Below are positions 1 to 64,000 of a DNA stretch of 64,000 nucleotides, one piece after another (the first letter of the stretch is position 1; each line of letters starts with the position of its first letter). The position numbers and the translations under genes are program-made. The notes below the pieces were generated by a model. That model saw only the letters and a program-made list of their open reading frames with translations. It had not been told where the DNA came from and did no database searches. Location: positions 37,176-101,175 of the forward strand of contig JBEKKX010000002.1 of NCBI GenBank assembly GCA_050010515.1, given 5' to 3'. The stretch comes from Candidatus Bathyarchaeia archaeon. Its GTDB lineage: Archaea > Thermoproteota > Bathyarchaeia > Bathyarchaeales > Bathycorpusculaceae.

Positions 1-1159
1 TACTCAACATTTTGGCGTATTGCCCTTCAATCCAGCTTTGCATTTCTTTCTTTCTTAGCGTAACATATACTTGCGACGAAGCGGCCAGACCAGCTATCCA
101 AGGAGAAAGGAAGCCTGAAAGTCCGGCATACGTAATTGCAGCCGCTGATACACTTATGCCGCTATACATAACATTTGAGACTTTATCAAGAAAAGGGGCC
201 GATTTTTTAAAATTCTCTGCTTCTTGAAATAGCGCATCTCTTGTCTCTAGTGCCTCTTTAACTTTCAGGTCCTTCACAAGTCTTGAGAATTCTTGGTAGG
301 CCCTTTGTAAATCTTTTGCGCAGTCTTGTGTTTCTACCACAAGATCAATGTTAAGATCCGATGAGTCCGACGGAGTCACAAATCCTAAATCAGTTATTAG
401 ATATTCCGCAATTTCACTGGTAAATTCTTCCTTTGAGTGGTTATTGCCTTTCAATGGAATATTAACCATTTTTCCAATAGTTTCATCTGTGGGTGCTATT
501 CCTCCTAGGTATGGTGGGATTAGGACTTGGTGTTTAAGGTATGCTAACCAATCTGTTTCATACATTCGAATTGATTCATTATCCTTCATTGATCGTATGT
601 AATGAAAGCCCATATTGATCCTTCTTTTATACCCTAAAGCACAAAAAACACTGTACAAAAAGGCGTTTTTTGATATAATTTTTTCATTGGACCGCTTTGC
701 TTCATTTTCGAACCTTTTTAACTCATTAAATCCCACAAGTTCATTAATAATTTCGTAAGTTCTATCCCAAGGAGCTATTCTAATTAACGGATCCAGATGC
801 TCAAACTCTTTTCCGGCATAGTCACTGTATGGCCAGAGTAATAAAGGGTATAACCGCCCTTTTTTCGACAATTCTACAACATCTTTTACATCCATACCAG
901 CATAATTTTTAAACTCAGGTACCGTCATCGGCGAGATTCCCAAAATTGGGTATGAATAAAATGGAATAACTCTCCACCCATCAAGAAGATAGGGACTGAT
1001 GTAAGCTCTTTCCATTCCATTCCAAGGAAATTCTGGGTATAGATACTTTGCCAGTTGTGTACCTTTATTTTTTTTAAACTCTGCTACTGCTCGTTCAGCT
1101 GCCTTTAGGCCTTTTTCCATTTGTTGGCTTTCTAACTCATTAAGCTCAGCGAGCCTCAT
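1..1159 (-). CDS. hypothetical protein, partial (>385 aa, runs off left edge)
   Basis: Manual translation from ATG at 1159 (MRLAELNELESQQMEKGLKAAE...) stays open to base 1. Absent from the ORF track because there is no stop in the window. Confidence 0.8.
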   Translation of the reverse strand, partial: MRLAELNELESQQMEKGLKAAERAVAEFKKNKGTQLAKYLYPEFPWNGMERAYISPYLLDGWRVIPFYSYPILGISPMTVPEFKNYAGMDVKDVVELSKKGRLYPLLLWPYSDYAGKEFEHLDPLIRIAPWDRTYEIINELVGFNELKRFENEAKRSNEKIISKNAFLYSVFCALGYKRRINMGFHYIRSMKDNESIRMYETDWLAYLKHQVLIPPYLGGIAPTDETIGKMVNIPLKGNNHSKEEFTSEIAEYLITDLGFVTPSDSSDLNIDLVVETQDCAKDLQRAYQEFSRLVKDLKVKEALETRDALFQEAENFKKSAPFLDKVSNVMYSGISVSAAAITYAGLSGFLSPWIAGLAASSQVYVTLRKKEMQSWIEGQYAKMLS

Positions 1160-1354
1160 TATAATCTAATAACTATTTGCTAACAAGGGTTATAATAGTT
1201 TTTAAAGAAAATTAGAAATTTTTACAACTTTTGTTTAATCAAACTCTCGTAATATAACATCTTTGGGAGTTAACACCAAAGGTTGCTGAAAGGACAGATT
1301 CATTGCACAAAACGATTAAAAAAACAAATTACCGCCTCTCCTTGTTCAAAAAAC

Positions 1355-1948
1355 TTAGGCTTGAGTTGCCGTCAAAGTAATATCAAAGCTGTAGCTGAAT
1401 TGTCCATTACTTGCATAATTTGTGTTTGTAGGTGCCATGTTCGTCATAAGCATAATTGCTTCTGTTTGTCCAACAGCTATTGAGCTTGTTGTCGGAGAAC
1501 CAGTCATACTAGTTAACATTTCGTATTGAAAATTAAAATCGATGTTAGAAGGAACATTTACGTTTGATGCAGTAGCAGTTATTGTTATCGGCGCGTTACC
1601 AGTGTTTGTCACTATTAATGTATCCAAACTAGTTGGTGCCCAACCGCTGCCAAAACCTGGAGTCGTAGGAGATTGCCACATTGTATAAGTTGGAAAATCA
1701 GCAAAACTTGAAGGAGTTAAAGTCGAAGGGACAGCAGTTCCATTCTGAAAAGACAACGAAAATGATGTAGAAACAGGGGTTGCCGTTGGCGTTGGAGTTG
1801 CTGTTGGGCCTGGTGTTGCTGGTAGATTAGGATAACTCGCTGTTCCTCTAACACTTATGGTTTGTGAGTTTGTTACAGTGGCTATCACTAAGGGAATTGC
1901 AATCAACAGAATTGATATCACAACTAAAATCAAAAGTTTCTTTCTCAC
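1355..1948 (-). CDS. secreted/membrane-anchored protein with Pro/Thr-rich linker and beta-rich domain
   Basis: N-terminal basic + hydrophobic signal, PTATPTPTATP linker, Ser/Thr-rich C-domain. GTG at 1948 follows a GGAGGTGA SD; the track start is 1981. Confidence 0.75.
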   Translation of the reverse strand: MRKKLLILVVISILLIAIPLVIATVTNSQTISVRGTASYPNLPATPGPTATPTPTATPVSTSFSLSFQNGTAVPSTLTPSSFADFPTYTMWQSPTTPGFGSGWAPTSLDTLIVTNTGNAPITITATASNVNVPSNIDFNFQYEMLTSMTGSPTTSSIAVGQTEAIMLMTNMAPTNTNYASNGQFSYSFDITLTATQA

Positions 1949-2152
1949 CGATTTCACCTCCAAAAAAGCCGCTGCCTCCATCCTTTCTTATTTAAAGTAT
2001 GTTCTTTCTAGAAATTTATAAAACAATGTGGTCACAATCTGAAGCAACATTTGCTCCTAAAAGACGCAACACCAAAGCTTAAGGACTCTTTAATTTTAAG
2101 CATAGCAGATATAAGGAACCCTTACAATTTAAAACCGCAAGAGATGTAGATT

Positions 2153-2341
2153 ATGACAGAAAGAGCAACAACACTGTCCTTGGTCACCTGTACAAGCTGC
2201 GGCAAACCAATTCCGCCAGGCAGCGAATCCACAAAATTCCTCTGCCCCAACTGCGGAGAAATCCAGATTAAACGTGATGGAAAATGCCGCAAATTCGGCC
2301 GCTTATACAAGTGTCCAAAATGCGGATTCACAGGACCATAA
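2153..2341 (+). CDS. Zn-ribbon RNA-binding protein (DUF1610/HVO_2753 family)
   Basis: CTSCG...FLCPNCG...CRKFGRLYKCPKCGFTGP; conserved position upstream of EF-1beta. Confidence 0.9.
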   Translation: MTERATTLSLVTCTSCGKPIPPGSESTKFLCPNCGEIQIKRDGKCRKFGRLYKCPKCGFTGP

Positions 2342-2352
2342 GGCGATATTAG

Positions 2353-2628
2353 ATGGGAAGCGTTTTAGTAACATACAAGGTGTTTCCAGAAGACATAGTG
2401 GAAAACTTTGATGACCTCAAAAATAAAATCCAAAGCATCGCGCCTGAATTCTCAGCAATCGAAGGTTACGGCGAAGAACCCATAGCTTTTGGACTTAAAG
2501 CGCTGCTTGTTCAAGTTAAGTTCCCAGAGGACAAAACAGGCATCGTTGACGAGTTCGAAGAAAAACTCGCTAAAATCCCAGGCATCAGCCAAGCCCAAAC
2601 CTTCATGGTGCGTAGAACCAGCAGATAA
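2353..2628 (+). CDS. ef1b: translation elongation factor 1-beta
   Basis: EEPIAFGLKAL motif, 91 aa, synteny with Zn-ribbon gene. Confidence 0.95.
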   Translation: MGSVLVTYKVFPEDIVENFDDLKNKIQSIAPEFSAIEGYGEEPIAFGLKALLVQVKFPEDKTGIVDEFEEKLAKIPGISQAQTFMVRRTSR

Positions 2629-2774
2629 AACGTTGCGGCTGTCTTGGCAAAAACCCTCATTCTTTTGGTATTGAGTACCTGAAAGTCTTTGCCGTTACGC
2701 TTTAAAGTTTATATAGTCATAAAAGGTTCTTTCAAACATGTATCTTTAGCATCAGATTATTTGGAGGATTCTGT

Positions 2775-4970
2775 TTGAGCGAAGTTCAATTACGTGTCGG
2801 AGACGCAAGGCAAAGAGATGTAGGCAGAGGGATCGCCCGCATAGACCAGCGAACTATGCAAAAACTAGGCATAAGCGCTGGAGACGTAATAGAAATTATA
2901 AACAAACGCACAACGTCAGCCATAGCTTGGCCAGCCTACAGTGAAGACCAAAACCGTGATATCATCCGTATCGACGGTTTCACACGCAAAAACTCTGGAG
3001 TAGCCATAAACGAATACGTTGTCGTGAGGCCAGCAAAAGTCAAAACAGCCCTAAGTATAACGCTTGCACCAGTTGACATGCGGCTAAACGTTGACGAAGA
3101 CTTCACTAACTTTGTTAAAAACCGCCTCATGGAACGTACCCTCGTAGAGGGCGACACAACCCTAGTAATGATGTTGGGACACGCCATTCCATTTACAGTC
3201 TCAAAAAACCGACCCCACGGCATAATAAAAGTAACAGCCGAAACACGCTTAACCATTCTAAACGAGCCAGCACCTGAAGGCAAAGGCTTACCTAGAACCA
3301 CCTATGAAGACATCGGCGGCTTACATGAAGAAATCCAACGTGTCCGCGAAATGGTCGAACTGCCACTCCGCCACCCAGAACTTTTCCAACGCTTAGGAAT
3401 AGAACCGCCAAAAGGCGTCCTGCTTCATGGTCCACCAGGCTGCGGCAAAACACTATTAGCCCGAGCGGTCGCTAACGAGTCAGAAGCCAACTTCTACTCC
3501 ATTAACGGTCCAGAAATCATGAGCAAATTCTACGGAGAATCTGAAGCGCGATTGCGAGAGATTTTCCAGCAAGCCCAGCAGAACGCTCCGAGCATAATAT
3601 TCGTCGATGAGCTTGACGCTATAGCGCCTAAACGGGAGGAAGTAACAGGTGAAGTTGAAAGACGCGTCGTTGCACAGCTCCTCGCGTTAATGGATGGTTT
3701 AAGCGGAAGAGGAAACGTCATAGTCATCGGTGCAACCAACCGTCCAGGCGCACTTGACCCTGCACTGCGCAGACCAGGAAGATTCGACCGTGAAATAGAA
3801 ATCGGCGTACCTGACAGGAAAGGAAGATACGAAGTCCTCCAAATACACACACGAGGAATGCCATTGGTCCCTTACAAAGAGGGAGAAAAAGGCGAAGGAG
3901 TCAACCTTGACCGCCTCGCCGACATGACACACGGTTACACTGGAGCCGACCTATCTGCACTAGGCAGAGAAACAGCCATGAAAGCATTACGCAGATACCT
4001 CCCGCAGATTAACCTTGAAGAAGAACGCATTCCACCAGCCGTGCTTGAAAAGATGGAAGTACAGATGAGCGATTTTGACAACGCATACAAAGAAATTACA
4101 CCAACAGCCATGCGAGAGGTGTACATTGAAGTTCCCACTGTCCATTGGGACGACGTAGGCGGACTTGAAGACGTAAAACAGCACCTCATAGAAGCTGTGG
4201 AGTGGCCACTGAAGAGCCCAGAAATGTTCACTAAGCTTGGAATTAGACCGCCAAAAGGCATCCTCCTTTATGGTCCACCAGGCTGCGGCAAAACACTGTT
4301 AGCCCGAGCGGTGGCGACAGAAAGCGAAGCCAACTTCATATCAATTAAAGGCCCAGAAGTCTTCTCCAAATGGGTTGGAGAATCAGAAAAAGCCATACGT
4401 GAAATATTCCGCAAAGCCCGCATGGCAGCGCCTTCAGTGGTATTCTTAGATGAAATAGACTCGATTACGCCTAGACGCGGCATGGGTATGTCTGACAGCG
4501 GCGTTTCAGAACGAGTCATAAGCCAACTTTTAACAGAAATGGATGGCATAGTAACATTACAAGACATAGTAATTATAGCTGCCACCAACCGTCCTGACAT
4601 GGTGGATCCCGCCGTTCTGCGCCCTGGAAGGTTTGACAGATTAATTTATGTGCCTGAACCGGACGATAAGGGCCGCTTGCAAATATTTAAAATCTACACG
4701 AAAGGCATGCCAATCAACAAAGACGTTGACCTAAACCAGTTAACAATAATGACTAAGTACTATGGCGGCGCTGATATAGAATCCTTATGCAGAGAAGCCG
4801 CAATGCACGCATTAAGAAGGGATGTAAACTCCCAAGAAGTAACCATGAAAGATTTCTTGGATGCGCTGAAAGAAATGGGTCCATCAGTAACGCCCGACAT
4901 GGAGAAATGGTACAAGAGCTTTATGCAGCAAGTCCGACAGGTACAAAAGCCAGCGACACCAGTTGCTTAG
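2775..4970 (+). CDS. cdc48: CDC48/VCP family AAA ATPase
   Basis: N-domain [11 protein letters not shown], two Walker A GPPGCGKT, two RPGRFDR motifs. Confidence 0.98.
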
Positions 4971-4981
4971 AAGGAAAGCGT

Positions 4982-5212
4982 ATGCCTCAGATAAAAACTT
5001 GGAAAACCCGCCCAGCTTATTTTGTTATGTTGGAAGTTCTCGCTAAGAAGGGCGACATGACTGATGATGAGCTCTTTGGACAGTTGAAAGGTGAGTTTGA
5101 CGATTTGGGCTACAAAGACTTCAATGATCTGCTACTGAAGCTGGAGGTAACCGGTAAAATTCGCACTTCTTCATTGGCGCGTGGAAAACGCCGAATTGAA
5201 CTAGTCCATTAA
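4982..5212 (+). CDS. small winged-helix protein
   Basis: MPQIKTWKTRPAYF...LLKLEVTGKIRTS; ATG just after the cdc48 stop, so the track's longer ORF overlapping cdc48 is unlikely. Confidence 0.7.
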   Translation: MPQIKTWKTRPAYFVMLEVLAKKGDMTDDELFGQLKGEFDDLGYKDFNDLLLKLEVTGKIRTSSLARGKRRIELVH

Positions 5213-5216
5213 CATA

Positions 5217-6470
5217 ATGATGATGAAGCACACAGTGCAACCGACTGGTAATATTCCAGATGCCATAATTGTTGGAGGCGGACCTGTTGGTTCATATGCC
5301 GCACTAAACTTGGCTAAATTAGGCGTTAAAGTCACCGTTTTTGAAGAACACCCTGAAATCGGGTTGCCTTCCCATTGCGCTGGTCACCTGAGCATTCGAA
5401 GCTTAAGCACTATGGGTTTGTATCCGCTTCCAAATGGGATTGTTGAAAACACTTTTAGTGCAGCCAACTTTTATTCGCCCGATGGCACCAAGTTTTCACT
5501 TCATCTTTCCCGTCCAGTAACTACCGCTCTAAACAGAGCACGTTTTGACCAGTACTTGGCTGGGCAAGCAGAAGCGGCTGGTGCATGTTTCGTCTTAAAC
5601 GCCTATGTCCACTCGCTGATAATGGCGGATGGCCATGTCAAAGGCGTAAATATCCAGCGAAACGGTGTAAAAGAAGAGAAAGTTTATTCTAAGATCACCT
5701 TGGATGCGGAAGGCATCTCTTCTAGGTTTTTGAGGCAAGCAGGTTTAGCAACGCTTAAGCCTGAAGAGCTGGTTTATGCGGTTGAAGCTGAAGTAGAAAA
5801 CGTACAAGACGTTGAGCGTGATGCGGTTGAAGTTTACTTAGGCAAGAATTATGCGCCTGGCTTTTACGGATGGCTTATTCCAAGGCTTGATGGAACAGCA
5901 AAGGTTGGGTTGGCAACAAACAAGGGAAACCCCCGTGAATTCCTGCATCAGCTCATGTCTAAGCATCCAGTTGCGTCTAAACAGCTTGGCAAAGCCAAAA
6001 TAACACAAATTGGGTATCACGCTATATCTTTAGGCGGTCCAATCAACAGGGCTTATGCAAACGGTTTTCTTGCTGTAGGCGACTGCGCTTCACAGGTTAA
6101 ACCGACCACTGGCGGCGGAGTAATTTTCGGGTTAACATGCGCCAAAATCGCGGCAGAAACTGCTAGCGAAGCCATAAAGCAAGGCGACGTGTCACCTGAT
6201 TTTTTGCGGGTTTATCAGAAACGCTGTTCCGACTTGCTTAGTTTTGATTTTATTGTTATGCTTAGGCTTAGAAGGTTTCTTGATTCTCTGTCTGACGAGA
6301 AAGTGGATGAGATGCTGCGGATCTGCGGAAAGTTGGGCGTGGATAAAGCATTAAGCGATGTGGATGAAATCGACTTTCAAGGAAAGCTTATGCTTAAAGT
6401 TTTAGGGAAACCTTCAATGCTGGCAGCTATGGCTTACTTTGTTATGCTTTACTTGTCTGCAAACACTTAA
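5217..6470 (+). CDS. geranylgeranyl reductase family FAD-dependent oxidoreductase
   Basis: GGGPVG FAD motif, PSHCAG, YGWLIP, GDCASQVKPTTGGG. Confidence 0.9.
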   Translation: MMMKHTVQPTGNIPDAIIVGGGPVGSYAALNLAKLGVKVTVFEEHPEIGLPSHCAGHLSIRSLSTMGLYPLPNGIVENTFSAANFYSPDGTKFSLHLSRPVTTALNRARFDQYLAGQAEAAGACFVLNAYVHSLIMADGHVKGVNIQRNGVKEEKVYSKITLDAEGISSRFLRQAGLATLKPEELVYAVEAEVENVQDVERDAVEVYLGKNYAPGFYGWLIPRLDGTAKVGLATNKGNPREFLHQLMSKHPVASKQLGKAKITQIGYHAISLGGPINRAYANGFLAVGDCASQVKPTTGGGVIFGLTCAKIAAETASEAIKQGDVSPDFLRVYQKRCSDLLSFDFIVMLRLRRFLDSLSDEKVDEMLRICGKLGVDKALSDVDEIDFQGKLMLKVLGKPSMLAAMAYFVMLYLSANT

Positions 6471-6508
6471 AATCTTGGATGCCAAACATAGAAGCGGGAT
6501 AAAAGAGA

Positions 6509-6871
6509 ATGAGCGAATTTGAATACAAACAAGTCCTCGTTTTCCGTTCGGATTTGAAGATGGGTAAAGGCAAAATTGCGGCGCAAGCTGGGCACGCTGC
6601 AGTTTCAGCCGCTCAAAATGCTTATACGCATCGTAAGAAGTGGTGGGAAGCTTGGCTCTACGAGGGGCAACGGAAAATCGCAGTTAAGGTTCCAAGTGAA
6701 AAGGAGCTTCATGAATTGGAAGAGGCTGCTGACCAGTTAGGTTTGCCCCACGCATTGATTGTTGATAGAGGTTTAACGCAGATTCCTGAGGGCACGGTGA
6801 CATGTTTAGGGATTGGTCCTGCTCCAGCGGAAATGGTTGATAGGTTAACTGGTAAGCTAAAGTTATTCTAG
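6509..6871 (+). CDS. pth2: peptidyl-tRNA hydrolase Pth2
   Basis: DLKMGKGKIAAQAGHA and DRGLTQIPEGTVTCLGIGP motifs. Confidence 0.97.
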   Translation: MSEFEYKQVLVFRSDLKMGKGKIAAQAGHAAVSAAQNAYTHRKKWWEAWLYEGQRKIAVKVPSEKELHELEEAADQLGLPHALIVDRGLTQIPEGTVTCLGIGPAPAEMVDRLTGKLKLF

Positions 6872-6875
6872 GCGA

Positions 6876-8255
6876 GTGGTGTTGCCTGTGTCGGCGCTCG
6901 ATAAACAGCTAGGCATCGAAATTTACGCCAGCAAAAGCTTAGGCATCGGGGGCGTCATCCGTGAAGCAGTTGACGACTTTGTGGTTGAAGAAGTTCTTGC
7001 TGACGGCTCAAAAGCATCCGTGAACGGGGCTGTTGCAGGCAGGGTTTTAGGTTCTACTCTTCAAAAGCAACGGTATTTGCTGTGCGTTTTGGTGAAGCGC
7101 AACTGGGACACGTTCATAGCCATCAAAAACGTTGCTAAACAACTTGGCGTAGACCAGAGGTGCATCCAGATTGCGGGCATTAAAGATGCAAAAGCCATAA
7201 CAGCTCAGCACTTGACGATTGAGGATGGCTTGATAGAGGATGCTTCAAAAGTTAATGTTAAAGATATCCAAATCTACCCTATAGGCTATCTTCGTGAGGC
7301 GCTTTCATTATATTACCTGCTTGGCAACATCTTCACAATAAAAATCAAAGCCATAAAATACAAGGAATCAACCGTTGAAACAAGAATTTCGCAGACCCTT
7401 GAGGAGCTTGAAGCTTTAGGTGGCATTCCAAACTTTTTTGGGCACCAACGTTTCGGAACTACCCGTCCCATAACGCATTTGGTTGGAAAAGCTCTTGTTA
7501 GAGGCAGTTTTGAGGAGGCAGCAATGCTTTTTTTGGCTAAACCAAGCGTTCACGAGCATCCAGCCTCAAGGCAAGCACGCCAAGAACTCCAATCAACAAA
7601 AAATTTCAAACAAGCACTGGAAAACTTTCCTAAGCAACTTCGCTTTGAAAGGTTAATGCTGAATCACTTAGCAGATAAACCAGATGATTTCATTGGCGCT
7701 TTTCAACGGTTGCCCGTTAAGCTTCAAGAGCTTTTTGTTCAAGCGCATCAGTCTTACCTGTTTAATCGTTTCCTCAGCGAACGGGTTAAGCATGGTTACT
7801 CTTTGAACAAGGCTGAGGTTGGCGATTTCGTGGTTGCTGTTGAACGTTCTGGATTGCCCCTGAACAGCATGGCAAAAAATGTAACAGCGGAAACTCTTGC
7901 TAGCGTTAATGAGCAAATTAAGGCTGGAAAACTGCGAGTTGCTTTACCTATTGTTGGAGTAAGGCAGAAGCTCTCTCAAGGGGTCATGGGGCAAATAGAG
8001 AAGGAGGTTCTTGAGGAAGAAGAAATCAAGTTCGAGAACCTGCGAATTAACGCGTTATCAAGGATTGGCGGCAAAGGCGGCTTGCGAACGGCGATAACTC
8101 CAATCAGAGACTTTAAGCTCCAAAATGTTTCAGCAAATGCAAGCGGCAAAGACTGCCAAGCTGAGTTAAGCTTCATGCTGCTCAGAGGTTCCTATGCAAC
8201 AGTGGTTCTCAGGGAAATAATGAAACCCAAAAGTCCCATAACTGCGGGTTTCTGA
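6876..8255 (+). CDS. truD: tRNA pseudouridine(13) synthase TruD
   Basis: DFVVEE, AGIKDAKAIT, PNFFGHQRFG, GSYATVVLREIMK. Confidence 0.96.
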   Translation: MVLPVSALDKQLGIEIYASKSLGIGGVIREAVDDFVVEEVLADGSKASVNGAVAGRVLGSTLQKQRYLLCVLVKRNWDTFIAIKNVAKQLGVDQRCIQIAGIKDAKAITAQHLTIEDGLIEDASKVNVKDIQIYPIGYLREALSLYYLLGNIFTIKIKAIKYKESTVETRISQTLEELEALGGIPNFFGHQRFGTTRPITHLVGKALVRGSFEEAAMLFLAKPSVHEHPASRQARQELQSTKNFKQALENFPKQLRFERLMLNHLADKPDDFIGAFQRLPVKLQELFVQAHQSYLFNRFLSERVKHGYSLNKAEVGDFVVAVERSGLPLNSMAKNVTAETLASVNEQIKAGKLRVALPIVGVRQKLSQGVMGQIEKEVLEEEEIKFENLRINALSRIGGKGGLRTAITPIRDFKLQNVSANASGKDCQAELSFMLLRGSYATVVLREIMKPKSPITAGF

Positions 8256-8317
8256 GAGACAGCAAAAACGCTGATAAGGAAGCGTTTAATTCACTATTTT
8301 AAAGGAAGCTTATTTTT

Positions 8318-8881
8318 ATGGAAGATAAGCCTCAACAGCAATGCGTTATACCAATTCATAAACCGAGTCTTAAAGAATTAATCTTCTTTTTCTTATCTGG
8401 AATCCTAGTGAGTATTCCGTTTGCTTTGTTTTTTTCGAACTTTTACCCGCTTTTTCCCGGAGCTTTAGCGGTTATTTTAATAGCTCCTTTCGTAGAGGAG
8501 TTAGCGAAAGTTTTCCCATTATTCTATAGGCATGGGGAAACCGAAAGGTCACTTGTAACTTTAGGTATTCTGATTGGGTTAGGTTTCGGTATTTCCGAAT
8601 TCTTTTTGTATGTTTTCATTTATGATGTACCTTGGATTGTTAGAATCCCAGGCGTTATTTTTCATGCTTCAAGCGCGGCTATAACTGCTTACGGTATCGC
8701 TAAGAAAAAACCTCTACCCTACTACCTGACGTCTGTACTGCTTCATGCTACAAACAACTTTTTTGCTTTGGAAGCTGCGGTGAATTTTGGTGTATTAGCT
8801 GAATTGATAGTTTTAATCACTGTTTATCTTCTTGCTTGGCACTTTTATCATCAGGCTTCAAACGAAAAAATGGTCGTTTAA
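8318..8881 (+). CDS. PrsW-family intramembrane metalloprotease
   Basis: APFVEELAK, GFGISE, LLHATNN motifs; multiple TM helices. Confidence 0.85.
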   Translation: MEDKPQQQCVIPIHKPSLKELIFFFLSGILVSIPFALFFSNFYPLFPGALAVILIAPFVEELAKVFPLFYRHGETERSLVTLGILIGLGFGISEFFLYVFIYDVPWIVRIPGVIFHASSAAITAYGIAKKKPLPYYLTSVLLHATNNFFALEAAVNFGVLAELIVLITVYLLAWHFYHQASNEKMVV

Positions 8882-9405
8882 GAAACCCTGTCTGTTCTAG
8901 CTAAATCTCTAAGCCTGTTAACCCCATCTATCTCATTAATGAATTCAGCGACGCTTTTAGGAACAAGATCCGTCCAGCTGTCATCTTGGAGCATTTTTTC
9001 TCTAATGATAGTTGACACGTATTGTTTCCTATCAAAGAATGGAATGTTTTTGACTTGATAACCTGCTTCCATGAAAAGCCTTCGTGTCAACGGCTCATTA
9101 GAATAACAAACATTAAACTTTGGAGTGTAACCTTCCAACGCGCTAACCCATAACATATGCAAGTGGACATCTGGAACTGGAACAATCCAAAGCTTAGAAT
9201 AATCCACTTTAGCCTCTTGCAAAGCACGGCGAATCATAACTAATCTTTCGCCCGCTGTAAACGGGTTATTGGAGTTATGGCTGTACTGAGCGCTACCAAT
9301 GACTATGACGAGTTCATCAACTTCTTTTAAAACTGCCTTGATAGCGCCAAGGTGACCTAAATGGAAAGGCTGAAATCTGCCAACGTAAAGACCTCGATTA
9401 ACCAA
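8878..9405 (-). CDS. nadM: nicotinamide-nucleotide adenylyltransferase
   Basis: GRFQPFHLGH, NPFTAGER. Confidence 0.95.
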   Translation of the reverse strand: MVNRGLYVGRFQPFHLGHLGAIKAVLKEVDELVIVIGSAQYSHNSNNPFTAGERLVMIRRALQEAKVDYSKLWIVPVPDVHLHMLWVSALEGYTPKFNVCYSNEPLTRRLFMEAGYQVKNIPFFDRKQYVSTIIREKMLQDDSWTDLVPKSVAEFINEIDGVNRLRDLARTDRVS

Positions 9406-9470
9406 CGGTGCTTCCTCGCCTTTGAGGTTAAGCTCGCATGCTTTTATGATTTGTGTAAAAAAAATTCAGG

Positions 9471-10055
9471 TTAAGCCAAATTTCTTAGAACATATTCAAC
9501 AGGGAAAACCTGAAGCTGACGCCCATTGACTTCTAATTCTTTTGAAGTTGAGAAGCCTCTTTTCTCCCTGCCTAAGAGCTCAAGTTTAACTTTCAAGCCT
9601 CCACCATAACCTCCTAGCGTAAAATCGGATTTAACAACTCTGTGGCAGGGAACGATTGGTGCAAAAGGATTAGCCGCCATAACGTTTCCCACAGCCCTTG
9701 GTCCACCACCTACCGCTTTGGCAATTGAGCCGTAAGAAGCCACATAACCGAGTGGAATCTCGACAGTTGTTTTAAGCACTTTTTGTGTGTAAATTGGCAA
9801 ACGAGTCAAGGCTAACGAGAAGCTTGCGTTAACATTTTGTCCCTCATAAATACTCTTCAAAGAAGCAAGAGTGTTTTTGGCGAAAGCCGAGGGCTCATGG
9901 AAAACCTGAAAAGATACGTTGAACGGTATATTTCCTAAAATGTTGCTTAATGTTAATTGTTGGCTTACACCAAAGGATGATGTTACAATCTGCTGTTGAG
10001 CATAGGCTACTCCGAACCAAACGCCGCCAATGTTTTGAGTATAAATTTCTATCAT
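9471..10055 (-). CDS. ogt: methylated-DNA--protein-cysteine methyltransferase
   Basis: PRAVG, NPFAPIVPCHRVV active-site motif. Confidence 0.95.
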   Translation of the reverse strand: MIEIYTQNIGGVWFGVAYAQQQIVTSSFGVSQQLTLSNILGNIPFNVSFQVFHEPSAFAKNTLASLKSIYEGQNVNASFSLALTRLPIYTQKVLKTTVEIPLGYVASYGSIAKAVGGGPRAVGNVMAANPFAPIVPCHRVVKSDFTLGGYGGGLKVKLELLGREKRGFSTSKELEVNGRQLQVFPVEYVLRNLA

Positions 10056-10391
10056 TTGCCTTCCTTTTACAACTTACATAGAGACAGAGTCCAAGAGGGG
10101 CTACTCCCTAATTAGCATAGTTAAAAAACATGCGGTATGTTAAAAGTTTCTGCGGTAAAAGCTTATTTTGCTTTGCATTCCATATAAACAGCCACTAACT
10201 TAACATTCTTAATTGCTTCTGGAATTCAGTAAGCCTTTTGCAAGCACGGTTAGGTAACCGATTAGTTTTCCCCATTTATTCACTTTCCAGAGGTTAGACT
10301 CATCATATTTAGTCGCCTTGCCTGTCATAGAATGGTTATAAGTAAGCTTAATAGATTGTTTTGTGTATAACAACGGGAAAAGGCGAAAATT

Positions 10392-11078
10392 ATGGAAGGA
10401 TACGGACCACAACTACCGCAAATACCACAAATCCCACAAATGCCACAGATGCAAGATCCATCACAGCAAGCTCAGCAAGGCGGCTACGCTTGGATTCCAG
10501 GCGCCACTACAGTTGGCGTTGTCTTCTCAGACGGAGTACTCTTAGCTGCTGAAAAAAGAGTAACATACGGTTATTTCATTATGAGTAAAGGCGGAAAAAA
10601 AGTATTCAAAGTAACCGACCGAATCGGCGTTGCATGCGCAGGGCTTGTTGGAGACATGCAAATTCTCGCTAAAGAAATGGAAGCGCAAGCTAATCTTTTC
10701 AGCATGGACACTGGCAGAAAAATCAGCGTGCGCTCAGCAGCAAAACTTATGGCAAACGTCCTCTTCAACCGTCGATACGCACCATTAATTACTCAAACAA
10801 TTGTCGGCGGTTTAGATGAAGAAGGCCCATCGCTTTTCGTGCTTGATGTTTTAGGCTCGCTTATACCTGATAAATACGCAGTAGTGGGTTCAGGCACAGA
10901 AATAGCCATAGGTGTTTTGGAAGAAGGCTACAAAGAAAGCATGAACGCAGAAGAAGCGAAAGAACTCGTGATGCGTTCTATAAAGTCAGCAATAAGCAGA
11001 GATTCAATGAGCGGCGACGGCATTGACTTCCTTATTATAACTAAGGAAGGCGTAACTGAAGAAGCTGTAAAGTTTTAA
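10392..11078 (+). CDS. psmB: proteasome subunit beta
   Basis: GATTVG, AAEKRVT, GSG, SRDSMSGDG motifs; Q/P-rich propeptide. Confidence 0.95.
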   Translation: MEGYGPQLPQIPQIPQMPQMQDPSQQAQQGGYAWIPGATTVGVVFSDGVLLAAEKRVTYGYFIMSKGGKKVFKVTDRIGVACAGLVGDMQILAKEMEAQANLFSMDTGRKISVRSAAKLMANVLFNRRYAPLITQTIVGGLDEEGPSLFVLDVLGSLIPDKYAVVGSGTEIAIGVLEEGYKESMNAEEAKELVMRSIKSAISRDSMSGDGIDFLIITKEGVTEEAVKF

Positions 11079-11158
11079 ACCAATTTTTCTTCAAATTTAT
11101 CTTCAAAGGAAGGATTCAGCGGTGCCTACGCACATGTTAGTAAGGAAAGGGATGCGTT

Positions 11159-11782
11159 ATGTCGTTTGAACTAAGCTTAGAAGAAGGAAAATTCTTAATC
11201 CAACTCGCTCGAAGCGCAGTTAACGAAAAATTGGAGAAAGGCAAAACCATTCAACCTCCAAAAGAGACTCCCAAGAAACTTTTTGAGCAATGCGGCGTAT
11301 TCGTAACTATAAGTAGTCTAAGGAACGGGGAGAAGGAGCTTCGCGGCTGCATAGGTTACCCTTACCCGACAAGTCCGCTTGTTGAGGCAGTGATTGATTC
11401 TGCCATTAATGCTGCAACACAAGACCCACGGTTTTATCCATTAACCTTAAAGGAATTGAGCAAAGTTGTTTTTGAAGTAAGCGTGCTAACGCCTCCAGCG
11501 CCTGTGGAAGTTAAGAATCCAAAGGAGTACTTGAGTAAAATTAAGGTTGGCGAAGACGGCTTAATTGTTGAAAGGGGCTTCTATCGGGGTTTGCTGTTGC
11601 CACAGGTACCTATTGAATGGGGCTGGTGTGAAGAAGAATTTCTTTGCCAATGCTGCGTCAAAGCAGGGCTTTCCCCGGACAGTTGGCTAACAAAAGACGC
11701 TAAAATATACAAGTTTAAAGCCATCATTTTTGAGGAAGAAACGCCGCTGGGCGAAGTTAAACGTGTAAACCTTAGCAAATAG
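11159..11782 (+). CDS. AMMECR1-domain protein (TIGR00296)
   Basis: GVFVT, LRGCIG, DPRF, GLLLPQV. Confidence 0.95.
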   Translation: MSFELSLEEGKFLIQLARSAVNEKLEKGKTIQPPKETPKKLFEQCGVFVTISSLRNGEKELRGCIGYPYPTSPLVEAVIDSAINAATQDPRFYPLTLKELSKVVFEVSVLTPPAPVEVKNPKEYLSKIKVGEDGLIVERGFYRGLLLPQVPIEWGWCEEEFLCQCCVKAGLSPDSWLTKDAKIYKFKAIIFEEETPLGEVKRVNLSK

Positions 11783-11791
11783 CAATCGCCG

Positions 11792-12931
11792 TCAATCTAG
11801 TAGGGTTTCGATGATTGTAACTGCCCTGTCTAACCCTTTAAACTTGTTAGAAAACTCGTTGAGCGCCAACATGTTTCTGTCGAAGGATTCTTGCTCCTTT
11901 TCCATTTTCGCAACCGCCTTTTGTAATTGGCCTTTGTTTTTAACGGTTATTGAGCAGTTTAAGTCTTGAAGTTTTGCAGCGTTGCCCAACTGTTCAGGTT
12001 GTGTTGGAATGCAAATGCTTGGTTTTGAATATTTGATGGTTTCAAAGCATGTTGCATGTCCACCGCTAAAGATTACGAATTTAGCGTTCTTCATACATTC
12101 CTGCCTCTCTTCTGCAGACAGCCATGTGTGAAGTTCGCAGTTTCCAATTTTAGTGGTGACTTTTTTGCCTGGTGTTCCTAAGCTAATGACGCATTTAGTT
12201 TTGAGTTTTTCAAGGACTGGAAGGAGGATTTTCATTATTTTTGCTCTTGTGCCCGGGGGACCGCTTATGGGTGCAAAAATGTGTTCTTGCGAGCCTTTAG
12301 CGTGTGTTGTGTCAACGAAGCTTCCTATGAATTCAACTTTCCCGTTTAATCCCATATTATCCAAGTTTCCAATACTATACTCAGAGATAGTGTACGGTGG
12401 GGGATTATCTGGGATTATTATTTTTGAGCACCGCTTTACATATCTTTCAATCAGTCGTTCGCCTGGATTAAGAAAAGCAGAGAAGCCGTAGCTTGGCCTT
12501 ATCATGTTAGCGATGTAAACTGAGGGAAACCCCCATTTCTGCGCAAGCCTAAGCGCGTTTATGTCACCATCGGCGATAAGAATGTCAGGCGCAATATCAC
12601 GGATGTTTTCTCTAAGGTCATAGTAACGATGTATAGTTTCCATTGTACTGGAATTTTTTATTTCAAACCTGTTTTTTTCGATGTTAAACAGTGGAAGAGG
12701 AAATAAAACGTTGATTAGCGAGGCAGAAGTGATTATGCCATAGGAGTTCTCATACCAAGATACCGGTGTGCATTTGTAAACATTTCTAAATTCTTTCTGC
12801 AGCATCTGGTAAGCTTTGCCGCCTGAGAAAAAGAACAATTCATGACCGTTTTTCTCCAGTTTCTTCCCTAAGGGTATGATACGGGAAACATGGCCTAAGC
12901 CAAGCTCTGAGCAGCTTAACAGCAATCGCAT
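11792..12931 (-). CDS. GT-B glycosyltransferase (family 28/MJ1255-like)
   Basis: GLGHVSR N-terminal motif, SGGHAT, PTQPEQLGNA. Confidence 0.85.
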   Translation of the reverse strand: MRLLLSCSELGLGHVSRIIPLGKKLEKNGHELFFFSGGKAYQMLQKEFRNVYKCTPVSWYENSYGIITSASLINVLFPLPLFNIEKNRFEIKNSSTMETIHRYYDLRENIRDIAPDILIADGDINALRLAQKWGFPSVYIANMIRPSYGFSAFLNPGERLIERYVKRCSKIIIPDNPPPYTISEYSIGNLDNMGLNGKVEFIGSFVDTTHAKGSQEHIFAPISGPPGTRAKIMKILLPVLEKLKTKCVISLGTPGKKVTTKIGNCELHTWLSAEERQECMKNAKFVIFSGGHATCFETIKYSKPSICIPTQPEQLGNAAKLQDLNCSITVKNKGQLQKAVAKMEKEQESFDRNMLALNEFSNKFKGLDRAVTIIETLLD

Positions 12932-13026
12932 ATGAACACAAGATACGTCGGCGATTTATTTTAACTATGCCGTATTCTGCTTGAAAAAAGCAAGCAATTT
13001 AAGGTTTAACCGCAACATTACAAGGT

Positions 13027-13881
13027 ATGTTTGTTCCACGAAAAATTCTGGAAGAGAAGCTAAGGCAAATACTCGCGGAAGACATCGGGCAAGGCGACGT
13101 AACAGCCCAAGCAATTATTCCTTCAAACTTAAAGGTAAAGGCAATAGTTATTGCTAAAGAAGAAGGCATAGCGGCTGGAATAGAAGAAACAATCATTCTC
13201 GCTGAATATTTAGGATTAAAAGTTAAAGCTAAAGTTGTTGACGGGGAAAAAATAAAGAATAAACAAGTATTAATGGAAATTTCAGGAGATGCCCAAACCA
13301 TTCTCTCGGCTGAGAGAACCATGCTAAATCTTCTTTCACGAATGAGCGGCATCGCAACCGCCACACGAACGTTAACAACAAAACTTGAAAAAGCAGGTTC
13401 TAAAGCAAAAATCGCTGCGACACGTAAATCGGCGCCTGGATTGCTTTATTTTGATAAAAAAGCAGTAACCATAGGAAGCGGAGATCCACATAGGCTTCAC
13501 TTGGATGATATGATTTTGATTAAAGACAATCATCTAGTAATAGTCGGAAGCGTTGAGGATGCGGTTAAAAAAGCAAAAGCGAACGCTTCTTTTAGCAAAA
13601 AAATTGAGGTGGAAGTTACAAAAGCTGAGGATGCAATGCAGGCGGCTAAGGCAGGAGCAGATATTATAATGCTTGATAATTTTTCGCCTAAACAGGCTAA
13701 GGATGCAGGCGAAATGTTAAAGAAAGCCGGGTTTGCCAATGTGCTTTTGGAAGTAAGCGGTAAAATTACAGGCAAGAACCTTTTGGAGTACGCGGCAGCG
13801 CAAGTTGACATTATAAGCATAGGAGAGCTGACTCATAGCGTTAAAGCATTAGATATAAGTTTAGAGGTTGAGAGATATTAG
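13027..13881 (+). CDS. nadC: nicotinate-nucleotide diphosphorylase (carboxylating)
   Basis: EDIGQGDVT, SGIAT, TRKS, IKDNH, IEVEV, IMLDNF. Confidence 0.97.
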   Translation: MFVPRKILEEKLRQILAEDIGQGDVTAQAIIPSNLKVKAIVIAKEEGIAAGIEETIILAEYLGLKVKAKVVDGEKIKNKQVLMEISGDAQTILSAERTMLNLLSRMSGIATATRTLTTKLEKAGSKAKIAATRKSAPGLLYFDKKAVTIGSGDPHRLHLDDMILIKDNHLVIVGSVEDAVKKAKANASFSKKIEVEVTKAEDAMQAAKAGADIIMLDNFSPKQAKDAGEMLKKAGFANVLLEVSGKITGKNLLEYAAAQVDIISIGELTHSVKALDISLEVERY

Positions 13882-14412
13882 CCATACTTCTATTATTGCG
13901 CTTACAATAAGTATGGCAGCGCAGATTCCTATTAGTATTGCAGTGTTTTTTAGTTCAAGCCATCGCCGTTGCATTAGTCTGCGGGTCAGCCAAATGCCTT
14001 CTGCTATTGCAGTTGAATAGGCAGTGAATTCTAGCCAGAACACGGGTGTTAACACTAAGCTTAGCAGTTCTATCCATACGGGATAGCCTTGTACGGAAGC
14101 TATAGCCCCAAGTGCAAGGCCAGTATTACCCAGTATTATAAATCCTATTATAGGCCCAATTAAAGGAACAAACATTACCAAACAGATTGAGAAATTATTG
14201 ATGAAAACATATTCTGTTAAGCTGCCATTGGACTTATGCGTATTAAGAGTCGCGTTTAAACCGTTACTTATTGACGTTGCGTCTTGATGGCTAAGAGGTA
14301 TATAGCTTCCGATAACCGTGACTATGAATGCAAGTATGAAAATTATTATGATTGAGTAGATTCTTTTGCGTTTTGATGAAGCATTCGTCCAAAAGGACAA
14401 ATCAAGTTTCAT
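13861..14412 (-). CDS. SpoIIM-like membrane protein
   Basis: VFINN, N-G pattern, WLEF, SAIIE; four TM helices. Confidence 0.7.
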   Translation of the reverse strand: MKLDLSFWTNASSKRKRIYSIIIIFILAFIVTVIGSYIPLSHQDATSISNGLNATLNTHKSNGSLTEYVFINNFSICLVMFVPLIGPIIGFIILGNTGLALGAIASVQGYPVWIELLSLVLTPVFWLEFTAYSTAIAEGIWLTRRLMQRRWLELKNTAILIGICAAILIVSAIIEVWLISLNL

Positions 14413-14423
14413 TGTATGCCTTC

Positions 14424-15116
14424 TTAGTTTGTGAGTTTAATTTTTAAGGTGCGGAATCCTCGTGCACAAGGGTTTAGCGTTTCTAATAATTTAACCTTTG
14501 TTAAAACTCTTTCAACATCAACGGCGTAGCCGCGTACATCATGCTCAGCCGCTATAAGCGAGTGAAGGTACACGCGGTCTTCTTGCACTATTGGTTGACA
14601 CATTAAAGGTAAACCTAGCAAAACAGGCTCTTTTTGGTCTACCGCTTTTTTGCAAGCAAACAGAATTGCTTCTGCACCAGCCGTTAACTCTGCGATACGG
14701 ACAGGAACACTTTCTTTACCAATAGCCAACACGTCCACATCATGGATCCGTTTGATTTCGCCAGCAATTTTCCGTAGTCTAGGCAAAATCTTCAAAATGT
14801 TTTGTCGCCCTGTTCTAGATGTGCGCAAGTTTGAAAGCTCAACTGGTGATAGCTCCTCAATGGAGACTCCGCCAAGCGACAGATCCAAATGCACAACATC
14901 AGCCTTCATTTTATCAAGCAAGCTTCTGCAAAGCTCAGCCTCATGCACTATCACTTCAAAGCCGCTTTCAACTTCTCTAAAAATTGGTTCAGCCAACCTG
15001 AAAGATGGCTCCCTGTACGGTGAATTAACCAACACTGAAACAGATGCGACAAGGTACAGTGGCTTAAACTGCGGGTCTAATATTGCTGCTGCAGAATCCG
15101 CCGATATAACTCTCAA
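14424..15116 (-). CDS. DUF4152 family protein
   Basis: ADSAAAILD, VVHLDLSLGG, AIGKESVPVRIAELTAG. Confidence 0.8.
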   Translation of the reverse strand: MRVISADSAAAILDPQFKPLYLVASVSVLVNSPYREPSFRLAEPIFREVESGFEVIVHEAELCRSLLDKMKADVVHLDLSLGGVSIEELSPVELSNLRTSRTGRQNILKILPRLRKIAGEIKRIHDVDVLAIGKESVPVRIAELTAGAEAILFACKKAVDQKEPVLLGLPLMCQPIVQEDRVYLHSLIAAEHDVRGYAVDVERVLTKVKLLETLNPCARGFRTLKIKLTN

Positions 15117-15155
15117 GTCTTACACCTAACAATAATAGTAGTTAAGCAGAAGAAA

Positions 15156-15797
15156 TTAGGTTTCCTGTTCACAGTTGCCCTTCGATTTTAAGCCTGTGGC
15201 TAAAAGGTACATTTCAGAGCTTTTAGCTCGGCTTGCCTGAGGCTTCACTATCTTAACTGTTTCAAAAAGATTCTTTGCTGTTTGGATAAAATCGTTGAGC
15301 AAGTTACCTTCAAAAACCTTAACAAAAAAGTTCCCTTTGGGCTTAAGTAGGCATTGAGCTATTTCTAATGCTTTAGTTGCTAAGTCAATTTGTCTTGCGT
15401 GGTCAACTTCCCAAACGCCAGTGATGTTTGGTGCAGCATCAGAAATTACTGCGTCCGCTTCGCGAGGCAGAAACGAGCGTATTTCCTCGACTATGCCTGG
15501 CTCAGTGAAGTCTGCAATTATTGTTCGAATGTATTCCTGCGTGAAGGGTTCGATTGGTTTTAAATCAACGCCCAGAACAAAACCGTTTTTTCCAGTCATT
15601 TTTCTTGCTGCTTGAATCCATCCTCCTGGCGCAGCGCCTAAATCCACTACTACGTCGTCTCTTTGTATGAAACCATATTTCGCGTTGGCTTGAACTAGCT
15701 TGTATGTGGCTCTGGAGCGGTAGTTTTCTTCTTTGGCTTTTTTGTAGTAGTATTCCCGTTTTCTATCTTGGATCCAAGCTTTCGGCAAGTGAATCAT
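15156..15797 (-). CDS. rlmE: 23S rRNA Um2552 methyltransferase RlmE/FtsJ
   Basis: YRSRATYKL, DLGAAPGGW, SDAAPNITG, KPQASR..SSEMY. Confidence 0.97.
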   Translation of the reverse strand: MIHLPKAWIQDRKREYYYKKAKEENYRSRATYKLVQANAKYGFIQRDDVVVDLGAAPGGWIQAARKMTGKNGFVLGVDLKPIEPFTQEYIRTIIADFTEPGIVEEIRSFLPREADAVISDAAPNITGVWEVDHARQIDLATKALEIAQCLLKPKGNFFVKVFEGNLLNDFIQTAKNLFETVKIVKPQASRAKSSEMYLLATGLKSKGNCEQET

Positions 15798-16191
15798 CCT
15801 CTTGTGTGCTTGGCGCGCTTGGACCCGCAGTAGTTGTGGCTTCTTTTCCTAAGCCGAGTATCCAATCTGTAAGTTTTGGGCAGCTTTTAGGTGAAAGTGC
15901 AGTTGTTGGGTCACACCTTTCATTGTCTGGGCAGAGTAAGCATGGGCAGTCAACGATGGTTTCTATCGATGCTGGAAGCCTTTTTGGGTAAAGCCTATAT
16001 GTCCATCTGCCTTCTTGCAGTTCTTTTTCTCTGCGGATTAGGCCTTTTTCTTCTAGTTTAATGGAGACACGTGAGCCTTCTCGGCTGCTTGCGCCTAGTT
16101 CACGCCATAAATCGGATTGAAGCACACCTTGATAGCCTGTGTTTACTACATAATGGAGTGCTTTCTGTTCAAGGTCATTACGTTTAGGCAT
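15763..16191 (-). CDS. tfeB: TFE beta subunit (RPC34-like wHTH + Fe-S domain)
   Basis: GVLQSDLWREL wHTH followed by PCLLCPDNERC...SPKSCPKLTDW 4-Cys motif. Confidence 0.8.
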   Translation of the reverse strand: MPKRNDLEQKALHYVVNTGYQGVLQSDLWRELGASSREGSRVSIKLEEKGLIRREKELQEGRWTYRLYPKRLPASIETIVDCPCLLCPDNERCDPTTALSPKSCPKLTDWILGLGKEATTTAGPSAPSTQEDDSLAESLDPR

Positions 16192-16237
16192 CTGATATCA
16201 ATCCAAATAATGCAATTAGAATATAAGCGTTGAATCC

Positions 16238-16276
16238 AGATAAAAATATGTTTCCGTAGCTGTAGCTGTAGATAAT
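16238..16276. repeat. attL-like site
   Basis: AGATAA AAATAT GTTTCC gtag CTGTAGCTGTAGATAAT. Confidence 0.75.
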
Positions 16277-16331
16277 ACATCAATTGACCCAGAATTCATA
16301 AAGCCTTTAACTTTTGAGGGGGGAATAAAGG

Positions 16332-17567
16332 ATGAGTGACTTTACGGAAGCAAATGAAGAGTGGATTCTAAAATTCGAATCTGGAAAAAATTGGATTCCT
16401 AAACTGCCAAGCCGACATACAAAACGCATTTTCATAAGAGCCTTACAGAAATACTGCCAAGCTGTCAAACAAAACCCAGATGAGCTAATCAACCTTAAAA
16501 TCGAAGGCTTGAAAGCTGTAGCAACAGAAAAGGAATTCGGAGCGGAACGACAGCTTGAAACCTACCTTAGAAACTCAGGTATGACTGACAGCGTTAAAGC
16601 TGAATCCAAGAATGCCATTATCAGCTTTTATAAACATAATTGGAGAAACCTTAACCCCAACGTTGCAAGCGATATAGAACCCCCAGAAGCTAAGAAGAGA
16701 ACCCCGACAATAGAGGATATACAAGCCCTCGATGCTAACATGACTACTTCACGGGATAAAGCGTTAGTTTGGTTTTTCCCCTCAACTGCCGTAAGAATTG
16801 AAACTTTAACTAAACTGACTAAAAGAGACCTAAAGCCGACAGGTGACAGCGAAGTTCCCTATTACATGGAAATTGAAAGCGCGAGATTAAAAGGCTCTGG
16901 AATTGGAAAATATAAAGGCATAAAGCAAATAACTTTCGTTCATAAGTTGGCATGGCAGAGATTAGAAGATTATTTTGCAGAAGCTAAACGCAAAGGCTAC
17001 AACTTAACCGATAGTTCGCCGTTGTTTATTGCATACAAAGGGCACTTCAGCAAAGAAGAAAAGAAATTAGCAGTTAAACCTAAAAGAATCCGAGTCATGA
17101 CTCAGGGAGCAATCAATCAAGTGTATGATAATGGGTCACTCTCCGCATGGAAAGATTTGGAACAGAAACGCTTTTCGCCTCATGATTTCAGAGATTTCCT
17201 TGAATCATCCCTTGAAAGTGCGGGAATAGACAAAAATCTCAGAGACCCTATGATGGCGCACAAGGTCAGGGGAGTAGATAAGCACTATTCAAGCCATGAA
17301 ATTTTGGAAATGAAAGATAAATACAAAACCGCATTGCCTTATCTGTTACCTCAATCTGTGGAGAAACTCAAAGCTGAAGCTGACAAAGTGAAAGAGGAAA
17401 ATGAGAAAAGAATTAAATTTCTTGAACAGCGACTTCTTGATAACGGTTTAAGTATCAATAAGATGCTCACAGACTTTAACCAGTTGAAAGCAACTTTTGA
17501 GGAACTGCAAAAACTGAAAGAGGAAGAGGAACGCAACAAACCAGAAAAGAAAAAGGTATGGGATTGA
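16332..17567 (+). CDS. tyrosine recombinase/integrase
   Basis: Catalytic R (TAVRIETL), HxxR (PHDFR), H (MMAH), Y (DKHYSS); C-terminal coiled coil. Confidence 0.92.
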   Translation: MSDFTEANEEWILKFESGKNWIPKLPSRHTKRIFIRALQKYCQAVKQNPDELINLKIEGLKAVATEKEFGAERQLETYLRNSGMTDSVKAESKNAIISFYKHNWRNLNPNVASDIEPPEAKKRTPTIEDIQALDANMTTSRDKALVWFFPSTAVRIETLTKLTKRDLKPTGDSEVPYYMEIESARLKGSGIGKYKGIKQITFVHKLAWQRLEDYFAEAKRKGYNLTDSSPLFIAYKGHFSKEEKKLAVKPKRIRVMTQGAINQVYDNGSLSAWKDLEQKRFSPHDFRDFLESSLESAGIDKNLRDPMMAHKVRGVDKHYSSHEILEMKDKYKTALPYLLPQSVEKLKAEADKVKEENEKRIKFLEQRLLDNGLSINKMLTDFNQLKATFEELQKLKEEEERNKPEKKKVWD

Positions 17568-17744
17568 CTAAACCCCTTTTTCCTCTTTTCTTTCTCTTCT
17601 TTTCTATGTTTTTCGAATTAAACAGTAGCTTAAAAAGCCATAAACCGACAAAAAGTCAAAAACGTACAAGGGTAGTAGGGCATAATCCCAGCCTAAAATT
17701 TTTAATGGAAAATTATTTAAACGACTTATAGCAATGCAACAATC

Positions 17745-17945
17745 ATGATAAGCATTATTGAAAATATGCTTGTAACATTGAGAGATAGAGAACTTGAACT
17801 TGCAACCCAAGAATATGCTAAACGATGCGATAAATTCACAGTTGAAACAAACGGCTTACTTCATCGTCATATTTCAGGCGTTTGCATTGTCCCCCATGTA
17901 GAAGTATCATCGAATAAAATTGCATTACAAGGCAAATACCTCTAA
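17745..17945 (+). CDS. possible small hypothetical protein
   Basis: 66-aa ORF inside the element, no motif; competes with a minus-strand ORF. Confidence 0.25.
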   Translation: MISIIENMLVTLRDRELELATQEYAKRCDKFTVETNGLLHRHISGVCIVPHVEVSSNKIALQGKYL

Positions 17946-18073
17946 ATATGCAGTCATTTATGGGTTAGTTTTATCTTTTCCATATGGCAAATCAGGTTCT
18001 TAATTCTTAATCGAAGCTATACAGATTTAAGATTGAGGGGTGAAGACCATTTAGAGGAATAGATGTAATAAAT

Positions 18074-18295
18074 ATTAACTCAGTTAACTTAAAATGCAGA
18101 GAATGTGGAAAAAACGCGAAATGGATAGTTATAGACCAAAGGTACGGCGTAGACCTCAAAGAAGTCGCCGCCGCCGCAACAAAAGGAGTAATAGCCCCCC
18201 CGTACAACCAATACTTTTACCCTCTTTGTGAAGAACATTTTAACTTCTTAAAAGAAAGTAAACCTTCCATGCATATGGATTATTATTATATTTAG
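18074..18295 (+). CDS. small CxxC...CxxH zinc-finger protein with no canonical start codon
   Basis: Open frame INSVNLKCRECGKNAKW...YPLCEEHFNFLKE...YYI*; no ATG/GTG/TTG before the finger; ATT assumed. Confidence 0.5.
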   Translation: MNSVNLKCRECGKNAKWIVIDQRYGVDLKEVAAAATKGVIAPPYNQYFYPLCEEHFNFLKESKPSMHMDYYYI

Positions 18296-18362
18296 GCTCA
18301 AATCCTAATTAAACAACTGATTAATTAAGCCAAATTGCCAAAAAAAAGAATGTTGTTGGTTG

Positions 18363-18890
18363 CTATTGAACTACAATAGTCACCAAATTACTGCTATACG
18401 TATTTCCATTGGCATCGGTAATAGTGCAATAGCCCTGATAAACTCCATTTCCAGCATTTTCATATAGGTCATTCCCATCTTCAAATTGATAGGTGACTGT
18501 ATTCGTATTAGGAAAATTAGGGTAGGAAGGGTTGAGTTGGCTTGGTGACATGTTATAGACGTTTTCTTGTCCATAACTGTAAGTGCCTGTATGGAATTCT
18601 ATGCTCTGAACAGGAGAAACATCTGATACTTGCAGAGTAAATTGAGCAGTTAAGGCTATTCCATTTCCTTGCGGTATTGTCACCGTTTGAGTGTCAGGTG
18701 TTAACGTAACAGTTGGAGAACTATTAGCGTTTGAATTTCCAGAATTGCCTACGTTATTTGCATTATTTGAATTATGTGATGACCTATCTAAAATTAGCAC
18801 TCCTACCAATGAAACAGCTAATATTACTATTATCACGACTGCCAAAATCATATATTTATTAATTCTTTTAGTTGATAATGGTTGAGCCAA
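18363..18890 (-). CDS. membrane-anchored surface protein with Asn/Ser linker and Ig-like beta domain
   Basis: N-terminal TM, NSNNANNVGNSGNS linker, C-terminal YCTITDANGNTYSSNLVTIVV. Confidence 0.75.
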   Translation of the reverse strand: MAQPLSTKRINKYMILAVVIIVILAVSLVGVLILDRSSHNSNNANNVGNSGNSNANSSPTVTLTPDTQTVTIPQGNGIALTAQFTLQVSDVSPVQSIEFHTGTYSYGQENVYNMSPSQLNPSYPNFPNTNTVTYQFEDGNDLYENAGNGVYQGYCTITDANGNTYSSNLVTIVVQ

Positions 18891-19000
18891 TTGTATAACC
18901 TCTTACCGTATGCACTATGCCTTTCTTTCAGCTTATAAGTTTTGGTTCTGGTAACTTCACGTCATACGGTTTTTTCTGTTAACTGCCGTCTGAGACAGCT

Positions 19001-19330
19001 TCAAACGGTAGGATTTTTAGGTCTGATGTCTGCGCCACATTTAGGACAGAAACTATTATCAGCGTCAATCCGACTGTTGCATTTTGGACATATAGCTAAG
19101 ACTTTTTGGGTAGATTGGGATTGGGGATAAACTATGGTGGGCGCTTGAGCTTGAGGTGGATAATTGTATATGACTTGTTTTGGATGAGGTGATGTAACCA
19201 AACCAACTATAAGCATGATAAATCCAATAAATCCGCAAAGTGCGGCAAATGGAATTAATATTATTGTTAGGAATAGAAAAATGCCAACAAACATTAGAAA
19301 AAGTCCACCAATGATTAGCCCAGCTCTCAA
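19001..19330 (-). CDS. two-TM membrane protein with C-terminal zinc ribbon
   Basis: Hydrophobic hairpin plus CPKC...FCPKCG. Confidence 0.85.
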   Translation of the reverse strand: MRAGLIIGGLFLMFVGIFLFLTIILIPFAALCGFIGFIMLIVGLVTSPHPKQVIYNYPPQAQAPTIVYPQSQSTQKVLAICPKCNSRIDADNSFCPKCGADIRPKNPTV

Positions 19331-19412
19331 ACTGATTCCCTCAGTTTGCTTTATGTGGACATTTTAAATATAAAACTTGTCATGGATATTACTTCTGATT
19401 AAAAAAGAGGGG

Positions 19413-20132
19413 TTAAGGGTTCGGTTGCTGTTGCTGTGGTTCCGTCTTAGCTTTAATAGGTATCACGTAATGCCCTTCTCGTCTTTCATTAACAACGTAT
19501 CTACCATTAAGACCCCTCATTTTCTGACCAATTTCGGCAAATTTGGAAGGGTCAAGCATTCGGTTTGGTTTAGCAATAATCAACTTAGCCTTACTGTCTA
19601 TTGAAATGTCGAGCAGATTCTTAATTTCTTCCAACTGTATGAGCGTAGGCTCGGCTAACTGTTTAAGATTTGCCTCTTCTTCTTTCGCTTGTTTTTCAGC
19701 TTCCACTTTCGCTTTTTCAGTTTCAACCTTCTCTTCTAACGGTTTGTTTTGAGTGTTATAGGCTCGGATTCTCACCACTTCACACGGGTCTTTATTTGGA
19801 AAAGCTGTAGCCATTTCTTCCGCTTCTTCAGATGGTCTGCCGAGAAGAACGTATTGTTTTACGAGTTCATTATGAACATCCTTCTTTTTCTGAGCTTTAA
19901 GCGCGTCTTGTTCTGCTTTCGTCATAGACCATTTTTTATATAACCTATCAAAAATTGCTTGTCCGTCCTTGCCTTGTTTATTCCAGAAAGCTATAAATTC
20001 GTCTTTGTGTTTCTCCATGAACTCTTTAACTAAAAAAGTAGCACTACCATAACCGCTGGGGTCAATTATTGAATCAAAACCTTCCCCTAACTCAGTTTCG
20101 AGAAATGTCGAAATACTGTGATTATTAGCCAT
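19413..20132 (-). CDS. hypothetical coiled-coil protein
   Basis: 239-aa ORF, E/K/A-rich central helix, TATA-like (minus-strand TTTATA) upstream. Confidence 0.75.
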   Translation of the reverse strand: MANNHSISTFLETELGEGFDSIIDPSGYGSATFLVKEFMEKHKDEFIAFWNKQGKDGQAIFDRLYKKWSMTKAEQDALKAQKKKDVHNELVKQYVLLGRPSEEAEEMATAFPNKDPCEVVRIRAYNTQNKPLEEKVETEKAKVEAEKQAKEEEANLKQLAEPTLIQLEEIKNLLDISIDSKAKLIIAKPNRMLDPSKFAEIGQKMRGLNGRYVVNERREGHYVIPIKAKTEPQQQQPNP

Positions 20133-20334
20133 GATTTTTTCACTTCCATTTTACTTATCTGAATACATACGATACACGACCCACATATAAACTTTTGGCA
20201 AGAAACAACATCTTCATTTAAACTTTTCCAAGCCAATTAATCAACTGATTAAATGAAATAGACAGCAAAATGTCAACGCCTCATCCATGCCAAAAAACAC
20301 AGAAATTTAACCAACTGATTAAAAAAAGCCCAAA

Positions 20335-20382
20335 AACGTCCGAACATGTGAACGTCCGAGCATATGAACGTTTTTTCATATG
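20335..20382. repeat. three tandem 16-bp iteron-like repeats
   Basis: AACGTCCGAACATGTG / AACGTCCGAGCATATG / AACGTTTTTTCATATG. Confidence 0.7.
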
Positions 20383-21088
20383 AAACACCCGACCAAAACC
20401 TAACCCCCCACTACCCACCCCCCGCACTAAGCGGGGCAAACCCCAAAACAACACCCTCTCTTCTTTTAGAACAGCCGAGAGTAAGATAGTAGATTCAACT
20501 GAGTAGATTAGGTTAGAATAGAATAGCTATGGGTAGGGAAGGGGTAAAAGGGGAAACCAATAGGCATACCCGCGCTAAGTCGTCCGACACACACACACCG
20601 CCCCCGCGCAACACACACATAACAAAAAATGATAAACAAATGCAATCATTAACCGAAAGTGTTAATCATCGAGCACCCAGAACGAACCAACAAAACAAGC
20701 ACATAGAACCCAGAAAAAGCCATGCCCATGTTTACCTTAATTCAGGAAAAAAAGATACTGCCTTGCGTTTTCATGAATCGAACTCCCCGCCTATCTGTAC
20801 CCCTGAACAACAGCAACTCCTGAGCGTCCGCCCTCGCTGGAAAAATACCCATTTTTTAAAATTTCTGGGTTCGATTTTTATGGATGGGATTCCCCATTTT
20901 ATTTGGCTTGGAAGAATTCCTTGCCCAAAATCATTTTTTGAGCAAAATCAAGGGTATGTAGCTTAAAGGCTAAATTGGGCTTGTTTTGCCAATTGAACAC
21001 GTGTTCTACAGTTATTTGGCATTTCAAGCCCAGAATAGCCTTTAAATATGGGTTTTGCATTGCTATAAACATAAACGAAGTTGGAAAA

Positions 21089-21316
21089 ATGACAGCAACC
21101 CCAGAAAAAAACCAAATAATAAAGCAACCGAAACTTAGCTTAGCACAACGCTTTAAGAAATGGCTAAATGGGGAATATTATAAGGCACCAACAAAAGAAG
21201 AAATACAAGAAGCTGAAGAGTTGGAGCAAGAAGCTAAAGAAGACGAAATAGAGGATTCGCAAGGGGACGGATTAATGAGCGAAGGGGATATTATGTTCCC
21301 TGAGGAGATTGAATAA
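21089..21316 (+). CDS. small acidic hypothetical protein
   Basis: MTATPEKNQ...FPEEIE; ATG at 21089 about 25 nt after CTATAAA; stop abuts the next ATG at 21317. Confidence 0.65.
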   Translation: MTATPEKNQIIKQPKLSLAQRFKKWLNGEYYKAPTKEEIQEAEELEQEAKEDEIEDSQGDGLMSEGDIMFPEEIE

Positions 21317-21346
21317 ATGAGCAACTTAGAAATAGCCAAAAAGCGA

Positions 21347-21385
21347 ATTATCTACAGTTGCAGAAGTGGATACAAATATGTATCC
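21347..21385. repeat. attR-like site
   Basis: ATTATCTACAGTTGCAG aagt GGATAC AAATAT GTATCC. Confidence 0.75.
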
Positions 21386-21404
21386 CTTAAAAAACTTGGA
21401 ATCC

Positions 21405-22439
21405 ATGAAAAACATGCAGAGCAAGCAGCGAAAAGATGAAAATTACTGTTTAGGCATAGAATCTTCAGCAGACGATTTTGGCGTTGGAATAGCCGCCTTC
21501 AACGGAGAAATACTCGCCAACAAATCCGACAGTTACATACCAGCAGAAGGCGGAATCCACCCTAGAGAAGCAGCAAGGCACCACTCTGAAGTTGCTGATA
21601 AAGTGCTAAGCGACGCCTTAACGGCGGCGGGCGTGAAGCCAAGTGACTTGTCGATTATTGCGTTTTCTCAGGGTCCAGGTTTAGGACCATGCTTGCGCAC
21701 AGGTGCTACTGTTGCCAGAGCTTTGGCGTCATACCTTGAGGTTCCGCTAGTGGGTGTTAACCATTCTGTGGCGCATATTGAGATTGGAAAACTAAAAACT
21801 GGCGTTGTTGACCCAGTGACCCTTTACGCTTCAGGCGGCAACACCATGGTGACAGCTTTTGAGGCTGGACGCTACAGAGTTTTCGGTGAAACCTTAGATA
21901 TTGCCCTTGGGAACTGTTTGGACGTTTTCGCTCGGGAAGCGGGTCTTAAGCACCGGAAGGGTTTGCCGCTTGGAGCTGCCGTGGAGCGGTTGGCAGCTAA
22001 TGGGAAAAGGCTGGTTTCTTTGCCGTATGTTGTGAAGGGCATGGACTTATCCCTTAGCGGCTTATTGACTGCGGCGACAGCTCAGCTGCATAGGGGCGAT
22101 TGCTGCTTGGAGGATTTGTGTTATAGTCTTCAGGAGAACGCTTTTTCGATGGTTACTGAAGTTACTGAGCGCGCGTTGGCGCATACGGAGAAGAAGGAGG
22201 TTCTGTTAACAGGAGGGGTAGCAGCCAATAAACGGTTGCAATCCATGCTTGCTGTTATCGCGGAGGAGCATGACGCACGGTTCAGTGTGGTTCCGCTTGA
22301 GTTTGCAACTGACAACGGCGCCATGATTGCTTGGACAGGCGTTTTAGCTTACAGGCACGGGGTAGTTACGCCTTTGGATGAGAGTTATGTGAAGCTGCGT
22401 TGGCGGGTGGATAAGGTGGATGTTCCATGGATACAGTAG
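21405..22439 (+). CDS. kae1: KEOPS tRNA threonylcarbamoyltransferase Kae1
   Basis: GGIHPREAA, GPGLGPCL, NHSVAHIE, SGGNT, DNGAMIAW. Start moved outside attR (ATG 21405 or 21414). Confidence 0.95.
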   Translation: MKNMQSKQRKDENYCLGIESSADDFGVGIAAFNGEILANKSDSYIPAEGGIHPREAARHHSEVADKVLSDALTAAGVKPSDLSIIAFSQGPGLGPCLRTGATVARALASYLEVPLVGVNHSVAHIEIGKLKTGVVDPVTLYASGGNTMVTAFEAGRYRVFGETLDIALGNCLDVFAREAGLKHRKGLPLGAAVERLAANGKRLVSLPYVVKGMDLSLSGLLTAATAQLHRGDCCLEDLCYSLQENAFSMVTEVTERALAHTEKKEVLLTGGVAANKRLQSMLAVIAEEHDARFSVVPLEFATDNGAMIAWTGVLAYRHGVVTPLDESYVKLRWRVDKVDVPWIQ

Positions 22440-23086
22440 TCGAGCAAACGCTGTTTAAGAAGGGTGCGGAAGCCAGCTTGTACCTTGCCGATTGGCATAG
22501 TCGAAAAGTAGTCATTAAGGTGCGAATTCCAAAAAGGTATCGTCCGGAGGCGTTGGATGAGCAGATTCGAAGTTACCGCACAGTGCATGAGCCGCAGTTG
22601 ATGCATGAAGCGAAAGCAGCTGGGGTGCCGACTCCGTTGATATACATGGTTAACGTTGCTGAAGCTTCGATTACGATGGAGTATGTGGAAGGGCAGCAGA
22701 TTAAGCAGCTACTGAACAAGGTTCCACAGGGTAAGCGGCGGGAATTATGCATGGCAATCGGCGAGTTAATCGGTAAACTTCACAGTCGTGGCTTAATCCA
22801 CGGCGACCTAACAACATCAAACATGATTCTGAGCCCTGAGGGCAAAATCTTTTTTGTTGATTTCGGTTTAGGCGAAAAAAATAGCGAGCTGGAGGCGGAG
22901 GGTGTGGATTTGCATTTGATGAAGCGGGCGCTGCAGAGTACCCATTACCAGTTCTGGGAAGAATGCTTCAAAAACGTGCTGTCTGGTTACTCGTCGGTTC
23001 TGGGTTCGGAAGCAGCGGAAAAGGTTTATGAGAAAATAAAGGAGATAGAGAGGCGTGGCCGCTATGTCGAGGAAAGAAAACAATAA
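22427..23086 (+). CDS. bud32: KEOPS kinase Bud32
   Basis: KGAEA, IHGDLTTSNM, DFGL, VDLHL. Confidence 0.95.
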   Translation: MDTVVEQTLFKKGAEASLYLADWHSRKVVIKVRIPKRYRPEALDEQIRSYRTVHEPQLMHEAKAAGVPTPLIYMVNVAEASITMEYVEGQQIKQLLNKVPQGKRRELCMAIGELIGKLHSRGLIHGDLTTSNMILSPEGKIFFVDFGLGEKNSELEAEGVDLHLMKRALQSTHYQFWEECFKNVLSGYSSVLGSEAAEKVYEKIKEIERRGRYVEERKQ

Positions 23087-23678
23087 TCAAACCTGTAGTC
23101 TCAATGGCAAGGTTGTCTTTTTTGCCACAGGCAACATTAACAAGTTCAACGAAGCCAGAAGCATCCTAAGCAGTTACGGGTTTGCAGTCGCAATGCTGCG
23201 CGTGAAGGGAGACGAGATGCAAAGCGACAGCCTGAAAGAAATCGCAAAAACAAGCGCCGTAAACGCGTTTAAACGAAGCCACTTGCCCATTTTCGTGGAG
23301 GACGCAGGCTTATTTATTGATGCCCTAAGCGGTTTTCCCGGTCCATATGCTGCTTACGTATACAAAACAATTCACAACAGCGGCATACTACGGTTGATGG
23401 AAAACGTGGCGGATAGGCATGCGAGATTCCGGTCAGTTATATCTTACTGTGACGAAACCCTTTGTGAGCCAGAGTGTTTTGACGGCGAATCCAATGGCGA
23501 AATAACCTTAACCGAACGCAGACAACAGGGAAAATCAGCTTTTGGCTTTGACCCTATTTTTCAGCCTGTTGGAAGCTGTAAAACATTTGCGGAAATGACT
23601 ATTGAAGAGAAGAACGGTTTCTCGCATAGAGCAATTGCCATACGCAAATTTGCTGAATGGTACAAAACAAAGCCTTGA
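23064..23678 (+). CDS. rdgB: XTP/dITP diphosphatase (Ham1/RdgB)
   Basis: ATGNINK, EDAGL, GFPGPY, FGFDPIF, KNGFSHR. Confidence 0.95.
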   Translation: MSRKENNNQTCSLNGKVVFFATGNINKFNEARSILSSYGFAVAMLRVKGDEMQSDSLKEIAKTSAVNAFKRSHLPIFVEDAGLFIDALSGFPGPYAAYVYKTIHNSGILRLMENVADRHARFRSVISYCDETLCEPECFDGESNGEITLTERRQQGKSAFGFDPIFQPVGSCKTFAEMTIEEKNGFSHRAIAIRKFAEWYKTKP

Positions 23679-23794
23679 ATAATTTATCAAATAAATACCT
23701 TCAAAACGCAACGGCAAAACGGAATCTGTCAGCATCATTACATAAAATGTTATATCTGCAAAGCAACTGAATGAAGAACACAGGGGAACCAGGA

Positions 23795-24162
23795 ATGAGT
23801 AAACAGAAAGCGGCAAACGGAAACCGGGTAAGTGTACTTGCGACAATATTTGCTGTTGTATTAATTGGATTGGCAAGTCTGGTTTACACTTATTACACAC
23901 CATTGATAATTCGAAGGATGCCGAAATAGCTGACCAGAGCAATCAAATAGCCAGTTTAAATGCCACAATTTTGGGCCTCAACAGTCAGGTAGCTGCTTTA
24001 AAGAGCCAAATAAGTGATTTGCAGGAAAAATACACAGCGAACCTTGTTACTGCACTTGGAGCTAATGAAATCTCAAGCTCTATAGCTCTGTTCTTTGTCA
24101 TCTCTACATATCTGGCACAGTTACCGATGCTGGTAAACAGTAGCTATGTGAGCCAGGGCTAA
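23795..24162 (+). pseudogene. frameshifted membrane-anchored coiled-coil protein
   Basis: MSKQKAANGNRVSVLATIFAVVLIGLASLVYTYY continues in another frame near 23900 as DNSKDAEIADQSNQIASLNATILGLNSQVAALKSQISDLQ. Confidence 0.6.
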
Positions 24163-24277
24163 GACATCCAAGAATATTACAGATACGTGATTATAAGGAA
24201 CCAGAAGATTGCAATGGGAAAGAATTTCTACCTGAATGTCAATTATAAATATAATCTAATTTAGTTTACACAATATA

Positions 24278-24511
24278 ATGGAAGAAGTTCCTACTAGAAT
24301 GTCAAATATAAAGGAAGAACACAGGGATAATTTACTTGGTGGACTTGCAATTATTCTAATTGGAATACTTCTTAGTTCATCAGCTATATGGGGATTAGTT
24401 GATAACGTCTATTCAATGAATAGTGGACTTGCACCAATAATGTTTATTATTTTAGGAGTTGGATCAATTATTTGGGGTGTATTAATATTCATTCATAAAC
24501 CTGAGGCGTAA
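24278..24511 (+). CDS. small two-TM membrane protein
   Basis: Two hydrophobic segments. Confidence 0.6.
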   Translation: MEEVPTRMSNIKEEHRDNLLGGLAIILIGILLSSSAIWGLVDNVYSMNSGLAPIMFIILGVGSIIWGVLIFIHKPEA

Positions 24512-24567
24512 ACAATTGTTGTTTGGTCACGAAAAAACAAGGGCTACCTTCACAGGAGACATAGACG

Positions 24568-25060
24568 ATGAATTCGGTAATTAGGTTTATAAAGGCAATA
24601 TATTGTTTAGTCAAAGCCTTGCTAGGTTTACCATACGTGTCTACGGGGATATTGGTACTGTTAGCCTTGACTTGGTTTAGCCAACCCCCTGATTTAATAT
24701 TAACAGCTGCGTTGTTGTTTGCTTTTCCAGTTTCTTGGTTATGTCGGCTTCAATGTGAGCGAGAACAGAGATTTTATAAGGGGTTGTTTATGGATAGCAA
24801 AAGCTACAGACAAGCAACAAGTTCAACAAAAGTGTCGTCAGGTACAGCGAAAAGCTGTCCTGTCTGCAACAAAACTATCTCTTCAGAAAACAATTTCTGT
24901 CCTTATTAGGCAACTGACCTCAGAGGGCAAAGGTTGCAACAGCAGCCCAATCCCGCAGAAACAGGGATGACGATATGTCCAAAATGCAACAACAGAGTAG
25001 CTTACAATGCGAGTTTTGTGCAAATTGTGAAGCAGACTTCAGACCGAAAACACCAATAGT
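24568..25060 (+). pseudogene. degraded membrane + double zinc-ribbon protein
   Basis: CPVC...FCPY* stop where C is expected; downstream fragments ICPKCNNRV / FCANCEADFRPKTPIV parallel the C-terminus of 19001-19330. Confidence 0.6.
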
Positions 25061-25110
25061 AGGGCTTAACAATTTTTAAGGCAAAAATCTAGTTAGACAC
25101 AGATATTAAC

Positions 25111-25560
25111 TTGATTCGTCTTTTCTTCCGTTCAAGGTTTATCAACTTGGATATTAGGCTGCAAGTTTTCAAGCTTGATGCGGATGATGATAATTATTCG
25201 CGGAGAAGCTTTCGCTTTGCTGTTGTTGACTTTAGTAAGTCTAAGAGTTATCCTTCAAATTTTGTTTGTATGCTACCAGTACAATTAGGAGCTGGAAGAT
25301 CGGATTGTGTTTTCCTTCATGTTTTCGGAGACAAAAGCTTGGAACAAGCTAAGGCTTTGTTGAAAGCTGCTTTGGAGCGGGAGGATGATTCTGAGGTTAA
25401 AGCTGAGATTGAGAGAAGACTCAAGCTGCTTGAGCCTAAAGGGGTTAATCAAATAAAGTGCAGTGGTTGCGGAAAACTCTTTCAGCCTAGACGGATAAGA
25501 CGGTTCAAGAACAAATTTTGCGAAGAATGCATGAAGAAAAAGTTTGGAAGTCGAGTATAG
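25111..25560 (+). CDS. hypothetical protein with C-terminal zinc finger
   Basis: CSGCGKLF...FCEEC; true start may be TTG 25147. Confidence 0.7.
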   Translation: MIRLFFRSRFINLDIRLQVFKLDADDDNYSRRSFRFAVVDFSKSKSYPSNFVCMLPVQLGAGRSDCVFLHVFGDKSLEQAKALLKAALEREDDSEVKAEIERRLKLLEPKGVNQIKCSGCGKLFQPRRIRRFKNKFCEECMKKKFGSRV

Positions 25561-25826
25561 AGGAGGAATGGGTTAGGTTTCTATGCTTCGCTGTTTTAAT
25601 TTAGTATCTATGATGCTGCATACCTGTTCCGAAATTGGTCAAAAATGGTATTTGCTTGAATTTTGCTCTAAGTGCGATTCCGCTGGGATTTGAACCCAGC
25701 CCCAAGTGTTGATATTAACCACGAGTTTCCCTTTTTGTGATTCTTGGCTCAATAGTTTTGAATTAGCTTCAATCAACACTTTCATGCGGGAAATCCCTTT
25801 TGATTGGTCAAGTGGCTAGATCGGCA

Positions 25827-26483
25827 TTATTCTTTTAGCATCTGAGTGAGTATGCGTAGTTCTGCTTTTCTGCGATGCGTCGCCAAAGCGGATTTGTGAA
25901 GGTTGAGTTTTTTTGCTAACTGTTCGGAACTGATTTTTCTTGGCAAGTTGTAATATCCCAGCTTGTATGCTGCAATCAAGACCTTTCTTTGCTTTTCCGT
26001 CAAAGCATTAAGCGGCGAATCAGGCGAGAACTTTGCATCCGCAAGCGAGACTATTCTATAGCGCATTCCTGACCTTTCTATTGTCCTAAGAGTTTCTCTT
26101 ATCTGTTTTATACTGCCGAGGAAAGTCATCTTGAAATTTCCTTGCCGCATTTCTCTAGAAACAATGTATCCTCCTTTTTCCCCAAACGCATTAAATCTTG
26201 CATCAATTTGCTTCAGTTTGTGCTTAACGAGAACTATGTAAGCACCTCCAGTTTCTCGTTCAAGAAGTTGCACTTGATCAGCGTTATCGTTAACCAGCTT
26301 TGCGTAGTCTTCGACGTTAGAGACTTCAGTTTCAAGTTCTACTCTACATATCATTGTTATTTCTTCCTCTTTATGTCGGAGGAGTAACAAAACTTCTAAA
26401 GTCTTTACGTTTTGAAGAAGTTGCGATTCCCCTTCAATTTTGCTTAATTCGTCTTTTGGAAACTCCAGTATGAGTCTGCGCAT
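25827..26483 (-). CDS. HTH_10 (bacterio-opsin activator type) transcriptional regulator
   Basis: LTEKQRKVLIAAYKLGYYNLPRK..LAKKL..LATHRRKAE. Confidence 0.9.
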   Translation of the reverse strand: MRRLILEFPKDELSKIEGESQLLQNVKTLEVLLLLRHKEEEITMICRVELETEVSNVEDYAKLVNDNADQVQLLERETGGAYIVLVKHKLKQIDARFNAFGEKGGYIVSREMRQGNFKMTFLGSIKQIRETLRTIERSGMRYRIVSLADAKFSPDSPLNALTEKQRKVLIAAYKLGYYNLPRKISSEQLAKKLNLHKSALATHRRKAELRILTQMLKE

Positions 26484-26610
26484 AAACTAACGCATAGTGC
26501 TTTGGTCAATTATGTGTTTTGGTCTGAAAGGCGGATACATCCGCTATAAGGCTAATTCGGCAGTATACTCTCTCATAGAGACCCACAGATGGATTCAAGG
26601 GGTAAAAGAC

Positions 26611-27621
26611 ATGAGCGAAGATGTCATAATTGTTGAAGGGTTAACAAAAATCTTTAATGGTGGTCTAGTAGCTGTTGACCACGTAAGTTTCACCGTGAAA
26701 CAAGGCGAGAATTTTGGTTTTTTAGGGCCAAATGGAGCTGGAAAAACAACAACAATCAAAATGCTCACCACAATACTAAAGCCAACAGAAGGAAGGGCCT
26801 TGATACTTGGCAACGATGTTGCCAAACAGAAATCAAGCGTCAAGAACTTGATCGGTATGTTGCCACAGGAATATACTGCCGACGAAGATCTAACAGGCTA
26901 TCAGAACATATTGTTGTGCGCAGCCCTTTACGGAGTTCCAAAAGATACTTCGAAGAAACGTGCCTTGGAACTCTTGAACCTAGTTGAGTTAACCGCATTC
27001 AAAGACAAAGCAGTTCAAACTTACTCGGGAGGAATGCGCAGAAGACTTGAACTTGTTTGCAGTTTAATAAACAGCCCTAAAGTGCTCTTTCTAGACGAAC
27101 CCACCTTGGGATTAGATGTCCAAACAAGAGCAGCCACTTGGAATTACCTCAAAACGTTGAAAAAAGAGTTTGGCGCGACCCTTTTTCTGACAACGCATTA
27201 TTTGGAAGAGGCTGACTTGCTCTGCGACCGCGTTGCAATCATTGACCATGGAAAAATAGTTACCATTGGCACTCCAAATGATTTGAAAAAAGGACTCGGC
27301 GGAGACATTATAACGTTAAGCATCCAAGATGACACAGACATTTCTGGCATAATTGAAAGAATTCCAAGAGTTAAGGAAGTGAAAAGGCAAGATAGCACCT
27401 ATAGGATAAAGGTAGAAGATGGAGAGGAAACCGCTCCAGACATAATAGAAGCAGTGAGAACGAAAGGACATAAAGTGGTAAAGCTTTCATTGGCAAAACC
27501 CACGCTGGATGAAGTGTACATGGAGTTCACGGGCAAGAGTTTGCGGGAAGAAGAAGGATCTAAAGTTACGGTTCTTCGGCAAAGGGAGACTATGCAAAAA
27601 GCAGAAGGAAGAAGGATGTGA
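26611..27621 (+). CDS. ABC exporter ATP-binding protein (DrrA-like)
   Basis: GPNGAGKTT, YSGGMRRRL, FLDEPTLGLD, TTHY. Confidence 0.95.
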   Translation: MSEDVIIVEGLTKIFNGGLVAVDHVSFTVKQGENFGFLGPNGAGKTTTIKMLTTILKPTEGRALILGNDVAKQKSSVKNLIGMLPQEYTADEDLTGYQNILLCAALYGVPKDTSKKRALELLNLVELTAFKDKAVQTYSGGMRRRLELVCSLINSPKVLFLDEPTLGLDVQTRAATWNYLKTLKKEFGATLFLTTHYLEEADLLCDRVAIIDHGKIVTIGTPNDLKKGLGGDIITLSIQDDTDISGIIERIPRVKEVKRQDSTYRIKVEDGEETAPDIIEAVRTKGHKVVKLSLAKPTLDEVYMEFTGKSLREEEGSKVTVLRQRETMQKAEGRRM

Positions 27622-27627
27622 TAAGGT

Positions 27628-28533
27628 ATGACTAGCAACGTCAGAGATTCGAACAATCCCCTACATGGTTTGGGAGCGCTAACGAGTCGTGAACTCATAA
27701 AATGGTTCAAAAATCCCGTTGTATTCGTTCTCACTGTTGCCCAGCCTATTATATGGATGGGTCTGCTTGGGAAAGGCATAAACATAAGCGGAATATTCAC
27801 AGCTGGCCACTTTCCTGCTTTGACACTTACTCCACCAGCCACCCAACAACAACTCCTGCAAATAAGCAAATATTTTGGTGGTCTGCAATCGCACATAATG
27901 ACGAATGTATTTGGCGTAACTGATTACTTCTCTTTCTTGGCTTGCGGCATTGTTATTTTCATAACACTCCTTGCAACCACTTATAGTGCCACATCGGTTG
28001 TTCTAGATCGACGTTTTGGCTTCATTGATAAACTTCTGTCAACGTCCGTTTCCAAATCTGTTATAGTAGTATCCAAGATTTTCGCCGCAACACTACGAGC
28101 GTTGGTACAAGCCTTCATAGTGATCGGCATCGCTTTCTTGTTCGGCCTCAAAGTAGGCACAAACTTCACTCCACTCAGTATTCTTGGCACAGCCGCGATT
28201 GTATTCCTATTCGGCATGGGAATGAGCTCAATCTTCATCACAGCTGCCCTAAGGTCAACGCGAATAGAAACACAAAGTGCTTTCATAAATTTCGTTACCA
28301 TACCTTTGATGTTTGCCAGCAACGCATTTTTCCCAGTTAATTTGATGCCTAACTGGCTGCAACCAGTGGCAAACGCAAATCCTACGTCATACGCAGTTGA
28401 TGCAGTTAGACGATTCATAATCGACAGCGGTAGTCTAAACAATCTTGCGGTTGATTTCGCGTACGTTGGTACCTTTGCTGTGATAATGACTGCAATAAGC
28501 ATCGTGCTTTCATGGAAATTTCTAAATAAGTAG
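27628..28533 (+). CDS. ABC-2 permease
   Basis: DRRFG, FASNAFFP, MPNWLQ..NPTSYAVDAVR. Confidence 0.93.
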   Translation: MTSNVRDSNNPLHGLGALTSRELIKWFKNPVVFVLTVAQPIIWMGLLGKGINISGIFTAGHFPALTLTPPATQQQLLQISKYFGGLQSHIMTNVFGVTDYFSFLACGIVIFITLLATTYSATSVVLDRRFGFIDKLLSTSVSKSVIVVSKIFAATLRALVQAFIVIGIAFLFGLKVGTNFTPLSILGTAAIVFLFGMGMSSIFITAALRSTRIETQSAFINFVTIPLMFASNAFFPVNLMPNWLQPVANANPTSYAVDAVRRFIIDSGSLNNLAVDFAYVGTFAVIMTAISIVLSWKFLNK

Positions 28534-28865
28534 CGGGGGGAGTAGAAAGATGCATACAAGACGGTTGAAGCATGTAAAATTGCAAGCAACTCCAAGGGCA
28601 CTAAAGTGTTCAAAAAAACGTACATCAACCACAGGCATAGATTGTTTGTGGTAAGACCCCCAGGATTTTGAGCCTGCTCCCAAGTGGTGATGTCACTCGT
28701 ACCACCTTTTTTTCTGCTTCATCATGAATTTCTGTGGTTTTATTGTTTCTTTATGGCGGTGGCGCTGGGACTTGAAGCCCACGGGGCGAAAATGTGCTTG
28801 TAATCCTAATAACTCTGGTGGCGTAGCAAATTGGGACTCAGACGGTGTAGGGGATGAGTCTAATA

Positions 28866-28940
28866 TGGGCCGAGCCGGACTTGAACCGGCGACCTTTGGC
28901 TCGTAAAGCCAACGTCCTAACCAAGCTAGACGACCGGCCC
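28866..28940 (-). tRNA. tRNA-Val(UAC)
   Basis: GGGCCGG acceptor, TTGGC-TTTACGA-GCCAA anticodon arm, GCCGG-TTCAAGT-CCGGC T arm. Confidence 0.95.
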
Positions 28941-29087
28941 GCACATTTTGGTATTCTGAAGCTTGATTTAAGCTGTTTGGATTAAGGAATTGCATTTGGT
29001 TGATATTAGAATTTTGTTCTTTTCTTGCTTGGGGTTAGTGTTTAATTTATATATTTAACCGACCTAATTTTTTGTAGGTGAATAATC

Positions 29088-29546
29088 TTGGTTTCTGAAA
29101 AGCTTTTAGAATTTTTAAATAAAGGTATAGCCCGCGAACTTCAAGTCAGCATACAATACATGTGGCAGCACGTCCAGGTTACTGGCATTGACGGCGCCAA
29201 CGTGGAAGACATTTTCCGCAAAACAGCCATTGCCGAAATGAAACATGCCGAACGCCTCGCAGAACGCCTAGACTACCTAAACGGCGTACCCACAACCAAA
29301 CCTGACCCGATTTTCGTCGGAGGCAGCCTCATCGAAATGCTCAAACAAGACGAGCAGGACGAAGAAGAAGCCATCAGCCTCTACAAGCAGGCAATTCAGG
29401 TTGCGGCGGAAGAAGGCGACTACACTACAAGGCGAATGCTGGAGGAAATTCTTGCTGAAGAAGAAAACCACATTAACACTTTCGGCAAACTCCTCGTCGG
29501 CATGACTGAGCCATTCACCCAGCCAGGAACCTCTCAAATAGAATAA
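29088..29546 (+). CDS. ferritin-like / bacterioferritin family protein
   Basis: E..IQY, EMKHAE, EEEAI..Y, EENH diiron motifs. Confidence 0.9.
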   Translation: MVSEKLLEFLNKGIARELQVSIQYMWQHVQVTGIDGANVEDIFRKTAIAEMKHAERLAERLDYLNGVPTTKPDPIFVGGSLIEMLKQDEQDEEEAISLYKQAIQVAAEEGDYTTRRMLEEILAEEENHINTFGKLLVGMTEPFTQPGTSQIE

Positions 29547-29580
29547 CAAACAAAAAGAAAACAAAGAAAAAAGCTGCTAC

Positions 29581-30927
29581 TTAACGCAGCTTCATCAAAA
29601 CCATTTCTGCTGCTAGAACCATTGGTTCCCAAGTTTCGCATAGCGGCGGCGCATACGCGGTGTCTGCTTTGGCTAGTTCGCGTGCGGTCATGCCTTTCTG
29701 GATGGCGAAGCTGAGGCAGTTTATGCGTTGGGTAACTTCTTCTCCACCTATAACTTGACCACCCACTATGCGTTGGGATTCTTTCTCGACGACGAGTTTG
29801 ATTTTGATGGGTTTGGCGCCCGGGAAGTAATCTGCTTTAGTCTTGCTGGTTATGGCTCCAGTTACTACTTCGATGCGGTTGCGCGCGGCGGCTGTTTCAG
29901 TTAATCCTGTGTTGCCTGCTTCAATCTCGAACAACCGCGTAACAGCCGAAGCCAAAATACCTGTGAACTGCGAGTAATCGCCCCCGGCGTTTGTTCCAGC
30001 AACTTTGCCCTGGCGAACGGCGATGGTGCCCAATTGAGCGCACATGGGTCGATGTGTGATGATGTTTGGTGCTTCGGCGCAATCGCCAACGGCGTAAACG
30101 TCTCTCACGTCTGTTTCCATGCGTGAATTCGTTTTTATAGCACGTGTCTCACCCAAAGGAATTCCTGCGTCAACGGCGAGTTTAGTGTTGGCTCGTACGC
30201 CAAAAGCGCTAACGAAAATGTCTGCTTCGATTTTTTCTCCGCCAGCCATGACCGCGGTAACTTTGTCTTCGCCTAGGAATTCTTCGACGCCTTTGCTGAT
30301 GAGGATACGCATGCCCTTCTCCTCCAAATGCTCCTGAACCAGCTTTGCCATGTCCGCGTCAAGCAACTGAGGCAGAATCTGCGGCAGCATCTCTACGACG
30401 GTGACTTTCAAACCTTTCTCCATCAAGCCAACGCCCACTTCCAAGCCGATTAAGCCGGCACCCATAATAACGGCTGATTTAGCGCCAGCTTTAACTTCCG
30501 CATCAATCTTCTCGCCATCTTCTATACCGCGGAGGCTTAGGATTCCAGGTTTTTCTCTGCCCTTAATCGGGGGAATAAACGAGTCAGCGCCAGTAGCAAT
30601 TACCAAGCTGTCGTATGGCAGAACCTCGGTGGCTCCTGCCTTGTCAACCACAGTGACAGTTTTCTCTTTAGTGTTAATCGCAGTGGCTTTTGTTTCGTTA
30701 CGCAAATTCAACTTTAACATTTGAAAATATGCTGGTGGGTAAACAATCAAATCGTGAAAACTTTGAATTTGCCCGCCAATAACAAAGGGTAAACCGCAAC
30801 GTGAGTAACCAGCATTTTTCTCCTGAGTAATCAACGTGATTTCGGCTGTTCGGTCTTTTTTGCGTGCAGCAGAGGCTGCTTCAACGCCTGCCGCGTTAGC
30901 CCCAATAACAATAATGCGCCTAGTCAT
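29581..30927 (-). CDS. NADH oxidase / CoA-disulfide reductase family flavoprotein
   Basis: GANAAG, YSRCGLP single redox Cys, GAGLIG, VYAVGDCA, YAPP. Confidence 0.9.
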   Translation of the reverse strand: MTRRIIVIGANAAGVEAASAARKKDRTAEITLITQEKNAGYSRCGLPFVIGGQIQSFHDLIVYPPAYFQMLKLNLRNETKATAINTKEKTVTVVDKAGATEVLPYDSLVIATGADSFIPPIKGREKPGILSLRGIEDGEKIDAEVKAGAKSAVIMGAGLIGLEVGVGLMEKGLKVTVVEMLPQILPQLLDADMAKLVQEHLEEKGMRILISKGVEEFLGEDKVTAVMAGGEKIEADIFVSAFGVRANTKLAVDAGIPLGETRAIKTNSRMETDVRDVYAVGDCAEAPNIITHRPMCAQLGTIAVRQGKVAGTNAGGDYSQFTGILASAVTRLFEIEAGNTGLTETAAARNRIEVVTGAITSKTKADYFPGAKPIKIKLVVEKESQRIVGGQVIGGEEVTQRINCLSFAIQKGMTARELAKADTAYAPPLCETWEPMVLAAEMVLMKLR

Positions 30928-30944
30928 CCAACTCTGCCTTCTGC

Positions 30945-31361
30945 CTATTTGGATTGGGCTTGAGCCTTATGCCACTCAACAGCTTTGTTGAAATCCATAA
31001 GGTTAGCGAGCTCAGCCTCTAAGTTTGAAGCTTTAACAACGATTAACCAGCCTTTCACGTACGGGTCCTCGTTTAATGTTTCAGGTTTCGATTGGACTTC
31101 ATCGTTGACTTCCTCTATTGTTCCGCTTACGGCTGCAACCAGGTCTGATACTGCCTTAACAGACTCCAATGTTCCATACGGCTCACCTTGCTTCACTACT
31201 GTTCCAACACTGGGCAATTCAGCGTAAACAATTTCTCTTAGCGACTTCTGCGCGTAGTCAGTTATTCCCATGTGAACTTTTTCTCCTTCAATTTTTATCC
31301 ATTCAAAATCTTTGGAATAATAGAGGCCTTCAGGCACTTCATATGCTCCAACTTTTACCAT
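30945..31361 (-). CDS. gcvH: glycine cleavage H (lipoyl carrier) protein
   Basis: GITDYAQ, ESVKAVSD lipoyl-Lys motif, NEDPY..GW. Confidence 0.95.
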   Translation of the reverse strand: MVKVGAYEVPEGLYYSKDFEWIKIEGEKVHMGITDYAQKSLREIVYAELPSVGTVVKQGEPYGTLESVKAVSDLVAAVSGTIEEVNDEVQSKPETLNEDPYVKGWLIVVKASNLEAELANLMDFNKAVEWHKAQAQSK

Positions 31362-31443
31362 TCACTTCAACCTTCTGAATACTGATAGGTATCCACTTTA
31401 GCTTTCAAGCTTAAAAAAGCTTTCACAAAAGAGAAAGGGGAGT

Positions 31444-32523
31444 TTAGCGTTCCCGTTTGCCCGCTATCCAATCTTCCGTCCATTGCATAGCCTGAGAATC
31501 GGGCACCTGAATCGGCGGATGCTTAAACGCATAAGACGGCATACTTAACAGGGCGCCAGCTATTTTGCGGTCCAACGCTATTTTCGCTGCACGAATCAAA
31601 TCAATAACTACACCTGCGCTGTTTGGGGAATCTTCCACTTCAAGTTTGACGCTGATGTTTATGGGGCGGTCGCCGAACTTGCGTCCTTTGAGTGAGATGT
31701 AGCAGATTTTCTTGTTCTTCAAGAAAGGCACGTAATCTGAGGGACCAATCCTTGTTGGCAACGTGTATGGGACAAGGCTTGTGACGGCTTCGGTTTTGCT
31801 GATGCGTTTTGATTTGAGGCGATTTTCGACGGTCATGTTCTGGAAGTCCGTGTCCCCGCCAAGATTCAGCTGGTAAGTTTCATCAATGATGACGCCGCGG
31901 TCCAAGCAGAGGCGCACAAGGTTCCGGTGCAGTATAGTGGCGCCAACTTGACTTTTAATGTCGTCGCCAAGCACAGGCAAACCAGCCTTCTCAAACTTTA
32001 TGCTTTCTTCAGGATTGGACCCTATGAATTCGGGCATGCAGTTCACAAAGGCGCATCCTGCATCGATGGCTGCTTGAGCGTAGAAACGTGCTGCATCATG
32101 GCTTCCCACAGGCAAATAACATACGAGCACGTGAGCTTTTGCTTCTTTGAGAATTTTAACGACACTTGCCTTATCCGTTTTGCTGTCGTCGTAAACGTTA
32201 AAGGTATCTCGCATATGGGGCGCTACGCCGTCCAAGATTGGTGCTGGAGAAACTTTCACTCCTAGATTTGGCACATCAGCAAATTTTACGCAACAGTTCG
32301 GTTTAGTAAATATGGCTTCAGAGAGGTCTTTGCCAATCTTATCTTTGTTAACTTCAAAGGCAGCAACAAACCGTATATCCCTAATGTGGTAACCACCATA
32401 GTTTACGTGCATTAGCCCAGGTACAGTGGTGTTTTCTTTAGCGTCTTTATAGTATTGGGTTCCCTGAATCAGGGCTGATGCGCTGTTGCCAACGCCTACA
32501 AGTGCTACACGTATTTCAGACAT
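31444..32523 (-). CDS. ino1: myo-inositol-1-phosphate synthase
   Basis: VGVGN, YLPVGS, GDDIKSQVGATI, GPSDY, DSPNSAG. Confidence 0.95.
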   Translation of the reverse strand: MSEIRVALVGVGNSASALIQGTQYYKDAKENTTVPGLMHVNYGGYHIRDIRFVAAFEVNKDKIGKDLSEAIFTKPNCCVKFADVPNLGVKVSPAPILDGVAPHMRDTFNVYDDSKTDKASVVKILKEAKAHVLVCYLPVGSHDAARFYAQAAIDAGCAFVNCMPEFIGSNPEESIKFEKAGLPVLGDDIKSQVGATILHRNLVRLCLDRGVIIDETYQLNLGGDTDFQNMTVENRLKSKRISKTEAVTSLVPYTLPTRIGPSDYVPFLKNKKICYISLKGRKFGDRPINISVKLEVEDSPNSAGVVIDLIRAAKIALDRKIAGALLSMPSYAFKHPPIQVPDSQAMQWTEDWIAGKRER

Positions 32524-32784
32524 GAAACTGTAACCTCCAAACGTTTGTGTTAAGTGAAGGCTTAATGTCCACTACGCTATAACTTTTTCTCATTAAAAAT
32601 CAAAGGAAAGATAAAAGTGGGCTTCCCCAAACCAAAAAAATAAGCCACCAATAACCTTACAAAATTTACCCAGAAATTAAATTATTAAAGTAAACAGTTA
32701 GCGGTGAGTTCAAATTAGAACAGTCGCACAAATAGAGAAAAACGACTAAACACTACCCCACCAGACTATATATTTAGTTGGCGC

Positions 32785-33084
32785 TTATTCTTTGGTTAGC
32801 TCGTCAACTATTTCTGAGATAATTGCTGCACCTAGGATTATTCCAAAGATAACAAGTGCCGCTTTTAAGAAATCTCCAGCGTTGCCTGGTTTAACCTCTT
32901 TCTGAGCAATTGCCTTGAATGTGTTGTAGTTACTAGCAAACCGCTCTGCTTGAAGGCGGTTTTCAAGATTGCCTTGCCCAAATGATTTTAGGACTTTTAT
33001 AGTGCTTTTTCCGCTCACGTTAACATATTCGACAACCTGCAGGTAATTCCTTCCGCCTACGCTAATTACTCTAACCGAAGCCAT
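32785..33084 (-). CDS. small hypothetical protein with C-terminal hydrophobic helix
   Basis: GRNYLQVVEY...GKSTIKVLKSFG N-domain; C-terminal AALVIFGIILGAAII. Confidence 0.7.
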   Translation of the reverse strand: MASVRVISVGGRNYLQVVEYVNVSGKSTIKVLKSFGQGNLENRLQAERFASNYNTFKAIAQKEVKPGNAGDFLKAALVIFGIILGAAIISEIVDELTKE

Positions 33085-33233
33085 CGCAATCCAAACCATA
33101 TTACGTTCGCATGGTTATTTAAATTTAGCCCTAACCATGCAACATTAGTATGATTATATTTAAGCAATCATACTAAAAACCAATAAACTTAAATCAAACG
33201 CTTGCTTGCTACTATTTAGGAGGATCAATAAAA

Positions 33234-33386
33234 ATGGAGATACAAAACAGAAATACAAACGCGGCTCCTGTTGCGAATTTAGTGGATTGGGTTGCCAAGA
33301 ATCCAACCAAAGCTACGGAAGTCGGCATTAGCTTAGTCATAATAGGCGGATTCATTGTACTTCTAGATGCCTTGTTTAAGTCATAA
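33234..33386 (+). CDS. 50-aa single-TM microprotein
   Basis: MEIQNRNTNAAPVANLVDWVAKNPTKATEVGISLVIIGGFIVLLDALFKS*, AGGAGG SD upstream; below the track cut-off. Confidence 0.7.
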   Translation: MEIQNRNTNAAPVANLVDWVAKNPTKATEVGISLVIIGGFIVLLDALFKS

Positions 33387-33567
33387 TCTTACAAGCAGAC
33401 AACTTAGCTAAGGCATTCATGACTTTTTTCTTTAGTGTGTGTGCACCATGTATGTCGACGACGAACAGCCAAAGTTTCTTAAAAGGCTAAAACTCTGCCT
33501 TTTAGAGTATGGCAAGATTAAAAGGGAACCGCCAACACACTAGCTAACCAGTCGAAGTGAAAGGTTA

Positions 33568-33939
33568 ATGAGCAAAACCGAAGTCGCCGTCACATATAGT
33601 CCCTTCAAGCAAATAATTATAATGGAAAAAACTTTTTTTAGCACGCCTGAAGACATGGCAAGATTTACCTCTGTGATTGCAGGCGGCAAACTAGCTGGGT
33701 TATACTGGGTTGATGGTGTTGTCTTCTTGTATTTTCCGCTACCTGCTTCAACAGCCGTAGTGGCTAAAGCCCTGTTAGAGGACGGCAAAGTTTACTGGAC
33801 CTTTGTCGGTTACACGCTTATGCCAAAATATGCGCAGACTATTGAAACTAAAGAAAAAATGATTGTGCCAGTAGTTGACATATCATCTGATCCTATTCTT
33901 AGAAAAGTTGCCCAATGGCTAAAAGAACAAAAACAATAA
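33568..33939 (+). CDS. conserved archaeal hypothetical protein
   Basis: 123-aa ORF, LYWVDGVVFLYFP, co-oriented with ribK. Confidence 0.75.
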   Translation: MSKTEVAVTYSPFKQIIIMEKTFFSTPEDMARFTSVIAGGKLAGLYWVDGVVFLYFPLPASTAVVAKALLEDGKVYWTFVGYTLMPKYAQTIETKEKMIVPVVDISSDPILRKVAQWLKEQKQ

Positions 33940-33960
33940 GCCTGCTTCGAAGGCTGCTTT

Positions 33961-34347
33961 TTGAGTGAAATAGTATTCAAGGGCACAGTTTTTTCTGGTA
34001 ACGGTGAAGGACGAAAGTTTATTGATTTACCATGGGTTAAACAGCAGATACAAGAAAAGCTTGGTTTTACTCCTTACTCTGGAACATTAAATATCCGCCT
34101 TACAAAAGAGAGTGTGAAGCAAAAAAAACTGCTTGAAAACGCTAAACAGCTAGAGGTTTACCCCGCAAAAGGTTACTGCACTGGTAAACTGATCAAAGCA
34201 CACATAGACAGTTTGGAGTGTGCAATTATTATTCCACAGATTCCCAATTATCCGAGCGGCATTGTAGAGGTTATTGCTCCTTGGTATTTACGTGAGCGCC
34301 TCAAGATAACAGACGGCAGCGAAGTAACTGTCACCTTTAACGTGTAG
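33961..34347 (+). CDS. ribK: CTP-dependent riboflavin kinase
   Basis: GTVFSGNGEG, LGFTPYSGTLN, EVIAP..LRERL..DG. Confidence 0.92.
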   Translation: MSEIVFKGTVFSGNGEGRKFIDLPWVKQQIQEKLGFTPYSGTLNIRLTKESVKQKKLLENAKQLEVYPAKGYCTGKLIKAHIDSLECAIIIPQIPNYPSGIVEVIAPWYLRERLKITDGSEVTVTFNV

Positions 34348-35839
34348 GGTTGCATGTTGTTTTCTTAATTTGTGCAATGTATTCCTCTGCGCAATTGTTT
34401 TTTATCAGGTATGCGCCGTAGGTTACCAGGGCTTTCATGGCTCGCGCAGCATCCTCAGGCGAAGTAAAAGAAGGCACACAGAGTCTGTCAAACCTTGAAC
34501 GTGTATAGAGCGCCATTTCTGTTTCGCCAATGTCGCACATCACTATGGGCTTGGTATATTTAGAGGCAATTTTCACAATGCCGTCAATGTATTTCTCTTT
34601 TAATCCTGGCATGTGATGCAGCCCAAGCAGAATTATGCCGTAGATTTGCGGGTCTTGAAACATTAAGTCAGCGGAAATCTCGAACATGTCATCAGTCACT
34701 GAACCAGTGAGGTCAACTGGGTTTGACGTAGCAGCAATCTTCAAAATGACATTTTTGTCTTTGAGTTCTTGGAATTTCTGAAGTGTCTGCTCATCAAAGC
34801 GGTCTACCGTTAGACCTAAAAGTTCACATTCATCAACGGTCATAACGCCAGGTCCACCTGCATCAGTAAGTATGCCAATATTTTTATCCAAAGCCGGCGG
34901 CTGCATAGCTAATGCTTTTCCAAGATCAAAAAATTCCTCCATATCCCTTGCCCTTATGACTCCCCCCTGCTCAAAGGCAGCATCATAAATTTTATCTGAC
35001 CCTGCAATGGCGCCTGTGTGTGAGGCAGCTGCTCTTGCACCCGCAGCGCTTTTGCCAGATTTTATGACTACCACAGGTTTTTTGAGTGTAACTTTCTTGA
35101 CTATTTTTAGGAATTCTCTTCCATCTTTGATATCTTCTAAATAGGCGAGTGTGACTTTGGTTTCTTTATCATGAAGCAAGTAATGGAGTATGTCTGTTTC
35201 GGTTACGTCACATTTATTGCCGAAACTTACGAATTTGCTAACGCCCATCTGACGACCAGTCAAGTAGTCTAAGGCGGCAGAGCCGAAGGCTCCACTTTGA
35301 GTGATCATTGCTATGTTACCTGGCATTGGCCTTGGCGTTGCTACAACTTCCTCTCCGGTTGTGAGAACTTTCGTTTCGGGAAGAAACAGGGTGTCAATAC
35401 CTGTTTTTGAATAGTAAACTCCTAAGCAGTTGGGGCCTAAAACGCGTATTCCGCCTTTTTTAGCTATGGCGACCACCTGTTCTTCTAGTTCTACGTTTCC
35501 AACTTCTTTAAAGCCTGCGCTAATTATGATGGCGGCTACTACTTTTTTGGTGACCGCTTCCTCCATGATGCTGGGTACAACATTCGCGGGGACAATAATT
35601 ACAATTAAATCCACTTCATCAGGAATGTGTGTTATAGAGGGGTAACATTTGAAGCCTAAAATTGAATCTTCATTTGGATTAACAGGATAGAGCTCTCCCT
35701 TGAAGACTCCACGCTCCTTGTTTGTTGAAAAATTTTTGAAAATTACGTGTCCTGCTTTATCAACTTTCTTCGTGGCTCCGATTATTGCAACTGAACGAGG
35801 ATTAAAGAATGTGTCCATTTTCTGTAATGCTTCTTCCAT
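34337..35839 (-). CDS. acdA: ADP-forming acetate/acyl-CoA ligase alpha subunit
   Basis: FFNPRSVAIIGA, GPNCLG, ASHTGAIAG phospho-His, NPVDL. Confidence 0.9.
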   Translation of the reverse strand: MEEALQKMDTFFNPRSVAIIGATKKVDKAGHVIFKNFSTNKERGVFKGELYPVNPNEDSILGFKCYPSITHIPDEVDLIVIIVPANVVPSIMEEAVTKKVVAAIIISAGFKEVGNVELEEQVVAIAKKGGIRVLGPNCLGVYYSKTGIDTLFLPETKVLTTGEEVVATPRPMPGNIAMITQSGAFGSAALDYLTGRQMGVSKFVSFGNKCDVTETDILHYLLHDKETKVTLAYLEDIKDGREFLKIVKKVTLKKPVVVIKSGKSAAGARAAASHTGAIAGSDKIYDAAFEQGGVIRARDMEEFFDLGKALAMQPPALDKNIGILTDAGGPGVMTVDECELLGLTVDRFDEQTLQKFQELKDKNVILKIAATSNPVDLTGSVTDDMFEISADLMFQDPQIYGIILLGLHHMPGLKEKYIDGIVKIASKYTKPIVMCDIGETEMALYTRSRFDRLCVPSFTSPEDAARAMKALVTYGAYLIKNNCAEEYIAQIKKTTCNPTR

Positions 35840-35896
35840 ACCTAATTCACCTGTTCAGCTATTTGCCTTCGAAGTCTTATTTTTATGTGTTACCCC

Positions 35897-36793
35897 TCAA
35901 AAAAGTTCTTTTTTAATTAAATGATTATTTGTTTCTTCTGTATTAACCTTAACTATATTTTTTCTAACAATGACTAATGGTTTATGCCTAATTTTAGACA
36001 GCATTTCCCAGCTTACACCGTTAACTTCCACTTGAAACCTCGCCGCCATATCCCAAACCGTAGCGCCTGAACCGGCTCCTCTGGCTTTGTCGGCTATGTT
36101 AGTAATTTTTAATGCTTCGCTAGCTTGAATATTGCAGCCTGCAACCGTTAATGGAGTTGAACTTTTTTTGAGTTTAAGCATTCTGCCTATGATGTACGTG
36201 GTGTATCCTCCGAAGGAATGTATGCCTTTCATTGGTTTTGGTCTTGGAGTAAAAAAGAAGTTTCTGAACTTGTAGGTTTTATCGGTGTCAGCGATTATTA
36301 CACAAACATTTCTTTTCAATTTAACAAATATCTTCTCCCGAATTTCCTGTGCCACTTCATCTGCGTTGTTCAACGGCAAACTTACATACGAGTAGGGTAA
36401 GTTGGAGCCGTCGATTCCTCCTTCAGAACCAAACATCAGAGCCTGCAAAAAACCCGCATATTGTAGTGCTACTTGCTTATGGCGACTGCCAGACTCCAAC
36501 GGGTACTGCCTTAACCTGCGCAACAATCGTTGTCCAAAATGGCATAATACTCCAAAGCAGTATCCCCAACCAATTCGCATCCAAAAACACGCAATAACCC
36601 TCGCATTTAAACTTGGTTTAACGGCGCTTTCGTCTATTATGTTGCCTTTTGCTGTTGAAATTGCCTTTTCCGAAACGACAACGAAATCTCCGTTTTCAAT
36701 TTTGCCTTCTAAAGCGCTGATTATCTTGTCGGTATAGTTGTCGCCAGGTTTCCAGTAACTGGTCGTTAACGCCAACGCATAATACTTAGTCAT
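35897..36793 (-). CDS. CofE-like gamma-glutamyl ligase family protein
   Basis: VVVSEKAIS, GGIDGSNL, VIIADTD. Confidence 0.75.
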   Translation of the reverse strand: MTKYYALALTTSYWKPGDNYTDKIISALEGKIENGDFVVVSEKAISTAKGNIIDESAVKPSLNARVIACFWMRIGWGYCFGVLCHFGQRLLRRLRQYPLESGSRHKQVALQYAGFLQALMFGSEGGIDGSNLPYSYVSLPLNNADEVAQEIREKIFVKLKRNVCVIIADTDKTYKFRNFFFTPRPKPMKGIHSFGGYTTYIIGRMLKLKKSSTPLTVAGCNIQASEALKITNIADKARGAGSGATVWDMAARFQVEVNGVSWEMLSKIRHKPLVIVRKNIVKVNTEETNNHLIKKELF

Positions 36794-36898
36794 TGATTAG
36801 GCACTTTTACAACTGCACAGTTTCCGTTTTGCTTAATAAAGGCTTAATTTAGTTAGCACCGTGCCCTAAGCAAGAATCACCTTGCGGTGAAATGGGCG

Positions 36899-37954
36899 CT
36901 AAAACAGTGAGTATGGAAAACGCAGGTTGGACTGGTATACTTTGCCTTTTATCGGAATTTGTTGTCCGCACACGGGACACCGCATGTCACTGGTCAGTTT
37001 CCATTGGGTTATTTCGAAACTGTATCTTTTGATTATTGCTTCGTTGCAGTTTGGGCAGTAAGTGTTTTCTGACGGGTGACCGGGAACATTGCCGAGGTAA
37101 ACGTAATTTAATCCTTCGTGTTTAGCAGTCATGTACGCTCTCTCCATGTCCTCGACGCTTGTGGCTGGTATTGTAGTCATTTTATAATCTGGATGAAAAC
37201 GCAGCAGGTGAAACGGCGTATCTTTCCCCAAATAATCTCTAATCCACGCAGCCAACTGCCTTATTTTATCCATTGAATCACCAATTTTGGGAACAACAAG
37301 GTTGGTGATCTCTATGTGGACATCGCTTAGTTTGAGTTCTTTTAGCGCTTCATAAATTGCTTCAACGTGCGGCACTGCGGAAACGGATTTGTAGAAGTCT
37401 GGGTCGCCGCCGCCTTTAAAATCAACCGTTGCCGCATCCAAGAAAGGTGCAATAGTCTTAACGGCTTCAGGAGTCATGTATCCATTCGTGACAAAAGTGT
37501 TAAACAATCCTGCTTCGTGAGCAAGCTTTGCCGTATCATAAGCGTACTCCATGAAAATGGTAGGCTCAGTATAAGTGTAACTTATTCCTTGGCAATTACT
37601 GTTTTGCGCTGACTTCACTACTTCCTCTGGCGGAAAAGGTCTGCCAGCAACTTCGCGGTCTTGGCTTATCATCCAGTTATCGCAGAATTGGCAGCGGAAG
37701 TTGCAGCCCGCCGCCGCGACGGACATCACTAAAGCTCCTGGGTTAAAATGCGACAGCGGCTTTTTACTTATAGGATCAACGCCAGCTGAAACAGCTTTTC
37801 CATAATTAAGCGTGTAAAGAGCGCCACCTTGATTTTTCCTTACTAAACAGAAGCCTGATGCTCCATCGCTTATTAGACAACGGCGGGCACATAAGCAACA
37901 GTTTACTTTGTTTTCATCCCGCTTTTCATAAAGCATAGCTTCATGTAAAGACAT
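36899..37954 (-). CDS. amrS: AmmeMemoRadiSam radical SAM enzyme
   Basis: CNFRCQFC, DPISKKPL, YTYTEP, RFHPDY, TYCPNC. Confidence 0.93.
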   Translation of the reverse strand: MSLHEAMLYEKRDENKVNCCLCARRCLISDGASGFCLVRKNQGGALYTLNYGKAVSAGVDPISKKPLSHFNPGALVMSVAAAGCNFRCQFCDNWMISQDREVAGRPFPPEEVVKSAQNSNCQGISYTYTEPTIFMEYAYDTAKLAHEAGLFNTFVTNGYMTPEAVKTIAPFLDAATVDFKGGGDPDFYKSVSAVPHVEAIYEALKELKLSDVHIEITNLVVPKIGDSMDKIRQLAAWIRDYLGKDTPFHLLRFHPDYKMTTIPATSVEDMERAYMTAKHEGLNYVYLGNVPGHPSENTYCPNCNEAIIKRYSFEITQWKLTSDMRCPVCGQQIPIKGKVYQSNLRFPYSLF

Positions 37955-38022
37955 AATTCTCTCACTTAATCCCTAAGAATAGATAGGGCTTTTTTCTTAA
38001 AAGCATTAACTACAAGAGCTTG

Positions 38023-38369
38023 CTATGAAGTATTGTTAAGGTTTTCTAATATTTTTTGTGTTTGTTTCTTAAGCTGAGGCAGGTCTTTTTTAACCGTCTC
38101 CCAAACTAAAGGCAGGTTCACGCCAAAGTAAGCATGAATCAATTTATCCCGCATTCCAGCGATATTTTTCCAATCCACCTTAGGACTCTTTGCCTTCAGT
38201 TCACCGCTCAAATTCTTGGTTGCCTCGCCGATTATCTCTAGAGCCCCAAGAAAGTGTACTGTTTCTCTCTGTTCCCAAAAAATTCCTCTTCAGATACCTC
38301 TTGCATGAACTTTTCTATATCTGAAATTGCATCCAAAATATGCTTTAGGTGCACCTTATCGTTTTTCAT
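38023..38369 (-). pseudogene. HepT-like (DUF86 HEPN) toxin, frameshifted
   Basis: MKNDKVHLKHILDAI...[10 protein letters not shown] shifts near 38250 into [10 protein letters not shown]...RDKLIHAY. Confidence 0.85.
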
Positions 38370-38685
38370 AAATTACGCGCATCTCTCTCTTCACATCTTC
38401 CACTACATAAGGGTGCAAGCTACTAAAAATTCCGAGATCCACTTTTCTCTCGAAAACTTTACTCAATTCATCTTCCAAACGAACCAAATCCAAGAGAGTT
38501 TTTCTTTTGCCTTTGTCAAACTCAATTGCGATATCAACATCGCTTTTTTTGTTCTGTTCGCCTCTGACAAAAGAGCCAAACACTGCCAAAAAGATGACAT
38601 CGTTCTTCTTGCAAATTTCAGCTAACTTTTCTTCTAAACCCTTTTTTCTTAACACTTCGGGTAACTTTTGAATTTGAATTTCCAT
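38356..38685 (-). CDS. MntA-like minimal nucleotidyltransferase antitoxin
   Basis: FGSFVRGE...SDVDI, KVDL. Confidence 0.9.
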   Translation of the reverse strand: MEIQIQKLPEVLRKKGLEEKLAEICKKNDVIFLAVFGSFVRGEQNKKSDVDIAIEFDKGKRKTLLDLVRLEDELSKVFERKVDLGIFSSLHPYVVEDVKREMRVIYEKR

Positions 38686-38783
38686 GATTCTTATTAAAGT
38701 CCACGAAGACTTTAGCCTTTTCAACTTGAGCTAAACAAAACGCCTTTATAGTTATATAACGACATAGTTATGTGGTGTAACAG

Positions 38784-39020
38784 TTGAGTAAGTATGCCAC
38801 AATTTCCGTTCCAGTTGAAGTTAAAAAACGTCTGGAAGAATTAAAAGGTGAAAAAGAATGGGGCGAGTTCCTCCTCGAGATGTGCTCTGAGGGGCAGCGA
38901 CTTAAAGGTAAGAAAGCCTTCGAGGAGCTCAGACAACTTCTCACCGAAGAGGATCTAAAAGCGATGCGTGAATCTAGCAAGGAATTTAGGGAGAATTTCA
39001 AGTTACGATCAATCTCTTAG
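38784..39020 (+). CDS. vapB: VapB-family antitoxin
   Basis: TISVPVEVKKRLEELKG; upstream of a PIN gene. Confidence 0.8.
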   Translation: MSKYATISVPVEVKKRLEELKGEKEWGEFLLEMCSEGQRLKGKKAFEELRQLLTEEDLKAMRESSKEFRENFKLRSIS

Positions 39021-39358
39021 ATACGGACGTAGTTATCGATAATTTGAAAAGGAACAATTATGCTCCAGCTCTAATTTCTTCGATAACTCTTATGGAAGTA
39101 TTAAGAGGTATAGAGGATAAAAAGAGACTTCAAATAAGGCAGTTGCTGGAAGAAAGTTTTTCGGTTCTAAACTTAGACAACAGCATAATTGAAGCTTATT
39201 GCCGAATTTATCGCAAATTAAAAGAAGAAGGTAACTTGCTACCTGACGCCGACCTTTTAATCGCCGCGACAGCAATAGCACACGACTTAATTCTAGAAAC
39301 CAAAGATGCCCATTTCCTTAGGCTAAAAACTCTTGGTTTAAAGCTCAAAGTAAACTAA
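39005..39358 (+). pseudogene. vapC: VapC PIN toxin with ACG in place of the start codon
   Basis: ACG-ATC-AAT-CTC-TTA-GAT-ACG-GAC = (T)INLLDTD; ITLMEV, DLLIAATA, TKDAHF. Confidence 0.75.
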
Positions 39359-39359
39359 T

Positions 39360-39692
39360 CTACAACATCTTGTTATAGAAACATGTTGGGGCTCCCGTGT
39401 GGCATACAACGCCTTTCTGTTCAACCACGTAGAGGAGTGCGTCGTAGTCGCAGTCGGCTGTTACGGACACGATTTTTTGGGTGTTTCCTGAGGTTTCGCC
39501 TTTTATCCATAATTCGTTTCTGGAGCGGCTCCAGTAAGTGGCTTTTCCCGTGTTCAGCGTGTTTTCTACCGCTTGCCTGTTAGCGTAAGCAAGCATCAGG
39601 GTCTCTTTTGTTTTCGCGTCTTGAACAACCACTGGGATAAGTCCGTTGCCTTTTTTGAAATCAAGTTTTTCAAGCAGTTTCACTGTGTTCAT
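39360..39692 (-). CDS. hisI: phosphoribosyl-AMP cyclohydrolase
   Basis: [27 protein letters not shown]. Confidence 0.96.
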
Positions 39693-40492
39693 TGTCTAAT
39701 AGTCACCCCCGCTTTACGCAAGAAGTCTTTGATGACTGGGACAGGGTACTTGTTGTAGTGGAACACTGAAGCTGCTAACGCTGCATCCGCTTTTCCCTCG
39801 GTGAAAACGTCAAGAAAATGCTTTGGGACTCCGGCGCCGCCGCTGGCGATAAGTGGAACATTAACCCTCTCAGAAATCGCGCGCGTCAACTCGATGTCGT
39901 AGCCGTCTTCTGTGCCGTCCTTGTCCATCGAAGTAACCAGAAACTCGCCTGCTCCAAGTTTCTCGGCTTGCAGCGCCCATTGTATGGCGTCGATTCCTGT
40001 GGGTTTTCTTCCCCCGTAAGTGTAAACTTCAAACCACACTTTGCCTTCGTCTGTGTCAACCATAATCTTGCCTTTGCTTGGTGTCCTGTTTCTTTTAGCG
40101 TCAATGGCGGTGACGACACATTGCTGACCGAAAACTTCAGCTAACTCGGTAATGACTTTGGGTTTTTCAACTGCCGCGGTGTTAACCGAAACCTTATCGG
40201 CGCCGCTGCACAAAACCAGCCTTGCGTCTGCGACGTTGCGGATGCCGCCGCCGACAGTAAATGGGATGCTGATTGCCCGTGCTACGCCTTCAACAACTCC
40301 ACGCAAAATGTCCCGCTTTTCTGAGGATGCTGTTATGTCGAGAAAAACCAGTTCATCTGCGCCTTCGTCTGAGTAGCGTTTAGCCATTTCAACTGGGTCG
40401 CCTGCCCGCTTTGGATTGAGGAAGTTTATGCATTTGACTACTTTTCCGTGGTCAACATCGAGGCATGGAACGATACGTTTCGCTAACGGCAT
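39689..40492 (-). CDS. hisF: imidazole glycerol phosphate synthase cyclase subunit
   Basis: [32 protein letters not shown]. Confidence 0.96.
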
Positions 40493-40495
40493 ATT

Positions 40496-41218
40496 TTAAG
40501 CTCCTGCCTTGTTTATGGCTTCTTTTAGAGTGAATCTGCCTTCATAAAGGGCTTTTCCAATCACTGCCCCATCCACTCCAACACGCTTCAGAGCAATTAA
40601 GTCGTTTATGCTGCCGATTCCGCCAGCCGCAATGATTTTGGCATTTTGGAACTGGACGGTTTCGCTGAGTGTTTTTAGGTCTGGACCGCTGAGCATTCCA
40701 TCTTGAGCGATTGAAGTTATAAGGAACGTTTTAACGCCAAGCGCGGTGAATTTTTCCAGCGCCTCTTTTACGCTTAACGCGGTTGCTGTTTTCCAGCCCT
40801 CAACCATAATCCGCCCATCCTTATTGTCTAAGGCAACGATGACTGATTCAGCGCCGAACCGTTCCTGAATCTTACCAATCGCTGACTGGTCACTGAATGC
40901 TAAGGCGCCCAGAATAACTTGACTAATCCCAGTCTTGAACAGACTCGTCGCTGTCTCAAAGCTGCGGATTCCGCCACCAACCTGAAGTGGCAACGCAATG
41001 TTCGCTGCAATTTCTGATATTACCTTGTGATTGTTTCCAGTGCCGAAAGCCGCATCCAAATCAATAATATGCAACTTGGCAGCGCCTTCATTACGCCACC
41101 ACTTAGCAGTTTCCACGGGACCTCCAAACTGGTCATAAGCCTTAGCTGTCGTGGGGTCGCCGCGGGATAACCTGACGATTTTGCCGCTCATGAGGTCGAT
41201 GGCTGGAATTAACTGCAT
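40496..41218 (-). CDS. hisA: ProFAR isomerase
   Basis: IPAIDL, HIIDLD, QVGGGIRS, VIGKALY. Confidence 0.96.
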   Translation of the reverse strand: MQLIPAIDLMSGKIVRLSRGDPTTAKAYDQFGGPVETAKWWRNEGAAKLHIIDLDAAFGTGNNHKVISEIAANIALPLQVGGGIRSFETATSLFKTGISQVILGALAFSDQSAIGKIQERFGAESVIVALDNKDGRIMVEGWKTATALSVKEALEKFTALGVKTFLITSIAQDGMLSGPDLKTLSETVQFQNAKIIAAGGIGSINDLIALKRVGVDGAVIGKALYEGRFTLKEAINKAGA

Positions 41219-41225
41219 CCCAAAG

Positions 41226-41831
41226 TCACCTTACCACAACTTTAGCGAAGTTTTTCAGAATTTTTAATCCTATGTCGCCTGATTTTTCTGGGTGAAATTG
41301 TGTGCCGTAAACGTTTTTGCTGGCTATTGCTGAGGTGAAGGTTACGCCGTATTCGGTTTGTGTGCACACTATCGTTTTGTCAACTGGAGCAGGGTAGAGT
41401 GAGTGGACAAAGTAAACGTAAGAGCCCTCTTTTACGCCGTCGAAAAGCTCGTTTTGTTTAACGATGTTTAGTGTGTTCCAGCCCATGTGCGGCACCTTAA
41501 CAGTGCTAGGTAAGCGGACTGTTTTGCCCTTGAAAAGTGCTAAGCCGTTTCCTGGTCCTTCCTCGCTTTCCTCAAAGAAAAGCTGCAACCCTAAGCATAT
41601 GCCAAGCAGCGGCGTGCCGTCTTTGACCTTGTTTGTGAGCGTCTCTTTGACTGCGTCGAGTTTTGTGGCAGCAGCGCTAAAAGCTCCAACACCCGGCAAA
41701 GCAATAGCATCCGCCTGAGCTAATTCTTTTGCTGAAATGCCAATTGACGCTTCTAACCCTACTTTTTCCAGGGCGCATTTTAGGCTAAGCAAGTTTCCAA
41801 CGCCGTAATCAAATATTACTGCTTTTGCCAA
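41226..41831 (-). CDS. hisH: imidazole glycerol phosphate synthase glutaminase subunit
   Basis: DYGVGNL, PGVGAF, GICLG, PHMGWN, QFHPEKS. Confidence 0.97.
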   Translation of the reverse strand: MAKAVIFDYGVGNLLSLKCALEKVGLEASIGISAKELAQADAIALPGVGAFSAAATKLDAVKETLTNKVKDGTPLLGICLGLQLFFEESEEGPGNGLALFKGKTVRLPSTVKVPHMGWNTLNIVKQNELFDGVKEGSYVYFVHSLYPAPVDKTIVCTQTEYGVTFTSAIASKNVYGTQFHPEKSGDIGLKILKNFAKVVVR

Positions 41832-42407
41832 TTAGATGACTCCCTTTGAGCTTGGCACTCCTTTGCGTCTCGGGTCTAAGGCTACAGCTTGTCTAAGCGA
41901 TAGGGCGAGGGCTTTAACTGCCGCTTCTGCCTTGTGGTGGTCATTGCTGCCGTACTCGACGAAGACGTGGACGTTTGACTGCAGTGAAGTGGCGAAGGAT
42001 TCAAAGAAGTGGTTGATGTCTTCGGTTGGCATGTTCTCTACTTTTTTGCCTCTGAGTTTAAGGTCAATTTTAAAGTATGGACGCTTCACCAAATCCACAG
42101 CTGCAAAGGCTAATGAGCAATCCATCGGCGCAGCGGCATTGCCGAAGCGTGTGATGCCTTCTCTTGTGCCTAAGGCTTTGTTTAATGCTTCACCTAAGCC
42201 TATGGCTAAGTCTTCAACTGAGTGGTGCACCAAATCGCCTTTCACAGACGCGGTTATGTCGATTAGGCTGTGGGTGGCAAATGAAGTTATCATGTGGTCA
42301 AGGAAGGGCACGCCTGTGGTCACGGTTGCTTTTCCTTCCCCGTCAAGGTTCACTTTTACTTGAACTTCGGTTTCTTTGGTTTTTCGGTAAACTTCTTCAG
42401 TTCTCAC
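41832..42407 (-). CDS. hisB: imidazoleglycerol-phosphate dehydratase
   Basis: RKTKET, FLDHM, HHSVED, NDHHKAE, PSSKG. Confidence 0.97.
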   Translation of the reverse strand: MRTEEVYRKTKETEVQVKVNLDGEGKATVTTGVPFLDHMITSFATHSLIDITASVKGDLVHHSVEDLAIGLGEALNKALGTREGITRFGNAAAPMDCSLAFAAVDLVKRPYFKIDLKLRGKKVENMPTEDINHFFESFATSLQSNVHVFVEYGSNDHHKAEAAVKALALSLRQAVALDPRRKGVPSSKGVI

Positions 42408-42418
42408 TTCATTTCACC

Positions 42419-43528
42419 TTAAATTTGCTTTAACGCTTCAATTAGTTTAGCGTTCATTTCTGGCAAGCCAACTGTAACGCGGAAGCAGTTTTCGTATTGG
42501 AGGATTTTGCCCCATTTCTTGAGCATTATGCCCCGTTTTAGTAGCTTCTCGTTAACTTGGTCGCAGGGTTTTTGTGTGTTGACTAGCAGGAAGTTTGCTT
42601 GTGAATCGAATGCTTGCACGCCATCTATTTCGTTTAGTGCCTTTATCAGTTTTCCCCGTTCGCGTTTCAGTTCCCTCACGGATTCCTTCATCAAGTCAAC
42701 ATTATCCAGCATCTTGCAACCCATCCTCAACGTGAAACCACTCACAGGATAGGGCAACGGAGTTTTCTCGGTCAAAATCTTTGCTAACTCGGGATTAGCC
42801 ACGGCGTAGCCAAGCCTCAGCGCAGCTAAACCGAAGGCTTTGGAGAACGTTCTGAGAATAATCATGTTCTCAAATTCACTTATTCGTGGCACCAGTGAGT
42901 AGTCAGCAAATTCACCGTACGCCTCGTCTAAGATGACGATTCCAGGAAAAGCTTTGGCTAAGGTTTCAACGTCTTCTACTTTAAACTGGGTTGAAGTCGG
43001 ATTATTGGGCGAACAAAGGTACAGTAGCCTAGTTTTATCTGAAAACTTGGTTAGCATCCCTTTAACATCAAGCTGCAAGTTGCTTAGAAGCGGCACCGCA
43101 AAGTATTTGCCTTCTTGCCGTTTAACGCAAAGTCTTGGAATAGCGAATGTCGGCGCAAACGAAACCGCACTTTCATCTTTCTCAACAAAGAGCCTAACTA
43201 TTCGGTCGATTAATTCGTCGCTTGCGTTACCAACAACGAGGCAGTCTTTTGGAGCCCCAATGTACATAGTAAGCTTTTCCCGCAGCTTTGCCTCTTCATC
43301 CTCAGGGTACATTCGCAAATCAATCTCATCAGCCAACTCTCTAACAAGTTTAGCTTGCTTCGCTCTTGGAATGAACAGGTTCTCGTTAAAATTTAGCTTG
43401 ATTATTTGTTTTGTAGGGACGCCTATTTGCTTCGCTACTGTTTCGGGTGAAGCTCCAGCAGTGTAGCAGTCTATTGCTTGCAGCTTCACAAGTTTGTCTT
43501 TAAGCCATTTCCTGTATGATGCGCTCAT
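42419..43528 (-). CDS. hisC: histidinol-phosphate aminotransferase
   Basis: KLNFNEN, SPNNPT, DEAY, RTFSKAFGLAALRLGY. Confidence 0.95.
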   Translation of the reverse strand: MSASYRKWLKDKLVKLQAIDCYTAGASPETVAKQIGVPTKQIIKLNFNENLFIPRAKQAKLVRELADEIDLRMYPEDEEAKLREKLTMYIGAPKDCLVVGNASDELIDRIVRLFVEKDESAVSFAPTFAIPRLCVKRQEGKYFAVPLLSNLQLDVKGMLTKFSDKTRLLYLCSPNNPTSTQFKVEDVETLAKAFPGIVILDEAYGEFADYSLVPRISEFENMIILRTFSKAFGLAALRLGYAVANPELAKILTEKTPLPYPVSGFTLRMGCKMLDNVDLMKESVRELKRERGKLIKALNEIDGVQAFDSQANFLLVNTQKPCDQVNEKLLKRGIMLKKWGKILQYENCFRVTVGLPEMNAKLIEALKQI

Positions 43529-44826
43529 TTTTCAAACCTTGCCTCTATCGCTTTGTAGTGATTGGGAAGATTCTCTGCTTCCGCCATAGCCTTAATGCAG
43601 TCTTTTACCCGTTCTAGACCCGTTCTTGAGCTTTCAACTATGCTTACTCGCCGCATAAAGTCCAAAGCAGATAATCCTGAAAATGACTGAGCGAAGCCGC
43701 CTGTTGGTAGTACATGGTTGGTTCCACTGCCGTAATCGCTTAGGGCAACTGGGCTGTATGGACCTATGAGTATGAGACCAGCGGTTAGTTTCTCTGCAAT
43801 CTCCTTGGGCTTAGCGGTCATGACTTCTAAGTGTTCAGGAGCAAACTGATTAACTAAACTGACCGCCTCTTCCATGCTTTTGCAGACTATTATGAAGCCG
43901 TATTTGGCTAGTGCCTCTGAGACTTTTTCGCCCCTTCCTGCTGAAGCGGCAACCGTTGCCAGATTCTCTTGAACTTGCAAAGCAACCTTTTCAGAAGTTG
44001 TTATGAGTCCAGCAACGCTGTCCCCACCATGCTCAGCCTGCGAAACCATATCAAAAGCTATGAACCGTGTATCAGCCGACTCATCAGCCAAAACGAGCAC
44101 TTCGCTTGGGCCAGCCGGCATGTCAATCGCCACATCTGTTGAAACCAGAACCTTCGCCGCTGTCACGTATTTGCTGCCTGGACCGACGATTTTTCGTACA
44201 GGCTTTATGGTTTTTGTTCCGTAAGCTAAAGCGGCTATGGCTTGGGCTCCTCCAACCTTGTAAACCTCATCTACTCCGCAGATATCGGCGGCGACAAGTA
44301 CGAGCGGGTTAACTTTGCCTTTGGCGTCTGGTGGTGAACAAACGACAATCCTTGGGACGCCTGCTACTTTGGCTGGAACCGCTGTCATGATAAGCGTGCT
44401 TGGGTAAGCGGCTTGTCCTCCTGGAACGTAGCAGCCGACGCTTTCGATTGGACGCAGAACAGTCTGAACCCATATGCCATCGCTCAAGGTCTTGATTTCA
44501 GTTTGGGTGAGAAGTTGCTTTTGGAAGGCGTTGACTTTTTCTTTCATGAATTTTAGAGCGGACACTTGTTCGAGGCTAGCTTTCTTGTAAGCTTCCTTGA
44601 TTTCTTCCGTCTTGACTTTAAGGGTTCGCAGGGTTAGTTCGGCTTTGTCAAATTTTAGGGCAAACTCAACCAGCGCACCATTGCCGTTTTCTTTAACTTG
44701 CTTTATGATAGCTTTAACGCTGTTTTCAACTTCTTGAACAGCCTTTTCATCCGCTTTTTGCCGTTTAAACCAATCTGGCGGTAGTGCCTCCGCTTTCCAG
44801 ACTCTCACTTGGGCTTGCCTTTGCAT
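43525..44826 (-). CDS. hisD: histidinol dehydrogenase
   Basis: YVPGG, GGAQAIAALAYG, IDMPAGPSE, SQAEH, GTNHVLPT. Confidence 0.97.
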   Translation of the reverse strand: MQRQAQVRVWKAEALPPDWFKRQKADEKAVQEVENSVKAIIKQVKENGNGALVEFALKFDKAELTLRTLKVKTEEIKEAYKKASLEQVSALKFMKEKVNAFQKQLLTQTEIKTLSDGIWVQTVLRPIESVGCYVPGGQAAYPSTLIMTAVPAKVAGVPRIVVCSPPDAKGKVNPLVLVAADICGVDEVYKVGGAQAIAALAYGTKTIKPVRKIVGPGSKYVTAAKVLVSTDVAIDMPAGPSEVLVLADESADTRFIAFDMVSQAEHGGDSVAGLITTSEKVALQVQENLATVAASAGRGEKVSEALAKYGFIIVCKSMEEAVSLVNQFAPEHLEVMTAKPKEIAEKLTAGLILIGPYSPVALSDYGSGTNHVLPTGGFAQSFSGLSALDFMRRVSIVESSRTGLERVKDCIKAMAEAENLPNHYKAIEARFEK

Positions 44827-45806
44827 GGGTTCTCCTCTCTCTTACTAATCTCGTCTAAAGCCAGCACCTGCCGCGGCTCATACACTACTAAGCCTTGAGC
44901 AAGCTTACGGATTTTTGGCAAGAGCTCAATTAAGCAGTCTTTCTCAATGACGGTGTTAACGCTGACCCAGTTCTCATCTGCCAAAGGCGCTATCGTTGGG
45001 TTTTTCAACGCTGGCAGTTCAGTGAGCAGTTTCTGCAAGTTGGTTTTTCGTACATTAACAAATATGTGTATTCTCTTTGACCCGTCCACGACGCCTTTTA
45101 GCAAGCTGACGATGTCGTAAATTTTTTCTTTCTTCTCTGGATCTTCTAAGGCTTTATTGTTTGCAATTAGCACGGCTGCCGACTGCATAACTGTTTCAAT
45201 GATCCTGAGATTGTTTGCTTCAAGGGTAGTGCCTGTTTCTGTCACGTCGATTATGCAGTCAGAGTTTTCTGGCGGTTTAGCTTCGGTTGCTCCGAATGAA
45301 AGGAAGATTTTTGCTCTTGGGTTATCGCCTTTTCTCCACCACGGCGTCACCATTATCGGATCTGCATCGCCGAAACGTTTCTTGTATGATGGGTTACTCT
45401 TAATATACTCTGAAGCAATGTTTAGGTATTCGGTTGACACGCGGAAGTTTTTGCCTCTGCTCCAAATATTCTCCATTATTTCAGACATGCCGCCGATTTC
45501 ACTCAAAGCTTCTGGCACAGCTGCGACTAAGCGGATTTTTCCATACTCAAGGTTCTGCAGCACTTCCACGTCGGTGCGTGTTTCGCGTATCCAGTCTTCG
45601 CCGGTGATGCCTATGTCTTGTAAGCCTTCGCTGACAAAGAACGGGATTTCTTGGGGTCTGAGGATTTTTAATTCAATTTTTGGGTCGTTTATGGTTGGTC
45701 GGTAGGTGCGTTCTTGACCTTGGACTTTATAGCCTGAACGCTGAAATATTTCAAAGGTTGCCTTTGATAGGGAGCCTGCTGGTATAGCAAATTTTACTTT
45801 ATCCAT
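44805..45806 (-). CDS. hisG: ATP phosphoribosyltransferase (long form)
   Basis: RPQEIP, GITGED, GATE, DVTETGTTL, C-terminal LPALKNPTI. Confidence 0.95.
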   Translation of the reverse strand: MDKVKFAIPAGSLSKATFEIFQRSGYKVQGQERTYRPTINDPKIELKILRPQEIPFFVSEGLQDIGITGEDWIRETRTDVEVLQNLEYGKIRLVAAVPEALSEIGGMSEIMENIWSRGKNFRVSTEYLNIASEYIKSNPSYKKRFGDADPIMVTPWWRKGDNPRAKIFLSFGATEAKPPENSDCIIDVTETGTTLEANNLRIIETVMQSAAVLIANNKALEDPEKKEKIYDIVSLLKGVVDGSKRIHIFVNVRKTNLQKLLTELPALKNPTIAPLADENWVSVNTVIEKDCLIELLPKIRKLAQGLVVYEPRQVLALDEISKREENPCKGKPK

Positions 45807-46063
45807 AATTTTTCACCTAAATTTTTAGAGAAACCTCTAAGGGTTTTTTGTTTTGATAAAACGGTTTTTTGAAGGAATACGCCCAATATCAAGTAGCTTT
45901 TCGTGTTTAGACTTGAACGGTTTGGATTGCTTTTACTCTTAATGAACGCAATCGCCTTGTATGAACGCAATCCCTCATCATTTACCACTGAAAGACACCT
46001 AAATGCCTGACTTCCTAATAAACTGTTTTCCTAATATTAAACTGTCGAAACGCTAAAAAGGCA

Positions 46064-46651
46064 TTAAACTGAAGGCGGCTTCCGTTTTTTAATTTCAAAA
46101 ACCAGCGGCGGCGCCGAATTTCGTGTTTCTAACTCTACACTTAAGAGTCCTTCCATGATGCCCTTCCAAATTTCGCAATCGTTAATAAATGGAGTTTTCA
46201 AAAGCAAAAACTTGTCTTTCAAATAGAAATCTCCGAATCCCTGCACTTTCAGCCGTTCAAATATCTTTTCCCAATTTTTCTGTTCGTTTGCTTCAATTCC
46301 TAGCGTTGATTGGATAGAAACCTTTAGGGCATCACCCATCCTTTCACCAATCTCACGCCACTTTTCCTTAGGAATCTGCTGTGTTAGTATATTGAGTAAT
46401 TCAACGTTCACAAGCGCTATGCGGCTTATTCCACAGTAGTATTCGCCAGGGAAACGCCAATCATAAATCATCATGCTTTCGTAAATGTCAAGCATTTTGG
46501 AGATGAGCGGTTTGATTCCATGCTCTTTCCCATCTTTAATTAACGATTCAATGAATTCTCTTTCGCGCTTTTCAAGGATAATCGTTGTTCTTTTTGTTTC
46601 TTCACTTTTCTCTTTTGGCACATCAGAGCTTCTTCGGTTGCTGTCCTGCAT
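46064..46651 (-). CDS. hypothetical protein, possible regulator
   Basis: 195-aa ORF; N-terminal KRTTIILE resembles a ribbon-helix-helix start. Confidence 0.7.
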   Translation of the reverse strand: MQDSNRRSSDVPKEKSEETKRTTIILEKREREFIESLIKDGKEHGIKPLISKMLDIYESMMIYDWRFPGEYYCGISRIALVNVELLNILTQQIPKEKWREIGERMGDALKVSIQSTLGIEANEQKNWEKIFERLKVQGFGDFYLKDKFLLLKTPFINDCEIWKGIMEGLLSVELETRNSAPPLVFEIKKRKPPSV

Positions 46652-46771
46652 ACAAACTATTTCTACATTAATATTTAATATGACTTGTGTATTCAGGAAG
46701 TATATTTATAGTCAAGTTTCTTTCTGAAAATTCAACGAATAGTTAAATAAAACAGGTTATGTCTCTAGAAG

Positions 46772-46829
46772 TTGCCGATGAAGAATCCAAAATGCTGATT
46801 GATGATGCACCCTGGGGTATCTGAGGCAA
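46772..46829 (+). ncRNA. box C/D guide sRNA
   Basis: TTGCC stem, C box cGATGA, guide, D' CTGA (46795), C' TTGATGA, guide, D CTGA (46821), GGCAA stem; TTAAATAA about 25 nt upstream. Confidence 0.85.
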
Positions 46830-46831
46830 AC

Positions 46832-47068
46832 TTACATTGTTATTAGCTTCTTTCTGATAAGGAACAGCATGGATACCATGCCTACTATAAATAGGATAAG
46901 GCCAGCGCCTATTGAGACAAAATAGTGTATTTTAAGGATATGCACCATGACGTACGGAACGTAAGTTGGACCGACGAAGATAAGAAGCATTGATAAAATT
47001 ACCAGCGTGATTCTCCAGAATTTCGAATATATGCCAGTAACATTTAGGTTTTCTTCATTTTCAGTCAT
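46832..47068 (-). CDS. small two-TM membrane protein
   Basis: LIFVGPTYVPY hairpin; downstream of the PAC2 gene. Confidence 0.75.
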   Translation of the reverse strand: MTENEENLNVTGIYSKFWRITLVILSMLLIFVGPTYVPYVMVHILKIHYFVSIGAGLILFIVGMVSMLFLIRKKLITM

Positions 47069-47080
47069 GCAACATCCAAC

Positions 47081-47758
47081 TCATTGTTCTTCAGGTGCAT
47101 TGTTTTCTACTAAACCTTCTTTTATCTCTTTTCCTAAAGCCTTCATCAAAAACTTGAAAACAAGAAATCCAGCTTCGCGGTCTGCTCTAAAACCCGTCGT
47201 TGTTCCAAGCAAGCTAACCCCCTCCAGCTTCCTTTCCTTCGCCATCGCCAAGGTAAGCCCTGTTCCACCAACGATTCTGCCTTTGCTGTAAATAACCGCG
47301 CCTTTTTCCATAAACTCAGTTGCCAACCTCGGTGAAGTAGCGGCAATGTAAACCTGAGCTTTATCCTCAGCTATCGGTATCCCGCCCATGGTTACGATGA
47401 AATGGCAACCTAACGCTTCAACAAAATCAATCACTTCTTCACAAACCTCATAGTGAGCAACCACATCATCAAACGAAGGCTGAATTTCACCCGTCATTAT
47501 AACCAAATTGTTTTTCACCATAGGAGCATAATAAAACTCGTATCTTGGCAAGTGACATATACCCTTAGCATTTATTGAAACGTAATCTGGAAAAGAAGGC
47601 GAATACAACTCTGCAAAAGGCTTAGCATCACAGAACTTTATAAGAAGATGCGCCGCAATTCTGCCGACATTCCCAAAGCCGGGTAATCCTTGAACAAAAA
47701 ATGGGTTTTCAAGAGTCGGATTTGAAAGCTTACGCAAATACGTCTTATCCATCAGCAA
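47081..47758 (-). CDS. PAC2-family proteasome assembly chaperone
   Basis: GLPGFGNVGRIAA, VTMGG, IVGGTG. Confidence 0.9.
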   Translation of the reverse strand: MLMDKTYLRKLSNPTLENPFFVQGLPGFGNVGRIAAHLLIKFCDAKPFAELYSPSFPDYVSINAKGICHLPRYEFYYAPMVKNNLVIMTGEIQPSFDDVVAHYEVCEEVIDFVEALGCHFIVTMGGIPIAEDKAQVYIAATSPRLATEFMEKGAVIYSKGRIVGGTGLTLAMAKERKLEGVSLLGTTTGFRADREAGFLVFKFLMKALGKEIKEGLVENNAPEEQ

Positions 47759-47881
47759 ACATCCTTCGCCAAAGAAGTATAAGTCGCCTCTAAAATGCTT
47801 TTGCCGACAATGAAAAAGAAACTATTAATATTCGACGAATAAACTAATAGGATGCTAAAACAACCCTTATGGAATAAATAT

Positions 47882-47960
47882 AGCGGGGTGGGGTAGCCAG
47901 GATTAACCCGCTGGGCTCATAACCCAGAGATCACTAGTTCAAATCTAGTCCCCGCTACCA
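47882..47960 (+). tRNA. initiator tRNA-Met(CAU), encoded CCA
   Basis: A1:U72, CTGGG-CTCATAA-CCCAG with three G-C pairs, CTAG-TTCAAAT-CTAG T arm. Confidence 0.96.
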
Positions 47961-48139
47961 ACAAAATCATCCGATTTTTGCAACATTCTATATGAAAAGG
48001 CATTATTTCATGTTGAAAAGTGCACGCATTGATTCATTGCACAGCTATGTTGTTTCATGTTTGGAGCCTATTAGAAGCATCTAGCAGACCGGAGGGTAGG
48101 CTTGTGAGAGCAAACAAGTACCTATAGTTATCAAAATTA

Positions 48140-48203
48140 GAAGGCGGGGTAGGGTATCAATTTAGCAATTGAATTTCTCTAGCTAAATTGAAAGCAGAGA
48201 AGG
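48140..48203. repeat. dispersed ~63-bp hairpin repeat, copy A
   Basis: Near-identical to 59229-59291; TCAATTTAGC/GCTAAATTGA inverted repeat. Confidence 0.85.
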
Positions 48204-48436
48204 AAAGGCACTTTTAACAACCGATTGCGCTAGCCTAATAAGTTAACTAGTCGTACTGATGAACGCGCAGCTGTGACGTATAACTATGGATATGCGTGAC
48301 TAGTAACCATGTACTTGTGTGATAGGTAAGAAGAAGCTAAACTAAGCGCTATTTATGAAAAGCAACTCAAACTAGACGCTGATAGCTCCGAAAAAATTTT
48401 GTTTTAGCAACTTCTGCAGAGCGTTTGTGACTTAGG

Positions 48437-48862
48437 CTATGGATTTGTTTGCCTAGTGGCTAAAACGAACAATCCGCCGACAATGCCCAGTATCGCTCCT
48501 ATGAAGAAGCCGCCCATGCCTACAAAGCTAACGGCTGAGAACACGATGATGACTATTGCCCAAATCATATGTTGCTGCGGGTTAAGTCTAAGAATGATGG
48601 CGCTCATCACAACGATGACGCCGCAAATCACAGCTACCAATGAAATTCCAGCAAGAAAACCATAAGAGCCTCCATAGTTGCCCATGAAATTGTGGTAGCC
48701 GTCCATCATTCCTCCTACGTAGCTGCCGTATCCGCCAAAGTTTGGAGCGCCTGAACTATACCAGAGCACGTTTAGTATGCTGGCTATTAGTATAATTAAG
48801 CCTCCAACTAGCGACACAATATACGCGAATGTTGTTCCTATATTTGCTGTCATAATTTTCAC
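48437..48862 (-). CDS. Gly-rich membrane protein (DUF6114-like)
   Basis: [25 protein letters not shown]. Confidence 0.75.
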
Positions 48863-50625
48863 CTTACACTAAAAAATCTCCTCGGATCAGTATCGATATC
48901 CACTATCGCTGGCTTAGAAGATGAAAGCGCTCTGTCAACGGCTGCTTCAAGCTCGTTTGGTTCAGTAACCTTAATGCCCATGCCGCCTGAATGCTCAGCA
49001 AAATCAGCAAAACTAAAATCGTACAAATCAGTTTGCCAGCTCTCGAAGCCCTCAACTTTCTGCTCCTGCATAATCATCCCCAACCGTTTATTATTCATGA
49101 CAAAAACTTTAACCGGCAACTTGTACTTCAAAGCGGTTAAAAAATCGCCCATAACCATCGTTAACCCGCCATCGCCAGTTAAACAAACAATCTGTCTGTC
49201 TGGATAAGCCAACGCTGCAGCCATAGCGCCTGGCAAACCAAACCCCATTGTAGCCAAAGTGCCGCTCATCACCATCTTCTGAGACTTGCGCATCATAAAG
49301 TTCCTGCCAAACCACCAGCAGTTTTCACCAACGTCCAAAGAAATCACTGCGTCATCGGCGATTTTCTCGTTCAAAACTTTGATTATGTATGGGGGTCTAA
49401 TCGGCTTCATTTTAGGGTCGGCTTCTTTTTCCAGCTGGTTTCGCCATTCCTGCTTTAACCTTACAATCTCAGCCAAATAGTCAGCGTTCTGTTTCTCCTG
49501 AACTTTCTCTGTCAACTTGGAAATGAGCACTGCACTATTACCAAGCAACCCTACCTCAACAGGATACCTGCGTGCAATCATAAGCGGATTAATATCAATC
49601 TGCACAGTCTTCTTCTGTGGAATCTGCGATAGATCAGAAAACGAAGAACCGATAGCTATTAGCAAATCCGCTTTTTGCATAAGCTCTGCTGCGGCAGTCG
49701 AACCGATACCGCCATGGCATCCAACATACAAAGGTTCATGCTCATCGATAACGCCTTTGCCCCTGAAAGTTGCCATAATCGGCGCAGAAATCTTCGATGC
49801 CAACTTTAACAGCTTGTTGCCTTGGCCTCGAGAGCCAAAACCCGCAAGAATCACTGGCCTAACCGCTTGGTCAACAACATGTGCTGCCTTTTCAATCACC
49901 CATTCTTCCTGTCCATAAGCAAGATTAGGCATTCTGCCCTCAAACGGCAAAACCTCCGCTTCATAAGGCAACTTCTGCACGTCATTAGGAATCCCAATAT
50001 GCGAAACACCCTGATCCAAAAGTGCATGCTTAATCGCCAAAGTCGCCAGCGTAGTAGTTTGGTCCTCAGACATCAAAATCTTGTTAAAAACGCAAATCGG
50101 CTCAAAAAAGGCGGCCTGATCAATCTCTTGCGTTGAACCTGGACCCATCAGTTGCCTAGCTACCAAACCGGTCAACGCTAAAACTGGTGAATGATCTAAC
50201 TTCGCGTCATACAAGCCAGTAGCCAAATTTGTTGCGCCTGGACCGGAAATCCCAAGGCAAGCGGCAACGTGACCGGTGAGTTTTCCATAGGCTGAAGCCA
50301 TGAACGCTGCGGTCTGTTCGTGCCGTACCTGAATGTACTTTACTTTGCCATTGGTTTTTCGTATGGCGTCCACAACGCCTAACGTTGAAGTGCCTGGAAT
50401 ACCGAAAACGTATTGAACCCCCCACTCGGCAATTTGGTTTATCAGAACTTGTGAAACTGTGTGTTCAGCTTTTTTCTCTTCAACTTGTTCAGCTAACAGC
50501 ACGAAAACGGATTTAGGCGCTCCACAAACGGGGCACACCCATTCTTTAGGCAAATCGCTAAACTTCTTTCCTTCCTTTGCTTCATCATAAACATAGTTGC
50601 AAACTGTGCACCTGTATTTTGCCAT
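48859..50625 (-). CDS. rubredoxin-fused TPP enzyme (pyruvate oxidase/acetolactate synthase-like)
   Basis: [11 protein letters not shown]...[10 protein letters not shown] rubredoxin; [21 protein letters not shown]...NN. Confidence 0.92.
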
Positions 50626-50746
50626 AATTCTCCCTCAAAAATGTCTATTAGAATTAAATTGATTCGCCCTTATCAGTGTATTGGAGTTAACTAAAAACAA
50701 TCCGAACAATTCATAAACTTCCCCGATTCACTATTCTCTTAGAGAG

Positions 50747-51688
50747 ATGCACAGCATGGAGAATTGGGACGTCATAATAATCGGTGGCGGTTCCGCGGGT
50801 TTGGCGGCTGGAATTTACGCTGTTCGAAGCGGACTTAAAACTTTAATTTTAGAAGAAAAGTTTCCTGGCGGAACAATCTCTGATGCCTCGATAGTGGTGA
50901 ATTATCTGGGATTTGCTGAGATTAGCGGTGGGGAACTTGCTGAAAAAATGACATCTCATACCAGAAAGGTTGGCGCAATCATTCACGAATTAGAGCCTGT
51001 TACCGAATTAGAGCTTATGAGTGAAAAGAAAATTGTGAAAACCTCGCGAGCAACTTATGAAGCTAAAGCAGTAATTTTTTCCACAGGTTCGCACTATAAA
51101 GAAGCAGGCATCAAAGGTGAAAAAGAATTCCGTGGTAGAGGTGTAAGTTATTGCGGAGTCTGTGATGGACCATTTTTCAAAGGCAAACGAGTGCTTGTTA
51201 TTGGCGGTGGAAATTCAGCCTGCATCACTACGCTTTACCTTTCAGACATAGCTTCCGAGGTCATTGTAACTCACAGGAAAAAAGCATTCAGGGCTGAAGA
51301 ATTTTTGGTGAATGATATAGCATCAAAGAGTAACGTAACCATACTATGGAACACTGAAGTTCAAGAAATCAAAGGTGACAAACAAGTCAAAGCAGTAACT
51401 TTAATCGATAACACGACAGGAAAAACAAGTGAACTAGCAGTTGACGCGGTTTTCGTGCAAGTTGGCGAAGCACCAAACAGCCAACTAGCCAAAGCTGCCG
51501 GAGTAGAAACAGATGAGCATGGATATATCAAAGCTGATATTCGCCAACAGACAAACCTCTCAGGAGTGTTCGCAGCAGGTGATGTCACCAATCATCCAGT
51601 CAAGCAGGTTGGGACAGCCGTTAGTCAAGGCACTATTGCAGCTCTTGAAGCTTACAGTTACATTAGACACCCATATTACAGAAAATAG
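50747..51688 (+). CDS. trxB: thioredoxin-disulfide reductase
   Basis: GGGSAG, GVSYCGVCDG, GGGNSA, GVFAAGD. Confidence 0.93.
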   Translation: MHSMENWDVIIIGGGSAGLAAGIYAVRSGLKTLILEEKFPGGTISDASIVVNYLGFAEISGGELAEKMTSHTRKVGAIIHELEPVTELELMSEKKIVKTSRATYEAKAVIFSTGSHYKEAGIKGEKEFRGRGVSYCGVCDGPFFKGKRVLVIGGGNSACITTLYLSDIASEVIVTHRKKAFRAEEFLVNDIASKSNVTILWNTEVQEIKGDKQVKAVTLIDNTTGKTSELAVDAVFVQVGEAPNSQLAKAAGVETDEHGYIKADIRQQTNLSGVFAAGDVTNHPVKQVGTAVSQGTIAALEAYSYIRHPYYRK

Positions 51689-51794
51689 AGAGAAAGGATT
51701 ATTTCTAGTTAAGGTGGCGGTTTCTCCCGCACAACCCCTCTTTTTTCCTTGAGAGACATACTTGGTTAAAAGACATCGTAAGGAGACAGACACG

Positions 51795-51923
51795 TTGGAA
51801 GAAAAAATGGTCATCTGCCCTGAGTGCGGCAGTCAAAGATCCTACAGAGACGGAATAAGATACAACCGTCTAGGAGAAATCCAGCGTTACCTGTGTCGTG
51901 AGTGCGGCTACAGGTTTTCATAA
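51795..51923 (+). pseudogene. isolated Zn-ribbon fragment (integrase N-terminus / InsA-like)
   Basis: CPECGSQRSYRDGIRYNRLGEIQRYLCRECGYRFS*. Confidence 0.6.
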
Positions 51924-52033
51924 CGCCTAACCAAAACTAATTCTGCGAACAAAAGCATTATCTTACGTACACTATTTTCCACTCAAAAAGAACAAAAATA
52001 CAAAAAAAAGGGCGAGCTTGAGTTATCCGATTA

Positions 52034-52255
52034 CTATTTTCCCATGACTTTTCTAGTGCCGATTTCAATATCTTCCGTTTTGATGGTTTTTCTTCTGGCA
52101 TATATGGCATAATCAAGTGCTTCTTTAGCAATCTTAACGCCAATCTCCTCGAGAACTTTTGCAAGCTCCTTCGCTGCTGCTTCACTCACCCTGTCTGCTC
52201 CAGCTTTCTTACATAATCTATGCATTGGAGCTACAGCTATTACCAATTCGTTCAT
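52034..52255 (-). CDS. archaeal histone (variant)
   Basis: APMHRLCKKAGADRVSE...RKTIKTEDI histone fold; ATG at 52255. Confidence 0.92.
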   Translation of the reverse strand: MNELVIAVAPMHRLCKKAGADRVSEAAAKELAKVLEEIGVKIAKEALDYAIYARRKTIKTEDIEIGTRKVMGK

Positions 52256-52670
52256 ATAGACTTCTCCGCAGCCTCTTTTTCTTTTTAAGGCAATATTAAC
52301 CTTTGTTATCTTTTTCTCTAAATTAAAAACGCAACATCTTCTTTTTTTGTTTCTAAATTGACTCATGTAAGGCATTTTTGGCTCCAAATTACAAGCTATT
52401 CGAAATGAAACCATTTAACTGAATAAGAAAGATGCCCTGATTCCCATATTATTTACATTCCGCTTACGCAATTAATAATTTCTACCTCTGCATCAATTAT
52501 CATTTACTTCTGAATGGGTTGTCCAAGGCAAGCAATCGAAACCCAGGAACTTTTAGAGATTTTATGGCTTAATTCTTGCGATTTCAATTAAAGAGTCTCA
52601 AATACAGCGTGGGCTTTAACAAATTATAAATACAAATTACTGACATATATAAAATCCCGAGGTTATATTA

Positions 52671-52727
52671 GTGGCCAAGAAACCAGTTAAGAAAGAAGAA
52701 AAGAAAGCCCCAGCAAAGAAAAAGTAA
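52671..52727 (+). CDS. 18-aa Lys-rich micropeptide
   Basis: GTG start, MAKKPVKKEEKKAPAKKK*, GAGGT SD, TATA-like motifs upstream, T-tract downstream. Confidence 0.45.
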   Translation: MAKKPVKKEEKKAPAKKK

Positions 52728-52767
52728 AACCTCGGCATAGGTACATTTACTTCTCTATTTTTTTCTT

Positions 52768-53025
52768 TTAATAATACATGGCGATTTGGGGTTTGAACCC
52801 ATGCCTTGCTGGAGATTTCACCCCCATAATCCCCCTTTTTTCTATTTTGTGAACGTGCCCCGCTTTAATTGACTTGTTTTTTGCCGTTTCCAAAATATCT
52901 TGAGACAACATTTTCGTGTTAAGACACGCATTCGATTTTTCAGTGTTGGCGAGAAGCTGGTAGAAACCAAGCTTTTCCCCAGCATACTCCTCAAGGACAG
53001 CCCAATCCTCAATGATATTTACCAA
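52768..53025 (-). pseudogene. probable truncated small hypothetical protein
   Basis: SD AGGTGA and a protein-like N-terminus (MVNIIEDWAVLEEYAGEKLGFYQLL); the remainder looks like read-through into intergenic DNA. Confidence 0.4.
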
Positions 53026-53231
53026 GTTTATTTCACCTTAAACTATGTCACAGCCTGAGCATAAAAGAAATCTGGCAGCGCTAAAGCACAGTGTCAAAAA
53101 ACGGACATATCCACAGGTCATTAGCAACAGAGCGCAACAAGAGGGAGCGAGAGAGAAAAAGCGAAGTTTAGGCATGTGAATTAAAATTTAATCCAACCAA
53201 CCAACATACTAACAACTACAACCCTATTCAA

Positions 53232-53324
53232 ATCACAATTGAGGAGTTGCAAGGTTTGCTGCAAGTAGGCTTTGAATACGTGACTGACTTTCAAGGGCAA
53301 AAGGTTCTGAGGAAGCGAAAGTGA
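53232..53324 (+). pseudogene. integrase C-terminal fragment
   Basis: TIEELQGLLQVGFEYVTDFQGQKVLRKRK* resembles the GFEYV..RKRK tail I recall from bathyarchaeal tyrosine recombinases. Confidence 0.6.
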
Positions 53325-53473
53325 TGGCAACGAAATTATATAGATATCGCAAAAAATAGAGAGAAAGAATTATATCATTCTAAAGCCCTTTTCATGCTTT
53401 CAATACGCTTTAAGCTAGCATTTTAGTATGCTACAGTTTAAAGTTGCAACGGTGTATGAAAAGAGGTTTCAGA

Positions 53474-54700
53474 ATGAGTGAAAAATGTCTCGCTGTAGTA
53501 GAAATCGATCAAGACTTATGCAGCCAATGTTGTGTTTGCCACTCAATTTGTCCTTATGAAGCAATAAAACGTGATTCAAGCGGAAAAGTTGAAGTTAATA
53601 ATCAAGAATGCCAAGTTTGCGGCATATGCTATAGCGCTTGCCCAGTTTCAGCCATTAAAATGCAATATTATACTTACGATAATTTATCAAACTACGTTAA
53701 ACAGGCACGTGCAAAAGCCAAAGGCGACGTTGACACGCTTGTTTTAATGTGTCGAGGAAACTCACCTTCCACAGGTGAAGTTCAAGATATCCTTAAGGAG
53801 CAAGGATTAAAGGTTGACAATTACATTGCGTTACGTTTGCCCTGTTCAGGCAGAGTTCCAACTGACTTTATTTTTGATACGCTGAATTCAGGCGTAAAAA
53901 ACATTGTTTCTGTTCAATGCGAAGACCCCTTCTGCCGCTACAAAGAAGGCACAAAAATAAACACTCGAAGACTCGTTTTAGCAAGAAATGTTCTCAAACA
54001 ATTAGGCTACGATGAAAACGCCGTCAGAATAATAAAGTTCTCCCGCAAAGCAGTTTATGATGTCCAAGCATGCGTGGGCTGTGACAAATGCATCTTCATC
54101 TGTCCGTATAAGGCGCTTGAGTTTGAATCGTTTGCTACTCCAAAAGTAAACGAGGAAAAATGTGTAGGTTGTGGAGCATGCCAACTGGTTTGTCCGCATC
54201 ACGCTATTCAAGTGAAAGGCTTTGAGTTTGAAAATGTGGTAAACCGTTATGGAGATTCGATTGCACAGTTGAAAGCTAAAAACCATGGTCCAGCAGTTCT
54301 CGCATTTGTTTGTCAATGGTCAAACTTCTCAGCTTTAGACAACCCTAACTGTGCGTTTGAAGGCAAAAACGTGTTAGCTCTCGAAGTTCCATGCTTTAAA
54401 TCCTTAGATCCAGTTCACGTCATCAACGCGTTAAACTGCGGTTTCGACGGTGTAATGGCAGTAGTCTGCTCAGCACAAGACTGCAGGCTTCAAGAAGGCA
54501 GAGCCGCCGCAGAACGCAACTTGGACGTATTATGGAATGTGTTGAGAAAGAACAATCTTCTTGACCGATTCGAAATTTACGAAGAGTCACCAAGATGTGC
54601 TGACGAGTTCAATCAGAAACTGGATGCTTTCTACAAAAAGATTTCAGCGTTACCAAAACGTGAAATAACCGTGGAGGCGAAAGCAAAACGTACAAAATAG
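53474..54700 (+). CDS. tandem [2x4Fe-4S ferredoxin + MvhD/FlpD] x2 iron-sulfur protein
   Basis: Four CxxCxxCxxxCP motifs; two MvhD-like domains (LMC..PCSGRV..C....CRY.EG and FVCQWS..PC..DP..GFDGV..C....CR..EG). Confidence 0.85.
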   Translation: MSEKCLAVVEIDQDLCSQCCVCHSICPYEAIKRDSSGKVEVNNQECQVCGICYSACPVSAIKMQYYTYDNLSNYVKQARAKAKGDVDTLVLMCRGNSPSTGEVQDILKEQGLKVDNYIALRLPCSGRVPTDFIFDTLNSGVKNIVSVQCEDPFCRYKEGTKINTRRLVLARNVLKQLGYDENAVRIIKFSRKAVYDVQACVGCDKCIFICPYKALEFESFATPKVNEEKCVGCGACQLVCPHHAIQVKGFEFENVVNRYGDSIAQLKAKNHGPAVLAFVCQWSNFSALDNPNCAFEGKNVLALEVPCFKSLDPVHVINALNCGFDGVMAVVCSAQDCRLQEGRAAAERNLDVLWNVLRKNNLLDRFEIYEESPRCADEFNQKLDAFYKKISALPKREITVEAKAKRTK

Positions 54701-55527
54701 TAACTAAAAAAGAACTTGTGCCGAAAATAAAACTGTTCGAAGTTGAAGCTCCAGACATTGCAGCTAAATCGCAAGCTGGGCAATTCATAATAGTCATAAA
54801 CGGCAAAGAAGGCGAACGAATACCCCTGACGATCTGTGGATATGACACAGCGAAAGGAACGGTGTCGTTTGCTTTTCATGAAGTTGGCAAAACAACGAAA
54901 GCACTTGGCTTACTAAACCAGAATGAATGCATCGACAACGTTACTGGTCCACTTGGCAATCCATCTGAAGTCAAGAACTTCGGTAAAGTTCTCTGTGTTG
55001 GCGGAAGCGTGATGATTGCGCCGTTGCTGTTGCAGGTTAAAGCCATGAAAGCAGCAGGCAACAACGTAACCACTATTCTTGGCGCTAGGACAAAAGAGTT
55101 CATAATGATGGAAGAAGAAGCTAAAGCCATGAGCGATAAGGTTTACATTGCAACGGATGACGGTTCAAAAGGCTATGCAGGTTTAGATTTCCTCAAAGAC
55201 TTGCTAAAGACGGAAAAGTTTGACCGCTGTGTAGTTATGGGTCCAGTAATCCTAATGAAGGATGTTAGCGAAATCACCAAGCCCTATGGCATACCAACAA
55301 TTGTAACTGTAACGCCTATAATGATTGACGGCATGGGCATGTGCGGAGTATGCCGAGTAACAGTTGACGGCAAAATGCAGTTTGGCTGCGTTGACGGACC
55401 AGAATTTGACGGTCACAAGGTTGATTTCGACCAGTTAATTTTGCGTCAGCGCACGATGTTGCCTGAAGAAAGGTTAAGTTCAGTATTGTGGGAAATGCGT
55501 GGAGGTTGCAAGTGTGGCAGAAGTTAA
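54688..55527 (+). CDS. nfnA: NfnA/SudB-like FAD/NAD-binding [2Fe-2S] subunit
   Basis: GQFII..GERIPLT, GPLG, MIDGMGMCGVCRV..CVDGPEFDGH. Homologous N-terminus YKIVTKKEL begins at ACG 54688; track start is GTG 54718. Confidence 0.88.
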   Translation, partial: TYKIVTKKELVPKIKLFEVEAPDIAAKSQAGQFIIVINGKEGERIPLTICGYDTAKGTVSFAFHEVGKTTKALGLLNQNECIDNVTGPLGNPSEVKNFGKVLCVGGSVMIAPLLLQVKAMKAAGNNVTTILGARTKEFIMMEEEAKAMSDKVYIATDDGSKGYAGLDFLKDLLKTEKFDRCVVMGPVILMKDVSEITKPYGIPTIVTVTPIMIDGMGMCGVCRVTVDGKMQFGCVDGPEFDGHKVDFDQLILRQRTMLPEERLSSVLWEMRGGCKCGRS

Positions 55528-56923
55528 GCCTAAACCAAAATTAAACAAGAAAGCCGTTGAAATGGCTAAGCAAAATCCTAAAGTAAGGGCTAAAAACTTT
55601 AACGAAGTCGCTTTGGGTTACACTGAAGCTGAAACGCTTGAAGAAGCAAGCCGATGCTTACAGTGTCCTAAGCCTCAATGTATAGCTGGGTGCCCAGTTG
55701 AAGTTCCCATTCCCGGCTTCATAAAACTGATCAGAGAAAAGAAGTATGCTGAAGCCATAGCGTTGATAAAAGCGAAGAACGCGCTGCCCGCAGTTTGCGG
55801 AAGAGTTTGCCCTCAAGAAGTACAATGCCAAGCCAATTGTGTCGTGGGAAAAATGGGTGAGCCAATCAGCATCGGGCGACTAGAGCGTTTTCTTGCAGAT
55901 TGGGAACGTGACAATGGTTCTCAGATTCCGCAGAAAGCTCCACCAACTGGCAAGAAAGTAGCTATTGTCGGTGCTGGTCCAGCTGGATTGACTGCTGCAG
56001 CTGACTTAGTTAAGCTTGGTTACGATGTTACAATGTTTGAGGCTTTACATGTTGGTGGTGGAGTACTGTCATATGGTATTCCCGAGTTTCGTTTACCAAA
56101 AGCTATAGTACAAAATGAGGTAGCATATATTCAAAAGTTAGGTGTTGATTTGCGCCTTGGCAACTTGGTTGGCAGAATCCATACGATTCCAGAACTCATG
56201 AAGAATGGTTATGACGCAGTATTCATCGGCAGCGGCGCAGGCTTGCCGCAGTTCACTGGTTGCCCAGGAGAAAACCTTGGCGGAATCTACTCAGCTAACG
56301 AGTTCCTAATACGCGTTAACCTCATGAAAGCATTCCAATTTCCAGACTACGATACTCCAATACGCATAGGCAAACATGTGGTCGTCATTGGCGGCGGAAA
56401 CGTTGCTATGGACTGCGCAAGAAGCAGTTTGAGGCTTGGGGCTGAAGTTTGCTTGCTTTATCGGCGTTCACGTACTGAGTTGCCAGCGAGACATGAAGAA
56501 ATAGAAAATGCTGAGGAAGAAGGCGTGGTCTGCAAGTTCCTTGGTGCACCCCTCGAGTTTTACGGTGACGAGAGCGGCTGGGTTAAAAGCATGAAATGCA
56601 TAGCGATGGAGCTCACTGAACCTGACGCGAAAGGCAGACGTGGCGTTAAAGAAGTTCCAGGCTCCGAGTTCACAATGGACGTTGACACAGTCATCGTAGC
56701 CATCGGTCAAACACCAAACCCAATCATACAGCGAACAACAGACGGCTTACAAAGCGACCCCAGACATGGAACAATATGCGTTAACGAAGTAGGCAAAACC
56801 AGCTTAGAAGGAGTTTACGCAGGCGGAGACGTCGCAACAGGCGCAGCAACAGTCATCAGCGCAATGGGCGCAGGCAAACGCGCAGCAAAAGCAATGCACG
56901 AATACCTCCTAAACAAGAAATAA
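55514..56923 (+). CDS. nfnB: NfnB/SudA-like (GltD homolog) NADPH-dependent oxidoreductase
   Basis: EASRCLQC, GCPV, CGRVCPQE.QC, GAGPAG, YGIPEFRLPK, GGGNVAMD. Confidence 0.92.
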   Translation: MAEVKPKPKLNKKAVEMAKQNPKVRAKNFNEVALGYTEAETLEEASRCLQCPKPQCIAGCPVEVPIPGFIKLIREKKYAEAIALIKAKNALPAVCGRVCPQEVQCQANCVVGKMGEPISIGRLERFLADWERDNGSQIPQKAPPTGKKVAIVGAGPAGLTAAADLVKLGYDVTMFEALHVGGGVLSYGIPEFRLPKAIVQNEVAYIQKLGVDLRLGNLVGRIHTIPELMKNGYDAVFIGSGAGLPQFTGCPGENLGGIYSANEFLIRVNLMKAFQFPDYDTPIRIGKHVVVIGGGNVAMDCARSSLRLGAEVCLLYRRSRTELPARHEEIENAEEEGVVCKFLGAPLEFYGDESGWVKSMKCIAMELTEPDAKGRRGVKEVPGSEFTMDVDTVIVAIGQTPNPIIQRTTDGLQSDPRHGTICVNEVGKTSLEGVYAGGDVATGAATVISAMGAGKRAAKAMHEYLLNKK

Positions 56924-57123
56924 GTTTGCTGAAGTAGGTTAGGCTCTTTGAGATTTTCCATTCTTTATTTAATGGATTAACTCTTTTTGTTTTTTAACCT
57001 TATTAAATGCCCGAAGCTCGGGCGGCTGAAATCTGTTCTTCAACATTCTTGCAAATTATAAGTTACTTTGCCATAGAGTAATATAGCTTCAAAGCGAATG
57101 AAACCTGCTAGAGCGGTTAATGC

Positions 57124-57840
57124 ATGAGAAAGATGAAAGGGTCAAGCAGCTATCTCAAGAACCAAGTTAGAAAAAACTTGGCAAAAGCGGTTCTCTGCAT
57201 AGCCTTATTTTTCTTAATCCTTTTCGCCCTAAGTTTAAGAGCGCTTTTCACCCTGAGCTTGAGCATTTTTGAGGCTGCTGGACTGTTGGTTTCGCTGGTG
57301 CCGTTAGCCGCGTTTTACTTTTACCTGCGCAAGTACCGAATTTACAATGCGGGTTGGAAAGGCGAAAAACAAGTAGCGAAGCTCCTCAACAACAAGCTTA
57401 GCGATGACTATTTCCTCATAAACGACCTATACCTGCATAACGGCGGCGGCGACATCGACCATGTCGTTCTTGCGTCCAGTGGCATCTTTGTTTTGGAGAC
57501 CAAGAACTGGAGCGGCGACATAACCTGCAATGGTGATGACTGGCAAAGAGCTGGAAAACGTAACTTCAAGGGCAGCCCAAGTCGGCAGGTCAAAAGGAAT
57601 GCTGCCAAAATAAAAAACTTGCTCGATTCTTCGCAAGTTTTTAGGTCGCTGGATGTTTGGGTTGAAGGCATCGTAGTTTTTACAAACAACAATGCAGCTC
57701 TCCACTTAAACGGTCCCACCGTTTTAATCCTTAAACTTCCTCAACTTCCCAACTACATAACCACATACAGAAGCTCAAGCAACTACTCCCGCCAACAACT
57801 AGAAGCTATCGGAGAAGAAATCCTCAAACAAAAACGCTAA
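57124..57840 (+). CDS. membrane-anchored NERD nuclease-related domain protein
   Basis: Two TM helices, GWKGE..V, DIDHVV..GIFVLETKNW, SPSRQ. Confidence 0.88.
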   Translation: MRKMKGSSSYLKNQVRKNLAKAVLCIALFFLILFALSLRALFTLSLSIFEAAGLLVSLVPLAAFYFYLRKYRIYNAGWKGEKQVAKLLNNKLSDDYFLINDLYLHNGGGDIDHVVLASSGIFVLETKNWSGDITCNGDDWQRAGKRNFKGSPSRQVKRNAAKIKNLLDSSQVFRSLDVWVEGIVVFTNNNAALHLNGPTVLILKLPQLPNYITTYRSSSNYSRQQLEAIGEEILKQKR

Positions 57841-57848
57841 AGGATAAT

Positions 57849-58529
57849 TTACTTTGCAGGTATGATTTTCAGCCATGCCTTTCTTTTTACACAAGCAAAG
57901 GAAGTAAGGCTAGTTATTAGTAAGGTGCCGATTATAAAAGATCTGGGAAAAATCTGCTCAGGATTTTGTGCCACCCAGATGCTGACGGCAAGAAAAACAT
58001 AAAACGTAACGAACCCTGTAAACAATTGAATCATATGAATTGCTTTTCGCCACTGATAAACCCTTGTCTTTAACCTGTTGAGGGTAGATTCGACTCGTTT
58101 TGAAACATCTGGAAAGTCGTCTAAGAACAAGGTTAACCCAGTTAAGACAAAAAATCGCCCAGCGTTGACCGCTACGTTTGAAGTGTTTATCAGAAAGAGG
58201 CTAAGTAAAGAAACGGATGTAAATACCACTACGTAAATAGATGATGATAGTAAAAAAAGGAAGCCGTAGACGTAATGGTGGAACCAGAGTCGTCCAGTAT
58301 GCAGACATCTGCCTATACACGCGCTTGGAAATATGTTGATGACCGCTGCGGCGGCTACCAATAGAAAAAGGTTACCGTTAATAAGGTATGGTGAATATGG
58401 CTTCCAGTAAGGCCAAGCACTATAAAAACCATACAGGATTCCAGCTACAGCAGCTAGAGTTATGAGTGAATTTAGGATTAATGATAAACTGAATATTTTT
58501 TTCAAGTATACGCATATGGAACAACCCAT
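57849..58529 (-). CDS. hypothetical membrane protein
   Basis: Multiple TM helices, HHYVYG and LFLDDFPD motifs. Confidence 0.75.
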   Translation of the reverse strand: MGCSICVYLKKIFSLSLILNSLITLAAVAGILYGFYSAWPYWKPYSPYLINGNLFLLVAAAAVINIFPSACIGRCLHTGRLWFHHYVYGFLFLLSSSIYVVVFTSVSLLSLFLINTSNVAVNAGRFFVLTGLTLFLDDFPDVSKRVESTLNRLKTRVYQWRKAIHMIQLFTGFVTFYVFLAVSIWVAQNPEQIFPRSFIIGTLLITSLTSFACVKRKAWLKIIPAK

Positions 58530-58819
58530 AGTTAATCCCAGAAACTGCCCTACCGTTACTGCTCTTTTTCAATTTTTTTACGACATACTAACAATAACAC
58601 TCATTTATAATTAACGTATGTTAGGGATTAAAAAAATGTAGTGAGTCACTAACAGAAGCCATCATTGTGCTTAATGCCGCGATATAGAACGTTGCTTTTT
58701 GAGTTTTGCTTGGATTTTTTTGTTAATTTTTAGCTCACCAATAAAGTATTATCTAAACAGCCATAGCATTCTCTTTGGCTAAAACTTATAGGCATTCAGG
58801 CTAGCATTAACCTGTAAAT

Positions 58820-59197
58820 GTGGTAATAAATTTGGGAAGCATATGGTTAGGCGCCTTCGTAGGATTCTTGGTAACTGTGGTTATTGCTTTTCTCTTTCCC
58901 GGAGTCGGTCACTTGGTGGGCGGGTTCATGGGCGGCTTAGTTGCTGGACTCGTAGCTCGAGGCGTTGGCAAAGGATTAATTGCTGGTTTTCTCGCAGGAA
59001 TATTCGGCGGCATCATAATAGCAATTCTAGCTTTCTTAAAGCTAGCAATCATCGGAGGAATCCACGGGGGACTTTCAGGCGCATTATTCGGGGGTCTAGC
59101 TGGTTTAGCAGTAGGCGTAGTAGCGATAATACTAGCGATATTTGCAGGTATAATTGCAGCTGTCGGCGGCTTAATAGGCGGAGCAATCACACGATAA
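58820..59197 (+). CDS. Gly-rich membrane protein (DUF5518-like)
   Basis: Repeated GxxxG hydrophobic helices. Confidence 0.75.
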   Translation: MVINLGSIWLGAFVGFLVTVVIAFLFPGVGHLVGGFMGGLVAGLVARGVGKGLIAGFLAGIFGGIIIAILAFLKLAIIGGIHGGLSGALFGGLAGLAVGVVAIILAIFAGIIAAVGGLIGGAITR

Positions 59198-59228
59198 AAC
59201 TTTTTTTTATTAATCCTTACAAAAGTCG

Positions 59229-59291
59229 GAAGGAGGGATAGGGTATCAATTTTGCTAGTGAATTTCTCTAGCTAAATTGAGGTAGAGAAGG
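59229..59291. repeat. dispersed ~63-bp hairpin repeat, copy B
   Basis: Matches 48140-48203; TCAATTTTGCTAG/CTAGCTAAATTGA inverted repeat. Confidence 0.85.
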
Positions 59292-59376
59292 GGGACTATT
59301 TCCTTAGATTTTAAGTACAAAAAAAGAGAATACCACGGGATTAGCATCTCCTCAAACAAGCCTTTACCAGCTTTCT

Positions 59377-60921
59377 TTATCTGTCCAACATGAAGGATTT
59401 CTCGTGCGAAAGCTTTTCAGGCACCTGATCCAAAATCATCTTTTCCGCAGGCTTCTTAGTTAACACAACAGGCGACAATTGCCCAGCAAGCTCCAGCGCC
59501 GAAGCTAACTTGCTGCTTCGTTCAGCATACACTTCAAACAAGACGCTGTCTTTATGGACAGTTTCACCTAGTTTCGCATTTAGCACAATGCCGGCGCCCT
59601 TCTCTTTGGGTGCTCCCGCTTCCCTTGCAATCCGCACAATGTCCTCTGTACTGAGCCATATGACTTTGCCAGCGTGTTCAGACCGCACTTCAGCCATTTC
59701 AGCCCCGACAGGTAACTCATCAGGCTTAACCGCTGGGTTTCCACCTTGAGCCTCAATGATTTCCCGCATCTTCTTTTCAGCTTTGCCAGAATCAAGCATA
59801 TCCTCAGCTTTGGCTAACCCGTTTTCAACTCCAACCATCTCAAAAAGCATACCTGCAAGACTAACGGCCTTATCCCTCAAGTCAGGCGGCCCACCGCCCA
59901 TCAAAGTCGTTAACGCTTCGCGTGCTTCAAGGGCAGGTCCGATGCCGCAGCCTAAAGGTTGATCTCCAAAAGTCAAAGCACATTGAATGTTTAAGCCTAA
60001 ACGTTTGCCTAAATCCACAAAATCAGAAGCTAAAGTGTACGCTTCGGTTCTGGTCTTAATTTTAGCACCCATACCTGTAGGAATGTCAATGGCGACGTGT
60101 GTGGCTCCGATGGCTTTTTTCTTGCTAAGAATGGAAGGCAAAAGCATAGGGTCAATTCCCAATGGGTATTCAGCTTGAATGAAAAGGTCATCGGCTGGTG
60201 CAAGCTCCAACGCGCCGCCCCAAACTAAGCACCCATTGGTTTTCGTTACAACTTCTTTTATCTCGTTGATGGATAGGTTTACTGGGCAGAGGGTTTCCAC
60301 TCGGTCTGCTGTTCCGGCAGGCGAAGTAATTGCCCGTGAGGATGTTTTGGGAATAGTGAATCCTGCAGCTGCCACAATGGGCACGACCAGCATGGAAGTT
60401 TTGTCGCCCGGTATTCCGCCTACACTATGCTTATCCAGTATTGGTCCTTCGCCGAAGCTAAGTGTTTTTCCCGTTGCTACCATCGCCCATGATAGTGCCT
60501 CATTCTCACTTGTGCTTAAACCGTGAATGCTAAGGGCAGTTAAGAAAGCGGCTATTTCAGCCGTGCTCAAGTGCCTTTCAACAACATCTTTTACAATATT
60601 CATGATGTCGCTCTCTCGCAAACGTTCCCCATGCAGTTTAGCCCTAACGTTAAACAGTGATTCAGGAAGCGGAGCCAACTGCACTGAAACTGTTTCATCT
60701 TCCTTTACCCCAAGTGCTTTAGTGGTTTCCTCGTAGAGTCCAATGCGCTTTTGGGGAAAATTTTCCGCTATATTTGCGATAGCAATCATTTCTTGGTTGC
60801 CACATGTTATTCTTATTCTGTCTGAACTATGCACGTCTAATTGGTTCGCGCTTTCTTCGCTAAGTATGGCAATTCTGCTTCCGCCTGTGGTGATGTTTAA
60901 GACTTCAACTATTAGCTCCAT
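59377..60921 (-). CDS. deoA: AMP phosphorylase
   Basis: DKHSVGGIPGDKT, PKTSSRAITSPAGTAD, SILSKK, GIGPALEA; N-terminal extra domain. Confidence 0.95.
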   Translation of the reverse strand: MELIVEVLNITTGGSRIAILSEESANQLDVHSSDRIRITCGNQEMIAIANIAENFPQKRIGLYEETTKALGVKEDETVSVQLAPLPESLFNVRAKLHGERLRESDIMNIVKDVVERHLSTAEIAAFLTALSIHGLSTSENEALSWAMVATGKTLSFGEGPILDKHSVGGIPGDKTSMLVVPIVAAAGFTIPKTSSRAITSPAGTADRVETLCPVNLSINEIKEVVTKTNGCLVWGGALELAPADDLFIQAEYPLGIDPMLLPSILSKKKAIGATHVAIDIPTGMGAKIKTRTEAYTLASDFVDLGKRLGLNIQCALTFGDQPLGCGIGPALEAREALTTLMGGGPPDLRDKAVSLAGMLFEMVGVENGLAKAEDMLDSGKAEKKMREIIEAQGGNPAVKPDELPVGAEMAEVRSEHAGKVIWLSTEDIVRIAREAGAPKEKGAGIVLNAKLGETVHKDSVLFEVYAERSSKLASALELAGQLSPVVLTKKPAEKMILDQVPEKLSHEKSFMLDR

Positions 60922-61008
60922 TTTGAACCCCGTCAACTATTGATTAGATTTAGGAATAGTTAAAGATTTTAAGGAAAAACCAGTCACACTAACCCTGAGA
61001 GGAACAAT

Positions 61009-62232
61009 TTGAAGTACCTTGACTTTGTGGATTTAACTTACGTGCCGAAAGAAACCGATTTAACCTGCACTTTTTATTTGGAGCCCGAGGGCATCAGCCT
61101 CAAAGAAGCCGCAGGCGGCGTTGCCGCGGAAAGCTCTGTTGGCACATGGACAGAACTCACAACAGAGCAGCCATACGTGACTCGGCTGGCAGCCCACGTT
61201 TTTAGCATAGAAGGCAACGTAGTGAAAATCGCTTACCCGATTGAACTCTTTGAGCCAGCCAACATGCCTAACATTCTAAGCAGCGTTGCTGGAAACGTTT
61301 TCGGGCTTAAAGCACTCAAAAACCTGCGCCTCCTCGACATTCAAATGCCCAAAAGCTTAATCAACAGTTTCAAAGGCCCAAACTATGGCATAGCTGGAAT
61401 TCGCAGCCTCCTAAAAGTTCCAGAGCGCCCGTTTGTCGGCACAATAATCAAGCCTAAACTCGGATTAAAAACTAAAGACCACGCCAAAGTAGCTTACGAA
61501 GCTTGGAGCGGCGGCTGCGACATCGTTAAAGATGACGAAAACCTAAGCAGCCAAAAATTCAACCCCTTCGAAAACCGCCTTTCGCAGACTCTAGAGAGCC
61601 GAGACAAAGCGCAACAGGAAACGGGTGAACGCAAAGTTTACATGGTTAACATCACCGCTGAAACCGACATCATGCTAAAACGCGCAGAAGCCGTCATCGC
61701 TCAAGGCGGAGAATACGTCATGGTAGACATCTTAACTGCTGGCTGGTCGGCGCTTCAAACCCTGCGCAACCAAAACTACAAACTCGTCATACACGCACAC
61801 AGGGCAGGGCACGCTGCTTTCACTAAAAACCCAAAACACGGCATAGCAATGCGTCCCATAGCAACAGTTGCAAGAGTAATCGGCGTTGACCAACTCCACG
61901 TCGGTACCGTCGTGGGCAAAATGTCTGAAACTAAAGCTGAAGTGCTCGAAAACATCAACGCCTGCAAAGCTCCGCTGGACGGGTTAAAGCCTGTTTTGCC
62001 TGTTGCTTCAGGCGGATTGCACCCACGGCTGGTGCCTGCTTTACTTGAAACGTTCGGCAACGATGTTGTCATTCAAGCTGGCGGCGGAATCCACGGGCAC
62101 CCAGATGGAACAGTAGCAGGTGCAAAAGCAATGCGACAAGCCGTTGACGCCACATTGAACGGGCAATCCTTGGAAGAGTACGCTAAAACACACAGGGAAC
62201 TTAAAACTGCATTGGAGCTATGGAAAGCCTAA
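61009..62232 (+). CDS. rbcL: form III RuBisCO large subunit
   Basis: AAESSVGTWT, GTIIKPKLG, GGCDIVKDDEN, HAHRAGHAA, PVASGG, GGGIHGHP. Confidence 0.96.
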   Translation: MKYLDFVDLTYVPKETDLTCTFYLEPEGISLKEAAGGVAAESSVGTWTELTTEQPYVTRLAAHVFSIEGNVVKIAYPIELFEPANMPNILSSVAGNVFGLKALKNLRLLDIQMPKSLINSFKGPNYGIAGIRSLLKVPERPFVGTIIKPKLGLKTKDHAKVAYEAWSGGCDIVKDDENLSSQKFNPFENRLSQTLESRDKAQQETGERKVYMVNITAETDIMLKRAEAVIAQGGEYVMVDILTAGWSALQTLRNQNYKLVIHAHRAGHAAFTKNPKHGIAMRPIATVARVIGVDQLHVGTVVGKMSETKAEVLENINACKAPLDGLKPVLPVASGGLHPRLVPALLETFGNDVVIQAGGGIHGHPDGTVAGAKAMRQAVDATLNGQSLEEYAKTHRELKTALELWKA

Positions 62233-63155
62233 GTGCACTTAAGAACCCACGGGTACATTCGACGCACCGCTTCAACTATTGATTGAGGAGCGATTATTCC
62301 TTCTTCACAGATTAACCCATGAATGTAGCGACTTGGGGTAACGTCAAAAGCTGGGTTCCGCACAGACAGTTTCTCGGGCGCCTCCTTCCAGACTTCGCTT
62401 GGGTTTCGCTGCTCAATGCGTTCATATGCTCCGTAAACCGTTTCTGGGTCAAACTTTAACAGTTCTGAAACAACATAGAATGGCTTTCTAGCCTCGTTAG
62501 CCAACACCGCTATGCTGCTAGTACCCACCTTGTTAACCACATTGCCCTCAGAAGTGATGGCGTCTGCTCCCACAACTACAAGGTCAACATCTCCCATATA
62601 GGACCGTGCGGCTGAATCAACAATAAACAAAGTCTGAACACCAAGCTCAACCATTTCCCGAGCGGTTATTCTCCCTTGGAAGGCAGGTCGCGTTTCAGTG
62701 CAGATAACGCTAAAACTTTTGCCGTCCGCTTTGGCTTTGGCAATCATACGTGTCACTGTTGACGAGTGGCAATGCGTAAAAATCAACATGCCATCACGGA
62801 TTCGCCTGGCCCCTAATTCTGCCGTGAGTTCTCTGGAAGCTTCAAGATTCTGCAAAAACAAACTTACGTTTGAAACAACCATCTCGCTTAGAACATCAAC
62901 CTTTTCAGTGTTGCTGTCTTCGGTCTGAGTAATTATCCAGCGGATGGCATTTCTCATTAAGGGCTCAGTTTCTCTTGACGCAAAAAACACTGCTTGCGCT
63001 TCTTTGAGCTCATTTAAGAACGCTGTTTTGTTTTTAGCTTTTGTCTGCTCTGCTAACGTTTGGAGGGCTTTTATGGCGGCTATTGCCACGTTTCTTGCAC
63101 CTTGAACTTCAAGTCTTCTTATCTTTTCAGCTGTCATGCGAACTGTTTCGGTCAT
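62229..63155 (-). CDS. ribose-1,5-bisphosphate isomerase
   Basis: VQGA, RETEP, THCHSSTV, ETRP, GADAI..NKVGT, NPAFDVTP. Confidence 0.93.
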   Translation of the reverse strand: MTETVRMTAEKIRRLEVQGARNVAIAAIKALQTLAEQTKAKNKTAFLNELKEAQAVFFASRETEPLMRNAIRWIITQTEDSNTEKVDVLSEMVVSNVSLFLQNLEASRELTAELGARRIRDGMLIFTHCHSSTVTRMIAKAKADGKSFSVICTETRPAFQGRITAREMVELGVQTLFIVDSAARSYMGDVDLVVVGADAITSEGNVVNKVGTSSIAVLANEARKPFYVVSELLKFDPETVYGAYERIEQRNPSEVWKEAPEKLSVRNPAFDVTPSRYIHGLICEEGIIAPQSIVEAVRRMYPWVLKCT

Positions 63156-63426
63156 AATTTTTCAGCCTCTAAATGGCAAAGGTTTTGACTGTTTTATTTA
63201 TTCAAAGAGAAGCATATAAGCAAATTCATAACAAATTGTAGCTAGTGAGCGCTATGCTTTCAACTTTTTGAGGTTGTAACTGGCAAAGGCGTGAAAATGC
63301 TTCGAGAACTTAAACGCTGCAAATGGGGCAAGCTGATATGATATCGGCGATTTAATAGAGGCAGCGGGAAAAAATATTCCTTAGGTTCGGAAGATAAAAT
63401 GTTTTAACGCTTTTAAAGCATAGGCT

Positions 63427-63813
63427 TTACAGGATGTTTTTAGGATGGCTAATGAGATGTCGGAAATATTTTTCCACTGGAGTATGCACGTAAACAGCGC
63501 CAATTATGATGATTATGCCAATTATAATTAGTATAATGGCTACGTCTTGACCTGATGCTATGAAACGACTACTTAAAACTAGTATAGCGAAAACGCCTAC
63601 TATAATCAGTATTAAACCGCCGATTAGAAAGTTGACGAAGCCATATTGGTTTTTCTCTTTAATTTCGGCGTTCGCTGGATTCTCATGTTTTTCCTGTTCC
63701 TCGCTCTCGGGTGCTGCTTGACTTGGTGTTGTGACTTTTAGTGCTGTCCCACATTTTGGGCAGAAAGCCATTGTCTCGTCAACGGTACTGCCGCATTTCG
63801 GACAATATGGCAT
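63427..63813 (-). CDS. zinc-ribbon membrane protein
   Basis: MPYCPKCG...FCPKCG plus two TM helices. Confidence 0.85.
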   Translation of the reverse strand: MPYCPKCGSTVDETMAFCPKCGTALKVTTPSQAAPESEEQEKHENPANAEIKEKNQYGFVNFLIGGLILIIVGVFAILVLSSRFIASGQDVAIILIIIGIIIIIGAVYVHTPVEKYFRHLISHPKNIL

Positions 63814-63880
63814 GCGAATTCTCCTAGCTTTACCTGTTATCATCTCAGAGTATTTAAAACATGCACTTATTTGCTTAAAG

Positions 63881-64000
63881 TGTTCTATCTAGAAAATGCC
63901 TTACACTCTCGCGTCTTAATACTACCGTAAGAGTGGAAAGGGCTTGGATAGAGATTTAGATCAGCTGAAAGCGTGGATTATAAAGAAGAGGCTGCAGGGT
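63881..64000 (+). mobile_element. possible left end of an IS481-like element (partial)
   Basis: TGTTCTATCTAGAAAATGCCTTACAC resembles a TGT-initiated TIR; TTG 63944 opens MDRDLDQLKAWIIKKRLQG at the window edge. Confidence 0.35.

Follow-up and report, generated by a model that had tools for sequence, protein, structure and literature searches.

We find a 5,130-bp insertion in the promoter region of kae1 in a peat archaeon, which is very probably an integrated mobile element: a reduced member of a family of such elements, which carries its own integrase and has an element-borne attP and a host attB as recombination partners. The insertion lies in a window of 64,000 nt, the whole stretch of DNA analysed here (Candidatus Bathyarchaeia archaeon, GCA_050010515.1, contig JBEKKX010000002.1, positions 37,176-101,175 of the forward strand; positions below count from the first letter of the window). 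The integrase would have inserted the element by conservative site-specific recombination between attP and the host attB. All genomes and elements studied are metagenome-assembled.

Boundaries of the insertion and its attachment sites

The right host flank is kae1 (21405-22439, plus strand; NCBIfam arch_KAE1, E 3.3e-146; Pfam TsaD, E 5e-80), with a likely start at ATG 21405 or 21414 (+31 or +40 from the core). From the GTG at 21366 given in the ORF listing, the frame runs across the attachment site. The left gene (15763-16191, minus strand) encodes a winged-helix, cysteine-rich protein and adjoins kae1 divergently in 26 of 29 loci from relatives. Its earlier name, tfeB (TFE-beta/Rpc34-like), is weakly supported, with Pfam matches to B-block_TFIIIC (E 2.9e-5) and RNA_pol_Rpc34 (E 0.05) and no match in NCBIfam.

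Every end feature described in the initial annotation was found where it had been placed. The attL core (16238-16255) consists of AGATAA (host half, 16238-16243), AAATAT (putative 6-bp overlap, 16244-16249) and GTTTCC (element inner arm, 16250-16255), followed by GTAG (16256-16259) and a 17-bp outer arm (16260-16276). At the right end, the corresponding 17-bp arm (21347-21363) is followed by AAGT (21364-21367) and by the attR core (21368-21385) with GGATAC (element inner arm, 21368-21373), AAATAT (overlap, 21374-21379) and GTATCC (host half, 21380-21385). The spacing of the two AAATAT copies equals the length of the insert. The 17-bp arms match at 15 of 17 positions, and their outer 11 bp are perfectly complementary; CTGTAGATAAT (16266-16276) begins 16 nt past the overlap and ATTATCTACAG (21347-21357) stops 16 nt short of it. 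In a repeat search of positions 15800-21800, this terminal pair was the longest of 90 inverted repeats (38 nt, 74%). We scored the end architecture with a scan that looks for a direct repeat together with an 11-bp inverted repeat in fixed geometry, anchored at the integrase start and the stop of the last ORF. The window element scores 23, whereas 1000 shuffles of its right-end 145 nt averaged 16.7 and never went beyond 21.

Joining the two ends would yield an attP of roughly 60 bp, largely palindromic, in which an outer arm of 11 bp is separated by 10 bp from an inner arm of 6 bp, the 6-bp overlap follows, and the arms recur beyond it as a mirror image. The site had been called fully symmetric. 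The symmetry resides in the outer arm and in the 6-bp inner arm (5/6), but the 4-10 bp between the arms are asymmetric; counted from the overlap outward, 20 of 27 positions are the same in the two half-sites. Strand exchange takes place within the shared AAATATGT and most likely in AAATAT, where the dyad axis of the arms places the overlap. We infer the 6-bp overlap itself, and likewise the function of the outer arms.

Comparison with relatives defines the insertion. In all 21 same-genus loci that contain both flanking genes, the spacer between the tfe-like gene and kae1 is uninterrupted (45-145 nt) and holds a single core, and seven of them contain the exact predicted 18-mer, AGATAA-AAATAT-GTATCC. 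Host sequence through AAATATGT at attL is identical to the empty sites of relatives, and in relatives without the integrase the breaks fall exactly at the predicted empty site. A peat-metagenome contig (run X19) connects position 16243 straight to 21374, with 8 letters shared, and loose contig ends in runs X12 and X19 also spell the empty site. The insert is thus bounded by direct repeats whose single copy is present at the empty site of relatives, as in a site-specific integrative element. The empty sites come from other species or strains and are proof that insertion occurred, not that the element is mobile today.

Absence of the whole segment from relatives also bears on the idea that the integrase flips the 5-kb segment in place and thereby controls kae1 or itself. 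A recombinase enclosed by inverted repeats would suit such an invertible switch, but the direct-repeat cores suit integration and excision instead of inversion, and contigs of four runs contain neither the inverted orientation nor a strand-change joint. We regard a switch as extremely unlikely.

The integrase and a family of elements with shared end geometry

The integrase (16332-17567, plus strand, 411 aa) is a tyrosine recombinase of the two-domain, Xer/Cre-like type; it is divergent and carries a long C-terminal helix (residues 343-401). Arg-155, Lys-187, Arg-287, His-310 and Tyr-319 are invariant across 28 homologues; position 284 is His in the window protein and His or Gln across the family. 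The predicted structure (pLDDT 85.4) comprises a helical core-binding domain (residues 3-102) and a catalytic domain (residues 127-338), and a Foldseek search with this model returned XerA, IntI, XerH and Cre (probability 1.00, E 4e-8 to 1e-5). An integrase profile matches XerA (4a8e, E 9e-4). The Pfam PF00589 score of the window protein is 15.1 bits, below the 27.1 threshold, and most of the homologues listed carry a precomputed PF00589 match.

Several known integrase types do not fit. The model has no extra N-terminal arm-binding domain as expected for a lambda-type heterobivalent integrase, the additional part being the C-terminal helix. An SSV-type (type A) enzyme does not agree with an ORF that is intact at 411 aa and with a core 88 nt upstream of the gene. 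A XerA chromosome-dimer resolvase would score above the NCBIfam NF040815 cut-off of 220 bits (28.8 bits observed) and would be a single chromosomal copy at dif; instead there are two copies, both within insertions, and the gene is found in 31 of 119 genomes of the genus. Integrases described for the pNOB8 type (type B) stay intact on integration, with attP outside the gene, and mostly use tRNA targets with longer repeats. By this description, the window integrase resembles them in its unbroken gene and outside attP. We identified no excisionase.

In four more genomes, related elements have both their junctions at this site, with conserved ends and unrelated cargo. Together with the window element, these (L033, L034, L038 and L039) span 5.06-10.1 kb and encode integrases that are 65-80% identical. 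Only the left junction is seen at the kae1 site in L037 and L059, and a contig of run X10 has about 2 kb of different sequence between the same ends. The initial annotation had tied its reading to the ends of elements with homologous integrases: the four elements at kae1 have the same architecture, and diverged members at other sites have other sequences at equal spacing. The left arm is conserved in L033, L034 and L039 and covaries with the right arm in L038, L046, L047, L053, L054 and C5. The last is a second element in the genome of the window (G000:C5, about 43185-47868). It encodes an integrase paralogue of 51% identity and has a direct repeat of 14 bp; its 11-bp arms are perfect and stand 16 nt away from the overlap, and relatives confirm its empty site. 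Both elements of this genome share the geometry of 6-bp inner arms and of 11-bp outer arms 16 nt from the overlap; their sequences differ.

In each of five elements tested, the architecture score was reached by none of 1000 shuffles. Among 18 anchored elements, 11 exceed the maximum of 10 shuffles by at least 2, and for the other seven the null is not clearly exceeded. In 12 of 13 elements the two half-sites are alike at 15-21 of 27 positions, and the outer arms match within each element and differ between elements. Of 14 resolved elements, 10 have the core 86-92 nt upstream of the integrase start.

Terminal inverted repeats next to a short direct repeat formally resemble the ends of a transposon that has a tyrosine transposase of loose target preference and duplicates 6-8 bp of its target site. 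However, the junction site is identical in at least six genomes despite integrases that have diverged by 20-35%, the likeness between attL and attR reaches past the duplicated block (14/16), and the genome contains just two copies, each at its own conserved site, which is not the pattern of terminal inverted repeats and target-site duplications in a transposon. A transposon is thus very unlikely, and of the earlier phrase "small integrative/transposable element" we retain integrative, with site specificity, and drop transposable.

Reduction of the window element and its prospects of mobility

The family comprises 5-15 kb elements with the integrase at the left end and a packaging-type ATPase of the FtsK/HerA group at the right. 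As judged by alignment, the window element is a deletion derivative of 9-15 kb members with this right-end ATPase gene, which accounts for its small size. A 75-aa ORF (21089-21316, plus strand) joins the start region of the ATPase gene to its acidic C-terminal tail, the ATPase domain having been lost by deletion; the upstream region and start codon of the ORF are 84% identical to those of the L033 ATPase gene. The tail ORF family is present in 18 of 24 loci, and dN/dS values of 0.09-0.26 between four mini-elements indicate purifying selection. The ATPase of full-length members has its best fold matches in STIV2 B204 (E 7e-8, TM 0.73-0.75) and HerA; among viral proteins it matches the PH1 ATPase best and A32-like packaging ATPases next. 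The window element keeps only the 75-aa tail of this STIV/STIV2-like protein. HerA-type ATPases occur in plasmids and defence systems too. No capsid protein was recognised in any family member, and by Pfam and PHROG the window element, unlike a provirus, has neither a capsid gene nor any other virion gene; virion-type genes in its relatives are limited to the packaging-type ATPase and one Neck1/tail-completion match in L033 (phrog_5, E 5e-11). Having lost the ATPase domain, the window element cannot be an autonomous virus or plasmid.

A 66-aa ORF (17745-17945, plus strand) has no Pfam or PHROG match, is absent from other elements and may not be a gene. Three ORFs lie on the minus strand. The first (18363-18890, 175 aa) has an N-terminal membrane or signal helix and no family match in Pfam, PHROG or NCBIfam, and the second (19001-19330, 109 aa) combines membrane helices with a zinc ribbon (Pfam Zn_Ribbon_1, E 7.7e-8). 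The third (19413-20132, 239 aa) is common to the second element of the genome (33% identity over 63 aa with a 209-aa protein of C5, pairwise E 2e-11) and has only 16 homologues, none with an informative name. With Pfam, PHROG and NCBIfam, no gene for replication, conjugation or a capsid can be recognised in the window element, as initially noted. The region from 20133 to 21088 is non-coding, C/A-rich on the plus strand and without an Rfam match. It contains a hairpin with 30-nt arms (20963-21045) and two copies (20235-20252 and 20305-20322) of an operator-like palindromic motif of the type TTAATCA-NN-TGATTAA. A further copy is found at 18307-18324, beside position 18327, where contig variants with different cargo diverge. 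Segments 20150-20206 and 20399-20631 are conserved in C5, and 20185-20283 in L054.

The window element may be a dead fossil, a decaying provirus remnant that its integrase inserted long ago and that is now fixed in the lineage. The lost ATPase domain would fit this, as would the frequent breakage of integrases in close relatives (a frameshift in L039, internal stops in G439, G477 and G022), which indicates that decay is common in the family. A joint of the excised circle was absent from the contigs of four runs (contigs drop rare variants), no convincing attP appeared among the 66 metagenome loci that have enough sequence upstream, and no circular contig turned up. In run X4 the depth of the element is about equal to that of its surroundings (about 50, compared with 54-70 for exactly matching flank contigs), and so gives no sign of episomal copies. 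Against a fossil, the integrase is full length with every catalytic residue and is intact in all four mini-elements, both ends are intact down to the perfect 11-bp arms, and the tail ORF is under selection. In three of four runs (X10, X12 and X19) the flanks are far deeper than the element. The next relatives have an empty site and others have it filled by different members of the family, a pattern that suggests recurrent colonisation. We consider a fossil rather improbable. An integrated element with its integrase, ends, 239-aa protein, motif-bearing non-coding region and tail ORF retained can probably still excise and integrate, as far as its sequence indicates. Its transfer would rely on something else.

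A promoter-like target and the place of the family among archaeal elements

The attB is conserved in the genus and TATA-like, and the kae1 start codon follows about 30 nt downstream. Across the family, att cores are TATA-like and close to host genes: in 12 of 14 elements, the start of one lies within about 30-80 nt of the core. The core hexamers AAATAT, TTAAAT and TAAATA show a 1.7-2.2-fold enrichment in this genome between -45 and -15 of 1,059 long ORFs, a crude profile with starts guessed as the first ATG. The core may thus act as a promoter. After integration, the host copy of the box would sit 88 nt upstream of the integrase gene and a near-copy borne by the element would land before kae1, which would retain a promoter-like sequence.

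A broader reading, possible but doubtful in our view, takes the 5-kb elements (window, L034, the C5 copy and L047) as an evolved satellite-like lineage and not as debris. They would descend from small packaging-ATPase proviruses and retain no more than integration and recognition require, namely the integrase, two-tier att ends and operator-bearing non-coding region, with the acidic C-terminal tail of the ATPase as a free 75-aa peptide under purifying selection. Integrase/att modules would be swapped through recombination, and the integrase family would be specialised on TATA boxes of host promoters. The att core would also be the integrase promoter, so that host gene and integrase trade TATA boxes.

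The closest counterparts are the cryptic integrated elements of Thaumarchaeota, which start at 2.6 kb, have att sites down to 8 bp, are intergenic in 15 of 68 cases and had their boundaries checked against empty sites of relatives (Krupovic et al. 2019, PMC6563490). Like them, the window element is small, bears an integrase and has no recognisable virus or plasmid hallmarks; going by their description there, host class and integrase family differ (PMC6563490). Integration independent of tRNA genes, at a short intergenic core, had been proposed for the window element and holds, and it is of a kind already documented for archaeal cryptic elements (PMC6563490). The two-tier palindromic attP, the TATA-like cores and the mini-lineage with the ATPase tail are not reported in the relevant sections of that survey (PMC6563490). 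Archaeal XerA/dif also has a 6-bp spacer between inverted arms, according to the section of a review on this system (PMC8371274). XerA is a two-domain recombinase and the best structural and profile match of the window integrase (4a8e, 5hxy), but the latter is element-borne, falls far below the NCBIfam XerA cut-off, has an extra C-terminal helix and targets a promoter-like box instead of dif through an attP with additional outer arms. PsiM100 of Methanothermobacter, compared by its description in that review, is a complete tailed provirus, unlike the window element (PMC8371274). The family appears undescribed and previously unnamed, as the initial annotation had suspected, and as it stands is a new family inside a known class of elements.

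For Bathyarchaeia, an abundant class, our analysis provides an attP/attB pair mapped with precision, together with a compact integrase. With several att specificities in one geometry, the family represents a set of natural experiments, in which the roles of the inner and outer arms and of the 6-bp overlap are directly testable. Two ideas, if true, would shed light on the choice of safe sites by archaeal elements and on the origin of satellites: that promoter boxes are targeted and the promoter is regenerated, and that a mini-lineage retains the packaging-ATPase tail alone.

Element ends and the uninterrupted insertion site

Reading of the window sequence confirms the motifs and coordinates that the initial annotation had described for both ends of the element. 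The left end comprises AGATAA (16238–16243), AAATAT (16244–16249), GTTTCC, GTAG and a 17-bp arm (16260–16276); the right end comprises a 17-bp arm (21347–21363), AAGT, GGATAC, AAATAT (21374–21379) and GTATCC, which extends to 21385. The two AAATAT copies are spaced 5,130 bp apart. The outer arms are complementary at 15/17 positions, with the outer 11 bp perfect, and the terminal pair ranks longest among 90 inverted repeats in a repeat search of 15800–21800. The description of attP as fully symmetric was overstated: the symmetry holds for the inner 6 bp and the outer arm, but the half-sites of the window element agree at only 20/27 positions, mostly within these two parts. Since an unanchored scan for the architecture over 17 kb had too high a background (controls 17–22; 7–8 of 24 loci resolved), we instead used a scan fixed at the left by the integrase start and at the right by the stop codon of the right-end gene, covering 18 distinct elements. 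For the window element, the observed end score of 23 is reached by 0/1000 right-end shuffles (null mean 16.7, maximum 21), and chance repeats were rejected as an account of the ends.

The genome that contains the window (G000, contig C2) is 2.38 Mb in size and 98.5% complete. We searched the left-flank, tfe-like gene in 41 genomes and fetched 30 loci, 29 of them from other genomes, and found both flanking genes in 26/29. In all 21 same-genus loci with both genes, these are divergent neighbors 45–145 nt apart with a single, uninterrupted copy of the core between them, as had been predicted for the empty site; the predicted 18-mer is exact in 7 of the 21, and conservation of ATAAAAATATGTAT reaches other families of the order (L027 and L029). 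An invertible switch was rejected, with relatives found to lack the whole segment. Contigs from four peat-metagenome runs, aligned to 15700–21900, contain further versions of the site. One X19 contig runs directly from 16243 into 21374, the two sides sharing 8 letters, and the empty site is spelled by loose contig ends in X12 and X19. In an X10 contig both ends are kept, with 1,823 letters of different sequence between 16378 and 21339; this variant, known from its junctions, occupies the same site and is roughly 2 kb long. In L026, a genome from another family of the order, the tfe-like/kae1 spacer is occupied by a ∼0.8-kb insertion that contains small ORFs and lacks an integrase.

The sequences flanking the two junctions differ (A versus C before AAATATGT, T versus A after it), which confines the exchange to AAATATGT. 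The arms have their dyad axis in the middle of AAATAT, which favors an overlap of 6 bp. No outer-arm-like sequence is present in the host attB at the kae1 site as read from the window, which makes attP complex and attB simple. Insertion appears independent of tRNA genes, as first proposed: a tRNA scan shows none at or near the element ends, the nearest being located at 28866.

Related elements at the kae1 site and elsewhere

Both junctions recur at the tfe-like/kae1 site in four other genomes, in elements of 9.2 kb (L033), 5.06 kb (L034), 10.1 kb (L038) and 6.2 kb (L039). Their integrases are 65–80% identical and both ends are conserved, and cargo is unrelated among these same-site relatives. 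A TIR/TSD transposon was rejected, the same junctions being found at the kae1 site in several genomes. For two further loci, L037 and L059, only the left junction is seen. A second family member in G000 (contig C5, ∼43185–47868, 4,670 bp; loci L002 and L136) encodes a 51% identical integrase and has a 14-bp direct repeat. Its 6-bp center is flanked by 5-bp inverted inner arms, and its perfect 11-bp inverted outer arms, unlike those of the window element in sequence, again lie 16 nt from the center. In relatives, the empty site of this C5 copy precedes a conserved gene of 426 aa by ∼45 nt, and another genome carries a further family member at the same position (L155). Homologous integrases are thus accompanied by the same arm/core spacing in the four elements at the kae1 site and in the C5 copy elsewhere.

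In the anchored scan, 11 of the 18 elements exceed the maximum of 10 shuffles by at least 2, and 7 do not clearly do so; for five elements tested with 1000 shuffles each, the observed score was never reached. Counted from the overlap outward, the two half-sites share 15–21 of 27 positions in 12/13 elements. The outer arms match within each element and differ between elements, and therefore covary. The core lies 86–92 nt upstream of the integrase start in 10/14 resolved elements. The scan did not find ends for L036/L040 (integrase 61%, truncated) or locate them for L048, L049, L045 and L096.

The integrase and its promoter-like targets

The 411-aa integrase (16332–17567) scores below the Pfam threshold for Phage_integrase; most of its at least 142 homologues have a precomputed PF00589 match, and Arg-155, Lys-187, Arg-287, His-310 and Tyr-319 are invariant in an alignment of 28 homologues. 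A PDB search with the single sequence returned no match, and the integrase profile matches archaeal XerA (4a8e, E 9e-4). The AlphaFold model (pLDDT 85.4) matches XerA, IntI, XerH and Cre in fold; in it, a helical core-binding domain and a catalytic domain precede a long helix at the C-terminus (residues 343–401), and a lambda-type arm-binding domain is absent. XerA is reported to act on a dif site of 11-6-11 layout (PMC8371274, in the part available). Host XerA/dif was rejected because the integrase scores 28.8 bits with the NCBIfam XerA model versus a cut-off of 220, and an SSV-type split integrase because the ORF is intact and the core lies upstream of the gene. The enzyme is distinct from the host XerA and is a tyrosine recombinase of the simple type. 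Its family is present in 37/332 genomes of the host family and in 31/119 of the genus. The whole G000 genome has no match to the XerA model at the cut-off (best 59 bits versus 220, on contig C22), and this lineage may have a divergent chromosome-dimer resolvase, or one whose gene is missing from the assembly.

All resolved att cores are rich in A and T and resemble TATA boxes: the kae1 site has AAATAT with its flanks, the C5 site has TTAAAGTATTT, L047, L051 and L054 have TTTAAATATAAA, and the others are of the same type. A host ORF of at least 70 aa starts ∼30–80 nt from the core in 12/14 elements, and in the window a kae1 ATG is found 31 nt downstream. Genome-wide, TTAAAT, TAAATA and AAATAT are enriched 1.7–2.2-fold at −45 to −15 of 1,059 long ORFs, in a crude profile that takes the first ATG as ORF start. 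From the TATA-like cores, the nearby host gene starts and the hexamer enrichment, we infer that promoter boxes are the family's integration targets. Once an element has inserted at the kae1 site, the host box would face the integrase gene, and an element-borne near-copy with one A-to-C change would face kae1. The mechanically called kae1 ORF begins at GTG 21366, inside the att core; the alignment to the family model and the relatives indicate that the gene really starts at ATG 21405 or 21414.

Right-end ATPase gene, cargo and mobility

Clustering of the ORFs of 24 loci yields only two widely shared families, the integrase (24/24) and a right-end gene (18/24). In full-length members the latter encodes a 370–430-aa P-loop protein with weak Pfam matches (DUF87/HerA, AAA_22) and a profile match to HerA-type NTPases (E 1e-4); a PDB search with a single sequence returned no match. 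For its model (pLDDT 65.7, core better), the best matches are the STIV2/STIV B204 genome-packaging NTPase (E 7e-8, TM 0.73–0.75) and HerA, and among viral models the PH1 ATPase and A32-like packaging ATPases. The window element, L034, the C5 copy and L047, hereafter mini-elements, keep only a 71–77-aa ORF, which aligns to the acidic C-terminal tail of the ATPase. The upstream region and start codon of this ORF match those of the L033 ATPase gene, and it therefore represents an internal deletion. Because a strict tail-peptide regex matched just 9/90 loci, tblastn was used instead. Pairwise dN/dS of the tail ORF is 0.09–0.26 among four mini-elements and one full-length tail (dS estimable in 6/10 pairs), and the integrase is intact in 4/4 mini-elements. 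The conserved start region of the tail ORF is closely preceded by a hairpin (20963–21045) whose 30-nt arms are 80% complementary and enclose a 23-nt loop.

Searches of the window cargo with Pfam, PHROGs and NCBIfam, and of all ORFs of at least 70 aa in the full-length L038 with Pfam and PHROGs, returned nothing usable. A 239-aa protein of the window element is shared with the C5 copy and has only 16 homologues, none informatively named. The segment 17370–17685, which covers the integrase C-terminal helix and downstream DNA, is 83–87% identical in DNA to C5 and L047 despite integrases that are only 44–47% identical as proteins, which points to module exchange between elements; the mini-elements are mosaics. 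Stretches of non-coding 20150–20631 recur in C5 and L054. A palindrome of the TTAATCA-NN-TGATTAA type has three copies in the element (18307–18324, 20235–20252 and 20305–20322) and occurs in 8 other family members, and is specific to the family; genome-wide, 11/11 regex matches fall in the window element and the C5 copy or at two contig starts (C2:64–157 and C3:1089–1120). Metagenome contigs in which the cargo differs have their breakpoints at 18327 and 20307, beside copies of the palindrome, and the motif may mark module boundaries. The region 20133–21088 comprises ∼950 bp without a credible ORF and is strongly skewed towards C over G (GC skew down to −0.33), and parts of it are conserved in elements with unrelated integrases. 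It may serve as an origin, have a regulatory function or encode an RNA; an Rfam search of 14000–24000 at E ≤ 0.1 returned no match.

No capsid gene was found in any family member, and PDB profile searches with two families conserved beside the ATPase (A4 and A5, capsid candidates) gave no match. L033 contains a Neck1/tail-completion-like gene (12932–13423; phrog_5, E 5e-11), which would sit oddly with the tailless-virus type of the family's putative packaging ATPase. No excisionase was found. Among 66 metagenome loci no circular junction or attP is convincing, the metagenome search returned no contigs with terminal repeats, and no go-back joint occurs in contigs of X4, X10, X12 and X19. In X4, depth of the element does not exceed that of its flanks, and the integrase is broken in several close relatives. 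It is therefore plausible, though unproven, that the element is still mobile.

Thaumarchaeal cryptic integrated elements are described, in the available part of Krupovic et al. (2019; PMC6563490), as spanning 2.6–98 kb with att sites down to 8 bp, 15/68 being intergenic, and intergenic archaeal attB sites are likewise listed in the portion at hand of a review (PMC8371274). The accessible text of a Bathyarchaeia virus survey (PMC10848311) covers tailed, filamentous and spindle viruses and includes nothing like this family. Full-text literature searches returned no paper on the family or on TATA-box targeting by archaeal integrases, and supplementary att lists may hold similar cases. The original reading of a small integrative element holds, and the element is a real, site-specific one. 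It belongs to a known kind, in a Bathyarchaeia family that is apparently undescribed, as initially suspected. Its interest is moderate and lies in a cleanly defined two-tier att site, in promoter-like targets and in mini-elements that are possibly satellite-like.

Follow-up and report, generated by a model that had tools for sequence, protein, structure and literature searches.

The window, that is, the whole 64,000-nucleotide stretch of DNA analysed here, contains a 5,130-bp element (16252-21381) lodged between a winged-helix gene and kae1. The winged-helix gene (15763-16191, - strand), which is MarR/TFIIIC-B-block-like (Pfam PF04182, E 2.9e-5), belongs to the left host flank; a search with this flank matched 38 of 41 related genomes, and most of the same-genus matches ended at window positions 16255-16259. 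On the other side, kae1 (21405-22439, + strand; PF00814, E 5e-80) serves tRNA t6A synthesis, and its start was set by alignment by eye, in which the ATG at 21405 is kept in all nine relatives with an empty site. There, the winged-helix gene and kae1 are divergent neighbours. Nine of the ten same-genus loci examined join 16255 directly to 21370, with about 16 bp common to both flanks, and the tenth (G004) is a carrier of the same element. The empty sites define attL (16239-16255, +) and attR (21369-21385, +) and thus confirm that the att sites on which the earlier note on this DNA relied are real. These 17-bp imperfect repeats are identical at 15 of 17 positions, each has one mismatch to the host attB, GATAAAAATATGTATCC, and both contain the identical 8-bp core AAATATGT (16244-16251 and 21374-21381). 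Because attL and attR each deviate from attB at one position, the crossover is placed inside this core, giving the element its length of 5,130 bp.

The nearest tRNA genes are found at 28866 and 47882, none of them close to the element. The att core itself is an AT-rich, TATA-like box situated 26-35 nt upstream of the kae1 ATG, where it may act in the kae1 promoter, and attR keeps the box with one change. Around the core of attP, an inverted repeat was read from the sequence, with the left arm ATCTACAG (21350-21357, +) and the right arm CTGTAGAT (16266-16273, +), the latter being the reverse complement of the former; an analogous 10-bp inverted repeat surrounds the core of a second element, on contig C5. 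These inverted repeats are likely integrase-binding sites.

At the right end of the element, a 145-aa gene without a family match (20529-20966, +) reads towards attR and is followed by the last full gene (21089-21316, +), which encodes 75 aa with an acidic C-terminus and has homologues at the far end of six further elements. Searches of the cargo genes against Pfam and PHROGs were uninformative except for one zinc ribbon, a protein atlas search gave no usable match for the 239-aa protein of the element, and Rfam returned two sub-threshold matches only. An 18-nt motif, AATTAAnCAACTGATTAA, occurs three times in the intergenic regions of the element (18307-18324, 20235-20252, and 20305-20322), and two tandem 26-nt repeats with TATA-like centres are located upstream of the 145-aa gene (20171-20227); both are candidates for regulator sites and for promoters that serve the right-end genes. 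In addition, a C-rich patch with a short GC hairpin (CCCCGC...GCGGGG) lies just upstream of the 145-aa gene (20400-20445), unlike the AT-rich element.

The left end is occupied by the integrase gene (16332-17567, +; 411 aa), which is intact after integration, with the core at 16244-16251 lying 81 nt upstream. By sequence, the integrase is a divergent member of the tyrosine recombinase family. It matched PF00589 (Phage_integrase) at 15.1 bits (E 0.019), below the gathering cut-off of 27.1, and 13 of 18 integrase relatives matched the same family at E ≤ 1, the best at 9e-9. With an AF2 model (mean pLDDT 80.1), Foldseek gave 51 PDB matches at E ≤ 0.001, every match listed being a tyrosine recombinase; the top match was archaeal XerA (4a8e, E 1.3e-7), and Cre, IntI, XerH, Tn1549 Int, and the Brujita integrase were also among them. 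A profile of the integrase compared with PDB sequences likewise found XerA (E 0.0018). The model thus indicates a two-domain fold of the Xer/Cre/lambda Int type with its catalytic domain. An 18-sequence alignment contains the invariant residues R155, R287, H310, and Y319, which we take, from the order of the motif, to occupy the catalytic Arg...His-x-x-Arg...His/Trp...Tyr roles; the His of His-x-x-Arg is the majority residue, with Gln in some members. Beyond the catalytic domain, the C-terminus is predicted to form one long helix of about 60 residues (343-401; window 17358-17534), a feature that the Xer/Cre matches do not have.

An ATG at 21317 directly follows the TAA (21314-21316) of the 75-aa gene, with GGAG in the last codons of that gene, 7 nt upstream. 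When the two ends of the element were joined at the core by a script, this ATG opened a frame of 50 codons (hereafter the leader) that crosses attP and ends at a TGA (16337-16339), overlapping codons 2-3 of the integrase (position +5), whose own ATG is at 16332. The abutting ATG, the 50-aa peptide, which is identical to the one derived here, and the stop lying over the integrase start had all been described in the earlier note and are borne out. The 5' part of the leader runs from its ATG through 21 further codons to where the core ends (21317-21381, +), and in this part the window element and G004 differ by an in-frame 3-nt indel. The 3', integrase-proximal part (16252-16339, +) comprises 29 codons and the TGA, has in the window no in-frame ATG, GTG, or TTG, and contains the conserved sequences CCAGAATTC (16289-16297, read as Pro-Glu-Phe) and CTTTAACTTTT (16305-16315) as well as the Shine-Dalgarno-like GAGGGGGG (16316-16323). 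In the integrated state, the leader frame is closed at attL by a host TAA (16241-16243), the 88-nt open stretch ending at 16244; where attB and attL carry this in-phase TAA, attR and attP have TAC (21371-21373). At the right end of the integrated element, the 40-aa hybrid ORF that had been described as running into kae1 exists in the ORF list (21317-21439, +), but it overlaps the first 35 nt of kae1 (ATG 21405) out of frame; it has no Pfam family match.

A frame that stays open across attP and whose stop overlaps the next start, proposed earlier as a feature to look for in related elements, recurs throughout the family: its integrase-proximal half was found in 50 of 57 loci and the whole frame in 10 of 13 elements. 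Integrase matches were present in 45 of 120 genomes of the genus, and 99 loci were fetched (63 from metagenomes, 35 from genomes, and 1 from a viral contig). For 75 of them, the integrase alignment began at residue 1 and 125 nt or more of upstream sequence was available, and removal of upstream regions at least 90% identical left 57 non-redundant loci, whose integrases are down to 31% identical and are not near-copies. When openness was defined as at least 75 nt uninterrupted directly before the integrase start, the frame of the integrase itself was open in 3 of the 57 loci, frame -1 in 22, frame -2 in 31, and either frame -1 or frame -2 in 50 (28 in frame -2, 19 in frame -1, and 3 in both); among the seven loci without such a stretch, two were open for 74 nt. 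Dinucleotide shuffles of the same 120 nt (300 shuffles) gave a mean of 15.0 open loci (sd 3.3, maximum 26) against the 50 observed.

In all 50 loci, the open frame stops at -2 (TAGTG), +1 (NTGA), or +5, the window being of the +5 kind. Moreover, the third base of integrase codon 2 is T in all 19 frame -1 loci versus 7 of 28 frame -2 loci (Fisher 1e-7, p-values overstating independence here because the loci are related), and this T builds the +5 stop. Six loci have no TGA at +1 because their codon 2 is TCT, and all six are counted among the loci with T at the third base. In a quick maximum-likelihood tree of 47 integrases, from which ten sequences shorter than 250 aa had been dropped, the two frame classes changed 11 and 13 times, and well-supported branches force no fewer than 7 and 10 of these changes, respectively. 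Repeated switching of frames with openness kept is a stronger argument than the p-values. These results show that the open frame up to the integrase start is more than chance.

The integrase start codons across the 57 loci include 32 TTG, 10 ATG, 8 GTG, and 1 CTG, and a Shine-Dalgarno-like motif stands 6-13 nt before the start in most loci. In-frame GTG and TTG codons are not depleted in the left part of the leader (31 of 50 loci versus 61 of 100 for the other frames), and a hybrid start from such codons in the integrated state may therefore occur. We also observed that codon 4 of the integrase is ATG in most of the 57 loci, the kae1-site clade being without it (window 16341-16343 region), and that a TATA-like CTTTAAC is placed 26-32 nt before codon 1. 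Such an arrangement would be compatible with another way of expressing the integrase, from a transcript with a short leader.

Both ends were identified for 13 elements with six different cores; two of the six att sites (the kae1 site and that of the contig C5 element) are confirmed by empty sites, and four rest on direct repeats only. At the kae1 site, elements with both ends comprise those of the window, G004, G077, G115, and G090, together with a sixth, L074, that is decayed. The others are the contig C5 element from the window's own genome (14-bp core, with four empty sites in relatives), two elements next to a thermosome gene assigned by eye from the start of the gene (20-bp core), L086 (18-bp core), G121 (16-bp core, extended to 32 nt by comparison with L104), L093 (a 12-bp repeat only, which may be chance), and L092 (a 1.46-kb remnant). 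The exact direct-repeat search missed the att site of the window itself, with its 8-bp core, and many loci accordingly remain without a defined right end.

An ATG-started ORF crosses attP to the integrase start in 10 of these 13 elements, and the leader phase matches the far-end ATG for five of the six different cores. Counted from the ATG next to the preceding stop, the leader is 44-58 codons long, or 27 codons in G071, where the ATG after the last gene is out of phase and a shorter ORF crosses attP, ending in a TAGTG stop/start overlap with its stop at -2. The leader ATG is within 0-7 nt of the preceding in-frame stop in 6 of the 10 elements, and a match of at least 4 nt to the Shine-Dalgarno consensus occurs at -20 to -3 of the leader ATG in 8 of 9 elements versus 22% of random positions. 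The three elements without an ATG before the core are L074, in which attR is mutated, L092, which has a frameshift, and L093.

The contig C5 element (G000 contig C5:43185-47868; loci L002 and L084) is 4.7 kb long, and its integrase is about 48-51% identical to that of the window; it carries homologues of the 239-aa and 75-aa genes, and its leader crosses attP and stops at integrase +1. A mini-element of 1.46 kb (L092/L150 in G075, 9912-11385) contains the integrase, the frameshifted leader, and a short gene homologous to the 75-aa gene, and nothing else. The element family targets AT-rich, promoter-like intergenic DNA, not tRNA genes, as seen at kae1, L143, L151, L086, L160, and, by eye, the thermosome site. 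The kae1 site is a hotspot, occupied in different genomes by six or more elements with lengths of 5-10 kb. At L166, a 34-bp direct repeat (9802-9835 and 16467-16500) flanks a locus with a truncated relative of the integrase; by eye, the repeat resembles a tRNA gene end, and tRNA targets may therefore be used in some branches of the family.

The sequencing runs holding the stretch were all DNA contig sets from peat and wetland metagenomes. The Logan contigs of X4, X11, X9, and X5 (window 15800-21800) contained no joint of the right end to the left end, which is uninformative either way, as contigs drop rare forms. At no locus was the integrase immediately preceded by a homologue of the 75-aa gene, and a terminal repeat was found in 0 of 63 metagenome loci. 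In four runs, the summed contig depth of the element was below that of the flanks (about 4-6 versus 190-370 in X11), the flanks also recruiting other strains, and loose ends at 16255 (X5 and X11) and 21369/21370 (X5) continue as the other flank, as unoccupied sites would. The dominant strain of X9 has a different insert at the kae1 site, another mini-element with about 1.8 kb of other sequence between window 16378 and 21339. Locus L104, considered as an attP form, was rejected, being integrated at the same site as G121, and the long upstream open frames of L144 (793 nt) and L165 (430 nt) appear to be chance frames antisense to host genes. Among viral contigs, a single-protein scan was empty, and a profile scan gave one distant match (25% identity) that was set aside.

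We consider the chances slightly better than even that the leader is an ORF with an unimportant peptide, split by integration, which couples translation of the integrase to the right-end genes only in the circle. Insertion of the element by a divergent tyrosine recombinase into the AT-rich, presumptive promoter region of kae1 is part of the same explanation, which, taken as a whole, is the best one and somewhat more probable than not. On this reading, attP lies inside a short leader ORF of about 45-58 codons, with the ATG and the first approximately 20 codons at the right end directly after the last gene, and with the last approximately 28 codons at the left end, where the stop coincides with the integrase start or falls a few bases from it (NTGA, TAGTG, or +5). 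The leader ORF is therefore complete only in the excised circle, in which it joins the 145-aa gene, the 75-aa gene, and the integrase in one co-directional chain of abutting or overlapping genes. Of the translationally coupled operon that had been proposed for the circle, it is the structure that stands, with the integrase as the last cistron of a packed, overlapping chain; the coupling is a prediction, as are the right-end promoter, the recombination-controlled switch, and the driving of kae1-bud32-rdgB by the integrated form that had been suggested along with it.

With transcription presumably running across attP, ribosomes that terminate on the leader would reinitiate on the integrase start codon, in most loci a weak one (TTG/GTG), with the assistance of the Shine-Dalgarno-like motif that the leader contains. 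Integration splits the leader, thereby parting the integrase from the leader start and the upstream genes and pointing the right-end genes, which may read on, into kae1. Selection would keep the open frame and its end point, not the peptide; because only openness would be selected, the leader should tolerate new att sites, provided that the core brings no in-phase stop, and the element family would be free to move to them. A strong Shine-Dalgarno-like motif of its own could also allow the integrase to start independently, the dependence on the leader ORF being suggested by the arrangement of the sequence. More tentatively, and with somewhat less than even confidence, we propose that this Bathyarchaeia element family senses its recombination state by translation, such that the integrase would be licensed only with an intact attP, the leader delivering ribosomes to a weak start.

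Alternatively, the leader stretch might be untranslated, its lack of stops being a side effect of inherited DNA constraints such as the inverted repeats, the att core, the TATA-like box, and the Shine-Dalgarno-like motif. Conserved DNA motifs (CCAGAATTC, CTTTAAC, and GAGGTGA) do occur in the region, inverted repeats surround the cores, and the peptide is poorly conserved, all as expected from such constraints. Composition is insufficient, however, to account for the counts (15 of 57 loci in shuffles versus 50 observed), and the other frames are closed, that of the integrase being open in only 3 of 57 loci and both non-integrase frames together in only 3. Moreover, the frame has stayed open through no fewer than 7 switches of class and covaries with the codon-2 base of the integrase from which its stop is formed, and the phase matches the far-end ATG for five of six cores. 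We therefore regard an untranslated stretch as unlikely.

A switch operating in the reverse direction was also considered, in which the integrase would be made mainly in the integrated state, from the kae1 TATA-like box at attL and by way of its own ribosome-binding site or the codon-4 Met on a short-leader transcript, the leader in the circle serving to dampen the integrase. Consistent with this, attL retains host sequence to the end of an AT-rich box (16240-16249) directed towards the integrase, and the Shine-Dalgarno-like motif 6-13 nt before the start in most loci, the common codon-4 ATG, and the CTTTAAC 26-32 nt before codon 1 would all suit such expression. Nevertheless, the open frame and its stop at the integrase start are left unexplained, a promoter directed at the integrase is not obvious at the other att sites, the kae1-site clade has no codon-4 ATG, and the promoter assignments were all made by eye, so that this reverse arrangement appears rather unlikely.

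The frame across attP might instead encode a small accessory protein made only by the circle, for example an integration factor, with the peptide itself being functional. A precedent is given by SNJ2, in which, according to the accessible text of PMC5861418, two small ORFs overlapping and co-transcribed with the integrase are needed for integration and not for excision. The leader N-termini resemble one another in style, Met being followed by Ser, Thr, or Asn and after that by polar residues, and both frame classes read CCAGAATTC in one phase, as Pro-Glu-Phe, so that the one-base indels must lie between CCAGAATTC and the integrase start. Yet these indels shift the reading frame of conserved DNA near the integrase start, and the peptide is not conserved across the six cores, its middle being dictated by the host att site and wholly different among them. 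Among the close kae1-site elements, most leader differences change the amino acid, as judged by eye, and the 40-aa hybrid ORF of the integrated state, as noted, matches no family. A functional peptide is thus, in our judgment, quite unlikely. Finally, a chance alignment of about 50 stop-free codons in this one element, a worry raised in the earlier note and understandable for short frames in AT-rich DNA (per-frame background for 75 nt of about 5%, 3 of 57), is very improbable in view of the family-wide counts (50 of 57 open versus 15.0 in shuffles), the covariation, and the phase matching among integrases down to 31% identical.

The proposed assembly of a leader by recombination can be set beside several known systems. 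Recombination state sets the expression of recombinase or transfer genes in Tn916, by read-through across the joint, in IS911 and IS30, by junction promoters, and in lambda, by sib retroregulation; these act by transcription or RNA decay, whereas reassembly of a translated leader, in archaea, is proposed here. The mycobacteriophage repressor is subject to loss of a degradation tag. In the integration-dependent immunity of these phages (BPs, Brujita, and Charlie), as described in the accessible text of PMC4557955 and PMC3694055, attP likewise lies in a gene by the integrase, and the free and integrated products differ. That system is bacterial, however, and the split gene is a repressor that loses its 3' end, whereas the frame described here is upstream of, co-directional with, and overlapping the integrase and has no conserved peptide, although its peptide may conceivably play a regulatory part.

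Closer to the present case are the SSV-type ("suicidal") integrases of fuselloviruses, pTN3, and TKV, for which the available parts of PMC7253208 and PMC8371274 describe an attP inside a coding frame that is whole only in the circle. In the SSV type the integrase itself is split and tRNA genes are targeted, whereas here the integrase is intact (16332-17567), a leader of about 50 codons is split, and the element family targets AT-rich intergenic regions. An integrase gene that is intact when integrated is a likeness to the pNOB8 type at the level of the state of the gene. In SNJ2 of the haloarchaeal pleolipoviruses, small upstream ORFs overlap the integrase, as here, and are co-transcribed with it, affecting integration more than excision; according to the same accessible text (PMC5861418), they are intact in the provirus, which targets a tRNA-Met gene, whereas in the present element the att site cuts the small ORF.

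The predicted coupling itself has a counterpart in Haloferax volcanii, for which the accessible text of Huber et al. 2019 (PMC6728339) reports strict termination-reinitiation coupling at such overlaps in 9 of 9 gene pairs, with an internal Shine-Dalgarno motif that modulated the coupling and did not replace it. As in 50 of our 57 loci, the frames of those pairs are co-directional, overlap by 4 or 1 nt or stand a few nt apart, and have a Shine-Dalgarno-like motif in the upstream frame (PMC6728339, accessible text). The Haloferax pairs are permanent neighbours, whereas here recombination would assemble and dismantle the upstream partner, the coupling being predicted from the layout. The open-access main text of work on Bathyarchaeia integrases and proviruses or on archaeal integrase types, as far as available, contains no account of a recombination-assembled leader ORF ending on an integrase start, and the accessible text of the 2021 review of archaeal tyrosine recombinases (PMC8371274) makes no mention of Bathyarchaeo- names, of translational effects, or of upstream open reading frames. 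None of the systems compared here (SSV-type integrases, mycobacteriophage immunity, SNJ2, and Tn916 and IS elements) has a recombination-assembled leader whose peptide is unimportant and whose end falls on the integrase start.

The elements described here constitute a previously undescribed family of small size (1.5-10 kb), with a new divergent integrase family, in a widespread class of uncultured archaea, and they target promoter-like intergenic DNA by essential genes such as kae1. To our knowledge, little has been established about the means by which archaeal elements govern when, and in which direction, integration proceeds. If the proposed mechanism is true, a leader that excision builds and integration destroys would turn the integrase off once the element has integrated, with no need of a repressor, and the weak integrase start codons would be explained. 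The usable att sites would also be constrained to those without an in-phase stop, a constraint that the window fits, with TAC in attP and TAA in the host site. This would amount to a new rule tying site choice to gene expression and to the first translational recombination switch described in archaea. Production of the integrase may thus depend on whether the element is integrated, which can be tested with simple reporter constructs.
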